In this document: one piece after another, positions 1-64,000 of the stretch
How the letters are laid out: the number at the start of each line of letters is the position of its first letter
Position numbering within the stretch: position 1 is the first letter of the stretch
Assembly: GCA_965204375.1 (NCBI GenBank)
Contig: OZ241986.1
Span: 5,920,001 to 5,984,000, forward strand
DNA from: Candidatus Latescibacterota bacterium
GTDB taxonomy: Bacteria; Latescibacterota; UBA2968
Length of the DNA: 64,000 nucleotides
Direction of reading: 5' to 3'
Program-made: the position numbers and the translations under genes
Notes under the pieces: generated by a model
Database searches by the model: none
The model's input: only the letters and a program-made list of their open reading frames with translations
What the model was told of the DNA's origin: nothing

Positions 1-1
1 C

Positions 2-292
2 TGCTGTGACTGTGGTGGGCACGGATACGCGGATGTTTTCCTGTGATAGCGCGTTGTCCAGGTCAATGGGTACGACAAAGGGTTCGAGGTCGAGGTAGTC
101 GTAGTCCTGCAATAGGGGCAGGATAAAAGCTGCGCCGCCGTGTACACATTTTGCGGCTGTGCCACCCCCTGTTTTGCCGTAGATGACGAGTATTTTGTTG
201 GATGGACAGCGTTTGTAACGCGAGATAAATGTGAGGAACAGCAATAATACAACGGCTGATAGGATGACGGTGAGGATGAATTCAGTGGGCAT
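2..292 (-). CDS. Flotillin/SPFH (band 7) family protein, N-terminal part; runs off the left edge
   Basis: Manual translation from ATG at 292: MPTEFILTVILSAVVLLLFLTFISRYKRCPSNKILVIYGKTGGGTAAKCVHGGAAFILPLLQDYDYLDLEPF...ALSQENIRVSVP. N-terminal TM helix followed by the typical flotillin 'RYKRCP..KILVIYGK..GGA.F..P..Q' segment. Lies directly downstream of an NfeD-like gene. Not in the ORF track. Confidence 0.85.
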   Translation of the reverse strand, partial: MPTEFILTVILSAVVLLLFLTFISRYKRCPSNKILVIYGKTGGGTAAKCVHGGAAFILPLLQDYDYLDLEPFVVPIDLDNALSQENIRVSVPTTVTA

Positions 293-306
293 AGGGTCCC
301 CTTTGT

Positions 307-915
307 TTAGGATTGAATGGGTTCTACTTCGACTGTGGTTATGTCGAGTGTTCGCAATACGCGAACCGGCGTTTTATTCTGGATGGACTGCCCGTCTTTG
401 CTGCGTGCAGAGACGTAGTTGACAGCCCCGCTTTCCATTACGCGAATTTGACCGGCGCCATTTTCGGGGATGTCGATATAGACTTCGCCTTCATTGCCGA
501 TACAGGACGATAGGTTTCGGTTATGCGATTCGGAGAGTTGTTGCACTTTGTAGAAGAAATATGCAACCAGGACCATCCCTGCGCCGCCCCATACGAGGCC
601 GCGAAGAACCGATTCTTCGATTGAGAGGCCCAGGTCGAGGTAGAGTGCGCCCGCCCAGCCAAAGAGCATGCCAAAGGCTATTACAGAACGCAGCGAGAGC
701 AGTTGAAAGGTGGCGACACCGTGATCATAAGGACTATTATCGACATCTGGCCCCGCATCGTTGGCATTGAAGCTGTCATGGTCCATGACGTCTGCGGAAT
801 CGCCCAGGCCGATGAGTGTTGTGATAAATTGCCAGAGAAACAAAAGGGTGAAGAAGACAGCACAGCCATAGAATGCCTGATTGAGAGGCGCGAGTTCTGA
901 CCACCATGCCTGCAT
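307..915 (-). CDS. NfeD-like/YqiJ-like membrane protein (flotillin partner, C-terminal OB fold)
   Basis: Three hydrophobic helices, then 'IGNEGEVYIDIPENGAGQIRV...SARSKDGQSIQNKTPVRVL' OB-fold pattern; directly upstream of the flotillin gene. Confidence 0.8.
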   Translation of the reverse strand: MQAWWSELAPLNQAFYGCAVFFTLLFLWQFITTLIGLGDSADVMDHDSFNANDAGPDVDNSPYDHGVATFQLLSLRSVIAFGMLFGWAGALYLDLGLSIEESVLRGLVWGGAGMVLVAYFFYKVQQLSESHNRNLSSCIGNEGEVYIDIPENGAGQIRVMESGAVNYVSARSKDGQSIQNKTPVRVLRTLDITTVEVEPIQS

Positions 916-1020
916 ATTAACCTCCAGAAATCGATTGCGCGTTCCATCAACTATTTTAGGTGTAGGAATCTGTTATTCTTAAATTTGTTCATGCAAGGGA
1001 CGAAAAGCAAGGGTTATTTC

Positions 1021-1611
1021 TTATCCGGGTTGTAAGCCGAGTTTGCGAAATTCGCTTTTGAGCTGGCGGCGGGCGCGGCACAGCCAGGTTTTTACGGTTC
1101 CAAGCGGAACGCGAAGTGCCTGTGTAATTTCTTCGTAGGACCAGTCCATGACGTAGCGCAGCCACATGGCTTTGCGATAGCGTTCGGGCAAGTTTTGTAT
1201 GCTTTTGTGGACCAATTGTATGCGTTCGCGTTTTTCTACGATCTGGTCTGGTAGCGCGCCGGGTATGAGGTCGCGGAGGACGTTGTGTACGACTTCGGGG
1301 TCTTCGGTTTGATAGACCCAGTTTTGCCGCACTTGCTGCGAGCGGAGGTGCGATCGATAGACGTTGAGGGCAATTTGCGTGAGCCAGGTCGAAAATGCTG
1401 CCTGGCCTTTGAATGTGTGGAGCGAGCGATAGGCGCGAAAAAATGTGTCTTGCATCAGGTCGTCAACGGTGTCGCGGTCTGAAAGGCGCTGTGCGAGGGT
1501 GCCGTAGATCTGACTTTGATATTTGTGGTAGAGCGTTTCAAATGCCCGGCGGTCGCCAGAGAGGGATGCGCGAATCAGGTTTTGATCCTGTGTTTTCACT
1601 TTTTTCTCCAT
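1021..1611 (-). CDS. ECF RNA polymerase sigma-70 factor (SigW/RpoE-like)
   Basis: Region 2 'DDLMQDTFFRAYRSLHTFKGQAAFSTWLTQIALN'; region 4 'SYEEITQALRVPLGTVKTWLCRARRQL'. Confidence 0.93.
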   Translation of the reverse strand: MEKKVKTQDQNLIRASLSGDRRAFETLYHKYQSQIYGTLAQRLSDRDTVDDLMQDTFFRAYRSLHTFKGQAAFSTWLTQIALNVYRSHLRSQQVRQNWVYQTEDPEVVHNVLRDLIPGALPDQIVEKRERIQLVHKSIQNLPERYRKAMWLRYVMDWSYEEITQALRVPLGTVKTWLCRARRQLKSEFRKLGLQPG

Positions 1612-1669
1612 TCGTTAAGGTAATTCGTTAATTACTACTCTTTTGATTGTGATAAGACGGATTTTTCCG

Positions 1670-1840
1670 TCAGTCTCTTCTGAGCAAGCGATAACCGATC
1701 GCAATACATATAGCGGCGATGAGAAGTCCGATCAGGTGCAAGATTGATTCCAGTAGAGAGCCGATGAGTGGGAAGAGAACTGTAAAGGCAATATAGCCGC
1801 CGATGACGATGAATAAGATGCCGATGAGTTTTGCCAACAT
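1670..1840 (-). CDS. Small two-TM membrane protein, 56 aa (below the ORF-track cutoff)
   Basis: MLAKLIGILFIVIGGYIAFTVLFPLIGSLLESILHLIGLLIAAICIAIGYRLLRRD*; AAGGA RBS upstream; fills the gap between co-oriented genes. Confidence 0.7.
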   Translation of the reverse strand: MLAKLIGILFIVIGGYIAFTVLFPLIGSLLESILHLIGLLIAAICIAIGYRLLRRD

Positions 1841-1871
1841 GGGATGTCCTTTTTATTTTTGAGGTTGTCCG

Positions 1872-2231
1872 TCAATCCGAGATGGTCTGCGGAGGTGGAG
1901 ATGGTGTAGCGAGTGATTTGCTTTCGAGACGCTCGAGTTTGTCGTCGTTGGTGATGACGATGTCCTGCAGGTCAATGAGGCGTTTTTCGAGTTCTTTCAC
2001 GCGTTTTGTCAGTTTTTCAGACAGGTTGTTGTTTTTTATTGATCTATTTCTTCGTTCGTCTTCTGACGCAAATGTGAATGTGATAGTAAAAAAGGTGATG
2101 AAAGCCATAGCCCCCCAGGCTGCCGCCAGGCCGAGACCACCTCCCAATGTTGGGTTTTCGATATAGACAATTGTGCCGCTTGCAAGAATAATCAGGCTGA
2201 TACCAACCGTGATTGTAAGAAAGATACGCAT
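1872..2231 (-). CDS. Small membrane protein with PspB-like C-terminal coiled coil (paralog 3)
   Basis: Two TM segments followed by 'RVKELEKRLIDLQDIVITNDDKLERL'; GGAGGG RBS. Confidence 0.7.
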   Translation of the reverse strand: MRIFLTITVGISLIILASGTIVYIENPTLGGGLGLAAAWGAMAFITFFTITFTFASEDERRNRSIKNNNLSEKLTKRVKELEKRLIDLQDIVITNDDKLERLESKSLATPSPPPQTISD

Positions 2232-2248
2232 GGTGCCCTCCCTGTAAA

Positions 2249-2482
2249 TTAGCGCGCAGTGGGTGATCGGTCGAATTTTTCGTCCATGGTGATGAGGATA
2301 TCCTGAATGTCTGTGAGCCTGCGGTCGAGTTCATCTATTCTCGCATTCAAGCGTTCTTCTGCATCGCTGGGAATGGACCCTTTGGTGCGGCGATCAATGT
2401 ATTTGTGTACTGCTGACGCAATGGCGCCTACAATGATGATCATCAATATGCCACCCATAGTGACACCAATAACATTAGTCAT
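2249..2482 (-). CDS. Small single-TM protein with PspB-like coiled coil (paralog 2)
   Basis: TM followed by 'SIPSDAEERLNARIDELDRRLTDIQDILITMDEKF'; AGGAGG RBS. Confidence 0.75.
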   Translation of the reverse strand: MTNVIGVTMGGILMIIIVGAIASAVHKYIDRRTKGSIPSDAEERLNARIDELDRRLTDIQDILITMDEKFDRSPTAR

Positions 2483-2493
2483 TTTACCCCTCC

Positions 2494-2715
2494 TTATCTT
2501 CTGCTGAGTTTTTCATCAATGGTGATCATGACATCTTGAATGTCTGTGAGTCTGCGTTCGAGTTCGTCCATTCTCGCGTTTATGCGTTCTTCTGCATCGC
2601 TGGGGATGGACCTTCTGGTGCGGTGCTCGACGTATTTGTATGCCGCTGATGCGAGAATGATTATCGCTACCATCATTCCAATTTCAAACATTACCATTAT
2701 TTTGCCCTCCCACAC
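2494..2715 (-). CDS. Small single-TM protein with PspB-like coiled coil (paralog 1); true start may be a few codons downstream
   Basis: TM followed by 'SIPSDAEERINARMDELERRLTDIQDVMITIDEKL'; C-terminus nearly identical to paralog 2. Confidence 0.75.
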   Translation of the reverse strand: MWEGKIMVMFEIGMMVAIIILASAAYKYVEHRTRRSIPSDAEERINARMDELERRLTDIQDVMITIDEKLSRR

Positions 2716-2718
2716 ACA

Positions 2719-3387
2719 TTAGAGTTCATCGATGGGTCTCGCGCGGTATTTTTCATCCCAGCGTTCGATTTCCGGAAAATGGTAAACGACCAGTCCCGAA
2801 TCTGAGATTCGCATTTCCGCATGACCACTTATGGTTAATTCTCGCAGGATTTCTTCGGTTTTTTCAACTGTTATTCTGGTGTCCATGGCAGCTTCTGTTA
2901 CGGTGAGGCTGCCCCCTTTTTCTCGGGCGAGACGGAGTATGCGATGCTGATTTTTGGCATGTGCTTTTTTGTCTCCCGATCTTTTGACCCGGCGACCTGC
3001 CCACCATATAAGTTGAGAGAAGACGATTATACAGAGGCCAACACTGAGTTCTTCGTGTCTGAATGGATTTGTGTCTGCCCAGGGGGGATGTTCTACCAGT
3101 GTAATGAGTACGAGCATGAGGCCGCAAAATCCCATAAGTGCGGCCATTCCTATTAAACCATAAGCGAAGAGATAACGCATGGCACAACTCCCATCGGTGG
3201 CGAGGTCAGAGAGGCGGTCGGGCACGCGCTTGAATGAATTGGTTGCGGTTTGGAAATCGCTGCTCGCGCTGTGAACGCGCGCCTCCCAATTTCCCTTCCA
3301 TTTCTTTTTTATTTTTCGCTCCGCATTGTTGACCGCGCGGTCAATTTTGCTGGCGATTTCATCGGCGAGTTTTTCCAGGTCACGCAT
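2719..3387 (-). CDS. Membrane protein: N-terminal helical region, two TMs, C-terminal winged-helix-like domain
   Basis: Overlaps the pspA 3' end by 8 nt; C-terminal 'ILRLAREKGGSLTVTEAAMDTRITVEKTEEILRELTISGHAEMRISDSGLVVYHFPE' has a wHTH-like pattern. Confidence 0.7.
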   Translation of the reverse strand: MRDLEKLADEIASKIDRAVNNAERKIKKKWKGNWEARVHSASSDFQTATNSFKRVPDRLSDLATDGSCAMRYLFAYGLIGMAALMGFCGLMLVLITLVEHPPWADTNPFRHEELSVGLCIIVFSQLIWWAGRRVKRSGDKKAHAKNQHRILRLAREKGGSLTVTEAAMDTRITVEKTEEILRELTISGHAEMRISDSGLVVYHFPEIERWDEKYRARPIDEL

Positions 3388-4057
3388 CTTTTTGTCCCAT
3401 TTTCTTTTTTAGTGCATTGAGTTCGTCTTCTACTGTGCTTTTGCGCTCGAGTTTGGAAAATTCTTCTTCCAGAGAGGGGTCAGCACTCGCCATTTCTTGA
3501 TGGGCTTCGGCTTCGGCTTCTTCGGTTTCGATGCGCTGGCGGAACCGTTCAAAGCTCGAAAATGCGTCTTCACCTACTCCCGAGAGGCCCCTGGCGATTT
3601 GCTTGCGGGCTTCGGCTGCACGACGTCGGGCAATTAGAGTGCCCTGGCGGGTGCGGGCTTCGTCGAGTTTGGCTTTGAGTTGGGTGAGTTGTTGTTTGAG
3701 TTGGGACGAGGTTTTACGGCTTTCTTCGAGGGCGACTTCAAGGTCGTGTGTGGCTTCCTGATTTGCAGCTTTGCGCTCGAGGGCGCGGCGGGCAAGGTCG
3801 TCTTCGCCGGCTTCAACGGCTAATTCGGCTTTTTTTTGCCAGGCTTCGATTTGATCCTGTTTTTCGAGATATTGTCTTTCCAGGCGTTTTTCATTCGCTA
3901 CAGCCGTGCCGACTGAGGCAGTGGCTTTGTTGACGGCTTCTTCCATTTCCAGAATCATCTGGCGGATCATTTTTTCCGGGTCTTCGGCGCGGGTAATCAG
4001 GTCGTTGACGTTGGCTTTGACGATGTCGGCCATTCTGTAAAAAATTCCGCGTGCCAT
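3380..4057 (-). CDS. pspA: Phage shock protein A (PspA/IM30 family)
   Basis: 'GIFYRMADIVKANVNDLITRAEDPEKMIRQMILEME', 'GEDDLARRALERK', C-terminal 'VEDELNALKKKM'; AAGGAG RBS. Confidence 0.95.
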   Translation of the reverse strand: MARGIFYRMADIVKANVNDLITRAEDPEKMIRQMILEMEEAVNKATASVGTAVANEKRLERQYLEKQDQIEAWQKKAELAVEAGEDDLARRALERKAANQEATHDLEVALEESRKTSSQLKQQLTQLKAKLDEARTRQGTLIARRRAAEARKQIARGLSGVGEDAFSSFERFRQRIETEEAEAEAHQEMASADPSLEEEFSKLERKSTVEDELNALKKKMGQKDA

Positions 4058-4124
4058 GATTTACTCCTTTCACAAGGTGCTACATTTATGGGATTCTGAT
4101 GTTTTTTGTTGTCGCATTCTTTTT

Positions 4125-4141
4125 ATGCAAAGTCTATGCCA
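4125..4141 (-). promoter_or_regulatory. Sigma54 (-24/-12) promoter upstream of pspA
   Basis: Minus strand reads TGGCATAGACTTTGCAT, with exact GG-N10-GC spacing, about 70 bp upstream of the pspA ATG. Confidence 0.8.
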
Positions 4142-4215
4142 GGAGTGTGATGTGATATTAAATGTTGTTTTTTATATACATAGATGTTTTAGAGAAATGG
4201 GACAGGTCGATAGAG

Positions 4216-4254
4216 TTGGTAAAAATTGCCATGTGTGCTGGCGAAAGAGACCAA
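4216..4254. promoter_or_regulatory. Putative paired upstream activating sequences for a PspF-like enhancer-binding protein
   Basis: Dyad TTGGT-N7-GCCA-N7-TGGC-N7-ACCAA, 75-115 bp upstream of the -24 element and separated from it by an AT-rich tract. Confidence 0.55.
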
Positions 4255-4374
4255 ATTTTCAATTTTTAGAGGGTCATATCTTGTCTTTTTTTTCTAAAAG
4301 GTCTATTATCTATCGGTTTGTCGCAAGTTGGTCTCAAATGTCACTACTTTTTTACTTTATATACTGAATTTTTT

Positions 4375-5886
4375 ATGCTTCGATATATCCGAGTGTCTTT
4401 ATTGGCCTGCTTCCTTTTGTCGTGTGCGGCACATGCGCCTGCTTTAACAGAGACTTATGTGGTGCAAAGAGGGGATTCTCTGTGGGAAATTGCCGATCAG
4501 TTTTCCATGAGTGTGGCCGAACTCAAGCGGAGCAATGGGTTAAAGTCGCATCACATTTATCCCGGACAAAGACTGCTCATTCGCTCACAAAGGCTTCCCA
4601 TGCGCTCCTCCAGTGGGGTAGAATACGTGGTGAGAAGGGGAGATTCGCTTTCTAAAATCGCCGCGCGGTTTTCTATGAGTGTGTCCGAACTGAAGCGTAT
4701 CAATGGTTTGAGGTCGAATAATATTTATCCCGGACAAAGGCTTCGTATCCGCTCTTCTGCAGCGCAACCGTCTCGCTCCCGTTCTTATACTGAGCAATCG
4801 TCTCGCACCACAGTGCAACCGTCTCGCTCCCGTCCATCTTCTGGCTACGTAGAAATGGACTATGTGGTGAGAAGGGGGGATACACTTTCTAAAATTGCCG
4901 CACAATATTCTATGGGCCTGACTGAACTCAAGCGGAGCAATGGTATCCGGGCAGATCGCATTTATGTGGGCCAGAGGTTAAAGATACGGACTCGGTTAAC
5001 AAAGATCACGATGGATAATGGGCCGTATTATTTTTATCGTCCCAAAGCTGCTGTGCAACGCAGTCGGAGATATCGGGAAGTGCCCCCCAAAAAGCCGATT
5101 GAAGATTATAGGAGTGCCCGCAATTTGATGGGCGTGTTTAATGCAAATATTAATTCTGATATGCGTCGAGATAGCCGATCACAGCCGTTGAAAGGCTGGC
5201 GCATTGTGCTCGACCCGGGGCATGGTGGACGCGACCCGGGTGCTATTGTTTCCAATTTAGATGGCAATAATCGTTCGGTTTATGTGGTCGAAGACGAATT
5301 TGTTTACGATATCGCGTTGCGTTTGTACCAAAAACTGAGGCTTGCAGGTGCCGAGGTGGAGATGACGGTGATTAGTCCAAATCATCTCATTCGGGAAAAT
5401 AATCCGCCTGCAAGGACGTTTGTACACGAACAAAACGAAGTCTATAACGATGTAAGTGTCAACAGAAGAAATAGTTTTTCAGTGCGTCCGGGGCTTGATA
5501 ATATTGTACAGCGGGTAAAAATAGCCAACCGTTTCTTTGCAAGGCGCGGGAAGACTCTGTTTATATCCCTGCATGCAGACAACACGCCCAATCGCTCAAA
5601 GGGTCCGCTGGTTATTTATTGGAGCAGGCGCGGGAAGATCGATTCCCGGTCCCGGTCATTTGCGCGGATTATGGAAAGGGCACTCGATCTGCCAGATGTG
5701 CCCGCTCAAATTGGGGGACGCAATCTGGCGGTGTTGCGGGGCAATCTGGCGCAGGCAGAAATTCTGGTGGAGATACGCAATGTACACCATAAAGGCGAAG
5801 CATGGGCATTGCGGTCCCACAAGAGGCGCGACTCCGATGCGAATCGAATTTTTCGCGGGATATTAAATTACGCGAAGAGGTATTAG
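4375..5886 (+). CDS. LysM(x3) N-acetylmuramoyl-L-alanine amidase (Amidase_3)
   Basis: Signal/lipoprotein-like N-terminus (LLSC); three 'YVV.RGD.L..IA' LysM repeats; 'IVLDPGHGG.DPGA', 'FISLHAD', 'ILVE' amidase motifs. Start placed at ATG 4375. Confidence 0.9.
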   Translation: MLRYIRVSLLACFLLSCAAHAPALTETYVVQRGDSLWEIADQFSMSVAELKRSNGLKSHHIYPGQRLLIRSQRLPMRSSSGVEYVVRRGDSLSKIAARFSMSVSELKRINGLRSNNIYPGQRLRIRSSAAQPSRSRSYTEQSSRTTVQPSRSRPSSGYVEMDYVVRRGDTLSKIAAQYSMGLTELKRSNGIRADRIYVGQRLKIRTRLTKITMDNGPYYFYRPKAAVQRSRRYREVPPKKPIEDYRSARNLMGVFNANINSDMRRDSRSQPLKGWRIVLDPGHGGRDPGAIVSNLDGNNRSVYVVEDEFVYDIALRLYQKLRLAGAEVEMTVISPNHLIRENNPPARTFVHEQNEVYNDVSVNRRNSFSVRPGLDNIVQRVKIANRFFARRGKTLFISLHADNTPNRSKGPLVIYWSRRGKIDSRSRSFARIMERALDLPDVPAQIGGRNLAVLRGNLAQAEILVEIRNVHHKGEAWALRSHKRRDSDANRIFRGILNYAKRY

Positions 5887-5890
5887 GATA

Positions 5891-8077
5891 TTACGGAGAA
5901 AATCGCTTTAGGCGCAGGGCATTGGTGACAACGGAGACAGAAGAGAGGGCCATAGCAGCTGCGGCGAGCATGGGACCACCCAGGGGATTGAGCAGGCCCA
6001 ACGCAGCAACGGGAATGAGAAGGGTGTTGTAGGCAAATGCCCAGAAGAGATTTTGGCGAATGATGCGCATGGTTTGCCGCGATAGCCGGATAGATGTGGC
6101 TATGGCCGATAGGTTACCCGACATGAGGATCATGCCCGCGCTTTCTATGGCAATGTCTGTGCCCGAACTCAGGGCGATGCCGACATTGGCCTGGGCGAGT
6201 GCAGGGGCGTCGTTGATGCCATCGCCAACCATGCCTACATTTACATTTTTTTTCTGGAGTTGCGCGACTTTGTGAGCTTTGTCCTGGGGCATGACCTCGG
6301 CAAAGACCTGATCGATGTTGAGCTGTTGCCCAATGGCTTTGGCCGTGCGCGCATTGTCGCCTGTCACGAGGGAGACTTCAAGGCTCAGGTACTGGAGGTC
6401 TCGAACGGCTTGCGCGGCGTCGGCTTTCAGGTTGTCTGAAATGGCGATGAGGCCCGCAGGCTGATCATCGATGGTGACGAATACGGCGGTTTTGCCCTCG
6501 GCTTCGAGTTTTTCGGCTGGATATTTTGCGCGGTCAGATATGGTGCGTGGGTTGCCGAGCACGACGCGCTGTCCGTCAATTGTAGCGGCAATACCAACGC
6601 CGGGTATGGCTTCAAAATCTGTGGTTGGATGCAGGGAGAGGCCGGCTTCTTGCGCGGCGCGAACAATGGCTTCGCCAAGGGGGTGTTCCGATCCTTTTTC
6701 TGCAGAGGCTGCGAGTTTGAGTATGTGATTGCGGTGGTAATTTTCTGCGGGGATAATATCGGTGACAGTGGGTTTGCCCTCTGTTAGCGTGCCTGTTTTG
6801 TCCAGGACAATGGCATTGAGGCGGTGTGCATTTTCGAGCACATCGCCTCCTTTTATGAGGATGCCGAGTTGCGCGCCCCGTCCTGTGCCGACTGCGATGG
6901 CAGTGGGGGTGGCCAATCCCATTGCACAAGGGCATGCGATGATGAGGACGACTACGGCATTGATGAGAGCGGTTTCGATTCCAAAGCCAAAAATCCACCA
7001 CAGGGCGCAGGTCAGCAGGGCGATGGCGAATATGATCGGGACAAAGATACTGGCGACGCGGTCGGCGAGATGTTGTATGGGTGCTTTAGATCCCTGTGCT
7101 TGTCGCACGAGATCAATGATTTGAGACAAGACTGTATCGGCACCGATCTGTGTTGCTTTGAAGATAAAACTACCGGTTGTGTTGCGCGTTCCGCCTGTGA
7201 CTGTGTCGCCTAATTGTTTGTCAACGGGTAAGGATTCGCCCGTGAGCATGGATTCGTCAATTGCGGATTGTCCATTTTGTATGAGGCCATCGACAGGGAT
7301 GTTTTCACCGGGCCGAACGCGAATGTGATCGCCGACCTGGATGTGTTCAACGGGTGTTTCAACATCCCGACCGTTGCGAACGATGTGGGCGGTTTTGGGG
7401 CGCAGGTTGAGGAGTTTTCGGATGGCGGACGATGTTTGGCCCCTGGCGCGCGTTTCGAGCAGACGACCGAGCAGGACGAGTGTAATGATCATGGCAGAGG
7501 TGTCGAAGTAGGTCTGGATGTTCTGCGTGCCGAGTGGGGCAAAGGTTACTGCGGTGCTGTAAAAATAAGCGGCGAGGGTTCCCGCAGCTATCAGGCTGTT
7601 CATGTCGGCTGTGCGATGGCGCAGTGCAGCCCATGCCCCTTTGAGAAAACGCCAGCCACATAAGAATTGAACTGGTGTGGCCAATGCAAAGAGCAATATG
7701 TGAATGTAATGGGGAGGTGTGTTCGCGCCCCACATGGTGCGGGTCATGCCCGTCGCCATGATGAGTGCGGAGAAGATTGCGGCGACAGTGAATAGAGAAC
7801 GCAACTTGCGATATTCGATGGTGCGTTCGATTTGCTCGGTGTCTTCCGAAGTGTGAGAAGAGGCTTTGTAACCCGCACTGGAGACGGCATTTACGAGCGT
7901 GCCTAACGGGACGGCTTTGTGATGAACCGTGGCCTGATGGGTGGCAAAGTTGACCTGGGCATCTGCGACGCCGGAGATGGTCTTGAGGGCATCTTCAACC
8001 CGCGCCACACAGGCGGCACAACTCATGCCTTCGATGGAGAGGGTCAGGGTTTGTATGGGATGTTCGGTTTTTGTCAT
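5891..8077 (-). CDS. copA: Cu(I)-type heavy-metal translocating P1B ATPase
   Basis: GMSCAAC metal-binding domain, [26 protein letters not shown] and MALSS motifs. Confidence 0.93.
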
Positions 8078-8097
8078 GGGCAGTTGTGAAAGCTATT

Positions 8098-9216
8098 TTA
8101 TTTGAGGTTTTCGGGGTTTAGCCCTTTGAGGTCCTCTACGACAAAACGTCCGTCTTTGCGAATGCACTCGTCGTCGAAGTAGATTTCTCCACCGCCGTAT
8201 TCGGGGGTTTGGATGAAGACCATGTCCCAGTGTACGGCAGAGCGGTTGCCGTTGTCTGCGTCATCTTGATAGGCATTGCCAGGTGTAAAGTGGAATGATC
8301 CCGATATTTTTTCGTCGAAGAGAATATCGAGCATAGGCGATGTGATATAGGGGTTGAATGCGATGGCAAATTCGCCAATATAACGCGCGCCTGCATCGGT
8401 GTCGAGAATATCGTTGAGTTTATCGGTATCATTTGCGGTCGCGTCGATGATTTTACCCGCTTGAAAGGTCAGTTTGATATCTGAAAATGTCGTACCGCGA
8501 TAGATGGTGGGAACGTTGAAATGGATGTGACCTTTTACGGAATGTTTAACCGGTGCGGTGAAACACTCGCCATCGGGGATGTTCCGAAGTCCCGTACACG
8601 GTCTGACTGGTATGTTTTTGATGCTAAAGGATAGATCGGTATCGACTCCTGTGATGCGCACGCGCTCGGTTCGTTCCATGCGGTTTTGGAGGGGTACGAC
8701 CGCTTCGGCCATTTTGCCATAGTCGAGCGTGCAGACGTCAAAGTAAAAATCTTCAAAAGCTTCAGTACTTTGTTGTGCCTGTTGTGCCATAGAAGGCGTG
8801 GGCCATCGCAAGACTACCCATTTGGTATGCGGTACACGGATAGCAAAATGCACGGGTTTGAGCCAGTGTTTTTCGTAAATATTCATCGCGGTGCTGGATA
8901 CATCTGATAATTCTGAGATGTTGCGGCTGCCGCGCAGACCGATATAGGCCTGTACTCGCTTCATTCGGAAGGCTTCGTAATCGCCTGCTTGTTGCATAGT
9001 GGCGACATCTCCTGCATGGATGAGTTCGCGTTGGATGCGGTTATTTTTTATGGATATTAGGGGAATACCGCCAACTTCGCGCACTTTGCGAATGAGTGCA
9101 ATGATCATGTCTTCGGGCATGTCGTAGCCCTGGATGAGGACGGTTTCGCCCGCTTGTAATTTTGTGGAGTGGCGAATTAAGACATCGGCGAGTTTTTCAA
9201 GGCGAGGGTCTTGCAT
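8098..9216 (-). CDS. Aminopeptidase, peptidase M29 (AmpS/PepS-like)
   Basis: 'NIPDGECFTAP', 'GARYIGEFA', 'ILFDEKI', 'NRSAVHWDMV'. Confidence 0.9.
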   Translation of the reverse strand: MQDPRLEKLADVLIRHSTKLQAGETVLIQGYDMPEDMIIALIRKVREVGGIPLISIKNNRIQRELIHAGDVATMQQAGDYEAFRMKRVQAYIGLRGSRNISELSDVSSTAMNIYEKHWLKPVHFAIRVPHTKWVVLRWPTPSMAQQAQQSTEAFEDFYFDVCTLDYGKMAEAVVPLQNRMERTERVRITGVDTDLSFSIKNIPVRPCTGLRNIPDGECFTAPVKHSVKGHIHFNVPTIYRGTTFSDIKLTFQAGKIIDATANDTDKLNDILDTDAGARYIGEFAIAFNPYITSPMLDILFDEKISGSFHFTPGNAYQDDADNGNRSAVHWDMVFIQTPEYGGGEIYFDDECIRKDGRFVVEDLKGLNPENLK

Positions 9217-9317
9217 GGACTCTCCTGGGGATGATTGCGGTTGATGTTGATATGGAAATAAAAATAATATATGCTATGTTAGCAACCCCCATTATTGAAA
9301 TAAAACAGGTAGATCAC

Positions 9318-10088
9318 ATGAAATTTAGACCGTGTATTGATTTGAAAGATGGCCGGGTTGTACAAATCGTGGGGGACACGTTGCGCGATGGGGAAACCCA
9401 GCGCGCGGTGACGAATTTTGAGACCGAACGCTCTCCTGCGGATTATGCACGGCTGTATCGCGAGGATGGATTTTGGGGCGGCCATGTGATTGCGCTTGGG
9501 CCGGGCAATGAAGCGGCGGCGTTGGAGGCTCTGGAGGCGTTTCCCGGGGGTCTGCATATGGGTGGGGGTATCACGCCACATAATGCGGAAAAATTTTTGC
9601 GCGCGGGTGCAAGTCATGTGATTGTGACGTCTTATGTTTTCCGCGATGGGCAAATTGATATGAGGCGGTTGGATGAGATGATACGGGCTGTGGGCAAAGA
9701 GCGTTTGGTTCTGGATTTGAGTTGTCGAAGGCGCGGTGATGATTATGTTGTTGTAACGGATCGCTGGCAAAGATTCACGGATGTGACTGTCGGTGAGGAG
9801 ACTTTGAGTGCGTTGGCCGGTTATTGTGCTGAGTTTTTGGTGCATGGAGTTGATGTAGAGGGCAAACGCGCAGGTGTAGAAGAACCTCTGGTGGAATTAT
9901 TGGGCAAATGGTCACCCGTGCCGGTAACTTATGCAGGTGGCGTGCGAGAGCTATCGGATATGCACCGCGTCAATGTGCTGGGCCAGGGTCGGGTAGATCT
10001 GACTATTGGCAGTGCGCTGGATATTTTTGGGGGCGATGTGGCGTATCGCGATGTTGTGGCATGGGCGAGGGGGAAGAGTGAAGTGTGA
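9318..10088 (+). CDS. hisA: ProFAR isomerase, eukaryotic His6-like type
   Basis: 'MKFRPCIDLKDGRVVQIVG', 'GASHVIVTSYVF', 'LVLDLSCR', 'EFLVHGVDVEG', 'DLTIGSALDIFGG'. Start placed at ATG 9318. Confidence 0.9.
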   Translation: MKFRPCIDLKDGRVVQIVGDTLRDGETQRAVTNFETERSPADYARLYREDGFWGGHVIALGPGNEAAALEALEAFPGGLHMGGGITPHNAEKFLRAGASHVIVTSYVFRDGQIDMRRLDEMIRAVGKERLVLDLSCRRRGDDYVVVTDRWQRFTDVTVGEETLSALAGYCAEFLVHGVDVEGKRAGVEEPLVELLGKWSPVPVTYAGGVRELSDMHRVNVLGQGRVDLTIGSALDIFGGDVAYRDVVAWARGKSEV

Positions 10089-10120
10089 AGAAAGAAGTGA
10101 GAAGTGTGAAGGGTGAAATG

Positions 10121-10144
10121 GTAGGGGCGAGGCAGGTCTCGCCC
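10121..10144 (+). repeat. Single GTAG-type REP-like palindrome
   Basis: GTAG-GGGCGAG-GCAGGT-CTCGCCC in the hisA-thiL intergenic region. Confidence 0.5.
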
Positions 10145-10161
10145 ATCATCACGGCAGGGTT

Positions 10162-11160
10162 ATGGATCGTTTTAAGGACATAGGAGAGTTCGGATTTATT
10201 GATCGCATTGCCGCGCACGCACAGCGCAATCGGGTTCTGTGTGGAATCGGAGATGACTGCGCGGTTATGGCTGCCGGTCAGGAGCGCGTGCGATTGGTGA
10301 CGGTTGATGCGATGGTTGAGGGCGTGCACTTTCTGTCGCAGGCACCGCCAGAAGGCGTGGGGTACAAATTACTGGCTGCGAGTTTATCCGATGTGGCTGC
10401 TATGGGCGGGAAACCAACAGATGCTGTTGTGGCGGTTAGTGCGTCGGGTGATTGTGATGTGGGTTATGTGGATCGAATTTACAACGGGCTTTTTGCCTGT
10501 GCAGATCGGTTTGATGTGGCTGTTGTGGGGGGGGATACAACGCGCACGTCTGGTGCGCTGGTTTTGAGTTTGACGCTTACGGGTGAGATGGCGCGAGATC
10601 AGGTGTGTTATCGGTCTGGGGCGCAAGTGGGTGATGCGGTCTATGTATCGGGGACGTTGGGCGATGCTGCAGGTGGTTTGGGGGTGGTGTTGGGTGATGT
10701 GGATCTGCCGGGCAAGGTGAGAACCGCGTTGTTACAAAGGCACTATCGACCCGAGCCACGGTTGAATTTGGGACAGGCATTGGCGAAGACAGGTGCGGTG
10801 ACAGCGATGATCGATGTGTCGGATGGATTGGGTTCGGATTTGAGCCATGTTTGCCGGCAAAGTGGCGTGTCGGTTGTGATTCGGGCAGCGACGATTCCCA
10901 TGTCGCGGGCGTTTATAAAATTTTGTGAGGTGAGTGGTGAAAAAAAATTAGATCTGGCACTTACTGGAGGGGAAGATTTTGAGTTGCTATTTTCTGTGTC
11001 TCACACACAGGTCGATAAGGTTGAAGCACTGGCAGAGCAGTATTCTATTTGTCGCATTGGCGAGGTTGTAGCTGGCGATGGTCGTGTGATGATAGAAGAT
11101 GGGGATGGAAAGCGCGTGCTATTGGAAGAGTTGGGATATGATCATTTTGGGGAAGTGTGA
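10162..11160 (+). CDS. thiL: Thiamine-monophosphate kinase
   Basis: 'GEFGFI', 'GIGDDCA', 'SLSDVAAMG', 'GGDT', 'MIDVSDGL..DL', 'GGEDFELLF'. Confidence 0.95.
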   Translation: MDRFKDIGEFGFIDRIAAHAQRNRVLCGIGDDCAVMAAGQERVRLVTVDAMVEGVHFLSQAPPEGVGYKLLAASLSDVAAMGGKPTDAVVAVSASGDCDVGYVDRIYNGLFACADRFDVAVVGGDTTRTSGALVLSLTLTGEMARDQVCYRSGAQVGDAVYVSGTLGDAAGGLGVVLGDVDLPGKVRTALLQRHYRPEPRLNLGQALAKTGAVTAMIDVSDGLGSDLSHVCRQSGVSVVIRAATIPMSRAFIKFCEVSGEKKLDLALTGGEDFELLFSVSHTQVDKVEALAEQYSICRIGEVVAGDGRVMIEDGDGKRVLLEELGYDHFGEV

Positions 11161-11326
11161 AGTATGAAGTGTGAAGTATGAAGTGTGAAGTATGAAGTGT
11201 GAAGTATGAAGTGTGAAGTATGAAGTGTGAAGTATGAAGTGTGAAGTATGAAGTGTGAAGTATGAAGTATGAAGTGTGAAGTATGAAGTGTGAAGTATGA
11301 AGTGTGAAGTATGAAGTGTGAAGTAT
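11152..11326 (+). repeat. Tandem heptamer array, 25 units of GAAGT(G/A)T
   Basis: Counted directly: alternating GAAGTGT/GAAGTAT (14-bp higher-order period) with one phase slip at 11257-11270. Confidence 0.97.
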
Positions 11327-11360
11327 GATGAGGCACCAGCCTTTGGGCGGTGTTGGGTGG

Positions 11361-11408
11361 ACTTCTAACTTCTAACTTCTAACTTCTAACTTCTAACTTC
11401 TAACTTCT
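11361..11408 (-). repeat. Tandem heptamer array, about 7 units of ACTTCTA (TAGAAGT on the minus strand)
   Basis: Seen directly; faces the 11152-11326 array and shares its GAAGT core on the opposite strand. Confidence 0.95.
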
Positions 11409-11744
11409 CGTGACCACGCGTTGTCGCTGGCGTTTTTTTTCTGAACGCTGGCGTTTTTTTTCGAGGCGTTTTTCGATTGAAGATCGGTTGGGGCGGGTTT
11501 TGATGCGCGGTTTGCGCTTTTTGTTGCGTTCGTTCAAGCGGTTTTGCAAACGCTCGAGAGCGAGTTGTTTGTTGCGGTACTGTGAGCGGTGTTCTGTGGC
11601 GATGACCGTAATACCCGTGGGTATGTGGGTCGCGCGTACGGCGGTTTCAACTTTGTTGCGGTGTTGACCGCCAGGGCCAGACCCGCGCATGGTTTGAAAT
11701 TGGACATCCTTCAAGAGCGCGTTTTTGTCGGTGTTTTTAGGCAT
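11400..11744 (-). CDS. arfB: Stand-alone GGQ peptidyl-tRNA hydrolase with basic tail (ArfB/YaeJ-like ribosome rescue factor)
   Basis: 'GSGPGGQHRNKVETAVR', 'RSQYRNKQLAL', and a K/R-rich tail 'PRIKTRP...KRLEKKRQRSEKK'. Confidence 0.75.
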   Translation of the reverse strand: MPKNTDKNALLKDVQFQTMRGSGPGGQHRNKVETAVRATHIPTGITVIATEHRSQYRNKQLALERLQNRLNERNKKRKPRIKTRPNRSSIEKRLEKKRQRSEKKRQRQRVVTRS

Positions 11745-11762
11745 TTTGGATTATAAAAAATA

Positions 11763-11818
11763 AGCGGTCAGTTTTTAACGATCACCCCATGAGACGTGAT
11801 GGCGCAAAACTGACCGCT
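11763..11818 (-). terminator. Long-loop inverted repeat / possible terminator after the S1 gene
   Basis: AGCGGTCAGTTTT ... AAAACTGACCGCT, followed on the minus strand by TATTTTTT. Confidence 0.5.
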
Positions 11819-11834
11819 GAATTTTAATGACCTC

Positions 11835-13112
11835 TCAGGCCAGTCCTGCACGGCGAAGGGCGTCGGCCATGGCATTGTCGCTTTGAGACTCTTGCGTTTG
11901 TTTGGACTTAAATGCGGCCATGTCCTCAATTTCAGCCGTTTGCCTATCTTGTTCTTCAACGGCGCGCATCGAGAGTGAAATGCGCCTTTTACCCGAATCG
12001 ATTTCGCGGATCAAGGCTTTGACTTCTTGACCAACTGAAACGACTTCGCTGGGGTTTGAGATGCGTTTTCCCGAAACGAACTGCGAGATGTGGATCAGCC
12101 CCTCAATACCGGGTTCAATTTCGACAAAGGCACCGAAATTTTGGATTGAAACGACTTTGCCGGTGATGATGCTGCCCGATTGGTAGCGCTCTGCTATTGT
12201 ATCCCAGGGATCTTTTTCCAATGCTTTGATGGAGAGCGATATGCGCTCATTTTTTTTGCCCAGATTCTTGAGGCCGATTATTTTCACGCGCACTTCTTCG
12301 CCTTTTTTTAAGACACTGCGCGGATTTTCTACGCGGGTGTGGCTGATTTCCGAGACGTGTACCAGACCTTCAACGCCTCCGAGGTCAACAAAAGAGCCGA
12401 AGCGTTCTATGCGTGTAATGGTTCCCGTTCTTTCTTCACCTTCTGAGAGTTGTTGGCGCATCTCATCGGCTTTTTTGCGGTTTTCTTCTTCCAGATAAGC
12501 GCGGCGTGAAACGACGACATTGTTGCGTCCCCGCAGTTCAACAATTTTGAAGTTGTGGGTTTGGCCCGCATACGAAGCTGGATCGTCGCAATATCCCGTG
12601 TCGATTTGTGACATGGGGCAGAATGCGCGAAGGCCGCCGATATTCACCACAAGGCCTCCGGTATTGAAGCCGGTGACTTTGCCGGCGATGGGCATGTCGT
12701 TTTGGTGTGCTTGACGCAGGAGTTGACGGCTGGAAACGCGTAACGAAAATGCCAGGCGTATTTCGCCATCGGTGCTGGCGACAAAGGCTTCGATAGTATC
12801 GCCAGTTTTGTATTTTAATTCGCCCGATTCGTCGCGTAGTTCCTGGATGTCTATTGATGCTTCACTGCGTCCGCCAAAGTCGATAAAAGCTGTGGAGTCA
12901 CCGATTTCGCGGAGGGTTCCGGTGACTTTTTCGCCGGTAGAAACTTCGCGATGACTCTGCTTATCGCTTTCTTCGAGCAATGTGGCAAATTCGGTATCAG
13001 GTGTGTCTTCGGCGTATTTTTTGTCGAGTTCTTCGACAGTGGGCGCGTCGTCTGAAGGGGCATTGGCTGGTGTATCGCCAGCCGTTTCGCGTGTTGTTTC
13101 GGGGGTGCTCAT
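11835..13112 (-). CDS. Short (4 S1 domains) 30S ribosomal protein S1-like protein
   Basis: Four S1 repeats including 'GLRAFCPMSQID', 'FGSFVDLGGVEGLVHVSEIS', 'FGAFVEIEPGIEGLIHISQF'; C-terminal 'NAMADALRRAGL'. Confidence 0.85.
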   Translation of the reverse strand: MSTPETTRETAGDTPANAPSDDAPTVEELDKKYAEDTPDTEFATLLEESDKQSHREVSTGEKVTGTLREIGDSTAFIDFGGRSEASIDIQELRDESGELKYKTGDTIEAFVASTDGEIRLAFSLRVSSRQLLRQAHQNDMPIAGKVTGFNTGGLVVNIGGLRAFCPMSQIDTGYCDDPASYAGQTHNFKIVELRGRNNVVVSRRAYLEEENRKKADEMRQQLSEGEERTGTITRIERFGSFVDLGGVEGLVHVSEISHTRVENPRSVLKKGEEVRVKIIGLKNLGKKNERISLSIKALEKDPWDTIAERYQSGSIITGKVVSIQNFGAFVEIEPGIEGLIHISQFVSGKRISNPSEVVSVGQEVKALIREIDSGKRRISLSMRAVEEQDRQTAEIEDMAAFKSKQTQESQSDNAMADALRRAGLA

Positions 13113-13304
13113 AGTTTGTAACCTGTGGAATCGTTTTTGAGGGATGGAGGTTGTTAGGCAGAATAAAGAATTTATAAAGGATATAAAAAATAAGCAACCA
13201 AATTTTCCTCCTCAGGTGAGCGTTTAAATTCATCTCGATCTTGTGCCTGCCAAAAAAAAGTAACATTTTGATCTGTGTGATGTGTTAAAAAATAAAGCGA
13301 TGGG

Positions 13305-13778
13305 TTGTTTATGGACGTCGAATTGTTATATCAAAAATACGGTCCCATGGTGTTGCGGTGCTGTCGGCGGTTGTTGCGAGATGAAGATCGCGCCATGGAT
13401 GCCATGCAAGATGTTTTTGTGCGGGTATTGCAACGCGGGGATCATTTGAAAGTGACCTATCCGTCGAGTTTGCTATATCGCATTGCGACCAATGTGTGTT
13501 TGAATCGCATTCGAGACCAGCGGCTCGATCTGCCGGGTGATGAGAAGTTGATACACATTGCTGGGATTGAAGATATGGAATCGCGGTTGGATGCTCGGGC
13601 GATGCTGGACCGGCTTTTTGCCCGGCACAGAGATTCGACGCGAACAATTGCGGTTTTACATTTTGTGGATGGGTTAACATTGGCAGAAGTCGCTCGGGAG
13701 GTTGGGATGTCGGTTTCTGGGGTGCGAAAACGGTTGCGGAGGTTGAGAGAATCGCTGGAGAAGCTGGAGGAACTATGA
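13305..13778 (+). CDS. ECF sigma factor
   Basis: 'AMDAMQDVFVRVL', 'LYRIATNVCLNRIR', HTH 'GLTLAEVAREVGMSVSGVRKRL'. Confidence 0.9.
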   Translation: MFMDVELLYQKYGPMVLRCCRRLLRDEDRAMDAMQDVFVRVLQRGDHLKVTYPSSLLYRIATNVCLNRIRDQRLDLPGDEKLIHIAGIEDMESRLDARAMLDRLFARHRDSTRTIAVLHFVDGLTLAEVAREVGMSVSGVRKRLRRLRESLEKLEEL

Positions 13779-14539
13779 CGAGGCGACGCGATATTTCCGA
13801 TTGGAAGCTGGAGCGTTTTCGGCTAAATGAATTGCCGGACGAAGAAATGAGAGCCATTCAAAAGGTGCTGGATGAGGATCCGAATTTGAGAGCGCGTCTG
13901 GAGGCACTGGAAGGGTCAGATCGAGAAATTCACGCGTCCTATCCGACTGATTGGGTTGCGCGGCAGGTTGCGCGCCGGTCGGAGAGGCGAGGGGTGCCGA
14001 GTATATCGCGGTTCGGTCCGCGTTTGGCATTGGCCGCGGTGGTGTTGCTCGCCGTTGTTTTTTCGATCTATTTGCCGGGGCCTGAAGTGCCACCAGCCTG
14101 GGATCGGAAAGGCATGGATGGCATTCGGTTAAAAGGCGTAAAGCCGGATTTGTTGTTGTATCGAAAAAGAGTGTCTGAGGTTGAACAATTGGCGGATAGC
14201 AGTGTGGCTTATGCAGGCGATTTGATTCAGATTTTTTATCGCGCAGCGGGCAAGCCTTTTGGGGTGATTGTGTCTGTGGATGGGCGCGGGACTGTGACGC
14301 GGCATTTGCCCGCAGCGGGAACGAGATCCGTGCGCTTGATACAGGGCGATCCCGTGCCGCTGGATTATTCTTATGAATTGGATGATGCCCCAAAGTGGGA
14401 GCGGTTTTATTTTTTGACAGCAGATACGTCTTTTGACGTGCGCGATGTGGCGCAAGCGGCAGAGGGCGGTCCCGATTCATTGAGGGTGGGAAGAGAAATT
14501 GAGCAATTTGCCATTACGCTTTACAAAGGGGGCAGGTGA
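13775..14539 (+). CDS. Membrane anti-sigma factor-like protein (ActD-like) with extracytoplasmic beta domain
   Basis: ATGA overlap with the sigma gene; N-terminal 'LERFRLNELP' helical domain, one TM, 'IRLKG', 'GDLIQIFY', 'SVDGRGTVTRHLP', 'SYELDDAPKWERF'. Confidence 0.75.
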   Translation: MTRRRDISDWKLERFRLNELPDEEMRAIQKVLDEDPNLRARLEALEGSDREIHASYPTDWVARQVARRSERRGVPSISRFGPRLALAAVVLLAVVFSIYLPGPEVPPAWDRKGMDGIRLKGVKPDLLLYRKRVSEVEQLADSSVAYAGDLIQIFYRAAGKPFGVIVSVDGRGTVTRHLPAAGTRSVRLIQGDPVPLDYSYELDDAPKWERFYFLTADTSFDVRDVAQAAEGGPDSLRVGREIEQFAITLYKGGR

Positions 14540-14584
14540 TGTTGCGTCGATGGATAATATTGTTGGGGATTGGGCTGCTGTTAT
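14539..14584 (+). pseudogene. 5' remnant (signal-peptide-like) of a gene interrupted by the IS element
   Basis: TGATG coupling to the upstream gene; MLRRWIILLGIGLLL, then the IS left end. Confidence 0.6.
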
Positions 14585-16028
14585 CCTTCAGTCCGTAAAA
14601 CCCACAGCCTTTAGGCGTGGGTCGCATGGCGAAGGGCTTAAGGTTTGGGGTGCTTTAGCTCGCGGGGGTGTGGTGAAAAACCTTGCTAAAAGCATCACGA
14701 TTTGAGTATATTATCAATGTCCACTGAAAAGAAAACCAATAGCATTTTTTGTGTCTATAACAGCCCGTTTTGGTCTGATAGCTATTGGCTTTCAGTGGAC
14801 AACCAGAGCGGGCTGTTTCTTTGGTGGTTGTCCATGTATTTGACCTGCAAATACAAGCTGTATAGTCGGTGTGATCGCAACAAATATCTCCACCGAGATA
14901 TAGACGCCTTTGCTGGTGTGTATAACCACTTCATTGCGTTGCACAAGCGGTACTATCGCATGTTCGGCAAGTATCCGAGCAAGTTCACATTGATCAAGCA
15001 TTTGACAAAGCTGAAGAAGACCGCCCGCTTTGCTCATTGGTGCTTGTTGCCGTCTCAGGCATTGCAGAATGTGATTGAGCGCATAGACTTTGGCTATCAG
15101 AAGTTCTTTGCCAAAGACAACAAGCGACCACCACAATTTCGTAGCTGGTTCAAATACAAGTCCTATACACTCAAGCAAGTGGGCTACAAATTTCTTGAAG
15201 GCAACAAAGTGCGTATAGGTAAGCGAGTCTTCAGATACCACAAAAGCAGAGACTTCGATACAGACAGTATCAAGGCGGTCACAGTCAAGCGTGACCGCGT
15301 AGGTGATTTGTGGCTGTGTGTTGTTGCTCTGGCAGGAGGTATCAAGCTGGACATTGCCAAGACGGGTAAAACCGCAGGCTTTGACTTCGGCTTGAAAACA
15401 TACCTCACTGCCAGTGACGGCACACAAATACAATCGCCTTTGTTCTTTTCTCGTAATTCTCGTAAGGTCAAGCGTGCCAACCGCAACCTGTCTCGCAAGC
15501 AGAAGGGCAGCAACAACCGCCACAGAGCAAGATTAACTCTTGCCAGGGTGCATAGGCGTGTTGCCAACCAGAGGCGAGAATACCACTGGTGGCTTGCCCA
15601 CCACCTTTGCAAGCAATATGACGTCATGTGCTTTGAAAAGCTCAATATCAAAGCCATGCAAAGGCTATGGGGCAGGAAAATTAGTGACCTCGGCTTCTTT
15701 GACTTCTTGGCCACACTCAAGTATGTCGCACAAAAGACAGGCAAAAAGGTTGTGCAACTCAACCAGTGGTTGCCTACTTCTAAGACCTGCTCCGCTTGTG
15801 ACACGGTCAAAGAAGACCTTGAACTACGAGACAGAACATTCCGTTGCGATTGTGGTTTCGTCATAGACAGAGACCTCAACGCAGCAATAAACATTCACAG
15901 GTGGGGACATCCACCTTTGGAGGAGGCGACGTAAGACATAGCTCGTATAGTATGCTGTCGCTGTTGATACCACAATCCTCGCTGAAGCACCGAGAATCCC
16001 ACAGGCTTTAGCTGTGGGAGTATGTCAA
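14585..16028 (+). mobile_element. IS200/IS605-family element, TnpB-only (IS1341-like)
   Basis: Left: TTAT|CCTTCAGTCCGT-AAAA-hairpin CCCACAGCC-TTTA-GGCGTGGG. Right: GAAT-hairpin CCCACAGGC-TTTA-GCTGTGGG-AGTATG-TCAA. tnpB inside; no tnpA ORF seen. Confidence 0.88.
14834..15934 (+). CDS. tnpB: RNA-guided endonuclease TnpB
   Basis: 'KYKLY' N-terminus; RuvC-I 'GFDFGLK', RuvC-II 'CFEKLNI', Zn finger 'TSKTCSAC...CDCG', RuvC-III 'DRDLNAAINI'. Start placed at ATG 14834. Confidence 0.93.
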   Translation: MYLTCKYKLYSRCDRNKYLHRDIDAFAGVYNHFIALHKRYYRMFGKYPSKFTLIKHLTKLKKTARFAHWCLLPSQALQNVIERIDFGYQKFFAKDNKRPPQFRSWFKYKSYTLKQVGYKFLEGNKVRIGKRVFRYHKSRDFDTDSIKAVTVKRDRVGDLWLCVVALAGGIKLDIAKTGKTAGFDFGLKTYLTASDGTQIQSPLFFSRNSRKVKRANRNLSRKQKGSNNRHRARLTLARVHRRVANQRREYHWWLAHHLCKQYDVMCFEKLNIKAMQRLWGRKISDLGFFDFLATLKYVAQKTGKKVVQLNQWLPTSKTCSACDTVKEDLELRDRTFRCDCGFVIDRDLNAAINIHRWGHPPLEEAT

Positions 16029-16318
16029 GGATTGAATGCTTATGAGGGAGATCGCATGGTGTTGTTTAATGCGATTTATTGGGTTGATGGCGAAGCTCAT
16101 TTCAGGGATGATTGGCCTCTGGATGATGTTGGCATCGGTGTATTTTTTGATGCGGGTAAGGCGTGGTTTTCAGACTGGGAGCCTGCGGGAACGCGGGTTG
16201 TAACGAATGTGGGATTTGGATTAAAGACCGATAATTTGCGCGTGTTTTTTGCCGTCCGCTGGATGCGAATGATCCGGTTGATTGGCGGGTGTGGGTGCGG
16301 TTTCGCAGGGCATTTTAG
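16029..16318 (+). pseudogene. C-terminal fragment of an Omp85/BamA-TamA-like outer-membrane barrel, frameshifted
   Basis: 'YEGDRMVLFN..Y', 'GVFFDAGKAW', 'NVGFGL'. After an apparent 1-nt deletion near 16253 the shifted frame gives 'RPLDANDPVDWRVWVRFRRAF*', ending in the terminal Phe typical of barrels. Confidence 0.65.
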
Positions 16319-16444
16319 ATTATAGCACAGAATCTCTCGGGTAGTCGTCAAAATAGGCTTTCTGGTACTCTGGGTTCTGGTGGCGATACACTGGTGCAAT
16401 TGCGTGCGATAAATGGAAATGTGAGCTTGTGGAAGTTGCAGTAA
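16319..16444 (+). pseudogene. Start-less C-terminal fragment resembling DUF4097 beta-strand-repeat proteins
   Basis: 'RLSGTLGSGGDTLVQLRAINGNVSLWKLQ*', followed by hairpin GACAGATG-GACGTA-CATCTGTC. Confidence 0.45.
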
Positions 16445-16585
16445 AGGCGAGGTGACAGATGGACGTACATCTGTCTAAAGATGATGCTTTTCTTTTTTGC
16501 CTATTCCTGTTATGTTATTAGCGAATACCGCCATAAACGCTAATAAGCATTATTCTTATTTCATTTTTGAAAATAAGGGGGGATT

Positions 16586-17785
16586 GTGGCACCTGGCATT
16601 GATGGAAAACGCCAACCCCATGGTCGTCTGGTTCAATGTTCAGGCGGTTACTACGCGTTTGTCCCGGCACCCCTTCCACCGCCAATTGCCTGGGATGATG
16701 AACTCGTCACTGCACTTTCCCGCGCTGACCGGGCGATAGGTCGGCTCGCTGGCGAAGGCAGGCGGATGCCGAACCCGCATCTCTTCATCAAGCCATTCCT
16801 GCACAGGGAAGCAGTGCTGTCGAGTCGCATTGAGGGCACCCGGACGACTCTGGGCGAATTGCTCGCTTCACAGGCCGGAGCAAGGGTCGCGCAGAATCCT
16901 GCGGATCTGCATGAGGTCACCAACTACGTCGTCGCACTGGAATACGGCATACAGCGTCTGAATACGCTGCCTCTGTCGCTGCGTCTCATTCGAGAAATCC
17001 ACGAACAACTTATGCGCGGCGTACGGGGTGACACAGCTACTCCTGGCGAGTTTCGAAAAAGTCAGAATTGGATCGGTTCGCCTGGAAGTAGTCTGGTCAA
17101 TGCGATTTACGTGCCTCCACCTGCTGATAAATTGATGGAATGTCTTTACGCCTTCGAGTACTTCCTCCACGACGATACACTGCCTCCCCTGGTGCATGCT
17201 GCGCTTGCCCATTCTCAGTTCGAGGCCATTCACCCGTTCCTGGACGGGAATGGGCGCGTTGGACGCCTGCTTATTACGCTCCTGCTTGTCGAACAGGGGG
17301 TCATGCCCTCACCGCTTCTGTACCTGAGTGCTTATTTGGAAGCCACGCGCCAGGAGTACTACGCACGGCTGTTGGCAGTAACTCAAAATGGGGAGTGGGA
17401 AGCATGGCTGATATACTTCCTACGAGGTGTGGCGATCCAGGCCGAAGATGCTATTGGTCGGATTCAACGCATTGACGAGTTGTTCCAGCACTGGTCGGAG
17501 CAACTCGCCGGAGTCCAATCGGGACAACCAGAGAAGGTGTTGGAGTTGTTTGTCGAAAATCCCTTCTGGACTGTGAGCAAAATTGCAGAAACGCTCAAGG
17601 TCGCCTATACCACGGCTCGGCGTGCTCTGGATCGGCTGGAGGCAGCAGGCATCGTTATGTCTGTTGGGACGGCTAAGCGCAACCGGGTGTACTATGCGCG
17701 AGCCATGCTTGAGATCTTAGAGGCACCGTACATTGAGGGGCAGGATGACTCCGAAGGGGGAGATGTTAATGTGAAGGGTCATTAA
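16586..17785 (+). CDS. Fic family protein (class II-like, C-terminal wHTH)
   Basis: Canonical HPFLDGNGRVGR motif; N-terminal inhibitory-type 'SSRIEG'; C-terminal HTH. Confidence 0.93.
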   Translation: MAPGIDGKRQPHGRLVQCSGGYYAFVPAPLPPPIAWDDELVTALSRADRAIGRLAGEGRRMPNPHLFIKPFLHREAVLSSRIEGTRTTLGELLASQAGARVAQNPADLHEVTNYVVALEYGIQRLNTLPLSLRLIREIHEQLMRGVRGDTATPGEFRKSQNWIGSPGSSLVNAIYVPPPADKLMECLYAFEYFLHDDTLPPLVHAALAHSQFEAIHPFLDGNGRVGRLLITLLLVEQGVMPSPLLYLSAYLEATRQEYYARLLAVTQNGEWEAWLIYFLRGVAIQAEDAIGRIQRIDELFQHWSEQLAGVQSGQPEKVLELFVENPFWTVSKIAETLKVAYTTARRALDRLEAAGIVMSVGTAKRNRVYYARAMLEILEAPYIEGQDDSEGGDVNVKGH

Positions 17786-18881
17786 TCAGACGGCGAACGA
17801 CTTCGGCGGGGTCGCCAGTGAGGGCAAGCAGGTCCATCTGTCGTTGTGCCCAGGTGGGTTGGTGCGCGATGTCGAGGACGTGTTTGAGATAGGGTACGCA
17901 ATTGAGCTGTTCGGCCATGGGGAGCAGTTTTTCGACGAGTTCTTCGGTTATTTGTGGGACGGATTTGAGGTCGTGAGAGGTGGAATCAACCAGTTGTGCT
18001 GCGATGCCGTATCGCGAGGCATGCCACTTGTTTTGACGGATGAGCATAGGGTGGCTGTCGTGTTGATAAATTCCCCGGTCAATTTCGTCGGACAGGTTGC
18101 AAATTAAACACTGTATGAGTGCGACCAATCCCAATGTGTCTTCGAGAGTGCCAGGGATGTCGCAAATGCGGACTTCAACGGTGCCAAATGCGTGGTGGGG
18201 GCGCACGTCCCACCAGATTTCGCGGATGGATTCGATATAGCCGGTGTCGATGAGGTGGTTGATGAGCCAGACATATTCGCTCCAATTGCGCATTAAGGGG
18301 GGCAGCCCAGCAGTGGGGAGGCCCTCCATTATTTTTGATCGCCACGAGTGCAAGCCCGTGACCCGACCCTCCCAGAATGGGCTGTTGCAAGAAAGCGCCA
18401 GCAAGACGGGCAAATAGCGCAGTATTCGGTCGCAGATCATTATGGCTTTGTCGCCGCTGTTGACGCCCACGTGTACGTGGAGGCCAAATGTGACCAGTTG
18501 TCGGGCGGTGTCCTGGAGAAGGTTGACGAGACCCATGTATCGGTCATTGGGTGTGATTTTTTGTTCGCGCCAGGTGGAGAATGGATGTGTGCCCGACCAG
18601 TAGAGTTGAACATTCTCGGCGGCCGCTACGCTGGATAATACCTGGAGTTTGGGCTTGAGGTCGGCTTCTACGTGGCTGACACTTTCACATATATCGGTGT
18701 TGATTTCGACATAACACTGCATCAATTCGGGCTTGATTTTGTCGGCATATTCGTCGGGAATGCGATTGAGAATCGCGGCATTTTTGCTGCACAAAGCCAT
18801 GGTGTTGGCATCGACCAGAGCCAGTTCTATTTCCACGCCAAGGGTGGGTTGATTACTGGGATTAAAATCAAGCCGGGTCAT
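17766..18881 (-). CDS. YbdK-family carboxylate-amine ligase (GCS2)
   Basis: 'TLGVEIELALVD', 'FGLHVHVG', 'NSPFWEG', 'WWDVRPH..FGTVEVRICD'. Confidence 0.9.
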   Translation of the reverse strand: MTRLDFNPSNQPTLGVEIELALVDANTMALCSKNAAILNRIPDEYADKIKPELMQCYVEINTDICESVSHVEADLKPKLQVLSSVAAAENVQLYWSGTHPFSTWREQKITPNDRYMGLVNLLQDTARQLVTFGLHVHVGVNSGDKAIMICDRILRYLPVLLALSCNSPFWEGRVTGLHSWRSKIMEGLPTAGLPPLMRNWSEYVWLINHLIDTGYIESIREIWWDVRPHHAFGTVEVRICDIPGTLEDTLGLVALIQCLICNLSDEIDRGIYQHDSHPMLIRQNKWHASRYGIAAQLVDSTSHDLKSVPQITEELVEKLLPMAEQLNCVPYLKHVLDIAHQPTWAQRQMDLLALTGDPAEVVRRLINDPSH

Positions 18882-20089
18882 GGGCTGTCTCCATTCTTTT
18901 TTCGCGATGGAGCGAAATAGTTGACGATGCTGCGCGCGAGTATTTTGGCGCCTATGACGAGGGCGCGTTCATCGATGTCGAAGTCGGGGGCATGCAGGGG
19001 CGGGGCACTGCCTCCGGCGGGCATGCATCCCAGGCGAAACAAGCTGCCGGGCACATGGTCGAGATAATTGGCAAAGTCTTCTCCCCCCATGCTCGGTCTG
19101 GCGATGGTTTGAACGTGTGTTTGGCCCAATAGATCGATGGCATTTTGGCGGATCAGTTCGGTGAGTGCGGGATCGTTGTTGACCGATGAGGGACCGGTGA
19201 GAAAGCGAACATCGATTTCCGTGTCGGTGAGATTGGCTATGCCATTGGCTATTTTGAGAATGTGGTCCATGGCATGGGCTTGAGAACTGCCACTGAGGGT
19301 GCGAAGGGTGCCGCGAAGCAGAGCCTGGCCGGGTATGACGTTGGGATTTTCGCCTGCAGAGATATGCCCAATTGATATGACAATCGGGTCGTAGGTATCT
19401 ACATTGCGAGGCAATGATTGATAGAGTGCAGTGATGACCTGAGCAGCAGCGACGATGGGGTCTCGCGTTTCCCGGGGACGCGCAGCATGACCGCCCCGGC
19501 CCTGGATGCAAATTTCTATTTCGGCACAATTGGCTGTGAGTACGCCCTTGCGTGTGCCCACAGTACCTGCTGGTCGCGAGGGATCGAGGTGAAGACTGAG
19601 CAGGCCACAGACGTTTTTGAGGGCTCCAAAGGCGATCATGTCTTTGGCGCCGCGATTGGTTTCTTCAGCAGGTTGAAAGATGGCGCGCCAGTGTACAGGC
19701 CACGGCAATACCCGGTCGCATTCCAGAAGGCCCAGAACAGCACCGAGCACGGTGGCTGTATGACCATCGTGTCCGCAGGCGTGCATCACGCCTGGTACGC
19801 GACTGCGGTAGGGTACGTTTTTGGCATCTTGTATGCGAAGTGCGTCGATATCGGCTCGCATGCCTATACGCGTTTTTTTCAATGTATTGTCGGCTATAAC
19901 GCCACAACCTCTGGGTCCCGTCTGTATATGGCATCCGGTCTGTTGTAACAATTTGACGAGATAGCGCGTGGTTTCCACTTCTCGCCCGCTGGGTTCGGGA
20001 TACATGTGCAGATCGCGGCGGACGCGTACAATTTTTTTTCGCTGAGCGTCAATGGCACGGTCGAGTTTTTGTGTCCATTTATTGGGCAT
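18878..20089 (-). CDS. M20D amidohydrolase
   Basis: 'LHMYPE', 'RADIDAL', 'MHACGHDGH', 'FQPAEE', 'GGEDF'. Start placed at ATG 20089. Confidence 0.9.
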   Translation of the reverse strand: MPNKWTQKLDRAIDAQRKKIVRVRRDLHMYPEPSGREVETTRYLVKLLQQTGCHIQTGPRGCGVIADNTLKKTRIGMRADIDALRIQDAKNVPYRSRVPGVMHACGHDGHTATVLGAVLGLLECDRVLPWPVHWRAIFQPAEETNRGAKDMIAFGALKNVCGLLSLHLDPSRPAGTVGTRKGVLTANCAEIEICIQGRGGHAARPRETRDPIVAAAQVITALYQSLPRNVDTYDPIVISIGHISAGENPNVIPGQALLRGTLRTLSGSSQAHAMDHILKIANGIANLTDTEIDVRFLTGPSSVNNDPALTELIRQNAIDLLGQTHVQTIARPSMGGEDFANYLDHVPGSLFRLGCMPAGGSAPPLHAPDFDIDERALVIGAKILARSIVNYFAPSRKKNGDSP

Positions 20090-20260
20090 ATACCTTAAAA
20101 TAGGAATTATTTTTTTTTGCGCTATAAATTGTTTCGGTCGGTTCGCCTGCCCCTGAATGCCTATTTCCACTTGACTTCGCGTCGTGTATGGTTGAAATTA
20201 GACGGGCATTTTAATTTTGTAGGCTAAATAATCGGGAGATATTTCTATAAGGAGTGTATT

Positions 20261-20479
20261 ATGTGGCGCCGACAAGAAGTGCATCGCGACTTTTTCTGGA
20301 TAGGGCTTGCTGTTGGTCTTGCTCTTGGTGTTCTCGCTATTCTGGGATTTTTGTTGAAAACGGAAGCAGGGCAAAATACGCGCTCGCGCCTGGGAGAGGC
20401 CGTTCAGCGCGTGCGTAGCCGTTTTAATGGTTCCGCAAAATCTCAGGAATCACCTGCTGAAGCGGGATATATAGATTAG
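20261..20479 (+). CDS. Small YtxH-like membrane protein
   Basis: AAGGAG RBS; Gly-rich TM followed by 'TEAGQNTRSRL'. Confidence 0.6.
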   Translation: MWRRQEVHRDFFWIGLAVGLALGVLAILGFLLKTEAGQNTRSRLGEAVQRVRSRFNGSAKSQESPAEAGYID

Positions 20480-20586
20480 AAGAATTTCAGGATGGGTGTG
20501 TTTCTGGATTGAACGACCCGAATAGAGAGGTGAGACGCGAGAAGTAAGACGCGAGAGCGTTTTTACTTCTTGCGTTTTTGTATCTG

Positions 20587-21087
20587 ATGAATTTGCTTTC
20601 CAAACCCGATGGCTATCCCATTTATGCCGTTGTGGAAAATGTTCGTTCACTGTTTAATGTGGGCGCGATTTTTCGCTCGGCAGATGGGATTAATGCATCG
20701 GGGATTTATTTGACGGGGTTTACGGGATGTCCCCCGCGCAGGGAAATCAGTCGCGTGGCGTTGGGCGCAGAAGAGGCCGTGCCCTGGCATTATGAACGGG
20801 ATACGGAAGAGGTAATTGGCGATTTGCGCTCACAAGGTGTTCAGGTGGTCGCATTAGAGCAAACGCCAGATAGTGTCGATTTTCGAACCTTTTGCTATCG
20901 CTGGCCGGTGGCTGTGATTTTGGGCCATGAAGTGACGGGCGTGCGTCCTGAGACACTGTGTTTGTGCGACGGCGTTGTACATATTCCAATGTTGGGAACA
21001 AAAGTGTCTCTAAATGTGTCTGTAGCTGCAGGGGTTATGCTTTATGAATTGTTGTCCGTTTTTGAAGGGCAACGAGATAGGGAGTGA
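20587..21087 (+). CDS. SpoU/TrmH-family RNA 2'-O-methyltransferase
   Basis: 'ENVRSLFNVGAIFRSAD', 'ILGHEVTGV', 'IPMLG.KVSLNVSVA'. Confidence 0.92.
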   Translation: MNLLSKPDGYPIYAVVENVRSLFNVGAIFRSADGINASGIYLTGFTGCPPRREISRVALGAEEAVPWHYERDTEEVIGDLRSQGVQVVALEQTPDSVDFRTFCYRWPVAVILGHEVTGVRPETLCLCDGVVHIPMLGTKVSLNVSVAAGVMLYELLSVFEGQRDRE

Positions 21088-21150
21088 TATACTTTTGGGA
21101 CGTGGGGTTGAGCGGACTGGCTACTGACAATTGAGAAAGGATGTATCCCG

Positions 21151-22353
21151 ATGAATTTACGCTTTTGCGCTGTGCTGTGTATGCTTATGGCCCTGAACGG
21201 AGAGGAACTGCGGGCTGAAACGCGCGTGTTTTGGGTAGCTGACGGCCCTATGGGATCGGATTTTGATGGCGATGGCAAGGTGACGTTTACCGATTTTTTG
21301 CACTTTGTCAATAGTTTTAATGCGGATCCTGAAGATGAGAGTTATGATCCCCGCACGGATTTGAATGAGGACGGGGTCACGAATTTTAACGATTTTTTGG
21401 CATTTAGTTCTTCTTATGGTCAAGCGAAGACACCTGCCGAATCGAGCGGAGATCGATATATTATTTATGTGGCGGATGTAGATGATAGTTCGGTTATGGC
21501 ACTGGATTCTGATTCACATCTGATACTCGATTATATGCCCTATCGCGGTCCGGGTGGGGTAATGGTGTCTGCCGATCAGCAGTCGATTTATGTGTCGGAG
21601 GTGTTTGGCTTTTTCAAGATGGACACGCGCCATCAGGTGGAGTTTAGCGTGCCTGTTGAATCGCGGGGTAAAGCGGTACTGAGTCTCGATCAGACGCGGG
21701 CTTATGTGACCGATCAAGTACAGGATCTGGTTCGCGTAGTGGATGTAGTGAATGGCGTTACCGTAGATTCTATTCTGGTGGGCAATCGACCATTTGATGT
21801 CGCGCTCGCGCCCGATGGCACAAAGTTGTATGTGGCAAATCTAAATGATCGAAATGTGGTTGTTGTCGATCTGGCAACGATGACGGTTACGGCGAGGATA
21901 ATTATTGGTGATTTTACGGGGGAGATAGCAATTACGCAGGATGGAGCGCGCGCTTATGTGACAAATTTGACGCGCGGTGTGATTTCTGTTTTGGATCTCA
22001 ATACCAATCAGGTGGTGGGCGCGCTTCAGATTGATCAGGGGTCTTCGTTTGGTGCAGAGTTTTCGCCCGATAAAAAGTTATTGTACGTGAGCGCGGAGGG
22101 CGTGTTGTTGGAAATTGATGTGGAGCACAATTTGATTGTTCGCACATTGCGACTGGGAAATGATTCGACGGTGCTCGGGGTTTCGCCCGATGGCTCTCGA
22201 GCTTATGTTGCAACGCTTGTGCAACAGGCTGGGGGACCGGGACTTACAGTGGTGGATTTGAATGAGTGGCGAATTCTCGGGCGGTTACGGGGATTCTTTT
22301 ACCCGAGGGAGATCGCGTTTCGGACTGTGCCGAGGATTACGGGATCTCAGTGA
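21151..22353 (+). CDS. Secreted protein: dockerin-like double EF-hand plus YVTN/YncE beta-propeller
   Basis: Signal peptide; 'DFDGDGKVTFTDF' and 'DLNEDGVTNFNDF'; repeats 'PDGTKLYVAN', 'DGARAYVTN', 'PDGSRAYVA'. Confidence 0.85.
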   Translation: MNLRFCAVLCMLMALNGEELRAETRVFWVADGPMGSDFDGDGKVTFTDFLHFVNSFNADPEDESYDPRTDLNEDGVTNFNDFLAFSSSYGQAKTPAESSGDRYIIYVADVDDSSVMALDSDSHLILDYMPYRGPGGVMVSADQQSIYVSEVFGFFKMDTRHQVEFSVPVESRGKAVLSLDQTRAYVTDQVQDLVRVVDVVNGVTVDSILVGNRPFDVALAPDGTKLYVANLNDRNVVVVDLATMTVTARIIIGDFTGEIAITQDGARAYVTNLTRGVISVLDLNTNQVVGALQIDQGSSFGAEFSPDKKLLYVSAEGVLLEIDVEHNLIVRTLRLGNDSTVLGVSPDGSRAYVATLVQQAGGPGLTVVDLNEWRILGRLRGFFYPREIAFRTVPRITGSQ

Positions 22354-22389
22354 GGCGAGTGAGCAGTTTTATCTATGGAGAAAGCGACC

Positions 22390-23100
22390 TTAATGGTCGC
22401 TTTTTTTATTTGGTATCATCAGGTCGAGACATTCTGACATGAGGTGATTGATGCGTTCAAACTCGTGTTGATCTGTCAGTATTTCGCAGGCGGGCTGAAT
22501 ATAGGGCGCATCGACGATTTCGTCTCCACAGTTATCGATCAATGCCCGGGCTGCGTTGGGCGTTGTTTCCAGGTGGAATTGCAATGCGAGGATCTGATCG
22601 CCTACCGAGAATGCCTGATTCTCACAGGCATGGCTTTTGGCGAGATGAGTCGCGCCAGTGGGGAGGTCATAAGTATCGCCATGCCAGTGAAAGACTTTGC
22701 CAGCCTGTGCGAGTAACGGCCCGATTTTTTCATGCGTTTGCACGCCTTCAATGGGAAACCAGCCGATTTCTTTGTGGTTATTTGGATAGACTTTGGCACC
22801 GAGTACGTCGGCTATGAGTTGGGCACCCAGGCAGATGCCCAGTACATGTGTATCGGTATCCATCGCCTGTTTCAAAAATTCCTTCTCTCGTATGAGCCAG
22901 GGGCAGTCGCATTCGTCATAGACGCCCATAGGTCCCCCCATGACGACCAGCAGGTCTATTTCATCGGCTGATGGCAATGCCTCGCCGGCAAAGAGACGCG
23001 TGCGTGAGATTTGAGCACGCCGCGTTTTTGCCCAGGATGCAATGCTACCCAGCCCTTCGAAGGGCACGTGCTGGAGATAATGTAGTTTAAGAGATGTCAA
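22390..23100 (-). CDS. Class I glutamine amidotransferase-like protein
   Basis: 'LQHVPFEG', 'MGGPM', 'GICLGAQ', 'QFHLE' (catalytic triad motifs). Confidence 0.92.
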   Translation of the reverse strand: MTSLKLHYLQHVPFEGLGSIASWAKTRRAQISRTRLFAGEALPSADEIDLLVVMGGPMGVYDECDCPWLIREKEFLKQAMDTDTHVLGICLGAQLIADVLGAKVYPNNHKEIGWFPIEGVQTHEKIGPLLAQAGKVFHWHGDTYDLPTGATHLAKSHACENQAFSVGDQILALQFHLETTPNAARALIDNCGDEIVDAPYIQPACEILTDQHEFERINHLMSECLDLMIPNKKSDH

Positions 23101-24085
23101 CGGGTTGTTGTGTTTTCATGGATTCGTAAATGGCGTCCATGGTTTTCATGTTGCCAATGCTGTTTTCGGGCGGGATGCGGTGCGCTTGTCCGGTGTCGAG
23201 GCAGTCGCACAAATGGTGGAGTTGATTCAGGAATTGGAAGATGGGTTCAAATTCATGGGTTTCAATGCCATCGCGGGTGTGAACTTCGAGGGTCGTGGGC
23301 TGGTTTTCGTTGTTCCAGGCGCGTTCTGTTCGCAACATGCCATCGATGCCGGAGATTTCAAAATATTGTGAGGAGGCCATTTTGAAGCTAAAGGTGAGTT
23401 GTGCGGTGACGTGATTGGGAAATTCGTAGATGGCGATAATTGTTTCATCCACTTCGCGACCAAATTCTCCCGTGGCATAGACGCGGATGGGATCGGCGTT
23501 GGCTATGAAGCGGGCGTGATGGGTATTGTAACACCCCAGATCATAGACTGCGCCACCGCCTTTTTCTTTGTTGAAACGCCAGTTGAGTTCGGGTTTTCGG
23601 CGGTCTCTTGAAACACCCGTGCAAAAGGTGCTGCGAATATTGATCAGGGGGCCAATTTTTCCACTGTCGAGAATTTCTTTGGCTTTGAGATGTAAGGGGT
23701 GATGGCGGAATTTGAAGGCTTCGGCGAGGAGGATATTGTTGGCTTTGGCGCAGGCGACCATTTCGCGGCATTCTGCAGCGGTTTGTGTGATGGGTTTTTC
23801 ACAGAGGATGGCGCGAACTTTTTGCGATTTTGCAATTTGATTGCTCAGGCTGGCGTGAAAGCGGCCCCATGTGCAGAGGATGGCGATGTCGAGGTTTTCA
23901 TTGTCGAGCATCAGGTCGAGATCTGTATAACCTTTTCGGACGTCAAATTCGCCGCGGTATCTCTCAACCGCTTCGGGCAAGACATCGCAGACTGCAACGA
24001 TTTCTGCGCGGTCAGATTGTGCAGCCGCCCGACCATGAGCACGCGAGATACCGCCAGCACCAACAATTCCAATGCGATAAGACAT
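23087..24085 (-). CDS. Gfo/Idh/MocA oxidoreductase
   Basis: 'IGIVGAGGIS', 'CEKP', 'GGGAVYDLGCY'. Confidence 0.92.
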   Translation of the reverse strand: MSYRIGIVGAGGISRAHGRAAAQSDRAEIVAVCDVLPEAVERYRGEFDVRKGYTDLDLMLDNENLDIAILCTWGRFHASLSNQIAKSQKVRAILCEKPITQTAAECREMVACAKANNILLAEAFKFRHHPLHLKAKEILDSGKIGPLINIRSTFCTGVSRDRRKPELNWRFNKEKGGGAVYDLGCYNTHHARFIANADPIRVYATGEFGREVDETIIAIYEFPNHVTAQLTFSFKMASSQYFEISGIDGMLRTERAWNNENQPTTLEVHTRDGIETHEFEPIFQFLNQLHHLCDCLDTGQAHRIPPENSIGNMKTMDAIYESMKTQQPVDIS

Positions 24086-24107
24086 GTGAAACTCCTAAAA
24101 AAGATCC

Positions 24108-24731
24108 TCAGGCCAATGTATCCAATATATGTCGCGCAACAGATTTAGCCAGTATGGCAGAGCCTTCTTTTGAAAAATGCACATTGGCGGGGAGTTGTAT
24201 ATCGTCAAGGCGTTCTATAGCATATCCATAGAGATTATGTGTGGGAATGCCGTGTGCCTCCATGACTTTTTGTGCGATGGCGTTGTATTCAACTTCGTCG
24301 CCGGGTTTGCGAAAGGACGCGCCTTCGGGAACCGGTGTGGTGGCACACCAGATCAGTTTGGCACCGGTTTGTTTGAGGCGTTTGACGAGGGAGTCGAGGT
24401 TTTGTTCGTATTGGTCTGCGGGTACTTGATGTTGGCCCTGCGGGGGATCGACGCGCTCACCCTGTTCTGTCATATAGACGATGTCGTGTAATCCCCAGTT
24501 GAAGTGGATGACATCCCAGGAACCGTCACCGAGCCAGTTTTCGATTTCTTCTGTGCCGCGCTTTGTCGGGCCGCAGTTGGTGAGCGGGCGGTGGAGATTG
24601 GCTTTGCCTTTGAGTAATTCGCGCACAGATAGGGTATAACCGATAGAGATGGAGTCCCCTATAATCAGTACGCGAGGAAGGCTGGGGTCATCTTCAATGG
24701 GTTCAAATGCAGGGTTGTTGTTGGGAGGCAT
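24108..24731 (-). CDS. SGNH/GDSL hydrolase
   Basis: 'IGDSIS', 'FNWGLHD', 'NVHF'. Confidence 0.9.
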
Positions 24732-24754
24732 GAGGTTCTCCTTTTTATATGGGC

Positions 24755-26413
24755 TTATGCATTGTGCCAGGCGTCTTCCCAGGGCGTACCTTCGAGCGAT
24801 TCTGCGGCGATATCTCGGGGATCGCGTTTGAGCACTTGTTCTTTATATTTTTTGATGCTCAGTTTGTCGGACGATAAGGAGGTTTCTTTGCCGATGGCGC
24901 GGGTAAATGCTTCGGCGAAAGTTTCGATGCTGTCTTTTTCATCGTCGGGCAAGCGTTTGGGCCAGGGGCCGTCGTTGAGGTTGACCGTGCGGCATTCTTC
25001 TTCTGTGGGAATGCGGGCTGGACCGGGATATGAGCGCAGCCTATCGCCGTCAAGTGAATTACTCAGGCCGTGCTGGCGTTCCCAGGCGATGATTTGATTG
25101 CGAAATTTTGCCGCCAGTGCGGGGCGTTCGGCGATGAGGTTGTGCTGTTCGTGTGGATCATTTTCAAGGTCGTAGAGTTCTTCGATTCCGCCGTGGGCAA
25201 AGAAGGCATATTTGTGTTTCTGGTTGCGCGCTGAAATCCAGCGTCTTTTGCCCTTGCCGTAGTCTATAATTTCTAATTCTCGAGGCTGGGACAGGCCGCC
25301 ACCTGTTGCGCTCAGGAGATTCGCCCCTGGCAATGGGCCATGTTCTTCTGGGTACTGGAGGCCGAGTTCTTCAATGAGGGTGGGAAAGAAGTCGAGCAGG
25401 CTGACGAGGTCATCGCGTTGTTGCCCCGCCTGTGTTTTGCCGGGCCAGCGGAGGAGATATGGAATGCGGACGGAGGATTCATAAGGGCAGTTTTTTTGCG
25501 AAAGGCCGTGTTCGCCCATCATTTCACCGTGGTCTGAGACAAAGAGGATGACGGTGTTATCGGATAGGCCGAGGGTTTCGAGTTCATTCAAAATGCGACC
25601 GATGCCGTCGTCAACATGGGAGATGAGGCCATAGTAAAGAGCGCGCAGGCGGCGCAGGCGGTCTGGATCGCGATGGGCACCATCCAGACGTCCGCGGCTG
25701 CCGTAAAAATTGGGGGGCAGAGTTTCGATAGGGCGGTCGGCAAAGGGCGGAAGTTCCATGTCGGCGGGGTCGTACATGTCGTCGTACGGTTCGCAGGGTG
25801 CAAAGGGCGGATGCGGCGATATCCAGGAACTCCACAGGAAAAAGGGTTGATTGGTGCGGTAGCGCGTGTGTTCGCGGAGAAAGTCAATGGATCGGTCGGC
25901 GACCCAGGTATTTTTGTGGTGTTCAACAGGTATGCCACAGGTTTGGGGCTGGAAGAAGAGCAGATCGCGGATGCCTTTGGGAAAACGGGTGCGAACACCG
26001 TTTTCTCGCAGGTAGCGGAGGTAGTCGTCATTGACCCGGTGATCGATGCATTCTTCCATTGTGAGGAGATTTCGGAAGCCGTAGTGCCGACCGTGAAAGT
26101 GCATTTTCCCAATGCCCTGCGTCCAGTACCCGGCGCGCAGAAGAAGCGTCATGATCGTGGGAAGTTCGGGTAAGGGACCAGGTAGCGCACTGTTGTCTGT
26201 CCAGTGGTGTCGGGACATTCTGTGACCGGTGATAAAACTCATGCGTGCGGCAACGCAGACGGGGGTGGGCGTGATGGCCTGTGCAAAGCGAATACCTGAA
26301 CTGGCGAGTGCATCGAGGTTGGGCGTGCGGATTGTTGTATTTCCAGCGCAGCCCATGGCATCTGCGCGCTGCTGGTCGGTCATGAGGACGAGAATGTTGG
26401 GGCGATCTGGCAT
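24755..26413 (-). CDS. Sulfatase (S1 family)
   Basis: '[13 protein letters not shown]', non-canonical CVAAR signature, 'GKMH', 'SDHG'. Start placed at ATG 26413, 4 nt after the guaB stop. Confidence 0.9.
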
Positions 26414-26417
26414 GGTA

Positions 26418-27914
<1,497 letters not shown>

Positions 27915-27971
27915 CTATAGTGAAGTCGAGAAAGTTGATGAGGATTATTTTCCCTCTTTTGAGTCGAATAC

Positions 27972-28006
27972 AAAAATCCCCTTGACGCAGACACATCAAG
28001 GGGATT
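27972..28006 (-). terminator. Intrinsic terminator in the guaB 5' leader
   Basis: Minus strand AATCCCCTTGA-TGTGTCTGCG-TCAAGGGGATT-TTTG (11-bp stem plus U tract), about 65 nt upstream of the guaB start. Confidence 0.8.
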
Positions 28007-28104
28007 CAGGAGGCAGGCACAGTTACACACTCCGCTCTGAGGCCTGGCGGCGGTGTAAACCGCCGTTTTTTGCGACAACAATAAGTGTAAAACTTCTGGT
28101 GCAT
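28006..28104 (-). CDS. Putative guaB leader peptide, 32 aa
   Basis: GGAGA RBS; [32 protein letters not shown]; the stop codon abuts the terminator stem. Confidence 0.55.
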
Positions 28105-28139
28105 GATGGTGGTTCTCCAAATCGCGACTATATTTGCCA

Positions 28140-28168
28140 AATATACCGCTTCTCTTTTGTTCTGTCAA
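28140..28168 (-). promoter_or_regulatory. Sigma70-type promoter of the guaB leader
   Basis: TTGACA-17 nt-TATATT on the minus strand. Confidence 0.75.
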
Positions 28169-28406
28169 TATGCGTGAAATAGAATTTTGTTCTCAAAGGT
28201 CTCTGGAAAAGGGGTTGACATCGGTCTTTACGGCTTATATTTTACTTTTAATTAACTCAAACTTCTAATATTACTCTTAGTTAATTAGTCACCTTACATT
28301 TTTAAAACTGAGATAATTAACACTTCTCATAAAACATTGTTGCAGCGTTGGATATACCGGGAACTCTATTGATTTGTATTTCGTTTAATTTGAAGCAGAT
28401 TTTGGC

Positions 28407-28435
28407 TTGACAGGTTTTTTTTCATTCATTAGATT
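28407..28435 (+). promoter_or_regulatory. Sigma70-type promoter upstream of the TPR-exbBD-tonB cluster
   Basis: TTGACA-17 nt-TAGATT. Confidence 0.55.
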
Positions 28436-28558
28436 CTTCAGCCCTGATACCTGTAATCGCAATGATTTTTGGATATAAATTATTCTCAACAGGGAAACGG
28501 CCTGTTATGTGTCGTTTTCTGCGAATTTTCATCCCTATATAGTATGGAGATTGGGACC

Positions 28559-29755
28559 ATGATTTTAAATTGGAAATTCCGATCTGGTTTTTTGGCTTTG
28601 TTTGGCAGTTTTTTTATTCTGGGTACAGCGTCACTTTGTTTTGCCGAAGATGGCGAACCCGAGATGACACAGGCGGATTCTCTTAAGAAGGCCAGTCAAC
28701 ACCTGTCTTTTGGTGCTCGATATCTCAAGAGCAAGCAATATGAAGACGCCGAAACACAATTTTTGAAATCATGGGGTTTTAATCCCAAAAGATCAACAAC
28801 AGCTCGATATCTGGGTAAGTTGTACGAAGAAATAGAAAAATACGAAGATGCGATTCAGTGGTATCAAAAAGCTGTTGAACTTGACCCCAAAAGCAAATAC
28901 ACGAAGATCGCACACATCGCATTGGCACGCATCTATATTATACAGGAACAGCCCGATAAAGCCATTGGGAATTATGAAGCGTTGCTGGGATTTAACCTCA
29001 CGGCAGAGGAAAAAATTAAATATTATCACGCGCTGGTCAGTTTGAATGTTGAAATAGAAGAGTACGAACAAGCATTGGAGTATGCCAAAAAGTGGGGTGA
29101 ATTGGCTCCCGATGATCCCGAAGTGCGGGATATGATTGGTAAATTACATCTGCGAACAGGCGGCGAGGACGAAGCTCTGGCCGAAATGGAAAAAGTGCTG
29201 GAGATAAATCCCGATGATTATGCTACGCTGGAAAAATTGGCGGGTATGTACGACCGAAGAGGCGATGATGATAAAGCCTTTGATGCCTTTGAAAAATTGT
29301 ATCAAAATGATGATTCGAGTATCTTCTTTTTGGAAGAGACCATTAAATTGGGCAAGAGGTTGAGTAAATCCAAAAGCTGGGTGGTTGGTCGGCTTGAAAA
29401 ATTATACGACATGGATCCCGAGAATTTGGGGGTGATCGAAGAATTAGCCGAGTTGACCGGGAGCCTCAAATGGGTCAATAAAGGTCTGAAACAAGACCCA
29501 AACAACGGTCTGTACCCCTATATGAGGGGCAACCATTATTTTAACAGGTGGGAAAATTCAAGTGCAAAACAGGATTCGATCAATGCCTTGATATGGTATA
29601 GAAGGGCGTTGAAAGACCCGCAGTGGAAGGGCAATGCCAACGCAATGATCCTGACACTTGATCCACCCCTGACAGAAGAAGAAAAGAAGCGTCGAGAATT
29701 TTTTGAGGGTAGTAAAAAGAAAAAGGAGGAGGTGGAAACAGAAGGTAAGAAGTAA
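28559..29755 (+). CDS. Secreted tetratricopeptide-repeat protein
   Basis: Signal peptide; multiple TPRs ('YLGKLYEEIEKYEDAIQWYQKAVELDP'). Start placed at ATG 28559 after GGAGA. Confidence 0.85.
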   Translation: MILNWKFRSGFLALFGSFFILGTASLCFAEDGEPEMTQADSLKKASQHLSFGARYLKSKQYEDAETQFLKSWGFNPKRSTTARYLGKLYEEIEKYEDAIQWYQKAVELDPKSKYTKIAHIALARIYIIQEQPDKAIGNYEALLGFNLTAEEKIKYYHALVSLNVEIEEYEQALEYAKKWGELAPDDPEVRDMIGKLHLRTGGEDEALAEMEKVLEINPDDYATLEKLAGMYDRRGDDDKAFDAFEKLYQNDDSSIFFLEETIKLGKRLSKSKSWVVGRLEKLYDMDPENLGVIEELAELTGSLKWVNKGLKQDPNNGLYPYMRGNHYFNRWENSSAKQDSINALIWYRRALKDPQWKGNANAMILTLDPPLTEEEKKRREFFEGSKKKKEEVETEGKK

Positions 29756-29815
29756 AAAGGCTTTGTGTTGTTAATCCATTTTTCGCAATTCATAACCTAA
29801 CCTGGGAGATGTGGC

Positions 29816-30436
29816 ATGGTTGATCTTTTTATTAAAGGCGGAAACTTTATGTATCCGTTGCTGGTGATGTTGTTTTTTGGTGTTGTGGTGATGATTGAGC
29901 GCTTTTACACGCTTTTTAAGGCACATATCAATGCCAAAGAGTTTATGGTAGAGCTTCAGGATGCCCTCAAGCAGAATGGGCCAGAAGGTGCTGCCGAGTT
30001 GTGTTCCAATACGCGCGGCCCGGTCGCCACGGTGTTGCACGCAGGGCTGTTGCGTTTGGATCGCGGTATTGAACATGTGGAAAAGTCGATTGAAGAATCC
30101 GGCGCTATCGAAATGGCGTTTCTCGAGCGTGGTCTCGTGTGGCTTTCCACGGTCGCAAATCTGGCACCTCTTGTCGGCTTCCTTGGCACTGTGTCGGGTA
30201 TGATCCGGGCTTTTAACGATATTGCCGCTGCTGGCGATGTTGATCCCAGTGTTGTGGCCGGTGGTATTTCTGAAGCTTTGATTACAACAGCTTCGGGCCT
30301 GGTGGTTGCTATTCCAGTACAGGCTGCATACAATTTCTTCCTGTCAAAGATTGACAAGATCATCATCGATCTCCAGGAAAGTTCCAATCAATTTGTCGAT
30401 GACCTGATTCAGTTGGGCTACGGCAAGGAGGACTAA
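29816..30436 (+). CDS. exbB: MotA/TolQ/ExbB proton channel
   Basis: 'APLVGFLGTVSGMI..F', 'VAGGISEALITTASGL.VAIP'. Confidence 0.92.
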   Translation: MVDLFIKGGNFMYPLLVMLFFGVVVMIERFYTLFKAHINAKEFMVELQDALKQNGPEGAAELCSNTRGPVATVLHAGLLRLDRGIEHVEKSIEESGAIEMAFLERGLVWLSTVANLAPLVGFLGTVSGMIRAFNDIAAAGDVDPSVVAGGISEALITTASGLVVAIPVQAAYNFFLSKIDKIIIDLQESSNQFVDDLIQLGYGKED

Positions 30437-30439
30437 AAC

Positions 30440-30844
30440 ATGGCCCTTCAGAGACGCGAAAAATCTTCACCTGAAATCCCCACCGGGTCTATGGCTGATA
30501 TCGTGTTTTTGTTGCTGGTGTTTTTTCTGGTGACGACCACGATGAACCAGGATAAGGGTATTGGTATGCACTTGCCTCCGCCGGGCGAGTCCAAGAAAAT
30601 CCAGAAGAAGAACATTTGCAACATCTGGGTCAATGTCAATGGGGATATTCTCATCAATTTGGAACAAAGTGTGCCGTTGAATATGCTTCGAGCAGATATT
30701 GAGCAGCGATTGGCGCAAAATGATAAGCTGATCATTTCATTAAAGGCAGACGAAGAAACGCCCTATGAGCAATTCATTGATGTGCTCGACGAGATTAAAT
30801 TGTCAGGGGCAGATAAAATTTCGCTCGCCTCGCCCAGTGAGTAA
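30440..30844 (+). CDS. exbD: ExbD/TolR protein
   Basis: 'SMADIVFLLLVFFLVTT', 'KADEETPY'. Confidence 0.9.
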   Translation: MALQRREKSSPEIPTGSMADIVFLLLVFFLVTTTMNQDKGIGMHLPPPGESKKIQKKNICNIWVNVNGDILINLEQSVPLNMLRADIEQRLAQNDKLIISLKADEETPYEQFIDVLDEIKLSGADKISLASPSE

Positions 30845-30859
30845 GTTCAGGAGGTTTTC

Positions 30860-31267
30860 ATGAATTTTAAGAAAAAAGGTGGTGTCTCACACAGCATCCC
30901 CACCGGGTCTATGGCCGACATTACTTTTTTGCTGCTCATTTTCTTTATGGTATCTACGGTTTTTGTCCGCTACCGCGTGACGGGCATTATTATGCCCAAG
31001 GCCGAAAAAATCGAAGAACTCAAGAAACGTCGTCACATCAACTATCTATGGGTTTCTGCTGATCGCAAAATCTATATTGACGACAAGCTGGCGAATCTCG
31101 ATCAGATAGCCGGGATTTTTTACGACCGCCGCCTCAAAGATCCCCGCATGGTCGTATCACTCAAATGTGACTACCGCGCGCCTTATGGATTGATCAGCAG
31201 TGTGATGGAAGAATTGCGCAAGGCCGATGCGCTACGCATCAACTTTGCGACCAACCGAGAGGGGTAA
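30860..31267 (+). CDS. exbD: Second ExbD/TolR protein
   Basis: 'SMADITFLLLIFFMVST', 'KCDYRAPYG'. Confidence 0.9.
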   Translation: MNFKKKGGVSHSIPTGSMADITFLLLIFFMVSTVFVRYRVTGIIMPKAEKIEELKKRRHINYLWVSADRKIYIDDKLANLDQIAGIFYDRRLKDPRMVVSLKCDYRAPYGLISSVMEELRKADALRINFATNREG

Positions 31268-31270
31268 GCT

Positions 31271-31918
31271 ATGGCAATGATTCGGGGAAAAGCACCAGAA
31301 GCCGATTTGCGACGTTCTTACAATAAGGTTTTTGGATATTGCACATTGATCACGTTTGTCCTGCACACCGCCGTGGCTGTGATTTTTCCAACTTTTGAAG
31401 CCTCTGCGAGTGATCGCAAGAAGAAACAGATCATTATTGAAAATGTGGATATTCCAGAAACCCGGCAGATTAAACGTCCACCACCGCCGCCGCGACCTGC
31501 TGTGCCAATTGAAACAGAGAGCGACGATGTGCCCGACGACGTGACTATTGAGAGTACAGATCTCGATTTTGACGATGCAATGGTCGATATGCCGCCGCCA
31601 CCGCCACCGGGTTCATACGAGGAAGAAGAAGAAATCCTCGAGTTTTATATGGTTGAGCAAAAACCAAAAGTCATTCATCAGGTAAACCCTAAATATCCCG
31701 AAATCGCCCGCAAAGCCGGGTTGACTGGGAAAGTGTTTTTGAAGTTTTTGGTTGATAAGAATGGTCGAGTAAGCAATGTGAGCATACTTAGAGGTCAAGA
31801 AATTTTCCGGCAAGCGGCGATTGATGCTGTTTTGCAATTCAGGTTTGAACCAGCCCAACAAAATGACAAACCGGTTTCTGTTTGGATGACACAGCCGATG
31901 TCTTTCCGCTTGAACTGA
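31271..31918 (+). CDS. tonB: Energy transducer TonB
   Basis: N-terminal TM, Pro-rich linker, 'YPEIARKAGLTGKVFLKFLVDKNG', 'FEPAQQNDKPV'. Confidence 0.92.
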   Translation: MAMIRGKAPEADLRRSYNKVFGYCTLITFVLHTAVAVIFPTFEASASDRKKKQIIIENVDIPETRQIKRPPPPPRPAVPIETESDDVPDDVTIESTDLDFDDAMVDMPPPPPPGSYEEEEEILEFYMVEQKPKVIHQVNPKYPEIARKAGLTGKVFLKFLVDKNGRVSNVSILRGQEIFRQAAIDAVLQFRFEPAQQNDKPVSVWMTQPMSFRLN

Positions 31919-31936
31919 GGTGGCTATTTTGTTTGC

Positions 31937-31973
31937 AAAAGGCCATTGTGCAGGGCGTACAATGGCCTTTTTT
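31937..31973 (+). terminator. Intrinsic terminator after tonB
   Basis: AAAAGGCCATTGT-GCAGGGCGT-ACAATGGCCTTTTTTT. Confidence 0.8.
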
Positions 31974-32081
31974 GTGTAAATATGTAAACAATACTTGACA
32001 GATACGCCGAAATTTTACAATATATATTGCCTAATCCGAATTTTAAGTCTTTGTAAAGGTTCAAAATACAGGAGATTTCCC

Positions 32082-33278
32082 ATGCTCATGCGTTCCTTCC
32101 TTGCGATGCTTTCACTGTCTGTGTTGGTGGCCGGTTCTGCTCTTGCACAGGGAGTGAGCCCCGAATCAGCGGAAAAGTACAATTCCGGACAGGAGTTATA
32201 CAAAAAAAGACAGTATCAAAAAGCACTCGTAGCCTTTGAGGAAGCTGTAAAAATTGATGCCAAAAACGCGCAGGCATATCGCGCGATAGGCACGACATAT
32301 CGAAAGCTTCGCAATTACACAAAGGCCATTGAAGCTTATCAAATGGCGACTTCGATTAAGTCGGATTACGCAGCCGCTTATTTTGAGATGGGCGAATTGC
32401 AATTGCAGACCAAAGACTATACAGGTGCCCAGGCAAGTATGAAAAAGGTGCTGGCGATTGATCCCAATTTTGCCGACGGCAAAGCACGGGAAAGGTTAAA
32501 GGTGGCTTATCTTCAAGAAGGCACTACATTGTTCAGGCGGCGCAATTACAAGGCAGCCGCGGCTCAGTATGAAAGTGCCACGCAAGTTGATCCTTCGGAT
32601 GCGACCGTATTTTACAATTTGGGCCTGGCACATAGAAGTGCTCGCAGTGTAAATGCCGCGCGCGAAGCACTTGAAACAGCCATTGAACTGAATCCGAACT
32701 ATGGCAAAGCTCATCGCGGTTTGGGCGATCTCTTCAGGGCGACCGGAAAAAATAGTAGCGCAGCAAGCGCGTACTTAAAGGCGATTCAAGCCGATGCCAA
32801 AGATACGAGGTCTCGTTTGCACCTGGCAGCAGTCTATCAGGCGATGAAGCAAAATAGCAAAGCGATTTCCGTGCTTTCAAAAGCGGCACAGGTTGACCCC
32901 AAAAATGCAGATGTTCACACAGCACTTGGCAAAGCCTATGCAGATGGCAGACAGTACACAAATGCTGTCGCTTCCTACAAAAGGGCGTTGGGGATTAAGA
33001 ATACTCCCGAGGCAAACTATCGGATAGCTGAACCCTATTTTGGACTCAAGCAATACCAAAATGCGATCAGGCACGCCAATAAAGCCGTGTCTTCGTCTAA
33101 ATGGAGAGTGCCCGCCAATGTCATTCTGGGTGATTGTTATCGAGAGCTTGGCCAAAAAGAAAGAGCGATTTCGCACTACAAAAAAGGGGTCTCTAATCGC
33201 CAATACAAGAAATATTGCGAAGACCAGATCGATCGCATCCTCAATCCAATGGGCGGTGGAGAAGAAGAGGCACAGTAA
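32082..33278 (+). CDS. Secreted tetratricopeptide-repeat protein
   Basis: Signal peptide ending ALA; about 10 TPRs; AGGAGA RBS before ATG 32082. Confidence 0.88.
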   Translation: MLMRSFLAMLSLSVLVAGSALAQGVSPESAEKYNSGQELYKKRQYQKALVAFEEAVKIDAKNAQAYRAIGTTYRKLRNYTKAIEAYQMATSIKSDYAAAYFEMGELQLQTKDYTGAQASMKKVLAIDPNFADGKARERLKVAYLQEGTTLFRRRNYKAAAAQYESATQVDPSDATVFYNLGLAHRSARSVNAAREALETAIELNPNYGKAHRGLGDLFRATGKNSSAASAYLKAIQADAKDTRSRLHLAAVYQAMKQNSKAISVLSKAAQVDPKNADVHTALGKAYADGRQYTNAVASYKRALGIKNTPEANYRIAEPYFGLKQYQNAIRHANKAVSSSKWRVPANVILGDCYRELGQKERAISHYKKGVSNRQYKKYCEDQIDRILNPMGGGEEEAQ

Positions 33279-33304
33279 GTAGCGCGGTGATTTTTGATAA
33301 AAAT

Positions 33305-33335
33305 AAAAAGGGACTCTTTGTGAGTCCCTTTTTTT
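33305..33335 (+). terminator. Intrinsic terminator
   Basis: AAAAAGGGACTC-TTTGT-GAGTCCCTTTTTTT. Confidence 0.8.
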
Positions 33336-33354
33336 GTAGGAGATACCTCCTTTT

Positions 33355-34506
33355 GTGAAAAAAGATACTTTTTTGTATATCAATGCCTTTTTAATGGATT
33401 GTTGTTTTGCCATTGTGGGCGTTTGCGTGCCATTGCACGCCCTGCATTTTGGTGCGACTTATGACGATCTCGGGCACATCAATGCCTGGGGGGCATTGGC
33501 TTATACTCTGACCAGTCTCGTGTCGGGACGTCTTGCAGATCGCCTGGGTTATCGTCTGGTTATGACTATTGGGTGTATTTTTCTCGCGCTGGCATTTGTG
33601 GGATATATCGGTGTCAATCGCATCTGGCATTTTGTTCTGCTTTCTGTGCTTACCGCTGTTGCTATTGCACATTATTGGCCTCCGATGCAAGCCTATCTTG
33701 GACGTGGGAAATCGCGAGACAGGCTGTTACCCGCGTTGGGGCGATTCAATGTGGCGTGGACATTGGGAGTGTGTATTGGTCCGGCCGCAGGTGGTGAGTT
33801 GTTTGAATTCCACCCTTTTAGCGGATTTATTCTGGGCGGCTTTTTGGTCGTTCTGCTATTTGTCGGTCTGCTCGTTGTCCCGATTTTGGAATCGGAGTCT
33901 GATGTTGCGGATAGACGGACGGTTGCCGCAACGTCGGGATATTTTTTTCCGCTCGCTTTGCTGGCTAATTTTGCAACGTTTTTTGCGATTGGGCTTATAC
34001 GTGCGCTATTTCCAAAACTGGCGACAGACCTCGACATTTCACCGAGTTTGCTGGGGTATTTGCTCGCGCTGATCGCTGTGACCCAACTTGCGGTTTTTTA
34101 TTTTATGTCGCGGACAAATCGATGGCAATTTCGCCTTTCACCCATTATTTTTGCTCAGCTTTTGGCCGCTTTTGGTCTCGGTTTGATCGGGATAGGTACA
34201 AAGCCGATTGTTTTTGCCTGTGGTTTTTTGCTGTTGGGTGTGCTGATTGGGGTGACGTTTACAGCGAGTATTTTTTACAGTTTATACGCCGAGGGGCCAG
34301 GTGGCCGTCGCACGGGTATTCACGAAGCGATTGTGGGGAGTGGATTTTTATTTGGTCCGCTTCTCGGCGGCCTTGTTGCAGAGCATTTCAATGCGCGATT
34401 GCCCTATTTGATGGGTAGTATGGTTATTCTGATGACGATTGGTATTCAGTTGTTTATCCACAAAATGAATGCTCCCCTGGAGGATGAATTTGAAAAAGCG
34501 TTTTAG
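33355..34506 (+). CDS. MFS transporter
   Basis: About 12 hydrophobic segments; motif A 'GRLADRLGYR'. Confidence 0.88.
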   Translation: MKKDTFLYINAFLMDCCFAIVGVCVPLHALHFGATYDDLGHINAWGALAYTLTSLVSGRLADRLGYRLVMTIGCIFLALAFVGYIGVNRIWHFVLLSVLTAVAIAHYWPPMQAYLGRGKSRDRLLPALGRFNVAWTLGVCIGPAAGGELFEFHPFSGFILGGFLVVLLFVGLLVVPILESESDVADRRTVAATSGYFFPLALLANFATFFAIGLIRALFPKLATDLDISPSLLGYLLALIAVTQLAVFYFMSRTNRWQFRLSPIIFAQLLAAFGLGLIGIGTKPIVFACGFLLLGVLIGVTFTASIFYSLYAEGPGGRRTGIHEAIVGSGFLFGPLLGGLVAEHFNARLPYLMGSMVILMTIGIQLFIHKMNAPLEDEFEKAF

Positions 34507-35134
34507 TAAAGCCGAGAAAGCCGAAAAAATTGCCGAGATTTTGAACGAGTTGTATCCCGATCCCGAAGGATCGCTGAGACACGGGAGTGCCTATACCTTG
34601 CTGGTCGCCGTGTTGTTGTCGGCACAGTGTACCGATGTGCGGGTCAATCAGGTGACGCCCGTTCTGTTTGCAAGGGCAGATACGCCAGAGAAAATGATTG
34701 CGCTGTCGGTTGAAGAAATCGAAGGCATTATCCGTCCGTGTGGGTTGGCGCCTCGCAAAGCGCAGGCGATTTTCGATTTGTCCCGTATTTTGCTGGATGA
34801 ACACGATGGCGAGGTGCCCCAATCTTATGAGGGTTTGGAAGCATTGCCCGGCGTGGGACACAAGACGGCGTCGGTGGTGATGGCTCAGGCTTTTGGCGTG
34901 CCAGCATTTCCCGTGGATACGCATATTCACCGTCTCGCCTATCGATGGGGATTGTCCAATGGCAAAAATGTGGTGCAGACCGAGCGCGATTTGAAACGCA
35001 TTTTCCCCGCGGAAATTTGGAATAAGTTGCATTTGCAGATTATTTTTTTTGGACGAGAATATTGCCCTGCGAGAGGGCATGACCCCCATCAATGCCGCAT
35101 TTGTAGTGTGTATGGACGCAGGAGTTTGCTTTGA
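34484..35134 (+). CDS. nth: Endonuclease III
   Basis: 'LLSAQCTD.RVN', HhH 'LPGVGHKTA', 'VDTH', C-terminal Cys cluster. Confidence 0.93.
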   Translation: MNLKKRFSKAEKAEKIAEILNELYPDPEGSLRHGSAYTLLVAVLLSAQCTDVRVNQVTPVLFARADTPEKMIALSVEEIEGIIRPCGLAPRKAQAIFDLSRILLDEHDGEVPQSYEGLEALPGVGHKTASVVMAQAFGVPAFPVDTHIHRLAYRWGLSNGKNVVQTERDLKRIFPAEIWNKLHLQIIFFGREYCPARGHDPHQCRICSVYGRRSLL

Positions 35135-35150
35135 AAGATTGGAGGTGGAA

Positions 35151-36290
35151 GTGAAGATTCGAGCGATTGCGATTTCGGTTTTTGAGTTGCCTGCCAATAC
35201 GGGTCGATTTCGGATGGAACAAACCGGTCAGGGTGCCCGCAAGCGATGGGCAAAGCGGGGTACGGGTAAGTCGGCAGAGCATATACACGTTTTGCATGTG
35301 AAGACCGACGAAGACATCGAAGGGGTATGTACGGTGGGGGATGCGCGGTACACGACGATGCGCTCTGAAGATCTGGAGCAATTGCGGTTGCTGGCGATTG
35401 GCGAAGATCCATTTGATCGGGAGCGGCTCGCGCAAAAATTACACAAAGCGACACGCGGCATGTTCACGCGACCCGGATGGTTTGGTGCTTTTGACAATTG
35501 TTTGTGGGATATTGCTGGGAAGGTTGCGGGGCTGCCCATTCACGGTCTGATTGGTCGGGCGCGGTCTCGTTGTGCGGCTTATTACAATTTTAGAAGTGGC
35601 TCAAAAGAAGAGGCTGTAGCCGATGCAACAAAGGCAGTGGAACGGGGTTTTTTAGCTGTAAAAGATCACTTTGGGGGTACGGCAGATGAAAATATCGCGT
35701 GTTTTCACGCTGTGCGCGATGCGGTGGGAGGTGATGTCGATATTTTGCACGATGCCGCGGGATGTGATTATACGTTGCAAGATGCAATTCGGGTGGGTAA
35801 GACTCTAGAGGCGTTGCGGTTTGGATGGTTTGAAGAGCCTTTGGCAGATCGAGATCAAAAGAACTTGCAGCGTTTGTGCGATGCGCTGGATATTCCCATT
35901 TTGGCGCCTGAGACTTTGATGCACGATGTAGATTTGAGCGCGCAATGGATTATTTCCGGGGCAACGGATGCCCTGCGCGCCAATGCGCGGCTGGGGACAA
36001 CTCCGACGTTGAAGTTGGCACATTTGGCGGAGATGCACGGTGCAAATATTGAATTTAATGGACCGGGTGGGTTATTTGGGCTGGTGCATGCACATCTGGT
36101 TTGTGCCATATCGAATACGAGTTATTATGAGTTTTTCCCCGGAGGCTCCCGGGATGTGCGCGGTCGTGAGATTGGGTTGCTCAATCCACCATTGCCCGAG
36201 AATGGTCATATTACACCGCCCAATAGTCCCGGATGGGGTGCCGAATGGGATTGGGAATTTTTTGAGAAGAAGCGGATTGGGGAGTTGTGA
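35151..36290 (+). CDS. Enolase superfamily (mandelate racemase/muconate lactonizing-like) protein
   Basis: 'DNCLWDIAGKVAGLPI', 'WFEEP', 'PGWG'; GGAGG RBS before GTG 35151. Confidence 0.85.
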   Translation: MKIRAIAISVFELPANTGRFRMEQTGQGARKRWAKRGTGKSAEHIHVLHVKTDEDIEGVCTVGDARYTTMRSEDLEQLRLLAIGEDPFDRERLAQKLHKATRGMFTRPGWFGAFDNCLWDIAGKVAGLPIHGLIGRARSRCAAYYNFRSGSKEEAVADATKAVERGFLAVKDHFGGTADENIACFHAVRDAVGGDVDILHDAAGCDYTLQDAIRVGKTLEALRFGWFEEPLADRDQKNLQRLCDALDIPILAPETLMHDVDLSAQWIISGATDALRANARLGTTPTLKLAHLAEMHGANIEFNGPGGLFGLVHAHLVCAISNTSYYEFFPGGSRDVRGREIGLLNPPLPENGHITPPNSPGWGAEWDWEFFEKKRIGEL

Positions 36291-36380
36291 TCCGCAGATG
36301 GACGCAGATGAATGCAGATAAAAAAGAGGGGCTGGGAGTTGGTTGGGTGGACTGACAACTGACAACTAAAAGGAGATTTT

Positions 36381-37625
36381 ATGGCTTCTGATAAACCAAA
36401 TATTGTTCTGATTTTGTCCGATGATTTGGGATATGAATGCCTGGGGTGTTATGGGGGTGAATCGTATCAAACTCCTGTGCTGGATGGGTTGAGCAAGGAG
36501 GGAATGCGTTTTGACCATGCGTATGTCCTGCCGTTGTGTACGCCGACGCGGTTACAGTTGATGACGGGTAAATACAATTTTCGCAACTGGAGAGCCTTTG
36601 GCGTGATGGACCTCCAGGAGCGCACTTTTGGGCATTTGATGAAGGAGGCTGGGTACAAAACGTGTATTTCGGGTAAATGGCAAATGTATAGCTATAATCC
36701 GCCGGATTTTGAGCCTGAGTGGCGCGGTAAGGGGCAATTGGCGGAAGATTCGGGTTTTGACGAGTATTGTTTGTGGCATACGGAACATACCGAGGATAAG
36801 GGGTCGCGGTATGCCGATCCGGTGATTCAGCAAAATGGAGCGTATTTGGAGGATACAGAGGGCAAGTACGGTCCGGATATTTTTACGGCTTATATTTGTG
36901 ATTATATCGAGCGACACAAGGATGAGCCGTTTTTTGTTTATTATCCCATGGCGCTGACACACGGCCCGTTTGAACCCACGCCCCATAGTGAAATATGGTC
37001 GGAAAACCGACACGATAGCGATGTGAAGTATTTTAAAGATATGGTTGAGTATATGGATGTGGTGATTGGGCGGATTGTGGATAAATTGGATGAACTCGGT
37101 TTGAGAGAGAATACCTTGCTTTTGTTTATTGGCGATAATGGTTCGCCCCGTCAGGTGACTTCTATTATTAATGGCCGCGAGTTCCAGGGAGGAAAGGGTC
37201 TTTCGACTGATGCGGGTACGCGGGTGCCATTTGTCGCGAGTTGGCCGGGTACGATTCCACCGGGGTCTGTGTGTGATGATTTGATCGATTGTAGCGATTT
37301 TGTGCCGTTGATGATGGATATGGCTGGCACGCCTTTGCCCGAGGACGATGTGTTTGATGGGGTGTCATTTTTGCCGCAGTTAAAGGGCGAGGCGGGAACG
37401 CCGCGCGAGTGGATTTTTGCCCATCACGATCCCCTGCCCGGATGGGGTAAGGAGGGGTACTATTTAAAGCGATGGGCACAGGATAAACGCTGGAAGCTCT
37501 ACGATACGGGCGATTTGTACGATGTTGCAGCAGATGAGTTGGAAGAACATCCAATTGTCGATGGAGGCGCAGAAGCAGAGGTAGCGCGACAAAAATTACA
37601 GCCTGTGCTGGATCGGATGAAGTAA
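36381..37625 (+). CDS. Sulfatase (S1 family, arylsulfatase-like)
   Basis: 'KPNIVLILSDDLG', CTPTR signature, 'GKW', 'GDNG'. Confidence 0.92.
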   Translation: MASDKPNIVLILSDDLGYECLGCYGGESYQTPVLDGLSKEGMRFDHAYVLPLCTPTRLQLMTGKYNFRNWRAFGVMDLQERTFGHLMKEAGYKTCISGKWQMYSYNPPDFEPEWRGKGQLAEDSGFDEYCLWHTEHTEDKGSRYADPVIQQNGAYLEDTEGKYGPDIFTAYICDYIERHKDEPFFVYYPMALTHGPFEPTPHSEIWSENRHDSDVKYFKDMVEYMDVVIGRIVDKLDELGLRENTLLLFIGDNGSPRQVTSIINGREFQGGKGLSTDAGTRVPFVASWPGTIPPGSVCDDLIDCSDFVPLMMDMAGTPLPEDDVFDGVSFLPQLKGEAGTPREWIFAHHDPLPGWGKEGYYLKRWAQDKRWKLYDTGDLYDVAADELEEHPIVDGGAEAEVARQKLQPVLDRMK

Positions 37626-37653
37626 GCGCGTTTGTTTCGCCGATATTTCCGAC

Positions 37654-37682
37654 TTGACACATTTTGTGTACAGCGATAAAAT
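37654..37682 (+). promoter_or_regulatory. Sigma70-type promoter of the four-gene ATPase/helicase operon
   Basis: TTGACA-17 nt-TAAAAT, 47 nt before ATG 37730. Confidence 0.75.
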
Positions 37683-37729
37683 TACACGCGATCGGAAATC
37701 ACTTACATCCAAAACAGAAGGTAATCAAA

Positions 37730-38587
37730 ATGGTAGATCGAGAAGAATTTCTCGAGCAAATGCAAGAGAAATTGACAGACGTGGTCAGGCCCTATCAACA
37801 GCAGCAAAACCGCCGTCAGCGAATGGCCGATTTTGTGAAACAGTGCATCCGCAGTGCCGGGCGAAATGACTTTTTTCAACTCGACGAATTGCTCAAGTCC
37901 AAAATGGCGCGGGATGTGGAAGAAGAAGTGGGACTAAAGGACGGTGCAGAGTTTTTAGATCAATTGCGTACTTATGCGGATGAACAGGTGGAGCGATACC
38001 GAATCCAATTTATAGAAGATCTGACGACATTGGCGCGTGAAGCGGAACTTCCAATAGAGGTCGATTTTCCGCGTATTGAGGTGCTCAAAGGCATAGAGGG
38101 AGATGTTGACTTTGCACAGCGGAAAACTGTGATCAATAAAAAAATCCTGAAATCCGTTGATCCAAAGCGCATCATTACTGCTCTCCGCAGGGTAAAGCAG
38201 CAACTCTATGACCGCCCTTATGATCCACAGGTGTTTATTGATGAGTTGTATAACGCATACATGGAAATTCTAAAAAAAGAGGCGCAAGAAATAGGCCACC
38301 CGGTCCCCATGCAGCAGTTGTACCTGGAATATGTGCTATCTCTTCAGAGCCGGACATTTTTTCAGGACATGGATAAGGGAAAATTTCGAGGGTATAGTCT
38401 GGATCAATTTGCGGTTGATTTATGGCGTTATTTTCAAGCCGGTATTGGGGGCACTTCAGATGGCTATGCCGTGCAGCTAAGACCGGGGCGGAACAATGCG
38501 CTATGGCTTATTGACAGCGATGGAGAGCGGCGACAGATTACGCGCATTTCTTTTTTGAACAAGCGCGAGAAAGGGCCTGAAAAATGA
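37730..38587 (+). CDS. Hypothetical soluble protein (285 aa), first gene of a putative defence operon
   Basis: Long ORF with GAAGGT RBS; stop overlaps the next start (ATGA); no recognisable catalytic motif. Confidence 0.8.
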   Translation: MVDREEFLEQMQEKLTDVVRPYQQQQNRRQRMADFVKQCIRSAGRNDFFQLDELLKSKMARDVEEEVGLKDGAEFLDQLRTYADEQVERYRIQFIEDLTTLAREAELPIEVDFPRIEVLKGIEGDVDFAQRKTVINKKILKSVDPKRIITALRRVKQQLYDRPYDPQVFIDELYNAYMEILKKEAQEIGHPVPMQQLYLEYVLSLQSRTFFQDMDKGKFRGYSLDQFAVDLWRYFQAGIGGTSDGYAVQLRPGRNNALWLIDSDGERRQITRISFLNKREKGPEK

Positions 38588-39879
38588 CACTGCAAGCTCT
38601 GGAGCAACTCAAACCCTTTGAGGCGCGGGCCATTATTGAAGATCTCCGCAAAGGCAGCGTGCCGATTGATTACGTGCCCTTTTTTAGTGTGGGGCGTCAG
38701 AACTGGTTAAAATTTATCGAAGAAGACCTGGATAACTACATCGCCGAAGGGGGCGCGAAGGTTCGCTTTATCAACGGAGACTACGGCGATGGCAAAACGC
38801 ATTTTATGTCGGTTATCAGGCACCTCGCGCTTGAAAAAAAGTTCGCCGTGTCTTTTGTGGTGCTCACGCGCGAAGTGCCCATACACAAATTTGAGATTGT
38901 CTATCAAACCATCGCGCGCCAGCTCTGCGGTTCTTTTGAAGGCGTAGGTATCCGCCAATTCGTGGATGATTGGGTCGAAAATCTGAAAGCCGATCTGACA
39001 GATGATGCACCTCTCGAAGAACAACTCTTCTCTGTGGGGGAAAGCCTGCGTGCGCTTTCTGGGATGGATCTCAATTTTGCCAATGCGCTGATCGGGTTGG
39101 CAGACAATCGCCTCAGACCGCTCGAAGCAGGTGAAGACGAAGAGGCGCGTGCATATCAGCGGGAAATTCTCTACCAGTGGTTTGAAGGCGTGCGGGTGAG
39201 CAAGCGAGAACTCAAACCGTTCCAGATTTTTGAAGCCCTCGATAAGACCAACAGCAAGCGATTTCTGACCTCGCTCATTGTCTTTTTGCGGCATCTCAAC
39301 TACAAGGGCCTCGTGCTGTTGATGGACGAATTGGAAACCGTAATCGCCCAATCGACAACCATTCGCAATGCGTCTTATGAAAATGTCCGCTTGCTGATCG
39401 ACAATGCCGAGCAAGCGTCTTATTTGCACATTTTTATGTCCATTATTCCCGATGTGACGCTCTCGGAAAAGGGATTTAAGTCCTACGACGCGCTGTGGAG
39501 TCGCGTGCGTTCTATTGGCGAAAACAAACGGCTGAATTACCGCAGCGTGTTGGTTGATCTTCACAGAACGCCTTTGGAAACCAGCGAACTGGTCAATCTG
39601 GGGCTTTGCCTGAAACGCATTCACGAACTGTCCTACCGATGGGATGCCCAGGAACAGGTCGGCGAAGATTTGTTAAACAAAATGTGTGTCGCTCAAAAGC
39701 GCATGGGGCTTTTAAGCGAGGTCCGGCTCTATATCAAGCAAGTCATTCGCATACTCGACATGGCCGAGCAAGGTGTGCCGCCAGACGAAGATATGGATAT
39801 GGCCGAGCAACTCGTGGTCAGCCAGCGAGAAATGGAGCAAGAAAAAGTTGAACAACTTCAACCGACGTGGGATGCCTGA
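38584..39879 (+). CDS. DUF2791/BrxD-like P-loop ATPase (copy 1)
   Basis: 'IIEDLRKGSVP', 'VGR', Walker A GDYGDGKT, Walker B 'GLVLLMDELE', 'SYDALWSR', 'R.YIKQVIRILD'. Confidence 0.85.
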   Translation: MTLQALEQLKPFEARAIIEDLRKGSVPIDYVPFFSVGRQNWLKFIEEDLDNYIAEGGAKVRFINGDYGDGKTHFMSVIRHLALEKKFAVSFVVLTREVPIHKFEIVYQTIARQLCGSFEGVGIRQFVDDWVENLKADLTDDAPLEEQLFSVGESLRALSGMDLNFANALIGLADNRLRPLEAGEDEEARAYQREILYQWFEGVRVSKRELKPFQIFEALDKTNSKRFLTSLIVFLRHLNYKGLVLLMDELETVIAQSTTIRNASYENVRLLIDNAEQASYLHIFMSIIPDVTLSEKGFKSYDALWSRVRSIGENKRLNYRSVLVDLHRTPLETSELVNLGLCLKRIHELSYRWDAQEQVGEDLLNKMCVAQKRMGLLSEVRLYIKQVIRILDMAEQGVPPDEDMDMAEQLVVSQREMEQEKVEQLQPTWDA

Positions 39880-41096
39880 TGACCTCTCTCCAAACGCGAT
39901 CCAATGAAACGGCATTCCACCTTCGGCGTGCCATAGAACGCCTGCGAGAAGGACTTTTTGATCCTGTTGCGGTTCGTCTGCTCACAGCCCGCGAAAGCCA
40001 TCTAAAAAAAATCATTGACCGCGATTTTCAACAACTCGGCCAGAATAAGCCAACCCATCTGTGCATCTGTGGGGCTTATGGGCAGGGCAAATCGCACAGT
40101 TTGAATTACATCCACGATCTGGCCCTGCGCGAAAATTTTGTAACCACCTTCATCAATTTAGATCCTCGAGAGATTCCCTTTCACGATATGCGACGGGTCT
40201 ATCAAGCACTCATTGCCCATCTAAAATTTCCAGATGTGGACACCGCATTGGCAGCGCGATGGCGCGCCTGGGCAAGTGACCTATCACGCGAAGACTTTGA
40301 GGACCGAGTCGCGCCGCTTTTGCAGCGGGAAATGCCGCACCTGTTCCGATCTGTCCTGACCGCGATGGCTCAAAAAACAATCTCCCTTTCAAAGCGACAG
40401 CGCGGCACTAAAAAACACGCGGCATACCGCCCGCGCGAATTTCCCTACCTGCTTTCCCGCGCACTTTCAGGTGATGTGGTGCCAGTCTATCGCTTGCGCC
40501 ACGCGCTCAAATACCGACAGGTTGATTTTTACAATGATACATCGCTCACCTGTAAAGGTGCAGAACCCTACCTGCAAGTAATTCGCGGATTGGGGCGGCT
40601 TTTTCAATTGATGGGCTACCGCGGATGGGTGTTGCTGTTTGATGAGGGAGAATCGATCTCTCAAGTGCGCGTGACCAGCCGCAGTCGCAGTTATCAGAAT
40701 TTGGATCAGATGCTTTTCTCCGCCGTTCCATCCGCATCTATTTATCCGGTTTTTGCTTTTACAGACGACTTTTTTCAAAAAGTGGATGAAGAAGAATACG
40801 ACCGGGTGCGAATCCGCAATGAAGAGGAAATTCCGTATTTTGAGAAAGATTACGCCAGTGCATGGACAGATATGAAACGCTATCTACTTCACGATTTGTC
40901 TGCAAAAGAGTGGCACGCGTTGATCGAGAAGTTGATGCACTTACATGCTAAAGCCTATCAATGGCAGCCACTCAAGGCCGCTGTGCGGCGCGAAATGACC
41001 CGGCGATTATCTCGCATGCAAGGGCAGGAGACGCGCTATCGACTCAAAGGTCTGGTCGATGAATTAGACCTCGCCCATCAAGCTCAAATTTCGTAA
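39879..41096 (+). CDS. DUF2791/BrxD-like P-loop ATPase (copy 2, divergent)
   Basis: TGATG coupling; 'AIERLREG', Walker A GAYGQGKS, Walker B 'GWVLLFDEGE', 'HAKAYQW', 'R..LKGLVDELD'. Confidence 0.8.
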   Translation: MTSLQTRSNETAFHLRRAIERLREGLFDPVAVRLLTARESHLKKIIDRDFQQLGQNKPTHLCICGAYGQGKSHSLNYIHDLALRENFVTTFINLDPREIPFHDMRRVYQALIAHLKFPDVDTALAARWRAWASDLSREDFEDRVAPLLQREMPHLFRSVLTAMAQKTISLSKRQRGTKKHAAYRPREFPYLLSRALSGDVVPVYRLRHALKYRQVDFYNDTSLTCKGAEPYLQVIRGLGRLFQLMGYRGWVLLFDEGESISQVRVTSRSRSYQNLDQMLFSAVPSASIYPVFAFTDDFFQKVDEEEYDRVRIRNEEEIPYFEKDYASAWTDMKRYLLHDLSAKEWHALIEKLMHLHAKAYQWQPLKAAVRREMTRRLSRMQGQETRYRLKGLVDELDLAHQAQIS

Positions 41097-41101
41097 CCTC
41101 C

Positions 41102-44100
41102 ATGTCTGAATCCATCTCTCCACTGCGCCAATTGCCCAATGCCTATCGCGCATTTTACGGCTCTTTTCCCTATCTCTATCCCTTTCAAAAGCAAAGTATT
41201 GAACCGATCTTACAAGGCAAAGACCTGATCTTGCAATCGGCGACCGGCTCTGGCAAAACCGAAGCCGTGCTGGCGCCGTGCATTGAGCGCATTATCCAGT
41301 CGGGGCGGCAACACACCGCGCTTTATGTGGTTCCCACACGGGCCTTGGCCGTAGATTTAGAACGCCGTCTCACACCTGTATTGAAGGATAGACTCGGCCT
41401 GCAAATGGGGATACGCACGGGCGATTTCAAACGGGCGGGCGGGGCACTGCCCGATCTGTTATTGACGACGCCCGAATCTTTTGACGTGCTCTTGGGCAGT
41501 TCAAATGCGGATTTGAAATATTTTGTCCAGCGCATTCGCACGGTCATTATCGATGAAGCACATCCCCTCATTCACCAGTATCGCGGGCGGCAATTGGCCT
41601 ATTTGCTCACGCGCTTGCAACGCCGCATCGCCGCTCCCGTGCAAAAGATCGCCCTTTCCGCCACGCTCGCTGATGTCGAGGAGGTTGCCCGTTTTTTTGG
41701 CTTTCGACCCGATACCGTCTTTCTGACTGAATCTGTCCAACGCGATATCGTCCCCCATATTGTCCATCTCAAAAACGACGCAGTCGAACTCGTAGCACTC
41801 TTAAACGATCTCTACGAAACCTACGAGTATCGCAAAATTTTGTTGTTTGCCAACAGCCGAGGATGTTGTGATCGGCTGTTTTCTCTTTTGTCGCGTCAAG
41901 GCGCGTTTCAAGGTGTTACCGACCTCCACTACTCCAACCTGAAGGCCAGCACGCGTCGCGCCGTAGAATACCGATTTCGCCGCCGCGAACACGCCCTTTG
42001 CATTGCCACGAGCACACTCGAACTCGGCATTGATATCGGCGATGTGGATAGCGTTTTGCTCTACGAACCGCCGGATGCCACATCGGCTTTTCTCCAGCGC
42101 ATTGGTCGCTCCAACAGGCGGGAGGGGCGCACGCACTTTTGGGGGATATGCCGAGGCGCAGATGCACAGACGCAATTGCTCAGATTTTTGGGCATGCTGA
42201 ACATGGCGCGCCGCGGCCATATTGAAACACCACAACCCAAAACCCTGCCCAGCGTTCTCGTCCAGCAAATGCTCTCCTGCTTGTACGAAAAGAAAACCAT
42301 CACGCAGTCTGCTCTTTGCGATTTGTTTCCCGATCAGCGGGACATGATCGCCCATTTGTTTGAGGCGATGGCGCGGCAACAGTGGTTGCGAAAAGATCGC
42401 GTCACGGGTCTTTTTAAGGGGGGACGACGCTATCGCGATTATTTTTTAGAACGGCGTATTTGGAGCAATTTCCCCGAGACCGAAGAGGATTATGTGCTGG
42501 AATTTGCGGGCGAAGCCATTGCAGATTTGCCCAAATTCATCGTTCGACAATTGGAACTCGATGACCGCGTGCAACTGACGGGCAAGCGATTGCGCGTTTT
42601 GAATATTGAAACGGGTGAACGCAAAAGAGTGATTGCCCAACCGACAGATCGAATAGACGAGAAAGAGCTTTTCTGGCTGGGTGCGGGATTTCGGGTGTCT
42701 TATGAAGTCGCACAATCGGTTCGAGATATTCTTCATAAGGATACCGAAAAAAGCGCGTTGGGCCTGTTTTCTCGCACGCGAAAATTGCTCAACGATGCAG
42801 CGAGAAGTCTGAAGCGCACGGTTGTTTTGCACAATAGCATTGAAGTTGAACGCAGTTTGGGCGGCCTGTATCGCTATCGCACCTATCTCGGTTCTGTGGG
42901 CAATCTCGTGTTACAGTGGATCATTGAACGCGAGTATGGCGATCTGGAAGATTTTACGGTGACTTCAGATAGTATCGGTATAGACTGTTCTCATTGGGTC
43001 AATTTTCAAGCACTCCCTCTCCCGCAAGATCGCGAAGACTTTGCCCACTGGGTGAAAGAACACCTGGAATCCCTGTACAGCCTGTTTCCTCTCAATGCCT
43101 TTTGTGAGGTATTGCCCCGCGCCCTGTTGGTCGAAGAAATCGCGGATTTTCTTTTTGATCCGCGCGTTGCCAAAACCTTCCAGCACTATCTAAAACGTCC
43201 TTCGGAAATCGCGTCTGGTGATCCCGCTCTGCTCGCGGAAACTATTTACGAGATCGAATCTCACGCGGTTTTTCTCGATACCAAAATACAAACAGATCTG
43301 CTCACCTGGGAAAGACAGCGGTGGCACGCGGACCGACACACAGCATCCGACATGCACTATCGCCCGAGGTCGCTTACGGGCACGATGGTGGGCGCGTATT
43401 TTTTGCACCATCAATGTGAACGCTGGTTGGCCCTCAATTTTGTACCCGCTGAACAAACCCAATGGCGAGATAGCGATACAGACTTGAACGCGCTTCGGAT
43501 GGAACGGGGAAATCTGCACGAAAAACAGGTGCTGAATCGCATTCGGGAGGTCAATGTTTTGCACGAAGTGGCGGCGTTTGACCACATGGGTAGGCGACTT
43601 TCCCTGAAATCGCGATTTGAAACCACCCTCGCGCTGTTAAGAGACACAGACGCAATTTCCGATCAATCGACATTTTTGTTTCAAGCCGTCCTGATCCAGC
43701 CATCTGTTTTGGGGCAACAAGACCACTGGATGAGCCATGTAAATGGCATCGGCATTCCCGATCTCATCCGCATTTCAAAAGCAGACCGCGGCGTTGTGTT
43801 GCAAGTGGGCGACATCAAGAACAGCCGCAGGCCCTACGAGACACAGAAGTGGCAGGTTGCATTTTACGCCTATATACTCGACCGCGTGATCGCGCAACAC
43901 GAGTTGCCCATGCGCGTGGCGTCTTCGGGGTTTCTGATGCTGCGTTCCAAAGGGGTAGACGGATCACCCGAACCACATGTTTTTGATCTCGAACCCTACC
44001 TGACGGCCCTTCAGATGATGTTTCGAAATATGAACAGCGTATTGCAACGCGCCCCAGCCCGCGCGCGTTATCACCTCCAAACCCACTGTACGACGTGCCC

Positions 44101-46768
44101 CAATTTTGAGGCGTGTTATCGGGATGCACTTCAAGAGGATATTCAGCTTGTGCCGCATTTGAGCGCGGGTGCGCTGCAAAAGTTTCGCCAATGCGATCTC
44201 AAAACCATCGCATCTGCCCATGCGTGGTTTGAATCTGTTTCCGTTTCAGGGGACGATCTTTTCAGCCCACACCAGAAAACACAACTTTCGGGCCAACTCG
44301 CCGCGCTACAAGCAAATAAAATCGGTCTGAAGGACGAACAAACGCGGTCTTATCCGAGTAATTTATCCACAGCCATTTTCATACACATCGCAGAAGACCC
44401 CGTTTCGGGACACCCACGCGCGATAGGTTGGCGCGCCCTGCAGGGGAAAACGGTGGTCGAGAGCCAGATCCTCGAGGTCGCATCAGAGGGCGAGTTGCCA
44501 GAGGCGTTGCGGGATTTCACGGCGCGTTTTTTGTCCGTCTGGAATCGAGGTATCAAAGACGGACGAGGGCCACATGTTTTCCACTTTGGAACGCGCTGCT
44601 GGCAGACTTTTGAGGATTGGTGCGAGGGATCAGAAGATCTGTCTTTTTTGTTTTTGCCCCATCGCAACCACCGCACAGATTTGCAAAAGCTGATTGCTTC
44701 GCAATTCGATTTTCCCATGCCGGGCAATCCCACGCTTTTCGCACTCAACCGCCTGTTGGGTCTCAATGCCGAACTCAATGAGCCGCAAAGTCTGTTTCAT
44801 TTTGATGATGGCGAAGGGATACAAGAAGAAAAAATGGTCGAATATCTCAACACCGTATTGCGCTTGCAAATATCGCTGTGGCAATGGGTGTCTTCGCACT
44901 TGACGAGCGCGTGGGAAAAGGGCGAATGGGATCCCGCGATGGATGATATGCAGAGCACACAAACGGCCTATTTGAATTTTCTGTCCGAGGAGCGGCGGCT
45001 CCGCGAAGAAGATGTGCTCGCCGTACAAGCCCTTCCCCTGTCTGAGCGCGTGGAACGCTTTCGCGCCCTGGGCCCCATCCGTTTTCAAAAAACGACGCTC
45101 GACGACGAAGGCCGTTTTCTCTATGAATTTCAGATTGTACCAGAAACCGGCCTCTCAAAATTCCGCGCAGGCGATTTTCTCAAACTCGCGCCCATTGGCC
45201 TGTCAGATGTGCAAAACGGTTTGCCCGTCATCCTTACAGATCACAGCTCAGAGCACTTGTCGGTGCAATCTCGGCAGGGGCGATTGGCCTTAAATCCGAG
45301 GCTTATGTATTCTCTGGAAGAGGATTTGACCGATTGGAATGGCCCCCGGTTGGTTCACGCTGTTCAGACCGTTTTTTCGGAAGACCGCGTGCATCCCCTG
45401 TCACAACTTCTGTCCGGCAACTGGCAGGCGGCGCGAGAACCCGATGCGTTGAGATGGGTGCAAAATTGGATGCGCGGATTTGGCGCGATAGCAGGACTCA
45501 ATGAGACGCAACAACAGGCACTATCATTGCCTTTTACACATCGCTTGAGCCTGATTGAAGGGCCGCCTGGAACGGGCAAAACGCACTTGTTGGGTTGGAT
45601 ACTCATTGCATTGATCCTGCATGCTCAAGAAGAGAGCAGGCCGTTGCGGATTGCCGTCAGCGCGTTGACGCATCAGGCCATTGACCAGGTGCTCGCCAAA
45701 GTGGTCGCGCTCGTGGAAGAACACGGCTTGCAAGGCTTTCCCGCACGATGCTTCAAATTGGGACGGTGGGATTTGACAGAGCACGGGGTAGAACCTTTAG
45801 AGGATGTAGAAACACTCGCAGAGTCTTCTTATGCGATTTTGGGTGCCACGGGATTTGGCCTCTATCAGCTTTTTGAAGGTCACAAGGGAACTTTCCCACA
45901 GGTGTTTGATTGGGTTGTATTCGATGAGGCATCCCAGATGCTCATTCCCCAGGCCCTGTTGAGCTTGCTCTATGGCAAGGGGAATTTCCTCTTTGCCGGA
46001 GACACCAAACAATTGCCACCCATTGTCCTGTCAGATCGCAAGGAGGAAAATGGCACACACCATTCCGCGCTGTCTTATCTGCTCAGTCAATACGACTCTG
46101 CCCACCGCGTCCGCCTGGATCGCACGTATCGAATGAACGAAGACCTGTGCTCTTTTCCCAGTCACATGTGGTATGATGGCGAACTTCGCGCAGACGCTGG
46201 CAATGCGCTAAACCGCCTCGCGCTGCAATACACCGACCACCGCGACCTGTTAGATCGCGTTCTCGACCCGGCAAAACCGGTCGTACTCCTCATCGTAGAT
46301 CACCGCGGTCACCACCAGAAATCCGATGAAGAAATCGAGATCACAACCCAACTCGCCCATCGGTTGATCGCCGAACACGGTTTGGATGCCGATCAAATCG
46401 CCCTGATTTCTCCCCACCGCGCACAAAATAACGCCACCGCTGACAGCCTTGCAAAGCGACTGGGCGATGCCAATGCCAAATTGCCCTTGATCGATACGGT
46501 AGAACGCGTTCAGGGCGCGGAACGCGATGTCATTTTGTATGCTTTCACCACATCTGATCCCGACTATGTCACCAGTCCATTTTTGAACAATCCCAATCGC
46601 TTTAATGTGGCGATCACACGCGCCAGACAAAAGTTGATTGTGGTGGGCAGTCAGGCATTTTTCTCTGCCATTCCACAATCAGAGGACGCATTAAAAGCCA
46701 ACCGATGTTTCAAGGCGTTTTACGAATTTTGTCGAGAACGAGAGAGTTTGTTTTTTTGGAGTGGTTAG
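41102..46768 (+). CDS. Fusion of Lhr/BrxHI-like SF2 DEAH helicase, 4-Cys PD-(D/E)xK (TM0106/RecB/Cas4-like) nuclease and Dna2/Upf1-like SF1 helicase (1888 aa)
   Basis: SF2: SATGSGKT, PTRAL, TTPES, DEAH, SAT, ATSTLELGIDIG, QRIGRSNR. Nuclease: QCER..GNLHE..GIPDLI..GDIK..QVAFY..CTTCPNFEAC. SF1: LNETQ, GPPGTGKT, DEASQ, GDTKQLPP, YRM, TVERVQGAE, NVAITRAR. Confidence 0.88.
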   Translation: MSESISPLRQLPNAYRAFYGSFPYLYPFQKQSIEPILQGKDLILQSATGSGKTEAVLAPCIERIIQSGRQHTALYVVPTRALAVDLERRLTPVLKDRLGLQMGIRTGDFKRAGGALPDLLLTTPESFDVLLGSSNADLKYFVQRIRTVIIDEAHPLIHQYRGRQLAYLLTRLQRRIAAPVQKIALSATLADVEEVARFFGFRPDTVFLTESVQRDIVPHIVHLKNDAVELVALLNDLYETYEYRKILLFANSRGCCDRLFSLLSRQGAFQGVTDLHYSNLKASTRRAVEYRFRRREHALCIATSTLELGIDIGDVDSVLLYEPPDATSAFLQRIGRSNRREGRTHFWGICRGADAQTQLLRFLGMLNMARRGHIETPQPKTLPSVLVQQMLSCLYEKKTITQSALCDLFPDQRDMIAHLFEAMARQQWLRKDRVTGLFKGGRRYRDYFLERRIWSNFPETEEDYVLEFAGEAIADLPKFIVRQLELDDRVQLTGKRLRVLNIETGERKRVIAQPTDRIDEKELFWLGAGFRVSYEVAQSVRDILHKDTEKSALGLFSRTRKLLNDAARSLKRTVVLHNSIEVERSLGGLYRYRTYLGSVGNLVLQWIIEREYGDLEDFTVTSDSIGIDCSHWVNFQALPLPQDREDFAHWVKEHLESLYSLFPLNAFCEVLPRALLVEEIADFLFDPRVAKTFQHYLKRPSEIASGDPALLAETIYEIESHAVFLDTKIQTDLLTWERQRWHADRHTASDMHYRPRSLTGTMVGAYFLHHQCERWLALNFVPAEQTQWRDSDTDLNALRMERGNLHEKQVLNRIREVNVLHEVAAFDHMGRRLSLKSRFETTLALLRDTDAISDQSTFLFQAVLIQPSVLGQQDHWMSHVNGIGIPDLIRISKADRGVVLQVGDIKNSRRPYETQKWQVAFYAYILDRVIAQHELPMRVASSGFLMLRSKGVDGSPEPHVFDLEPYLTALQMMFRNMNSVLQRAPARARYHLQTHCTTCPNFEACYRDALQEDIQLVPHLSAGALQKFRQCDLKTIASAHAWFESVSVSGDDLFSPHQKTQLSGQLAALQANKIGLKDEQTRSYPSNLSTAIFIHIAEDPVSGHPRAIGWRALQGKTVVESQILEVASEGELPEALRDFTARFLSVWNRGIKDGRGPHVFHFGTRCWQTFEDWCEGSEDLSFLFLPHRNHRTDLQKLIASQFDFPMPGNPTLFALNRLLGLNAELNEPQSLFHFDDGEGIQEEKMVEYLNTVLRLQISLWQWVSSHLTSAWEKGEWDPAMDDMQSTQTAYLNFLSEERRLREEDVLAVQALPLSERVERFRALGPIRFQKTTLDDEGRFLYEFQIVPETGLSKFRAGDFLKLAPIGLSDVQNGLPVILTDHSSEHLSVQSRQGRLALNPRLMYSLEEDLTDWNGPRLVHAVQTVFSEDRVHPLSQLLSGNWQAAREPDALRWVQNWMRGFGAIAGLNETQQQALSLPFTHRLSLIEGPPGTGKTHLLGWILIALILHAQEESRPLRIAVSALTHQAIDQVLAKVVALVEEHGLQGFPARCFKLGRWDLTEHGVEPLEDVETLAESSYAILGATGFGLYQLFEGHKGTFPQVFDWVVFDEASQMLIPQALLSLLYGKGNFLFAGDTKQLPPIVLSDRKEENGTHHSALSYLLSQYDSAHRVRLDRTYRMNEDLCSFPSHMWYDGELRADAGNALNRLALQYTDHRDLLDRVLDPAKPVVLLIVDHRGHHQKSDEEIEITTQLAHRLIAEHGLDADQIALISPHRAQNNATADSLAKRLGDANAKLPLIDTVERVQGAERDVILYAFTTSDPDYVTSPFLNNPNRFNVAITRARQKLIVVGSQAFFSAIPQSEDALKANRCFKAFYEFCRERESLFFWSG

Positions 46769-47048
46769 TGGTTAGTCCGCCCAACTCCCAGTCTCAAGTA
46801 TTCAGCCCCTTCTTTGCCTTTCTTTATGTCTTCGTGTCTTTGTGTGAAGCCCTCGCACCCCGCACTTCCCCTGCACATTTTGTTCTCTCCGAACTACCTA
46901 TTGTGAATAGATCGTTCAACACATGTCCGCTTTGATATGATGTAAATTTTTTTAAAACAATGAGTTATTGTTTTAAGTAGTTCTGGCACGTTCCTTGCCT
47001 GATTCTATTGCTTCTTTCAGCAGGTTCCTTTCAGGCAAGGAGGTTTTG

Positions 47049-48587
47049 ATGACTTCGCGTGTGTTGAGTTGTGCAACGCTGGGTATTGATGCGTATATCG
47101 TGCATATTGAGGCGGATATTTCGCGTCGGCTTCCCGCATTTTCAGTGGTGGGACTGCCCGATAGTACGGTGAAGGAGAGTCGGGATCGGGTGATGGCTGC
47201 GATTAAAAATGCCGGGCGAACATTTCCAACCAATCGGATTACGGTGAATTTGGCACCGGCAGATATCCGAAAGGAAGGCTCGGCATTTGATTTGCCGATT
47301 GCCATAGGTATTATTGCCGCGATGGGCGATTCAATTTCCCCCGAGAAACTGTCGCAATATCTCATTTTGGGTGAGTTGGCTTTAGATGGCACGGTGCGGC
47401 CCGTGCGCGGGGCGCTGTCAATGGCTGTGGAAGCCAAAAAGGCTGGCTTAAAAGGGTTGCTCGTCCCTGTGGAGAATGCTCAAGAGGCGGCGATTACAGG
47501 CGGGGTAGATGTTTTGCCGGTGTGCGATTTGAGTGAGGCACTGGATTTTTTCGAGGGGTATTGCGATATCATGCCCTTTGAAATCAATAGCAAGGCGATT
47601 TTTCGGCAGGCGCGGATGCATCGGGTGGATTTTAAGGATGTGCGCGGGCAAGAGCATGCAAAGCGTGCGCTGGAGGTGGCGGCGGCAGGCGCGCATAACG
47701 CGATTCTCATGGGGCCTCCCGGATCGGGTAAGACGATGCTTGCCAGGAGATTGCCGACCATTTTACCCGATCTGACGCTGGACGAGGCTCTGCAGACGAC
47801 AAAAATTCACTCGGTGGCGGGGTTGTTGCCGCCCGATACGGCACTGGTGGCGATAAGGCCCTTTCGCTCGCCACATCACACGATTTCAGATGCGGGGTTG
47901 ATCGGTGGCGGTCCCTATCCCCGGCCGGGAGAAGTGTCGCTGGCACATCACGGGGTGCTGTTTTTGGATGAGCTTCCCGAGTTCAAGAAACAGGTTTTGG
48001 AATCTCTCCGACAACCCATTGAGGATAGTTTTGTGACGATTGCACGCGCGGCGATGTCGCTTTCGTATCCCGCGCGGTTTATGCTCGTTTGTGCTATGAA
48101 TCCGTGCCCATGCGGGTATTTGGGCGATCCACACCACGAGTGTATTTGCTCGCCACCGGTGATCCAGCGCTATGTCAATCGGATCTCGGGACCGTTGATG
48201 GATCGCATTGATATTCACGTAGAAGCTCCGGCTGTGCAGTATGAAGAACTGGCCAATGAACCCGCTGGCGAGTCTTCAGCAGAGGTTCGCAAGCGCGTGC
48301 AAGACGCGCGGCATATACAATTGGAACGTTTTGCGGATTATAGAGATTTGTTTAGCAACGCGCATATGGGGTCGCGAGAGATTCGGATGTTTTGCAAAAT
48401 TGATGATAGGAGCGAGGAGTTGTTGCGGATGGCGATTACGCGATTGGGACTGTCGGCACGGGCGTATGATCGAATCCTGAAGGCGAGCCGCACGATAGCA
48501 GACCTGGAGGGCGAAGAGGATATCCAATCGCGCCATGTTGCCGAGGCAATTCAATACCGAAGTCTGGATAGACGATTGTGGGAGTAA
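47049..48587 (+). CDS. comM: YifB/ComM Mg-chelatase-like AAA+ ATPase
   Basis: 'VGLPDSTVKESRDRV', 'NLAPADIRKEG', GPPGSGKT, 'PFRSPHH', 'FLDELPEF', 'NPCPCG'. Confidence 0.93.
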   Translation: MTSRVLSCATLGIDAYIVHIEADISRRLPAFSVVGLPDSTVKESRDRVMAAIKNAGRTFPTNRITVNLAPADIRKEGSAFDLPIAIGIIAAMGDSISPEKLSQYLILGELALDGTVRPVRGALSMAVEAKKAGLKGLLVPVENAQEAAITGGVDVLPVCDLSEALDFFEGYCDIMPFEINSKAIFRQARMHRVDFKDVRGQEHAKRALEVAAAGAHNAILMGPPGSGKTMLARRLPTILPDLTLDEALQTTKIHSVAGLLPPDTALVAIRPFRSPHHTISDAGLIGGGPYPRPGEVSLAHHGVLFLDELPEFKKQVLESLRQPIEDSFVTIARAAMSLSYPARFMLVCAMNPCPCGYLGDPHHECICSPPVIQRYVNRISGPLMDRIDIHVEAPAVQYEELANEPAGESSAEVRKRVQDARHIQLERFADYRDLFSNAHMGSREIRMFCKIDDRSEELLRMAITRLGLSARAYDRILKASRTIADLEGEEDIQSRHVAEAIQYRSLDRRLWE

Positions 48588-48656
48588 TATTGCGATTGTA
48601 AAACGATGTCCATGACGGTATATTATGACATCAGGAGTATCGAAAAGGGGAAAACC

Positions 48657-48842
48657 ATGCAGATTCCAACACCAGGTGAAAAGCTGGCAGAGTATGACGC
48701 CCGCTTGTCCCGCATTGAAGGCATTGTTGAGCAAATGAACGTCCGCTTGACAGGGCTTGAAAGCGGTATCCGTTGGGTTATCGGAATCCAGATTACTACC
48801 TTGCTCAGTCTCGGAACGCTCATTCTGTTCAAACTTGGCTAA
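48657..48842 (+). CDS. Small coiled-coil protein with C-terminal TM (CCDC90/DUF1640-like architecture)
   Basis: 'ARLSRIEGIVEQMNVRLTGLESGIRWVIGIQITTLLSLG'. Confidence 0.6.
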   Translation: MQIPTPGEKLAEYDARLSRIEGIVEQMNVRLTGLESGIRWVIGIQITTLLSLGTLILFKLG

Positions 48843-48880
48843 TAAACTCATCTTGAGCAATGACAAACGAATCGTAAAAC

Positions 48881-48915
48881 AAAAAGCGGAGCTTTGAAAG
48901 ATGCTCCGCTTTTTT
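48881..48915. terminator. Bidirectional intrinsic terminator
   Basis: AAAAAGCGGAGC-loop-GCTCCGCTTTTTT between convergent genes. Confidence 0.8.
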
Positions 48916-48946
48916 GTATTCTACTCAATCTATTTGAGTTTTACCA

Positions 48947-49174
48947 TTAACCTCCCGACGCCATGAGAGCCTTTTCCGCTACTTCTGGCAAGTCAATAGG
49001 TACAAAGATGGACGATGGATAAAGGTAGCCATCAAGCTCTGATTTGTCTTCATCAATAATACGGGACAGGCCCTTGCTTTCTGCATCTGCATCTGGCAAT
49101 TTGCGATAGGCTTTGCCCACAATTAGACTTGCGGGATTACTTTCATTGCTGATACAAATTACAAAATCATTCAT
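48947..49174 (-). CDS. Small hypothetical protein (75 aa)
   Basis: AAGGG RBS; 'FVICISN..NPASLIVGKAY..LPD..AE...RIIDE..YLYP' looks like a real small-protein family. Confidence 0.65.
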   Translation of the reverse strand: MNDFVICISNESNPASLIVGKAYRKLPDADAESKGLSRIIDEDKSELDGYLYPSSIFVPIDLPEVAEKALMASGG

Positions 49175-49258
49175 TGAATTACCCTTTTAATTTTTCAAAA
49201 ATAGCGTGATTTTATAACAGAAACAAGTAGAATGTGTAACAAAGAACAAGGTCAATGC

Positions 49259-51433
49259 ATGAAACGCGACGCGAAAAAAATAGTAATACCAGGTTTAAAG
49301 GGCGAGGTGTGTATTCGGCGGATGGCACATGGGTTTCCTCATATCTCGGCGCGGGATGAAGGGGATCGGTATTACGGTCTGGGTTATGCACATGGTCGAG
49401 ATCGGCAGATGCATATGTGGTTGCTCAAGCTCATTGGACGCGGGAATGCGTCGGCATATTTGAAAGCGGATGAGAATTTGATTGAGGCAGATCGGTTTAT
49501 GCGCTGGCTCAATATAGCGGGTGATGCGGATCGGGAAGCACGACATTTGTCATCTGATGTGCAAGCGGTTCTGGATGCGTATTGCAAGGGGGTGAATCAG
49601 GCGGTTCGCGCAACGGGAACACCTTTTGAGTTTAAGCTGATGGGATATCGACCGGATGATTGGACGCCAGCAGATGCACTGCTGATGGTCAAGTTGATCG
49701 GGTTTGTGGGGCTTTCGCAAATGCAGGGCGATATGGAGAAGTTGATTGTTCAGTTGATTCAAAAGGGTCTGGATGCGGAGCGGTTGAAGGAACTTTTTCC
49801 GGCGATTCGAGATGATGTATCAGAAGAGTACATCGATCTAATAAAGAAGGTGCGTCTGGTGCGTCCGATGGTTCCAGCATCTGTTGTGTGGCGCGATTTG
49901 TTGCCCGATTTTTCCGCGAGCAATAATTGGGCTGTGCGTCCGTCAAAGACGGCATCTGGATGGGCGATGTTGTGTGGGGATCCGCATCTGCAATTGCAAT
50001 TGTCTTCGGTGTGGTATCTGGCGGTTTTGTCTGGCGATCAGGACTATTTGATGGGTGCGACTCTGCCGGGATTGCCGGTTGTGGCTATGGGACGATCACC
50101 CCACTTGTCGTGGGCAGCGACCTATGGTACTGCCGATGTGTGTGATTATTTTGTGGAGGAGGTGAGGGATGGGAAGTACAGGTGTGGGGATAAATGGATG
50201 CCTCTGCGCGTTCGGGAAGAGGTTATCCGGGCGAAAAAACGGGATCCGATAGGGGTGCACGTTTGCGAAACGGATCGCGGTTTGTTGGAGGGTGAAGTCA
50301 ATGAGGATGGGTTTTACCTGTGTTATGCGTGGACGGGTAAGCAGCAAAAAGGGACGGGTGCGGATTCGCTGGATTGTGTTTTGCGGATTACGAGATCAAA
50401 AGGCGTTGAAGAGGCGCGGGATTATTTTGAGGGGTTGACGTTTGGTCCGTTTAATTGGGTGTTCGCAGATCGGGCGGGGAATATTGGCTATCAACTCGGG
50501 GGGCTGGTGCCCAAACAACCCGAAGGCTCATCGGGTTTGCTTCCGTATTTGGGTTGGGATGAGAGACAGAATTGGGATGGGATGGTCGATCCAAAATTGT
50601 ATCCGCGCGCGGTCAATCCCGAATGTGATTTTATTGTGACGGCAAACCAGGATCTCAATTTTATGGGGCAGACTGAGCCGATGAAATTGTCGATTTCGTC
50701 TTATCGCGCGGATCGAATTTGCGAGATGTTGCGGGAAAGGGATGACTTAACAGTAGAAGATATGAAGCGGATTCACTACGATGTTTACGCAATTCAGGCC
50801 AGGGAGTTTATGGCGGTTATACGCCCGTTATTACCCGAATCGGAAAATGGGGAGATATTGCGGGATTGGGATTTGTGTTATGGTGCGGATTCTCTGGGGG
50901 CGACGCTTTTTGAGCGCGTTTATCGCGAACTCGTTTTGCTCGTTTTTGGGGATTGTGGTTTGGGGCGCGAGATGATAGTTCATCTGCTGGATGGTACGAC
51001 GCTGTTCAGTGTTCTGCATGGATATTTTGATCGCATTCTTTTGAGCGAGGCGTCGGTTTGGTTTGGAGATCAGTCGCGGGAAGACCTGTATCGAACGGCG
51101 ATTGAGCGCGGGTTGAGGGAAAAAGCCGTGCCGCACGGCGAGGTGAGTAGGGTTTATATTGAGCATCTGTTTTTTAGGGGGAAGTTGCCGCGGTTTTTGG
51201 GTTTTGATTATTCGCTTGCAAATACTGGGAGTCGGTCAACAGTTTCTCAGGCTGGCTTGTTCAAAGGCGGCGCGCTTGCACCTACTTTTCGAATGATTTG
51301 CGATTTTGGAGAGGATGTGTTGCACGCAAATGTTGCAGGGGGGGCTTCTGATCGCCGTTTTTCCAAGTTCTATACGTCGGGATTGGTTGCGTGGGAGCGG
51401 GGGGATTACGAGGTTTTAGATCCCGGGAGCTGA
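49259..51433 (+). CDS. Penicillin acylase family (Ntn hydrolase, S45)
   Basis: 'GFPHISA', 'GYAHGRDR', nucleophile site 'ASNNWAV', 'GDPHL', 'TANQ'. Confidence 0.9.
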   Translation: MKRDAKKIVIPGLKGEVCIRRMAHGFPHISARDEGDRYYGLGYAHGRDRQMHMWLLKLIGRGNASAYLKADENLIEADRFMRWLNIAGDADREARHLSSDVQAVLDAYCKGVNQAVRATGTPFEFKLMGYRPDDWTPADALLMVKLIGFVGLSQMQGDMEKLIVQLIQKGLDAERLKELFPAIRDDVSEEYIDLIKKVRLVRPMVPASVVWRDLLPDFSASNNWAVRPSKTASGWAMLCGDPHLQLQLSSVWYLAVLSGDQDYLMGATLPGLPVVAMGRSPHLSWAATYGTADVCDYFVEEVRDGKYRCGDKWMPLRVREEVIRAKKRDPIGVHVCETDRGLLEGEVNEDGFYLCYAWTGKQQKGTGADSLDCVLRITRSKGVEEARDYFEGLTFGPFNWVFADRAGNIGYQLGGLVPKQPEGSSGLLPYLGWDERQNWDGMVDPKLYPRAVNPECDFIVTANQDLNFMGQTEPMKLSISSYRADRICEMLRERDDLTVEDMKRIHYDVYAIQAREFMAVIRPLLPESENGEILRDWDLCYGADSLGATLFERVYRELVLLVFGDCGLGREMIVHLLDGTTLFSVLHGYFDRILLSEASVWFGDQSREDLYRTAIERGLREKAVPHGEVSRVYIEHLFFRGKLPRFLGFDYSLANTGSRSTVSQAGLFKGGALAPTFRMICDFGEDVLHANVAGGASDRRFSKFYTSGLVAWERGDYEVLDPGS

Positions 51434-51435
51434 TT

Positions 51436-52812
51436 CTAACCTCTGGCCGCTCTGTTAATGCCTTTGATTTTTTGATTTGCTTTGGCGCGCTGGTCAATTT
51501 CTTCGGGGGTGACGATGTTGTGGAGGTCGGCGCGAAGGTCGGAGAGGATGTCGGCACAGGTGGGGTCGTCGGCGCAATTCTCGGTTTCATCGGGGTCGTT
51601 GGCGACGTTGAATAATTGGTCGGGGAGACCGACGTAGTGGATGTATTTCCAGTCGCCTTTTTTGATCATGAAGCCGCCGTTTAGCGTGCCCTGGGCGTGG
51701 TATTCGCTGAAGATGGGGCGGTCGGGGAAGGAATGACCGTGGATGGCGGGGAGGAGGCTGCTGCCGGGCAATGGCGCGGGGTCCTGTTCGGCGAGGTCCA
51801 GAAGGGTGGGGAGGATGTCGATGAGGTTGGCTCCTGCGGCGATGCGCTGGTTGCCCTCGGCGTTTGGGTGGCGAATGATCATGGGGACGCGTACAGAGTG
51901 TTCGTAAAAGCATTGTTTTTGCCATATACCGTGGTGTCCACCCATTTCGCCGTGGTCGCTGACGTAGATGACGACGGTGTTGTCGCGCAAGGGGGAGTTA
52001 TCGACTATGTCGAGCAGGCGACCGATGAGGTCGTCCGTGAAAGAGATGAGGCCGTAGTAAGCAGCGGTTGCCGTGGTGGAGATGGCGTCGGGCAAGGGTT
52101 CTTCGTTGCGTAGCCAGTGGCGGAGTTGCTGGATGGAAGGGTGCTGGGTGTCGCAGGGTTCGGTTCTCGTTTGTGGCAAGATGACGCGGTCGGGATAGTA
52201 GCGGTCGAAGTATTCCCGCGGGCACAGGAGCGGAAAGTGGGGGTTCATGAAGCCGGTGTAGAGGAAGAAGGGACGGTCGGCGTATTGCGCGCGGGATTTG
52301 AGGAAGCGTTCGGAGAGGTCAGTAGCTGTGCTGTCGTAGTCGTTTTGCCAGTTTTCCCCGGGGCCGCATTCGGTGACGTGGCTGTTGCTGCCGCGCCGGT
52401 TGTCGGGTGTGCGCGAGGGGGCACTCATACTCCAGTGTTTCCATTTTTCGGCGTCGTCCATGAGGCGCACGCCAAAGCCGTGCAGGCGTTCGGGGCCTAT
52501 GAAGTGGGTGCGGCCGCAGACCGCGGTTTCATAGCCAGCGGCTTCGAGATAGCTGCCCATTGTGGGGATTGTTCCCGCGAGGGGTGATCCGTTATCATAG
52601 GTGCCGATCTGGTGGACGTATTGTCCGGTCATAAAGGACATGCGTGCCGGTACGCATATCGGGCAGGCGGTATAGGCGTTGTCAAAGGTGGTGCCTTCGG
52701 ATGCGAGGCGATCCAGGTGTGGCGTTTCGATATGGGGGTGACCGTAACAGCCGGTGACTGCGGGGTCGTGTTCGTCGCTCATGATGAGCAGGATGTTGGG
52801 GCGCTGGTTCAT
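51436..52812 (-). CDS. Sulfatase (choline-sulfatase-like)
   Basis: 'RPNILLIMSDEH', CVPAR, 'SDHGEMGGHHGIWQK'. Confidence 0.9.
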   Translation of the reverse strand: MNQRPNILLIMSDEHDPAVTGCYGHPHIETPHLDRLASEGTTFDNAYTACPICVPARMSFMTGQYVHQIGTYDNGSPLAGTIPTMGSYLEAAGYETAVCGRTHFIGPERLHGFGVRLMDDAEKWKHWSMSAPSRTPDNRRGSNSHVTECGPGENWQNDYDSTATDLSERFLKSRAQYADRPFFLYTGFMNPHFPLLCPREYFDRYYPDRVILPQTRTEPCDTQHPSIQQLRHWLRNEEPLPDAISTTATAAYYGLISFTDDLIGRLLDIVDNSPLRDNTVVIYVSDHGEMGGHHGIWQKQCFYEHSVRVPMIIRHPNAEGNQRIAAGANLIDILPTLLDLAEQDPAPLPGSSLLPAIHGHSFPDRPIFSEYHAQGTLNGGFMIKKGDWKYIHYVGLPDQLFNVANDPDETENCADDPTCADILSDLRADLHNIVTPEEIDQRAKANQKIKGINRAARG

Positions 52813-52813
52813 G

Positions 52814-54244
52814 CTAATATCTTCCTATGCGTTTGGGACCGGGGTCGGCGCATATCACGGTGTGGTCAAAGTTTTGTTTGATGAGCTGGTATTTCAAATC
52901 TGTGTGGGATGGGTCTTCCCAGAGGTTGTGAAATTCATCGGGGTCTTCCCATAGATCGTAGAATTCGCCATAGTTTTCGTTGTGATAGACGACGAGTTTG
53001 TAGCGGTTGTTGCGCAACATGGTCGCCCAACAGGGTTTGTGTTTTTCAGAGGCGTGTGGGGCGAATTTATCGACGACGTCGTAGTATTCACAGCGGACAA
53101 ATTCGTGGTGCGCGTGCCCGGGATCTTCGCCCGTGAGAATGGGGATGAGGGATTTGCCGTGTGTCCATTCGAGAGAGATGCCGGCGAGGTCGGCAAGGGT
53201 GGGTGCTATGTCTAAGAGCGCGGTGAGGCCATCTGCGCGGTGGCCCTGGAGAAAGGTACCGGGCCACGAGATGATGAGAGGAACCCGCACGAGGGCTTCG
53301 TAGAAGCGGCAGCCTTTGCCGGTGAGGCCGTGATCGCCGAGCATTTCGCCGTGGTCGCTCGTGAAGATGACGACGGTATTTTCGCGTTGACCCGTGCGCT
53401 CGAGTGCATCGAGCATGCGACCGACGTTTTCGTCGATGAGGGCGATCATGCCGTAGTATGACGCTTTGTTGTGCTGTTCGCGGTCGCCGGGTGGGTTGCC
53501 TTCCTTGTCAGCAAAAAAGCGTTTGAGTCGCGTTTGTGTTTGCAGGTCGTTTTCGCAAAATAGCGGCGGTGGCAGGTCAGCGGGATTGTATTTGTGTGTG
53601 TCGGGGGCGTCAAAAGGTCCGTGCGGGTCAAAGGGGTTGACGCTCATGAGCCAGGGGCCGTCGTGGGGGGATTCGATAAATTCAATGGCGCGGTCCGCAC
53701 ACCAGGTGGTCTGGTGGTGTTGGGGATTCATGTCGGGACGATAGTTGCCGTATGTGCCGTCTTTTTTTGTTTGAAAGACGTCGCCGAGGTCTATGCCCTG
53801 TTCGGTGATCCAGTCGGTGTACTGGTTGCCAATTCCGATGCCTTGATTGTGTGAGTGGCTATACCAGAATTTGCGATATCCATCGTCAACGCGTTGTTCT
53901 TCGCCGTTCCAGGCAGAGGCGAGGTGGAGTTTGCCCGATAAGCCGCAATCGTATCCGACATCTGCGAGACGTTTGGTGATGAGTTGCACGCGTTCATTTG
54001 TCGGGAAATAGGCATTGCCATTGCGATTGCCGTGTACGGTGCTGGGATAAAGCCCGGTGAGAAAGCTGGAGCGACTGGGCGTGCATATCGCGCTCTGGCA
54101 GTGGGCATGTGTGAATGCGACGCCCTCGGCGCAGAGGCGGTCGAGGTTGGGTGTCTGGATGTGTTCATTGCCGAGGGCGTGGATGGTGTCGTAGCGTTGT
54201 TGATCGGTGCAGATCCAGAGGATGTTGGGGCGTTTTGATGTCAA
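52814..54244 (-). CDS. Sulfatase (S1 family)
   Basis: 'RPNILWICTDQQR', CTPSR, 'GKLH', 'SDHG'; GAGGAG RBS before TTG 54244. Confidence 0.9.
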   Translation of the reverse strand: MTSKRPNILWICTDQQRYDTIHALGNEHIQTPNLDRLCAEGVAFTHAHCQSAICTPSRSSFLTGLYPSTVHGNRNGNAYFPTNERVQLITKRLADVGYDCGLSGKLHLASAWNGEEQRVDDGYRKFWYSHSHNQGIGIGNQYTDWITEQGIDLGDVFQTKKDGTYGNYRPDMNPQHHQTTWCADRAIEFIESPHDGPWLMSVNPFDPHGPFDAPDTHKYNPADLPPPLFCENDLQTQTRLKRFFADKEGNPPGDREQHNKASYYGMIALIDENVGRMLDALERTGQRENTVVIFTSDHGEMLGDHGLTGKGCRFYEALVRVPLIISWPGTFLQGHRADGLTALLDIAPTLADLAGISLEWTHGKSLIPILTGEDPGHAHHEFVRCEYYDVVDKFAPHASEKHKPCWATMLRNNRYKLVVYHNENYGEFYDLWEDPDEFHNLWEDPSHTDLKYQLIKQNFDHTVICADPGPKRIGRY

Positions 54245-54255
54245 TGGTGGTCTCC

Positions 54256-55677
54256 TCAATCGCGCGCGCCTCTGATAACGCGGCCATTTTCGATCCAGTG
54301 ATCGCGGTAAAAGGTAATGGGTTCAAAGGTGTCGTTTAATGCGTCCATGCGCGCCCGAATCTGGTCGCGGTAATGCTGGATTGTTCTGGCATGGTCAGGG
54401 TGGCTGGCGAGATTGTGCAATTGCAGAGGGTCTTCGCGGTGATTGTAGAGGGATTCTCCATGTTTTTCAATGGCATAGGTATATTGTTTGTCGCGCAAAG
54501 CGCGCCATTCAAAGCCATCGTCCCAATCGACACTGGGACCCATGCCCTGCAAAAATGCAGCTTCGGGTTCTTTTCCCGGCTGACCAAATGCGCAATGCGA
54601 AAGGTCAAATCCATCGATACCATCGGGGATATCGACGTCTATAAGTGAGAGTAGCGTGGGCATGATATCGGGCGTGTTGAGGCAGGCATCGCTTTCAGAG
54701 TTGGGTGCGATGCGGTTGGGCCAGCGCATGAGAAAGGGGACGCGAGCAGCTTCTTCATAGTAGATGTTTTTCTGAACGCGACCGTGTGCGCCAAACATTT
54801 CGCCGTGGTCTGATGTGAAGACGACAAGGGTGTCGTGCGCGAGGTTGAATCTGTCTATCGCGTCTAATATTCGGCCCACGTTCCAGTCGAGGTTGGCAGT
54901 CATAGCGGCATAGATTCGCTGCCATTCAACGAGGTTGGGTTTGACGGATTTCATCCACCAATCGCGGTCGAACCATGCGTGCCAGTATTCTCCTGATCCG
55001 TCCCGGTAATTTGGCGGCAGGTCAAAGGCCATGTCTTTGAAGTGCATACCCCATTCTTCGGGGATGTTGTCCCAGTTCCAGGGCTGATGAGGTGTGCCAT
55101 AAGAGACGAAGAGGGCGAAAGGTTCTGGATTTTCGCTCGCGTTTTCGAGATAGGAGATGGCGAGGTCGGTCATGGCATCGGGTTCATAGGCCTGGATGTC
55201 GATGCGTTCAAATTTGTCTTCGTAATAAAATCCCTTGTAATAGCTGTGGTTGAAGTTGTAGGCTGCCCAATAGTGGTCAAATCCCAGTCGGTGCGGGCCT
55301 GGGGGCACGAATTGATTGGCGGGATTCTTGTGAAAATCTCCGGCCTGTTTATAGACCTTGCCTTCGGTTGCGTAAATGTGCCATTTGCCGATGTAGGCAC
55401 AGTTTATGCCGTTCCGCGTCAATGTGCCGGCAAGCGTTGGCAGGTCGGTGCGGGCGCTCAATTCGTTCATGACGTAGCCATTGGTGGTGGGATAACAGCC
55501 CGTAAAGAGGGATGCACGATGCGGGCTGCACACGGGATAGACCGAGGTGGCATTGACAAAGTTGATGCCTTCAGATGATAGGCGGTCGATATTGGGGGTG
55601 CGGGCGCGGTTGTCGCCCATATAGCCACAGGATTGCGGGCGGAGTTGATCGGCGAAGATGTAGAGAAGGTTAGGCAC
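54256..55677 (-). CDS. Sulfatase (S1 family)
   Basis: 'PNLLYIFADQ', CSPHR, 'GKWH', 'SDHG'. Confidence 0.9.
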   Translation of the reverse strand: MPNLLYIFADQLRPQSCGYMGDNRARTPNIDRLSSEGINFVNATSVYPVCSPHRASLFTGCYPTTNGYVMNELSARTDLPTLAGTLTRNGINCAYIGKWHIYATEGKVYKQAGDFHKNPANQFVPPGPHRLGFDHYWAAYNFNHSYYKGFYYEDKFERIDIQAYEPDAMTDLAISYLENASENPEPFALFVSYGTPHQPWNWDNIPEEWGMHFKDMAFDLPPNYRDGSGEYWHAWFDRDWWMKSVKPNLVEWQRIYAAMTANLDWNVGRILDAIDRFNLAHDTLVVFTSDHGEMFGAHGRVQKNIYYEEAARVPFLMRWPNRIAPNSESDACLNTPDIMPTLLSLIDVDIPDGIDGFDLSHCAFGQPGKEPEAAFLQGMGPSVDWDDGFEWRALRDKQYTYAIEKHGESLYNHREDPLQLHNLASHPDHARTIQHYRDQIRARMDALNDTFEPITFYRDHWIENGRVIRGARD

Positions 55678-55680
55678 AGA

Positions 55681-56517
55681 TTACGCGCTTTCGTGTTCTG
55701 CTCGCATTGCGTTAAAGAAGCGCACATCAATGCGCGCCAGGTCAATTACGGTTTCTACTGGCTCGCCGCTGTATTCGCTGTGGAAACTTACGGGACCTTC
55801 AAAGTTTAATCGATCCAGTGTTTTTACGACTGCGGGCCAATCGCCAAACCCCTGTCCCAGTCGCATTGTCCCACCAGAGGGTGTACCCTGTACAGTTCGT
55901 CCCAGAGGTCGCTGGCGAATGAGGTCTTTAAATGCCAGGACTGAGAGGTACTCGCGCACGATATCCAATGCCATTTCTATGGGTTCGCCGCATATCGACA
56001 GGTGTCCTGGGTCGGAAAATACGCCGATGTGTTCGGGGTTGAATCCCCTGACCACGTTCATGACGGCACACGAATTTAATCCCATTGATTTGCCCGAATG
56101 GTTGTGTACTACGGTTTTTACGCCGTATTTTTTCGATAATTTCTCAAAGTCTTCCATCCAGCCCCGGATTTCATCCAGTTGATCCCAATAGTGTTTGGCA
56201 TCCGACCAGTGCCAGTAGCCCAGTTTTACATGCGCCACGCCGGCTTCGCCCAGCGCGCCGTAATAACGCTCGGCGTAATCGATGTCCGGGCGACTAAAAT
56301 CGCCGGGGGCTGTTACGAGTGGAATGCACAGGCCCGCGGCTTCAAACTGTTTGGCGGCTTTGGGCAGTGCTTTGTCGATATTGTCAGGATTTACCGGATA
56401 TCCCTCTCGCACACACAAATCCGCACCCTGCACGCCCACGGATTGGAGGGATTCGATGATTTCGGGGATGTCCATACCTTCGAGGTGTTTTGTGAACATG
56501 ATGTACGTGAGCTTCAT
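55681..56517 (-). CDS. Sugar-phosphate isomerase/epimerase (xylose isomerase-like TIM barrel)
   Basis: 'GADLCVR.GYPV.P', 'HNHSG', 'DPGH', 'KD', 'SFHSEY'. Start placed at ATG 56517. Confidence 0.8.
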   Translation of the reverse strand: MKLTYIMFTKHLEGMDIPEIIESLQSVGVQGADLCVREGYPVNPDNIDKALPKAAKQFEAAGLCIPLVTAPGDFSRPDIDYAERYYGALGEAGVAHVKLGYWHWSDAKHYWDQLDEIRGWMEDFEKLSKKYGVKTVVHNHSGKSMGLNSCAVMNVVRGFNPEHIGVFSDPGHLSICGEPIEMALDIVREYLSVLAFKDLIRQRPLGRTVQGTPSGGTMRLGQGFGDWPAVVKTLDRLNFEGPVSFHSEYSGEPVETVIDLARIDVRFFNAMRAEHESA

Positions 56518-56679
56518 TTTTTTTCCTTTCTCTGGTGTCGTTTGTATTTGTGAGCACTTCAGGATACGCAATTGTGTGTCGAAAATCAATGATGAGTTGA
56601 AAGCGCAAATCTTGACATGCTGTGAAAAATGTATATATTGTCGTCAAATTGTTGTGAAAAATGACGGCAAGGTAGTCAA

Positions 56680-57831
56680 ATGACAATTCCACGTATTTTT
56701 GAAGCACCCAAAAAAAGCTTTTTTCTTTTGGGTCCGCGCGGCGTTGGAAAAAGTACGTATTTGCGAATCGCTTTTCCCAATGCTCACGTCATCAATTTGC
56801 TCGCCGAAGATATTTACCAGCGTCTGCTTGCAAATCCGGGCCTCCTGTCTGCAGAACTTCGGGCTGTGTCTGGCGACCGCTGGGTGGTTTTGGACGAAAT
56901 ACAGAGGTTGCCAGCGTTGCTCAATGAAGTACACCGTTTTATTGAGGAAAAGGGGCTGCACTTTGTGTTAGGCGGATCGAGTGCGAGAAAACTCAAACGG
57001 GCAGGTGTTAATCTGCTTGCTGGTCGTGCCCTGTATCGCGCAATGCATCCCTTTATTCCCGAAGAATTGGGGGAACAATTCGCACTCGACGATGCTTTGC
57101 AACACGGTTTGCTACCCATTGTATGGGATTCAGAGGACAGAGCAGAGACGCTGACTGCCTATACGCAAATGTATCTCAAAGAAGAGATTCAAGCTGAGGC
57201 TCTGGTGCGCAACCTTCCGGGATTCGCGCGTTTTCTGCCGATTGCAGCGCTTTTTCACGGGCAAACCCTGAATGTGGCCAATATTGCCAGAGATGCCCAG
57301 GTTGCACGCACGACTGTGATGGGTTATCTGGATATTCTGGAGGAAACGCTTCTCTGCTTTCAACTTCCGGCTTATGAAACCAGATTGCGCGTGCGCGAAC
57401 GCAAATTGCCCAAATGGTACTGGTGTGATCCCGGTATTGTGCGTGCTATGAAAAAGGTCACGACGTCCCCAACGCCTGAGGAACGCGGTGCTCTGTTCGA
57501 AGGGCTGATTGCACAGTTGATTCGATCCTACAAAGACTATCGCAATTTGTGTGACGAATACTTCTACTGGGCAACAGCTGCACAGACTCAAACAGAAGTC
57601 GATTTCCTGCTCAAACGCGCGGAAGAATTTGTCGCAATTGAGGTCAAGTCTGGTGGCACATTTTCAGAAGCTTGGTGCAAGGGATTGAGAGCGTTGTCCG
57701 GCCTGAAGGGTTTGTGCAGACGCATTGTCGTCTATCCCGAAGGACCTGAATTACAAACTGCAGACGGTATTGAGATTCTTCCATTTTCACAGTTCTCCAA
57801 CCTGCTGGCCGCCGATGCGCTGTGGCCCTGA
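56680..57831 (+). CDS. AAA_14 plus DUF4143 ATP-binding protein
   Basis: GPRGVGKS, 'LDEIQR', 'GSS', 'LAGRA', 'KWYWCDPG', 'EVDF...AIEVKS'. Confidence 0.9.
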   Translation: MTIPRIFEAPKKSFFLLGPRGVGKSTYLRIAFPNAHVINLLAEDIYQRLLANPGLLSAELRAVSGDRWVVLDEIQRLPALLNEVHRFIEEKGLHFVLGGSSARKLKRAGVNLLAGRALYRAMHPFIPEELGEQFALDDALQHGLLPIVWDSEDRAETLTAYTQMYLKEEIQAEALVRNLPGFARFLPIAALFHGQTLNVANIARDAQVARTTVMGYLDILEETLLCFQLPAYETRLRVRERKLPKWYWCDPGIVRAMKKVTTSPTPEERGALFEGLIAQLIRSYKDYRNLCDEYFYWATAAQTQTEVDFLLKRAEEFVAIEVKSGGTFSEAWCKGLRALSGLKGLCRRIVVYPEGPELQTADGIEILPFSQFSNLLAADALWP

Positions 57832-57853
57832 TCGCTTAAATGAAAAATAAGCC

Positions 57854-60800
57854 ATGAAGCTCAGTCGCTTTGCCATTTTTAAACCTATCAGCACGATTAT
57901 GATCGCACTTAGTCTCGTGGTGATGGGTTTTATTTCACTGTTCAAGTTGCCGCTTGAATATTTGCCCAGTGTGACGTTTCCGGTCCTTTTTGTGTCTATC
58001 CGGTATCCTTCTTCGTCTCCCGAGGAAATTGAACGGTTTATCACGCGACCAGTTGAAGAGATATTGGGCACTATGCCCGGCATTGAAAATATGGGATCCA
58101 CATCCAATGAGTCTTCTTCGACCATTCGCCTGGAATTTGCAATGGATGCGGATATGGATCTCGTCGGTATTCATTTGCGCGATAGGCTCGATCAGGTTCG
58201 CGCCGACCTGCCCGAAGATGTGGATTATATTGGTATTAAAAGTTTTGATACCGAGGATATTCCTGCTCTCGAATATACTGTTTCGTGGCTCGGTGAAGAT
58301 CCCGAAGATCTCTTCGTGGTTTATAACCAGCGCCTGTTGCCGCGATTGCAGCGGCTCGATGGCGTGGCAAGTGTTGAATTGAGGGGTTTACAGCAAAAGG
58401 ATCTCCTCGTCGAGGTCGATCAGAGGGCTATGACAGCGCACAAATTAGATTTTCGCACGATAAATCGCGCGCTTCGCAGAAATAATATCAATATCTCGGC
58501 GGGTTATGTCACCGATGGCGACAGGCGATTTGCTGTGCGAAGTGTGGGCGAGTTTGAGACCGTTGACCAGATTCGCAATTTGCCCGTTCGCCGAAATCTG
58601 ACGCTGTCCGATGTAGCATCGGTTACTTACGATTATCCCCCCGCTCGTCGATTTGATCGCCTCGATGGCATACCGTCTCTTTATCTTTCTGTGCATAAAT
58701 CTTCAACGGCAAATATGGTCGATGTTTGCAAGCGCGCCCGCGAAGAACTCGCCCGCATCAACGAAGAGGTTGGCAAAGATAAATTTCGAATGCTTCTGGT
58801 GCGAGATCAGTCAACGGATGTTATTGCCAGCATAACCAGCCTCAGTCAATCGGCGATTATGGGCGGTCTCTTAGCCGTTATTGCCATTTTTATTTTTTTA
58901 CGCAACTTCCGCAGTACGCTCATCATTGGCTCCGCCATTCCAATTAGTGCGCTCACGGTGTTTCTCATCATGTATTTTTTGCGGCAATCGGGCACTGATA
59001 TCACCTTGAACTTGATTTCGATGATGGGACTGATGGTCGCTATTGGGATGCTCGTGGATCCCGCTGTTGTGGCTCTGGAGAATATTTTCCGCAAATGTTT
59101 TGATGAGGGTCAGAGTGCAACACAGGCAGCGCTTGAGGGCAGTGAGGAAATTGGTCTTCCGGTTCTGGCTGCTACGCTTACGACGGTGTGTGTATTTGTT
59201 CCGGTCATTTTTGTGACTGATTCGGGCACTTCGCTCTTTATGCGGCAGTTCTCCGTGACAGTTGTCGTGTCTGTTATTGCATCGTTTTGTGTCGCACTTT
59301 CCCTGATTCCGTTGGCAGCATCTCGTGCCTTTAATAAAGGCGGTCAAACGCTTGATCGCGTTCTCAAAAGCATTTTTGTACTCGCAGCAAGTGTCGGGGT
59401 GGGGGCGTATATGTATTATACGGATTTTAGTAAGATTGATTACGCCGGTCTGTGGGACGCATTTGCGAGTACCATCGCTGGCTTGCCTTTATTTGCCAAA
59501 ATTGGTTTTCCCGCAGCAATGGCACTGACGATTTTTTTGTATTTTCGTTACCGCGGCATTGGTGCCAGAGCCTTCTACGCGCGGGTGGTCGCCAATACTC
59601 TGCACTATCGCTGGGCAACGCTGTCCGTTGCGTGCGTTCTTCTCTTTTTGGGCAATCACATCTACGGCAAAATAGAACAAGCCCCCTTCCGCTATCAACC
59701 CACCCGCGCGATCAGGCTGACAGTGGAGATGCCCCGCACGTACGATTTGGAGCAGGCGAGTAATACGTTCAAAATAGCTGAAGATATGCTCATTCCTATG
59801 AAAGAGGAACTCGACATAGAGGCTATTGCGACGAAGTTCAATACGGGTAATCGCCAGGGAAAGAGAAATGCACTTTTGACCATTTATCTCACGTCTGCAG
59901 AAGAGAGTAAGTTGACGACAGACGAAGTTCAGCACAGGGTCATCGCGCTTCTTCCGAAGGATATTCCCGGTGTGCGTTTCAGACCTCGCGGGGGCAAGTC
60001 AGGCGGGACTGCGGGGGTGGGTGTTGAACTCAAAGGACGCAAGCAGGAAATTCTGGAGGTTCTGGCAGAGGATATTGAAATGAGTATGCAGGGGATGCCC
60101 GGCGTTCACGAGATTGAAACCAGCCTGGAGACGGGTATGGAAGAGATTCGCGTGGTTGTAAATCGCGAACGGGCACAGCGGTATGGCATTTCTCCGCGCG
60201 ATATTGCTACGAATATCGCTTCGGCACTCGGGTCGCGCGGGGCTTCTCACTTCAAGACACCCGATGGTGAAATCGATATTACCGTTCAACTCCGCGAAGA
60301 AGATCGCGCTAATCTCGAGCAGCTCAAAACAACGGAGTTTGAAAGCGATAAGGGCGGGATGGTCACTTTCTCGAGTTTGGCGGATTTCAATCTCATACAG
60401 GGACCCAATGCCATTTCCCGCGAAGATCGCATGCCCACGCTAACTGTTTTTGCCAGTACAGAGCAAAAAGCAGTGTTCAGCGTGGGACAGATTATGAAAG
60501 CTCGCATGGAAGATGTGCCTCTGCCTGAGGGATATACGTATCAGATGGACCGCCGCTTCAAGTCTATGGATGCAAAACGAGATCAGGATTTTGAGACGAT
60601 GATTTTCGCGCTGATTCTCATTTATATTATCATGGCTTCGCTCTTTGAATCCTATGTCCATCCGCTTACCATTATGTTCTGCATTTTCTTTGCTTTCATC
60701 GGCGTCGCACTCGGTCTCTACACTTTTAAGATCGCTATGGATAGCAATGCGAAGTACGGCCTTCTGGTGCTTTTTGGCATTGTGGTGAATAATGGTATTG

Positions 60801-61138
60801 TTCTGGTCGATCACATCAACAGATACCGAAAACAGGGACTTGTTCGCCGCGATGCCATTATTCGCGGAGGGCAAGATCGCCTGCGTCCGATTATGATGAC
60901 CGCCACAACCACCATTATTGGCCTGATGCCGCTGGTTATTCCGATGCTTTTTGGCCATGCCGAAGGTACAGCCCGCCGCTGGGGTCCCATTGGTCTGGTA
61001 GTAGTATCGGGGTTGTCCATTTCAACAATTCTGACGCTTGTTCTCCTGCCCACGATGTATTCCCTGATGGATGATCTCTCCCAATTTGCCAGGCGCGTTG
61101 TCGCAGTGGGATCGCGGATGAAACGGATTGAGGGATGA
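57854..61138 (+). CDS. RND efflux permease (AcrB/MdtBC-like)
   Basis: 'IERFITRPVEE', 'GMLVDPAVVALENI', 'SLFESYVHPLTIM', 'GIVVNNGIVLVD', 'RLRPIMMT'. Confidence 0.92.
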   Translation: MKLSRFAIFKPISTIMIALSLVVMGFISLFKLPLEYLPSVTFPVLFVSIRYPSSSPEEIERFITRPVEEILGTMPGIENMGSTSNESSSTIRLEFAMDADMDLVGIHLRDRLDQVRADLPEDVDYIGIKSFDTEDIPALEYTVSWLGEDPEDLFVVYNQRLLPRLQRLDGVASVELRGLQQKDLLVEVDQRAMTAHKLDFRTINRALRRNNINISAGYVTDGDRRFAVRSVGEFETVDQIRNLPVRRNLTLSDVASVTYDYPPARRFDRLDGIPSLYLSVHKSSTANMVDVCKRAREELARINEEVGKDKFRMLLVRDQSTDVIASITSLSQSAIMGGLLAVIAIFIFLRNFRSTLIIGSAIPISALTVFLIMYFLRQSGTDITLNLISMMGLMVAIGMLVDPAVVALENIFRKCFDEGQSATQAALEGSEEIGLPVLAATLTTVCVFVPVIFVTDSGTSLFMRQFSVTVVVSVIASFCVALSLIPLAASRAFNKGGQTLDRVLKSIFVLAASVGVGAYMYYTDFSKIDYAGLWDAFASTIAGLPLFAKIGFPAAMALTIFLYFRYRGIGARAFYARVVANTLHYRWATLSVACVLLFLGNHIYGKIEQAPFRYQPTRAIRLTVEMPRTYDLEQASNTFKIAEDMLIPMKEELDIEAIATKFNTGNRQGKRNALLTIYLTSAEESKLTTDEVQHRVIALLPKDIPGVRFRPRGGKSGGTAGVGVELKGRKQEILEVLAEDIEMSMQGMPGVHEIETSLETGMEEIRVVVNRERAQRYGISPRDIATNIASALGSRGASHFKTPDGEIDITVQLREEDRANLEQLKTTEFESDKGGMVTFSSLADFNLIQGPNAISREDRMPTLTVFASTEQKAVFSVGQIMKARMEDVPLPEGYTYQMDRRFKSMDAKRDQDFETMIFALILIYIIMASLFESYVHPLTIMFCIFFAFIGVALGLYTFKIAMDSNAKYGLLVLFGIVVNNGIVLVDHINRYRKQGLVRRDAIIRGGQDRLRPIMMTATTTIIGLMPLVIPMLFGHAEGTARRWGPIGLVVVSGLSISTILTLVLLPTMYSLMDDLSQFARRVVAVGSRMKRIEG

Positions 61139-61181
61139 CGCGGATTAAAAAACTGTTTTGTCTAATAAATTCGATGATGAT

Positions 61182-61511
61182 TCACAGCCCAATCTCCTCC
61201 TTGATCAGGGACCACGCCTTTCCTTTGCCAGCGTCCAATTCCCGTTCCGCCTCAGCAATGTCTTCTATGACTTCCGGCTCTAAATTGAGCAAAGCAGTTT
61301 CACGCCATTCAGCGAGAAAAGTCGAAAGCACTGCGGCATCTTTTTTCTTTTTTGATATCTGTGTTACCAGCGAGAGCAATTGCGCGAAAAACTCGACGAG
61401 TTCCTCGGTTTCCAACCACTTGAGCCAATCAAAGGATTTGGAAGTCGCAATAGATTTGACGAGTAATTGGTCATCCAAGAGGCGTCCAACGACAAGTTTG
61501 GGCTTTTTCAT
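61182..61511 (-). CDS. Hypothetical protein, antitoxin-like C-terminus
   Basis: 'LAEWRETALL..EPEVIEDIAEAERELDAGKGKAWSLIKEE' resembles the acidic tails of type II antitoxins. Confidence 0.55.
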   Translation of the reverse strand: MKKPKLVVGRLLDDQLLVKSIATSKSFDWLKWLETEELVEFFAQLLSLVTQISKKKKDAAVLSTFLAEWRETALLNLEPEVIEDIAEAERELDAGKGKAWSLIKEEIGL

Positions 61512-61560
61512 CTAAAACTCCGTGTAGCAGGGATATTGAGTTTCTGCAAATTATACACTG

Positions 61561-61881
61561 TCAAATTAAAGCCACATCGATAGTTTTCTCTTTTTTGTGG
61601 CTTAATTTTGGACGTACTCGGATTTCAATATGGTGATCCAGTTTTCCCAATAGCGAGAACAGGCAGTCGATGGTAAAACCCTTTAATCGACCGTTTCTCA
61701 GTTCCGCCATTTTGGATCGACTTATCCCCAAAAAATCCGCAGCTTTCTTTTGGCTCATTCTCTGATCGGCAATCAAGCGGTTGATCTTATATGCCAGCTT
61801 CGCTTTTGCCAATCTTTCATCGGAGGAAGGAAGCCCCAGATCCTTAAAAACGTTTCCCGAACTGCGGGTATAGTCTGCCAT
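61561..61881 (-). CDS. XRE-family HTH antitoxin (HigA-like)
   Basis: 'SSGNVFKDLG', 'SQKKAADFLGISRSKMAELRNG..GFTIDCL'. Confidence 0.88.
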   Translation of the reverse strand: MADYTRSSGNVFKDLGLPSSDERLAKAKLAYKINRLIADQRMSQKKAADFLGISRSKMAELRNGRLKGFTIDCLFSLLGKLDHHIEIRVRPKLSHKKEKTIDVALI

Positions 61882-61884
61882 GAT

Positions 61885-62250
61885 TTATTCTCCTTGTGCC
61901 AACTCTTGCGCTCTCTTTAATCTACTTCTGATGAGAGCGATTTCTCGTCTCGGTGTTCCGATGCCTCTTTTGGATTTCTTTTGAAAAGCGTGTAGCACAT
62001 AGATTACATCACCGATTTTGGTGGTGTACACCGCGCGATAGGTATTGCTTGCGTAATTACTTCGGATTTCCAGGACGCCCGAAAATCCTTTTAAAGGTCC
62101 GGCTTTCGGGTGTTTATCCCCAATTTGTGCGATATAGAGCGCATACCCCATTTCATCTTGAACATCTGCGGGAAATTTCTTCAGATCCTCGTGTGATGAA
62201 CGAATCCAAACTACAGATCTTATCCCGCGTTCTTGTCCGATCTCTCTCAT
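61885..62250 (-). CDS. RelE/HigB-like (Gp49/DUF891) toxin
   Basis: 'DLKKFPADVQDEMGYALYIAQIG', 'EIR...TYRAVY', 'YVLHAFQKKSK.GI.TP'; toxin-first gene order. Confidence 0.88.
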   Translation of the reverse strand: MREIGQERGIRSVVWIRSSHEDLKKFPADVQDEMGYALYIAQIGDKHPKAGPLKGFSGVLEIRSNYASNTYRAVYTTKIGDVIYVLHAFQKKSKRGIGTPRREIALIRSRLKRAQELAQGE

Positions 62251-62358
62251 CCCGAATCCTGTGCTTAACCCCTTTTTATTTTCATTCAAGTTGTGGCTTG
62301 GCGATAGATAATAAAAAATACAAAAAACGCTTAGCTACCCAAAAAGAAAACTCCACAG

Positions 62359-63999
62359 TTATAGTTGAATTTTTATTTCCTTCAGTTTCTGTTTCTGTTC
62401 CGATGGAATGTCTTGTTTTAGAAGCTTATCGATGAGTTCCTGTCCTGAAGCAACCCATGTATAGTTCGTGCATTCCCATAAATAAATCAACAACTTTGCT
62501 AACGCTTCAGGATGACGCTGTGATAGATCGCTTTTATTGAGTCTATCTATCTCCCAATAATTCTCCAATTGGACCTTTTGCATCTGGACTGCTAAATCAA
62601 CGGTTTCGGGAAATACCGCTGTTAAGTGCGGTAGCCAGTTAAGCATGGATACGATCTCACCAGACTCAAGAGCCGCTGGCACACCTTGTAAACGGTTTTT
62701 CCAATATTGCTTGAGCCAACGTTGCCACAATTCCTGTTGTGCGGCTTCATCCAGGTTCTGCAAACAGCGACTCAGGTTGAATACAAATTCCTGTCTGGCC
62801 TCAGGACTGTCCAATTGAAAAAGTGCGAGAATCCATTTATCAAAAGGGTCATCAACGAAATATACAAGCATTTCGGTGTAGTAATTGATAAACTGATCGC
62901 GCTGATCAGCGAGATCGCTGTCAACCAGCTCAACCGCCTTGAGGAAAAGATCAGCCATGACATCAGCTACAGCCGAATTGAGATGTCCCCCAGTGAGGAA
63001 GCCGTCCCATGCTGCTTGGAAATCACTATTTCCCGGATCAAAAAGCGGGAGCAAATTTTCCCGTGTCCATGCTTCATCAACATCCAGCAGGAAGGCAAAT
63101 CGGCCTGCGAGAATTGTCCGTCCACGTCTGCCGGGTAGCTTTTGGTCCTGTATGATGCCCGACAGTACCTGGTGATACTCATCACTGAGAGCCGTTGGCA
63201 CGGGGTCTTGCTGCTGTCGCCAGAGTACAAACCCCGATAGCCAAAAATTGATCAAGGTCTCCACCGGCGAGGTCTGATCAAGATGATGCCACAAATTCGA
63301 AGCAATTTTATTGGCCTGTGGGAGTAAGTTCAAGGCATAGGAAGTACCGCCATTCTTTACCAGCGCGTACAGTGCATCAGCGACCGCATTGTGATGTTCC
63401 GGATACAAAGTGCTCTTGCCGAGCCAGCGGAGCACCTTACTGTGCTTGTCTTCATCCAACTTCATCTCTGACCAGGATCTTATCAAGATTGACCAGAGAT
63501 CAACATTCCACTTTCCATCCCTGGCCAATGCGTCGGCCAATTCAATCCCCCAATCAAAATTTTGTTTTATTTCTTCTGCAACAACAACCAGGAGTCCTCT
63601 ACGGCTGGGACCATCCCATTTCTCACCTTGGAATGACAACAAATTGTCAAGCCAATCAACAGGCGGTTTTGCCAGTAATTCTTCAACAGTCCAGGGACTT
63701 TCTAAGGATACTGGGCCTGACTCAAACCAGTGTGTAAGGTCTGGATGTTCGCTTGGCTCGAACGAGTAATTTTCTAATACCTCATCCAGGGCCTGCTTGG
63801 CCAGGGGACAGTTAGGGTCTAATTTATGGAGCCAGTCAAACCAATCGAAATGATTACAGGCGGTGCGCCTTTCCCTTTCGGGGTCCTCATCGTTCCACCA
63901 GCGATATGTCCGCACATCTTTAATGAGGGCTTCTCGATGTTCCGAGCCAGCCTCGGGATAGACTCTCTTTACTGCTACGAATATTTCGTGGTGAACACA
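62359..63999 (-). CDS. C-terminal part of a DUF4020-containing protein (Dsr1-like SIR2-DUF4020 family), open to the right edge
   Basis: The frame stays open to the window end (CVHHEIFVAVKRVYP...). Trp-rich helical repeats 'EHPDLTHW', 'PWTVEELL', 'WTRENLLPLF', 'AWDGFL', 'WLKQYWKNR.QGVP'. The SIR2 domain itself is not visible. Confidence 0.65.
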   Translation of the reverse strand, partial: CVHHEIFVAVKRVYPEAGSEHREALIKDVRTYRWWNDEDPERERRTACNHFDWFDWLHKLDPNCPLAKQALDEVLENYSFEPSEHPDLTHWFESGPVSLESPWTVEELLAKPPVDWLDNLLSFQGEKWDGPSRRGLLVVVAEEIKQNFDWGIELADALARDGKWNVDLWSILIRSWSEMKLDEDKHSKVLRWLGKSTLYPEHHNAVADALYALVKNGGTSYALNLLPQANKIASNLWHHLDQTSPVETLINFWLSGFVLWRQQQDPVPTALSDEYHQVLSGIIQDQKLPGRRGRTILAGRFAFLLDVDEAWTRENLLPLFDPGNSDFQAAWDGFLTGGHLNSAVADVMADLFLKAVELVDSDLADQRDQFINYYTEMLVYFVDDPFDKWILALFQLDSPEARQEFVFNLSRCLQNLDEAAQQELWQRWLKQYWKNRLQGVPAALESGEIVSMLNWLPHLTAVFPETVDLAVQMQKVQLENYWEIDRLNKSDLSQRHPEALAKLLIYLWECTNYTWVASGQELIDKLLKQDIPSEQKQKLKEIKIQL

Positions 64000-64000
64000 C

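Follow-up and report, generated by a model that had tools for sequence, protein, structure and literature searches.

A single-chain two-motor helicase-nuclease encoded in a four-gene accessory cassette with a possible role in defence

A long open reading frame in the genome of a Candidatus Latescibacterota bacterium raises the question of what an enzyme combining two helicase motors and a nuclease in one chain is, and whether it acts alone or as part of a larger system. The frame lies in the window, i.e. the whole stretch of 64,000 nucleotides of contig OZ241986.1 that was analysed. We found that gene 4 has a single-chain two-motor helicase-nuclease architecture, the order along the 1888-aa chain being SF2 helicase, Cas4/Dna2-type nuclease, helical segment, RNase H-like fold, stalk/beta-barrel and SF1B helicase, and that it is the last gene of a cassette with the following features:

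37625..46897, + strand: whole cassette, 9.27 kb, present in the window, absent from same-genus genomes (counts below)
37654..37682, + strand: promoter site of sigma-70 type, TTGACA-17-TAAAAT, at the cassette's left end, identified by consensus match only
37730..38587, + strand: gene 1, U285, 285 aa, no known family, start set from alignment and sequence
38584..39879, + strand: gene 2, BrxD1, BrxD/SngB-type AAA+ ATPase, 431 aa, start overlapping the gene 1 stop
39867..41096, + strand: gene 3, BrxD2, second, divergent BrxD-type ATPase, 409 aa, from profile matches
41102..46768, + strand: gene 4, two-motor helicase-nuclease, one ORF without internal stop, 1888 aa
41180..43183, + strand: SF2 DExH core with BrxHI/SngC-type C-terminal domains, residues 27-694, from PADLOC profiles
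43370..44134, + strand: Cas4/Dna2-type PD-(D/E)xK nuclease with 1+3 cysteine set, residues 757-1011, from motifs, conservation and fold
44267..44911, + strand: RNase H-like fold without conserved DxE, residues ~1056-1270, from the strand/helix order in the model
44939..45421, + strand: stalk helices and beta-barrel resembling the 1B accessory domain found in Upf1/Dna2-type helicases, residues ~1280-1440, from the model
45497..46681, + strand: SF1B helicase core, residues 1466-1860, from Pfam AAA_11 and AAA_12

A sequence-only reading of this DNA had proposed one polypeptide in which SF2 and SF1 motors flank a nuclease, and this architecture proved right, being backed by homology to the solved structures 5V9X and 5EAN, by the Foldseek match to Dna2 and by free-standing proteins with a nuclease...SF1B pattern. 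Besides the single frame of gene 4 there are 90 further full-length proteins, which contradicts the possibility that homologues are always split. We aligned P0001 with these 90 of 116 matches, all 1850-2200 aa long (n=91) and coming from many assemblies, complete chromosomes among them. The catalytic residues of motors and nuclease as well as the cysteines are each retained in 87-91 of the 91 proteins, and the Walker A lysine is found in all 91 for the SF2 (K52) and the SF1B motor (K1493) alike. An independently assembled 9265-nt contig of metagenome run X4 covers window positions 37595-46759 and thereby runs across the junction of the two halves, where misassembly or a stop had been considered; the frame has no stop. 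The retained motifs together with this contig argue that the single-chain fusion is real and that neither motor appears catalytically dead, both motif sets being intact.

The N-terminal ~690 aa are, as judged from profile matches, a complete BrxHI/SngC-type (Lhr-like) SF2 helicase. Pfam DEAD (residues 27-194, 5.4e-37) and Helicase_C (residues 232-339, 3.4e-15) mark a core with the motifs GSGKT49, DEAH151, SAT186 and QRIGRSNR332, and the PADLOC profiles match nearly end to end, BrxHI with 3.4e-87 (residues 22-694 versus profile positions 22-688 of 698) and SngC with 6e-72 (residues 22-686 versus positions 22-709 of 720). The Lhr-like SF2 core that had been placed at about 41100-43250 is present, and M. 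smegmatis Lhr is its best relative among solved structures (5V9X, 2.8e-35; next 7LHL, 1.4e-34), but the complete matches are those to BrxHI and SngC, whereas the Lhr equivalogs remain below their cut-offs: TIGR04121 with 202 bits versus 850, matching positions 15-401 of 804 and thus the helicase core only, and PRK09751 with 85 bits versus 1496. Lhr shares the DExH core with this half of gene 4, whereas its C-terminal tetramerisation/glycosylase domain is absent from gene 4.

Next in the chain is the nuclease, the motifs of which, i.e. C772 (QCER), E807, IPD887L, GD904IK906, Q918xxxY922 and C996-x2-C999-x5-C1005, were found at nt 43412-44116, in agreement with the nuclease formerly assigned to about 43370-44120. 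One cysteine before and a CxxCx5C after the catalytic core is the spacing of Cas4/AddB/Dna2-type Fe-S nucleases. This 1+3 arrangement around the PD-(D/E)xK motifs, already noticed from the letters, holds throughout the family, C772, C999 and C1005 being conserved in 91/91 and C996 in 90/91 proteins, next to 87-90 of 91 for E807, D887, D904-K906 and Q918-Y922 (D887 90/91, K906 89/91). We therefore consider gene 4 a putative Fe-S cluster-binding enzyme. Sequence profiles match weakly (cas4 TIGR00372, 0.0014; PADLOC Cas4, 4.5e-5), and curated cut-offs were missed by PDDEXK_1 (21.8 versus 22), Cas_Cas4 (16.3 versus 22.7) and TIGR00372 (18.5 versus 65). The domain combination anticipated for the chain was thus recovered in part, DEAD, Helicase_C, AAA_11 and AAA_12 being detected and PDDEXK_1 as well as TM0106 (TIGR03491, 14.8 versus 97.45) scoring below cut-off. 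The nuclease domain alone gave no match among PDB sequences; its fold matches in Foldseek include Dna2, Cas4, Exo5, MGME1, AdnAB, AddB and RecE.

Where an HhH-like stretch had been suggested, the model has only short helices (residues 994-1044); they precede the RNase H-like part, which shows weak fold matches to a DnaQ domain, Argonaute and NurA (E 2.5e-3 to 1e-2). RNase H-like/DnaQ-type exonucleases use a catalytic DxE plus further D/H residues. At the first strand of this part the conserved acidic DxE was not found, the consensus there being f.h...DP, and the family consensus keeps only H1095 (60-90%), D1099-P1100, P1157-H1158 and T1192-D1193-L1194, so that the suggestion of a degenerate RNase H-like stretch is supported at the level of the predicted fold, with the conserved DxE absent. 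The subsequent stalk helices (600-629 in fragment numbering) and barrel strands (642-727) have fold matches to Ighmbp2, Upf1 and ZNFX1. For the model of residues 681-1443 Foldseek ranks Dna2 first (7e-7 over 755 columns). The TM-score to Dna2 is only 0.16, a low value that a model of several domains can be expected to give and that makes the domain packing tentative. The C-terminal motor starts with AAA_11 at residue 1466 (nt 45497), next to the position of about 45500 predicted for a Dna2/Upf1-type SF1 helicase, and continues with AAA_12 (residues 1656-1851), showing the motifs GPPGTGKT1487, DEASQ1608, GDTKQLPP1633, YRM1676, VERVQGAERD1800 and NVAITRAR1835. Dna2 is its best match among PDB sequences (5EAN, 8.5e-27), followed by Upf1, Sen1 and Ighmbp2; within PADLOC it matches DpdJ (3.8e-48) and MkoA of Mokosh (8.4e-47).

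Relatives of gene 4 occur in split, short and free-standing forms. In natural split forms the nuclease is kept with the SF2 half and not with the SF1B half; the description as Lhr fused to a Dna2-like module holds for domain order and homology and needs refining as to the way in which the chain divides. The nuclease...SF1B pattern was found free-standing in 26 of 140 representative proteins scanned among the matches listed. The closest of these relatives, the 1237-aa protein P0278, aligns collinearly to residues 757-1443 (1.5e-33), continues with AAA_11/AAA_12 and carries Pfam RNase_H_2 at the position of the RNase H-like part (22.7 bits versus a cut-off of 22). These proteins of ~1200-1300 aa, some of them with RNase_H_2, all lack the SF2 half. 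A short homologous operon is found on the Desulfomonile plasmid pDESTI.01, encoding a 279-aa protein, two BREX-type ATPases and a 701-aa helicase without nuclease or SF1B motor, with an AbiE toxin-antitoxin pair lying four genes upstream of it; a plasmid search with the middle region of gene 4 returned 4 distant nuclease-level matches only. Five proteins of ~700 aa nested in the long-form clade of the tree (P0378, P0385, P0391, P0396 and P0398) are either fragments or true short forms.

Gene 4 is preceded by partners that the sequence-only reading did not mention, two BrxD-like ATPases and the 285-aa protein. With these genes upstream, the enzyme is better read as part of a multi-gene accessory system than as a repair enzyme acting alone. 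BrxD1 matches Pfam BrxC_BrxD (8.9e-55) and, in PADLOC, BrxD (1.7e-42, positions 7-421 of 440) and SngB (6.3e-33); BrxD2 matches BrxC_BrxD with 2.5e-24 and PADLOC BrxD with 7.2e-19. The two ATPases are 21-25% identical and share invariant Walker A GxxGxGK and Walker B DE columns. Identity of BrxD1 to plasmid BrxD/SngB-type genes, many of which adjoin TerB-domain genes, is only 25-30%. For U285 no family was found in Pfam, NCBIfam or PADLOC, and the TerB domain gave no match at E<=5; among 120 listed matches of its 574 homologues all are named 'hypothetical protein' and none has a Pfam domain, and a protein atlas yielded unnamed 'hypothetical protein' clusters only. Its AF2 model (pLDDT 86.3) shows a long helical hairpin and alpha/beta parts and has no PDB fold match at E<=0.001, the best, at 0.17, being to an ORC1 region, which is a faint lead to a winged-helix-like part. 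PDB sequence searches with the U285 profile and with BrxD1 gave no match, and a complex prediction for BrxD1 and U285 (score 0.00 versus a mark of 0.32) counts neither way. Both proteins are highly conserved, BrxD1 being 59-70% identical across phyla. Of the 49 loci with 4.2 kb or more of upstream sequence, 36 include U285, BrxD1 and BrxD2. Five genomes without adjacent partners were checked, and four of them have a BrxD1 orthologue elsewhere that is 60-69% identical and adjoined by another BrxD-like gene; in one complete genome the partners lie 2.1 Mb from gene 4. The promoter-like site at the left end agrees with 11 of 12 consensus positions and ranks first among the 6 sites of this region.

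Between a sulfatase gene and comM, the cassette forms a clean insertion/deletion. In blastn against the empty site homology stops at 37624 and restarts at 46898, with ~36 bp in between in the empty form. Of 10 same-genus genomes without the system, 9 have the sulfatase gene directly next to comM. The system is present in 8 of 61 related genomes, the window's own included; within the genus, 4 of the 20 other genomes carry it. Runs X5 and X19 yielded contigs linking 37624 directly to 46898/46901, and X5 contains both the filled and the empty form; these are RNA-library contigs, the cover of which is no proof of transcription and the gaps of which are uninformative. The cassette is accessory and mobile in character. 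Comparison with the empty site showed no integrase or repeats at its ends. In the window it is flanked by genes for sulfatases, transporters and a penicillin amidase and by comM, and among 119 flanking ORFs of 47 loci, which hold 188 different Pfam families, mostly housekeeping, very few match models of defence proteins (DpdF 2, type III REase 1 and single matches to a few PDC models), so the flanks are not a defence island. A search of a phage collection with BrxD1 found no homologue. In the window's genome RecC was not found, an AddB-like ORF is present elsewhere (7.9e-15), the sole PglZ-domain ORF lies ~105 kb from the cassette, and a search for TerB domains across the genome (96% complete) found none.

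We consider it moderately probable that gene 4 is the effector of a four-gene defence-type accessory cassette, kin to BrxD-BrxHI of type 2 BREX and to SngB-SngC of Shango. The BrxHI, SngC, BrxD and SngB profile matches, the conserved operon, the patchy indel and the AbiE pair near the plasmid short operon speak for a defence role; the mostly housekeeping flanks, the ends without integrase or repeats, the phage search without a BrxD1 match, the distance of 2.1 Mb between partners, unusual for defence systems, and a BrxD1 identity across phyla that is high for fast-evolving immune genes speak against it. Several of the latter observations would also suit an accessory repair or recombination machine that is not aimed at foreign DNA and that, loaded by the AAA+ pair, resects ends or processes forks in place of RecBCD/AddAB or Dna2: Lhr and Dna2 work in repair or replication (PMC7430649), RecC was not found, the partners can be unlinked, BrxD1 and U285 are strongly conserved and the flanks are mostly housekeeping genes. 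We nevertheless judge this rather unlikely, because the system occurs in just 8/61 related genomes and 4/20 others of the genus, filled and empty sites coexist within one run, the AddB-like ORF suggests that resection is probably covered already, and the N-terminal half fits whole defence-helicase profiles better than the Lhr equivalog.

Less probable still is an enzyme acting on RNA or on RNA:DNA hybrids, for example on invader transcripts or R-loops, whose main activity would reside in its RNase H-like domain and its Upf1-like motor. Unwinding of RNA:DNA duplexes by Lhr, the RNA helicases Upf1, Sen1 and Ighmbp2 following Dna2 among the SF1B matches, the MkoA match and the predicted RNase H-like fold point in this direction, whereas this domain lacks the conserved DxE, Dna2, a DNA enzyme, is the best solved match for the motor and the whole middle region, and the conserved nuclease belongs to the Cas4/AddB type, which works on DNA ends. 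As relatives of the Lhr and Upf1 types can use RNA:DNA or RNA too, the substrate may be other than DNA, a point that also speaks against a defence role. Hardly credible is a fusion created by assembly or gene calling, or a motor persisting as a dead relic: gene 4 is indeed found in scattered pieces at loci L029, L044, L049, L067 and L077, but this is set against 91 full-length proteins from many assemblies including complete chromosomes, the independent contig spanning the gene and motor motifs retained in 87-91/91.

For the cassette as a putative defence-type system we suggest a model according to which the two BrxD-type, ORC/Cdc6-like AAA+ ATPases together with U285 would recognise DNA as foreign or abnormal and then load the gene 4 enzyme or license it. 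[quoted passage not shown] By analogy, the Lhr-like SF2 motor would move 3'-to-5' on one strand and the Dna2-like SF1B motor 5'-to-3' on the other; opposite polarities on opposite strands would have both motors push the enzyme the same way along the duplex, as in RecBCD, and the putatively Fe-S-stapled nuclease between them would cut the unwound strand(s). A more far-reaching proposal, which we put forward tentatively, is that of an undescribed four-gene immune system, in which an AAA+ hetero-oligomer and a new-family partner would load this bipolar engine (3'-5' SF2, Fe-S nuclease, 5'-3' SF1B) onto foreign DNA ends or replication intermediates, a RecBCD-like degrader having arisen from a BrxHI-type sensor helicase fused to a free-standing Dna2-like enzyme, with the nuclease-less plasmid short form being ancestral.

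BrxD-BrxHI and Shango are known members of anti-phage systems with their mechanism open, and the cassette joins the same module to a recognisable DNA-degrading effector, suggesting that the module loads or licenses a processive helicase on DNA. With two intact motors, probably of opposite polarity, and one nuclease on the same polypeptide, the gene 4 enzyme would be a rarity in which motor coordination could be studied without subunit assembly. The cassette is tractable, comprising 9.3 kb with its own promoter-like site and being found in the cultured Desulfobacter species D. vibrioformis, D. latus and D. curvatus. The gene 4 enzyme is not known to have a Chi-type control. Among the papers listed in our literature search, none describes the fusion or the operon by title and abstract; Supplementary Data S1 of PMC12839542 (BrxD-BrxHI neighbourhoods) could hold fused forms. 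The preprint 10.1101/2025.09.15.676423 mentions BrxHII and does not deal with this BrxHI-type family.

Comparison with known systems places the cassette between several of them. With type 2 BREX, where BrxD and BrxHI form a tightly linked dyad (PMC12839542), it shares the end-to-end BrxHI profile match and an ATPase gene directly before the helicase gene, whereas no PglZ, PglX, PglW or BrxC is encoded beside it, two paralogous ATPases stand in place of one, a 285-aa gene is added, and its helicase carries 1200 further residues with nuclease and second motor. With Shango, classed under 'Unknown' mechanism (PMC10855318), it has in common the SngC and SngB matches and the layout small protein, ATPase, helicase, but SngA has a TerB domain for which gene 1 gives no match, the ATPase is doubled and the helicase is extended by nuclease and SF1B motor. 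SngC, BrxHI, DruE and DpdJ form one clade linked to immunity (PMC12278908). Dna2 and Bad share the order of Fe-S-type PD-(D/E)xK nuclease, barrel/stalk and SF1B motor with gene 4, which adds an RNase H-like domain between nuclease and barrel, a complete SF2 helicase fused in front and AAA+ partners. RecBCD, AddAB and AdnAB resemble gene 4 in having two motors of opposite polarity and a RecB-type nuclease, provided the polarities proposed here hold; they are built from two or three chains with SF1A plus SF1B or SF1A plus dead SF1A motors, whereas gene 4 combines SF2 and SF1B motors with one nuclease in one chain.

The identity of the gene 4 protein and the four-gene operon are firm. Gene 4 is one uninterrupted frame of 1888 aa, preceded by three genes on the same strand with ends overlapping or nearly abutting.

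Genes of the cassette (window coordinates, strand)
37730-38587 (+), U285, a 285-aa protein
38584-39879 (+), BrxD1, a BrxD/SngB-type ATPase (Pfam BrxC_BrxD 8.9e-55, PADLOC BrxD 1.7e-42)
39867-41096 (+), BrxD2, a second, divergent BrxD-type ATPase (BrxC_BrxD 2.5e-24, BrxD 7.2e-19)
41102-46768 (+), gene 4, the two-motor helicase-nuclease

Domains and motifs of the gene 4 protein (residues)
27-194, Pfam DEAD, N-terminus
232-339, Pfam Helicase_C, N-terminus
GSGKT49, DEAH151, SAT186, QRIGRSNR332, SF2 motifs
about 757-1011, nuclease
C772, E807, D887, D904-I-K906, Q918xxxY922, nuclease motifs
C996xxC999x5C1005, cysteine set
1012-1045, short helices
about 1056-1270, RNase H-like fold
about 1280-1310, stalk helices
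about 1322-1407, beta-barrel
1466-1860, SF1B core
from 1466, Pfam AAA_11, C-terminus
1656-1851, Pfam AAA_12, C-terminus
between 1487 and 1842, SF1 motifs I to VI

Inspection of the sequence located all motifs named in the sequence-only reading at the places it had assigned to them. In an alignment of 91 proteins of 1850-2200 aa (the query and 90 of the 116 search matches) the listed SF2, nuclease, cysteine and SF1 residues are each kept in 87-91 members, so that neither the motors nor the nuclease look degenerate, contradicting the possibility of one motor being catalytically dead. The 90 further full-length proteins likewise contradict homologues being always split.

The N-terminal 690 residues, described earlier as an Lhr-like SF2 core, find their best solved-structure sequence match in Lhr (5V9X, 2.8e-35), but align only to the helicase core of the NCBIfam Lhr-type equivalog (202 bits, cut-off 850), whereas the whole PADLOC profiles of BrxHI (3.4e-87) and SngC (6e-72) are matched. 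The middle region (residues 681-1443), modelled from 46 homologues (pLDDT 84.8, pTM 0.74), has Dna2 as its top Foldseek match in the PDB (5EAN, 7e-7, 755 columns), followed by Ighmbp2, Cas4, Exo5, MGME1, AdnAB, RecE and AddB, and more weakly by a DnaQ domain, Argonaute and NurA; TM-scores of only 0.1-0.2 are to be expected when single domains are compared with a five-domain model, and the matches served solely for naming domains. With Dna2 also the best sequence match of the C-terminal motor (8.5e-27), ahead of Upf1, Sen1 and Ighmbp2, the designation as a Dna2-like module is upheld; in PADLOC this motor matches DpdJ and MkoA. The stretch proposed to be degenerate and RNase H-like is seen in the model as an RNase H-like fold, with no DxE kept in the family consensus and with H1095 (60-90%), D1099-P1100, P1157-H1158 and T1192-D1193-L1194 conserved.

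The full-length architecture occurs in Latescibacterota, SAR324, many Desulfobacterota, including cultured Desulfobacter species and complete Electrothrix genomes, Nitrospinota, Entotheonella and a few gammaproteobacterial assemblies. A single 9265-nt contig of sequencing run X4, labelled 'coral metagenome' and possibly but not necessarily sharing the window's source, spans window 37595-46759 with 169 differing letters, and a contig of the RNA library X5 spans 42866-43630; both cross the SF2-nuclease junction at 43200-43400 at which a misassembly had been considered. As RNA libraries can hold DNA, the X5 contig supports continuity of gene 4, not transcription. A natural split recurs at query residues ~1030-1054 (L014, L076, P0115, P0116, P0117; named sources Syntrophobacteraceae or Desulforhabdus), 3' of the nuclease and helical segment and ahead of the RNase H-like part, leaving the nuclease on the SF2 half. 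Breaks at scattered positions in L029, L044, L049, L067 and L077 look like frameshifts or errors.

Both halves have separate relatives. Residues 757-1443, compared with 1.84 billion representative proteins, match just 205 at E<=0.001; among 140 newly listed relatives mapped to the query modules, 26 show the nuclease...SF1B pattern, the named ones having 1204-1669 aa, mostly about 1200-1330 aa. Pfam finds AAA_11/AAA_12 in all eight such proteins analysed and Cas_Cas4 or PDDEXK_1 in five. One relative, P0278 (1237 aa), is collinear with the entire stretch (1.5e-33) and carries RNase_H_2 between its nuclease and SF1B domains (22.7 bits, cut-off 22). The N-terminal half is matched by 3471 shorter proteins at E<=1e-30, many of about 700 aa. 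A tree of the N-terminal 720 residues was built from 49 short proteins and 29 members of the long family, two of these being split forms. The smallest clade that unites the 29 also takes in five short proteins (local support 0.51); support is 0.82 one node further out and 0.96 for the clade adding ten short proteins. This topology fits a single fusion event without proving it.

A short homologous four-gene operon on the Desulfomonile tiedjei plasmid pDESTI.01 (L097 8755-14181) encodes a 279-aa protein (28% identity to U285, 3e-13), two BREX-type ATPases (27%, 2e-20 and 25%, 3e-9, to the window's genes) and a 701-aa DEAD/DEAH helicase (36% over 535 residues of the gene 4 N-terminal half, 1e-92). 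This operon has no nuclease or SF1B part, so the four-gene arrangement also occurs in a form lacking this extension. An AbiEi/AbiEii pair lies four genes upstream; other genes of this plasmid include rnhA and one for a stand-alone PD-(D/E)XK nuclease.

Species genomes contributed 78 loci, 49 of them reaching 4.2 kb or more beyond the 5' end of gene 4; 36 of these 49 have all three upstream genes in the same order. In L052 the trio lies downstream. Whole-genome searches of five of the 13 genomes without an adjacent trio found a BrxD1 orthologue (60-69% identical) with an adjoining second BrxD-like gene elsewhere in four, in a complete Electrothrix genome 2.1 Mb from gene 4. Walker A and Walker B are kept in both ATPase sets. 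U285 matches no family of Pfam, NCBIfam or PADLOC; of its 574 homologues, the 120 listed are all 'hypothetical protein' with no Pfam domain, and its confident model (pLDDT 86.3) has no significant PDB neighbour in a fold search. In contigs of related strains, BrxD2 contains a 9-nt insertion (window 39910) and several small insertions lie at 41091-41100, around the 5-nt gap between BrxD2 and gene 4, so this junction varies among strains.

The cassette is accessory. Of 61 related genomes searched, the middle region turned up in 8, the window's own included, and among the genus's 20 other genomes in 4; most of the genomes surveyed are 95-99% complete. comM is present in 20 of the 21 genomes of the genus. 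We excised the comM-side region from ten genomes without the system: the cassette is absent there in all ten, and in nine a distance of 135-646 bp separates the sulfatase gene from comM. Compared with one empty site, homology of the window ends at 37624 and restarts at 46898. In exactly this joined form, contigs from the RNA libraries X5 and X19 run from the sulfatase end into the region upstream of comM across 36-39 other letters; X5 holds the filled form as well, so one sample seems to contain both filled and empty alleles. Just within the left end is a promoter-like site that matches the consensus at 11 of 12 positions; neither repeats nor an integrase were seen at the cassette ends.

The surroundings of the cassette are those of sulfated-polymer use rather than of a defence island: five sulfatase genes lie in 31 kb, three in tandem (24755-26584, 36381-37625, 51436-55677), accompanied by MFS, TonB/ExbB, enolase-superfamily and penicillin-amidase genes. 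An AAA_14 and DUF4143 ATPase gene (56680-57831, +) adjoins an AcrB-type transporter gene, and an ORF with DUF4020 (5.4e-13), a domain of SIR2-linked defence proteins, lies 15 kb from the cassette (62359-63915, -, perhaps to 63999). At the other loci the flanks vary between lineages. Our survey of 119 flanking ORFs from 47 loci (within L003-L058, alignment A4, reduced from 174 ORFs), leaving out L001, L002, L005 and L007 because they have flanks in common with the window, gave 188 Pfam families and only a few defence-model matches. The commonest family is a PIF1/RecD-like helicase (5 of 119 ORFs), three each also matching HRDC and HTH_40, with further matches to PADLOC typeIV_RecD and PDC-S68. 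Judged by ORF size, since the domain results were counts only, they probably correspond to the 832-aa ORFs that immediately precede gene 4 in L016, L017 and L054, loci without the trio.

Defence against foreign DNA is the most likely role of the cassette, in view of its kinship to BrxD-BrxHI and SngB-SngC, its patchy, polymorphic distribution and the short form on a plasmid. Against this stand the ordinary flanks, partners that can be unlinked, and the strong conservation of both BrxD1 and U285. Less likely alternatives are an accessory role in repair and one directed at RNA:DNA. Gene 4 may act as a bipolar, RecBCD-like enzyme, as both motors are intact and the translocation polarities of Lhr (PMC5758891) and of the Dna2-like Bad (PMC7430649) are known.

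Genome-wide, the window's genome has an AddB-like ORF, no RecC found, and a sole PglZ-domain ORF (G000:C1:6071826-6072401, 535 aa) ~105 kb from the cassette; a TerB domain was not found. Plasmids frequently carry BrxD-like genes (681 records at 1e-10, all <60% identity), many of them adjoining TerB-domain genes in the Shango layout. A literature search, with supplementary tables outside its reach, found no description of the gene 4 fusion or the four-gene operon. The cassette is made up of parts of known kinds, and what is new about it is the way they are combined, the duplication of the ATPase and the 285-aa partner.
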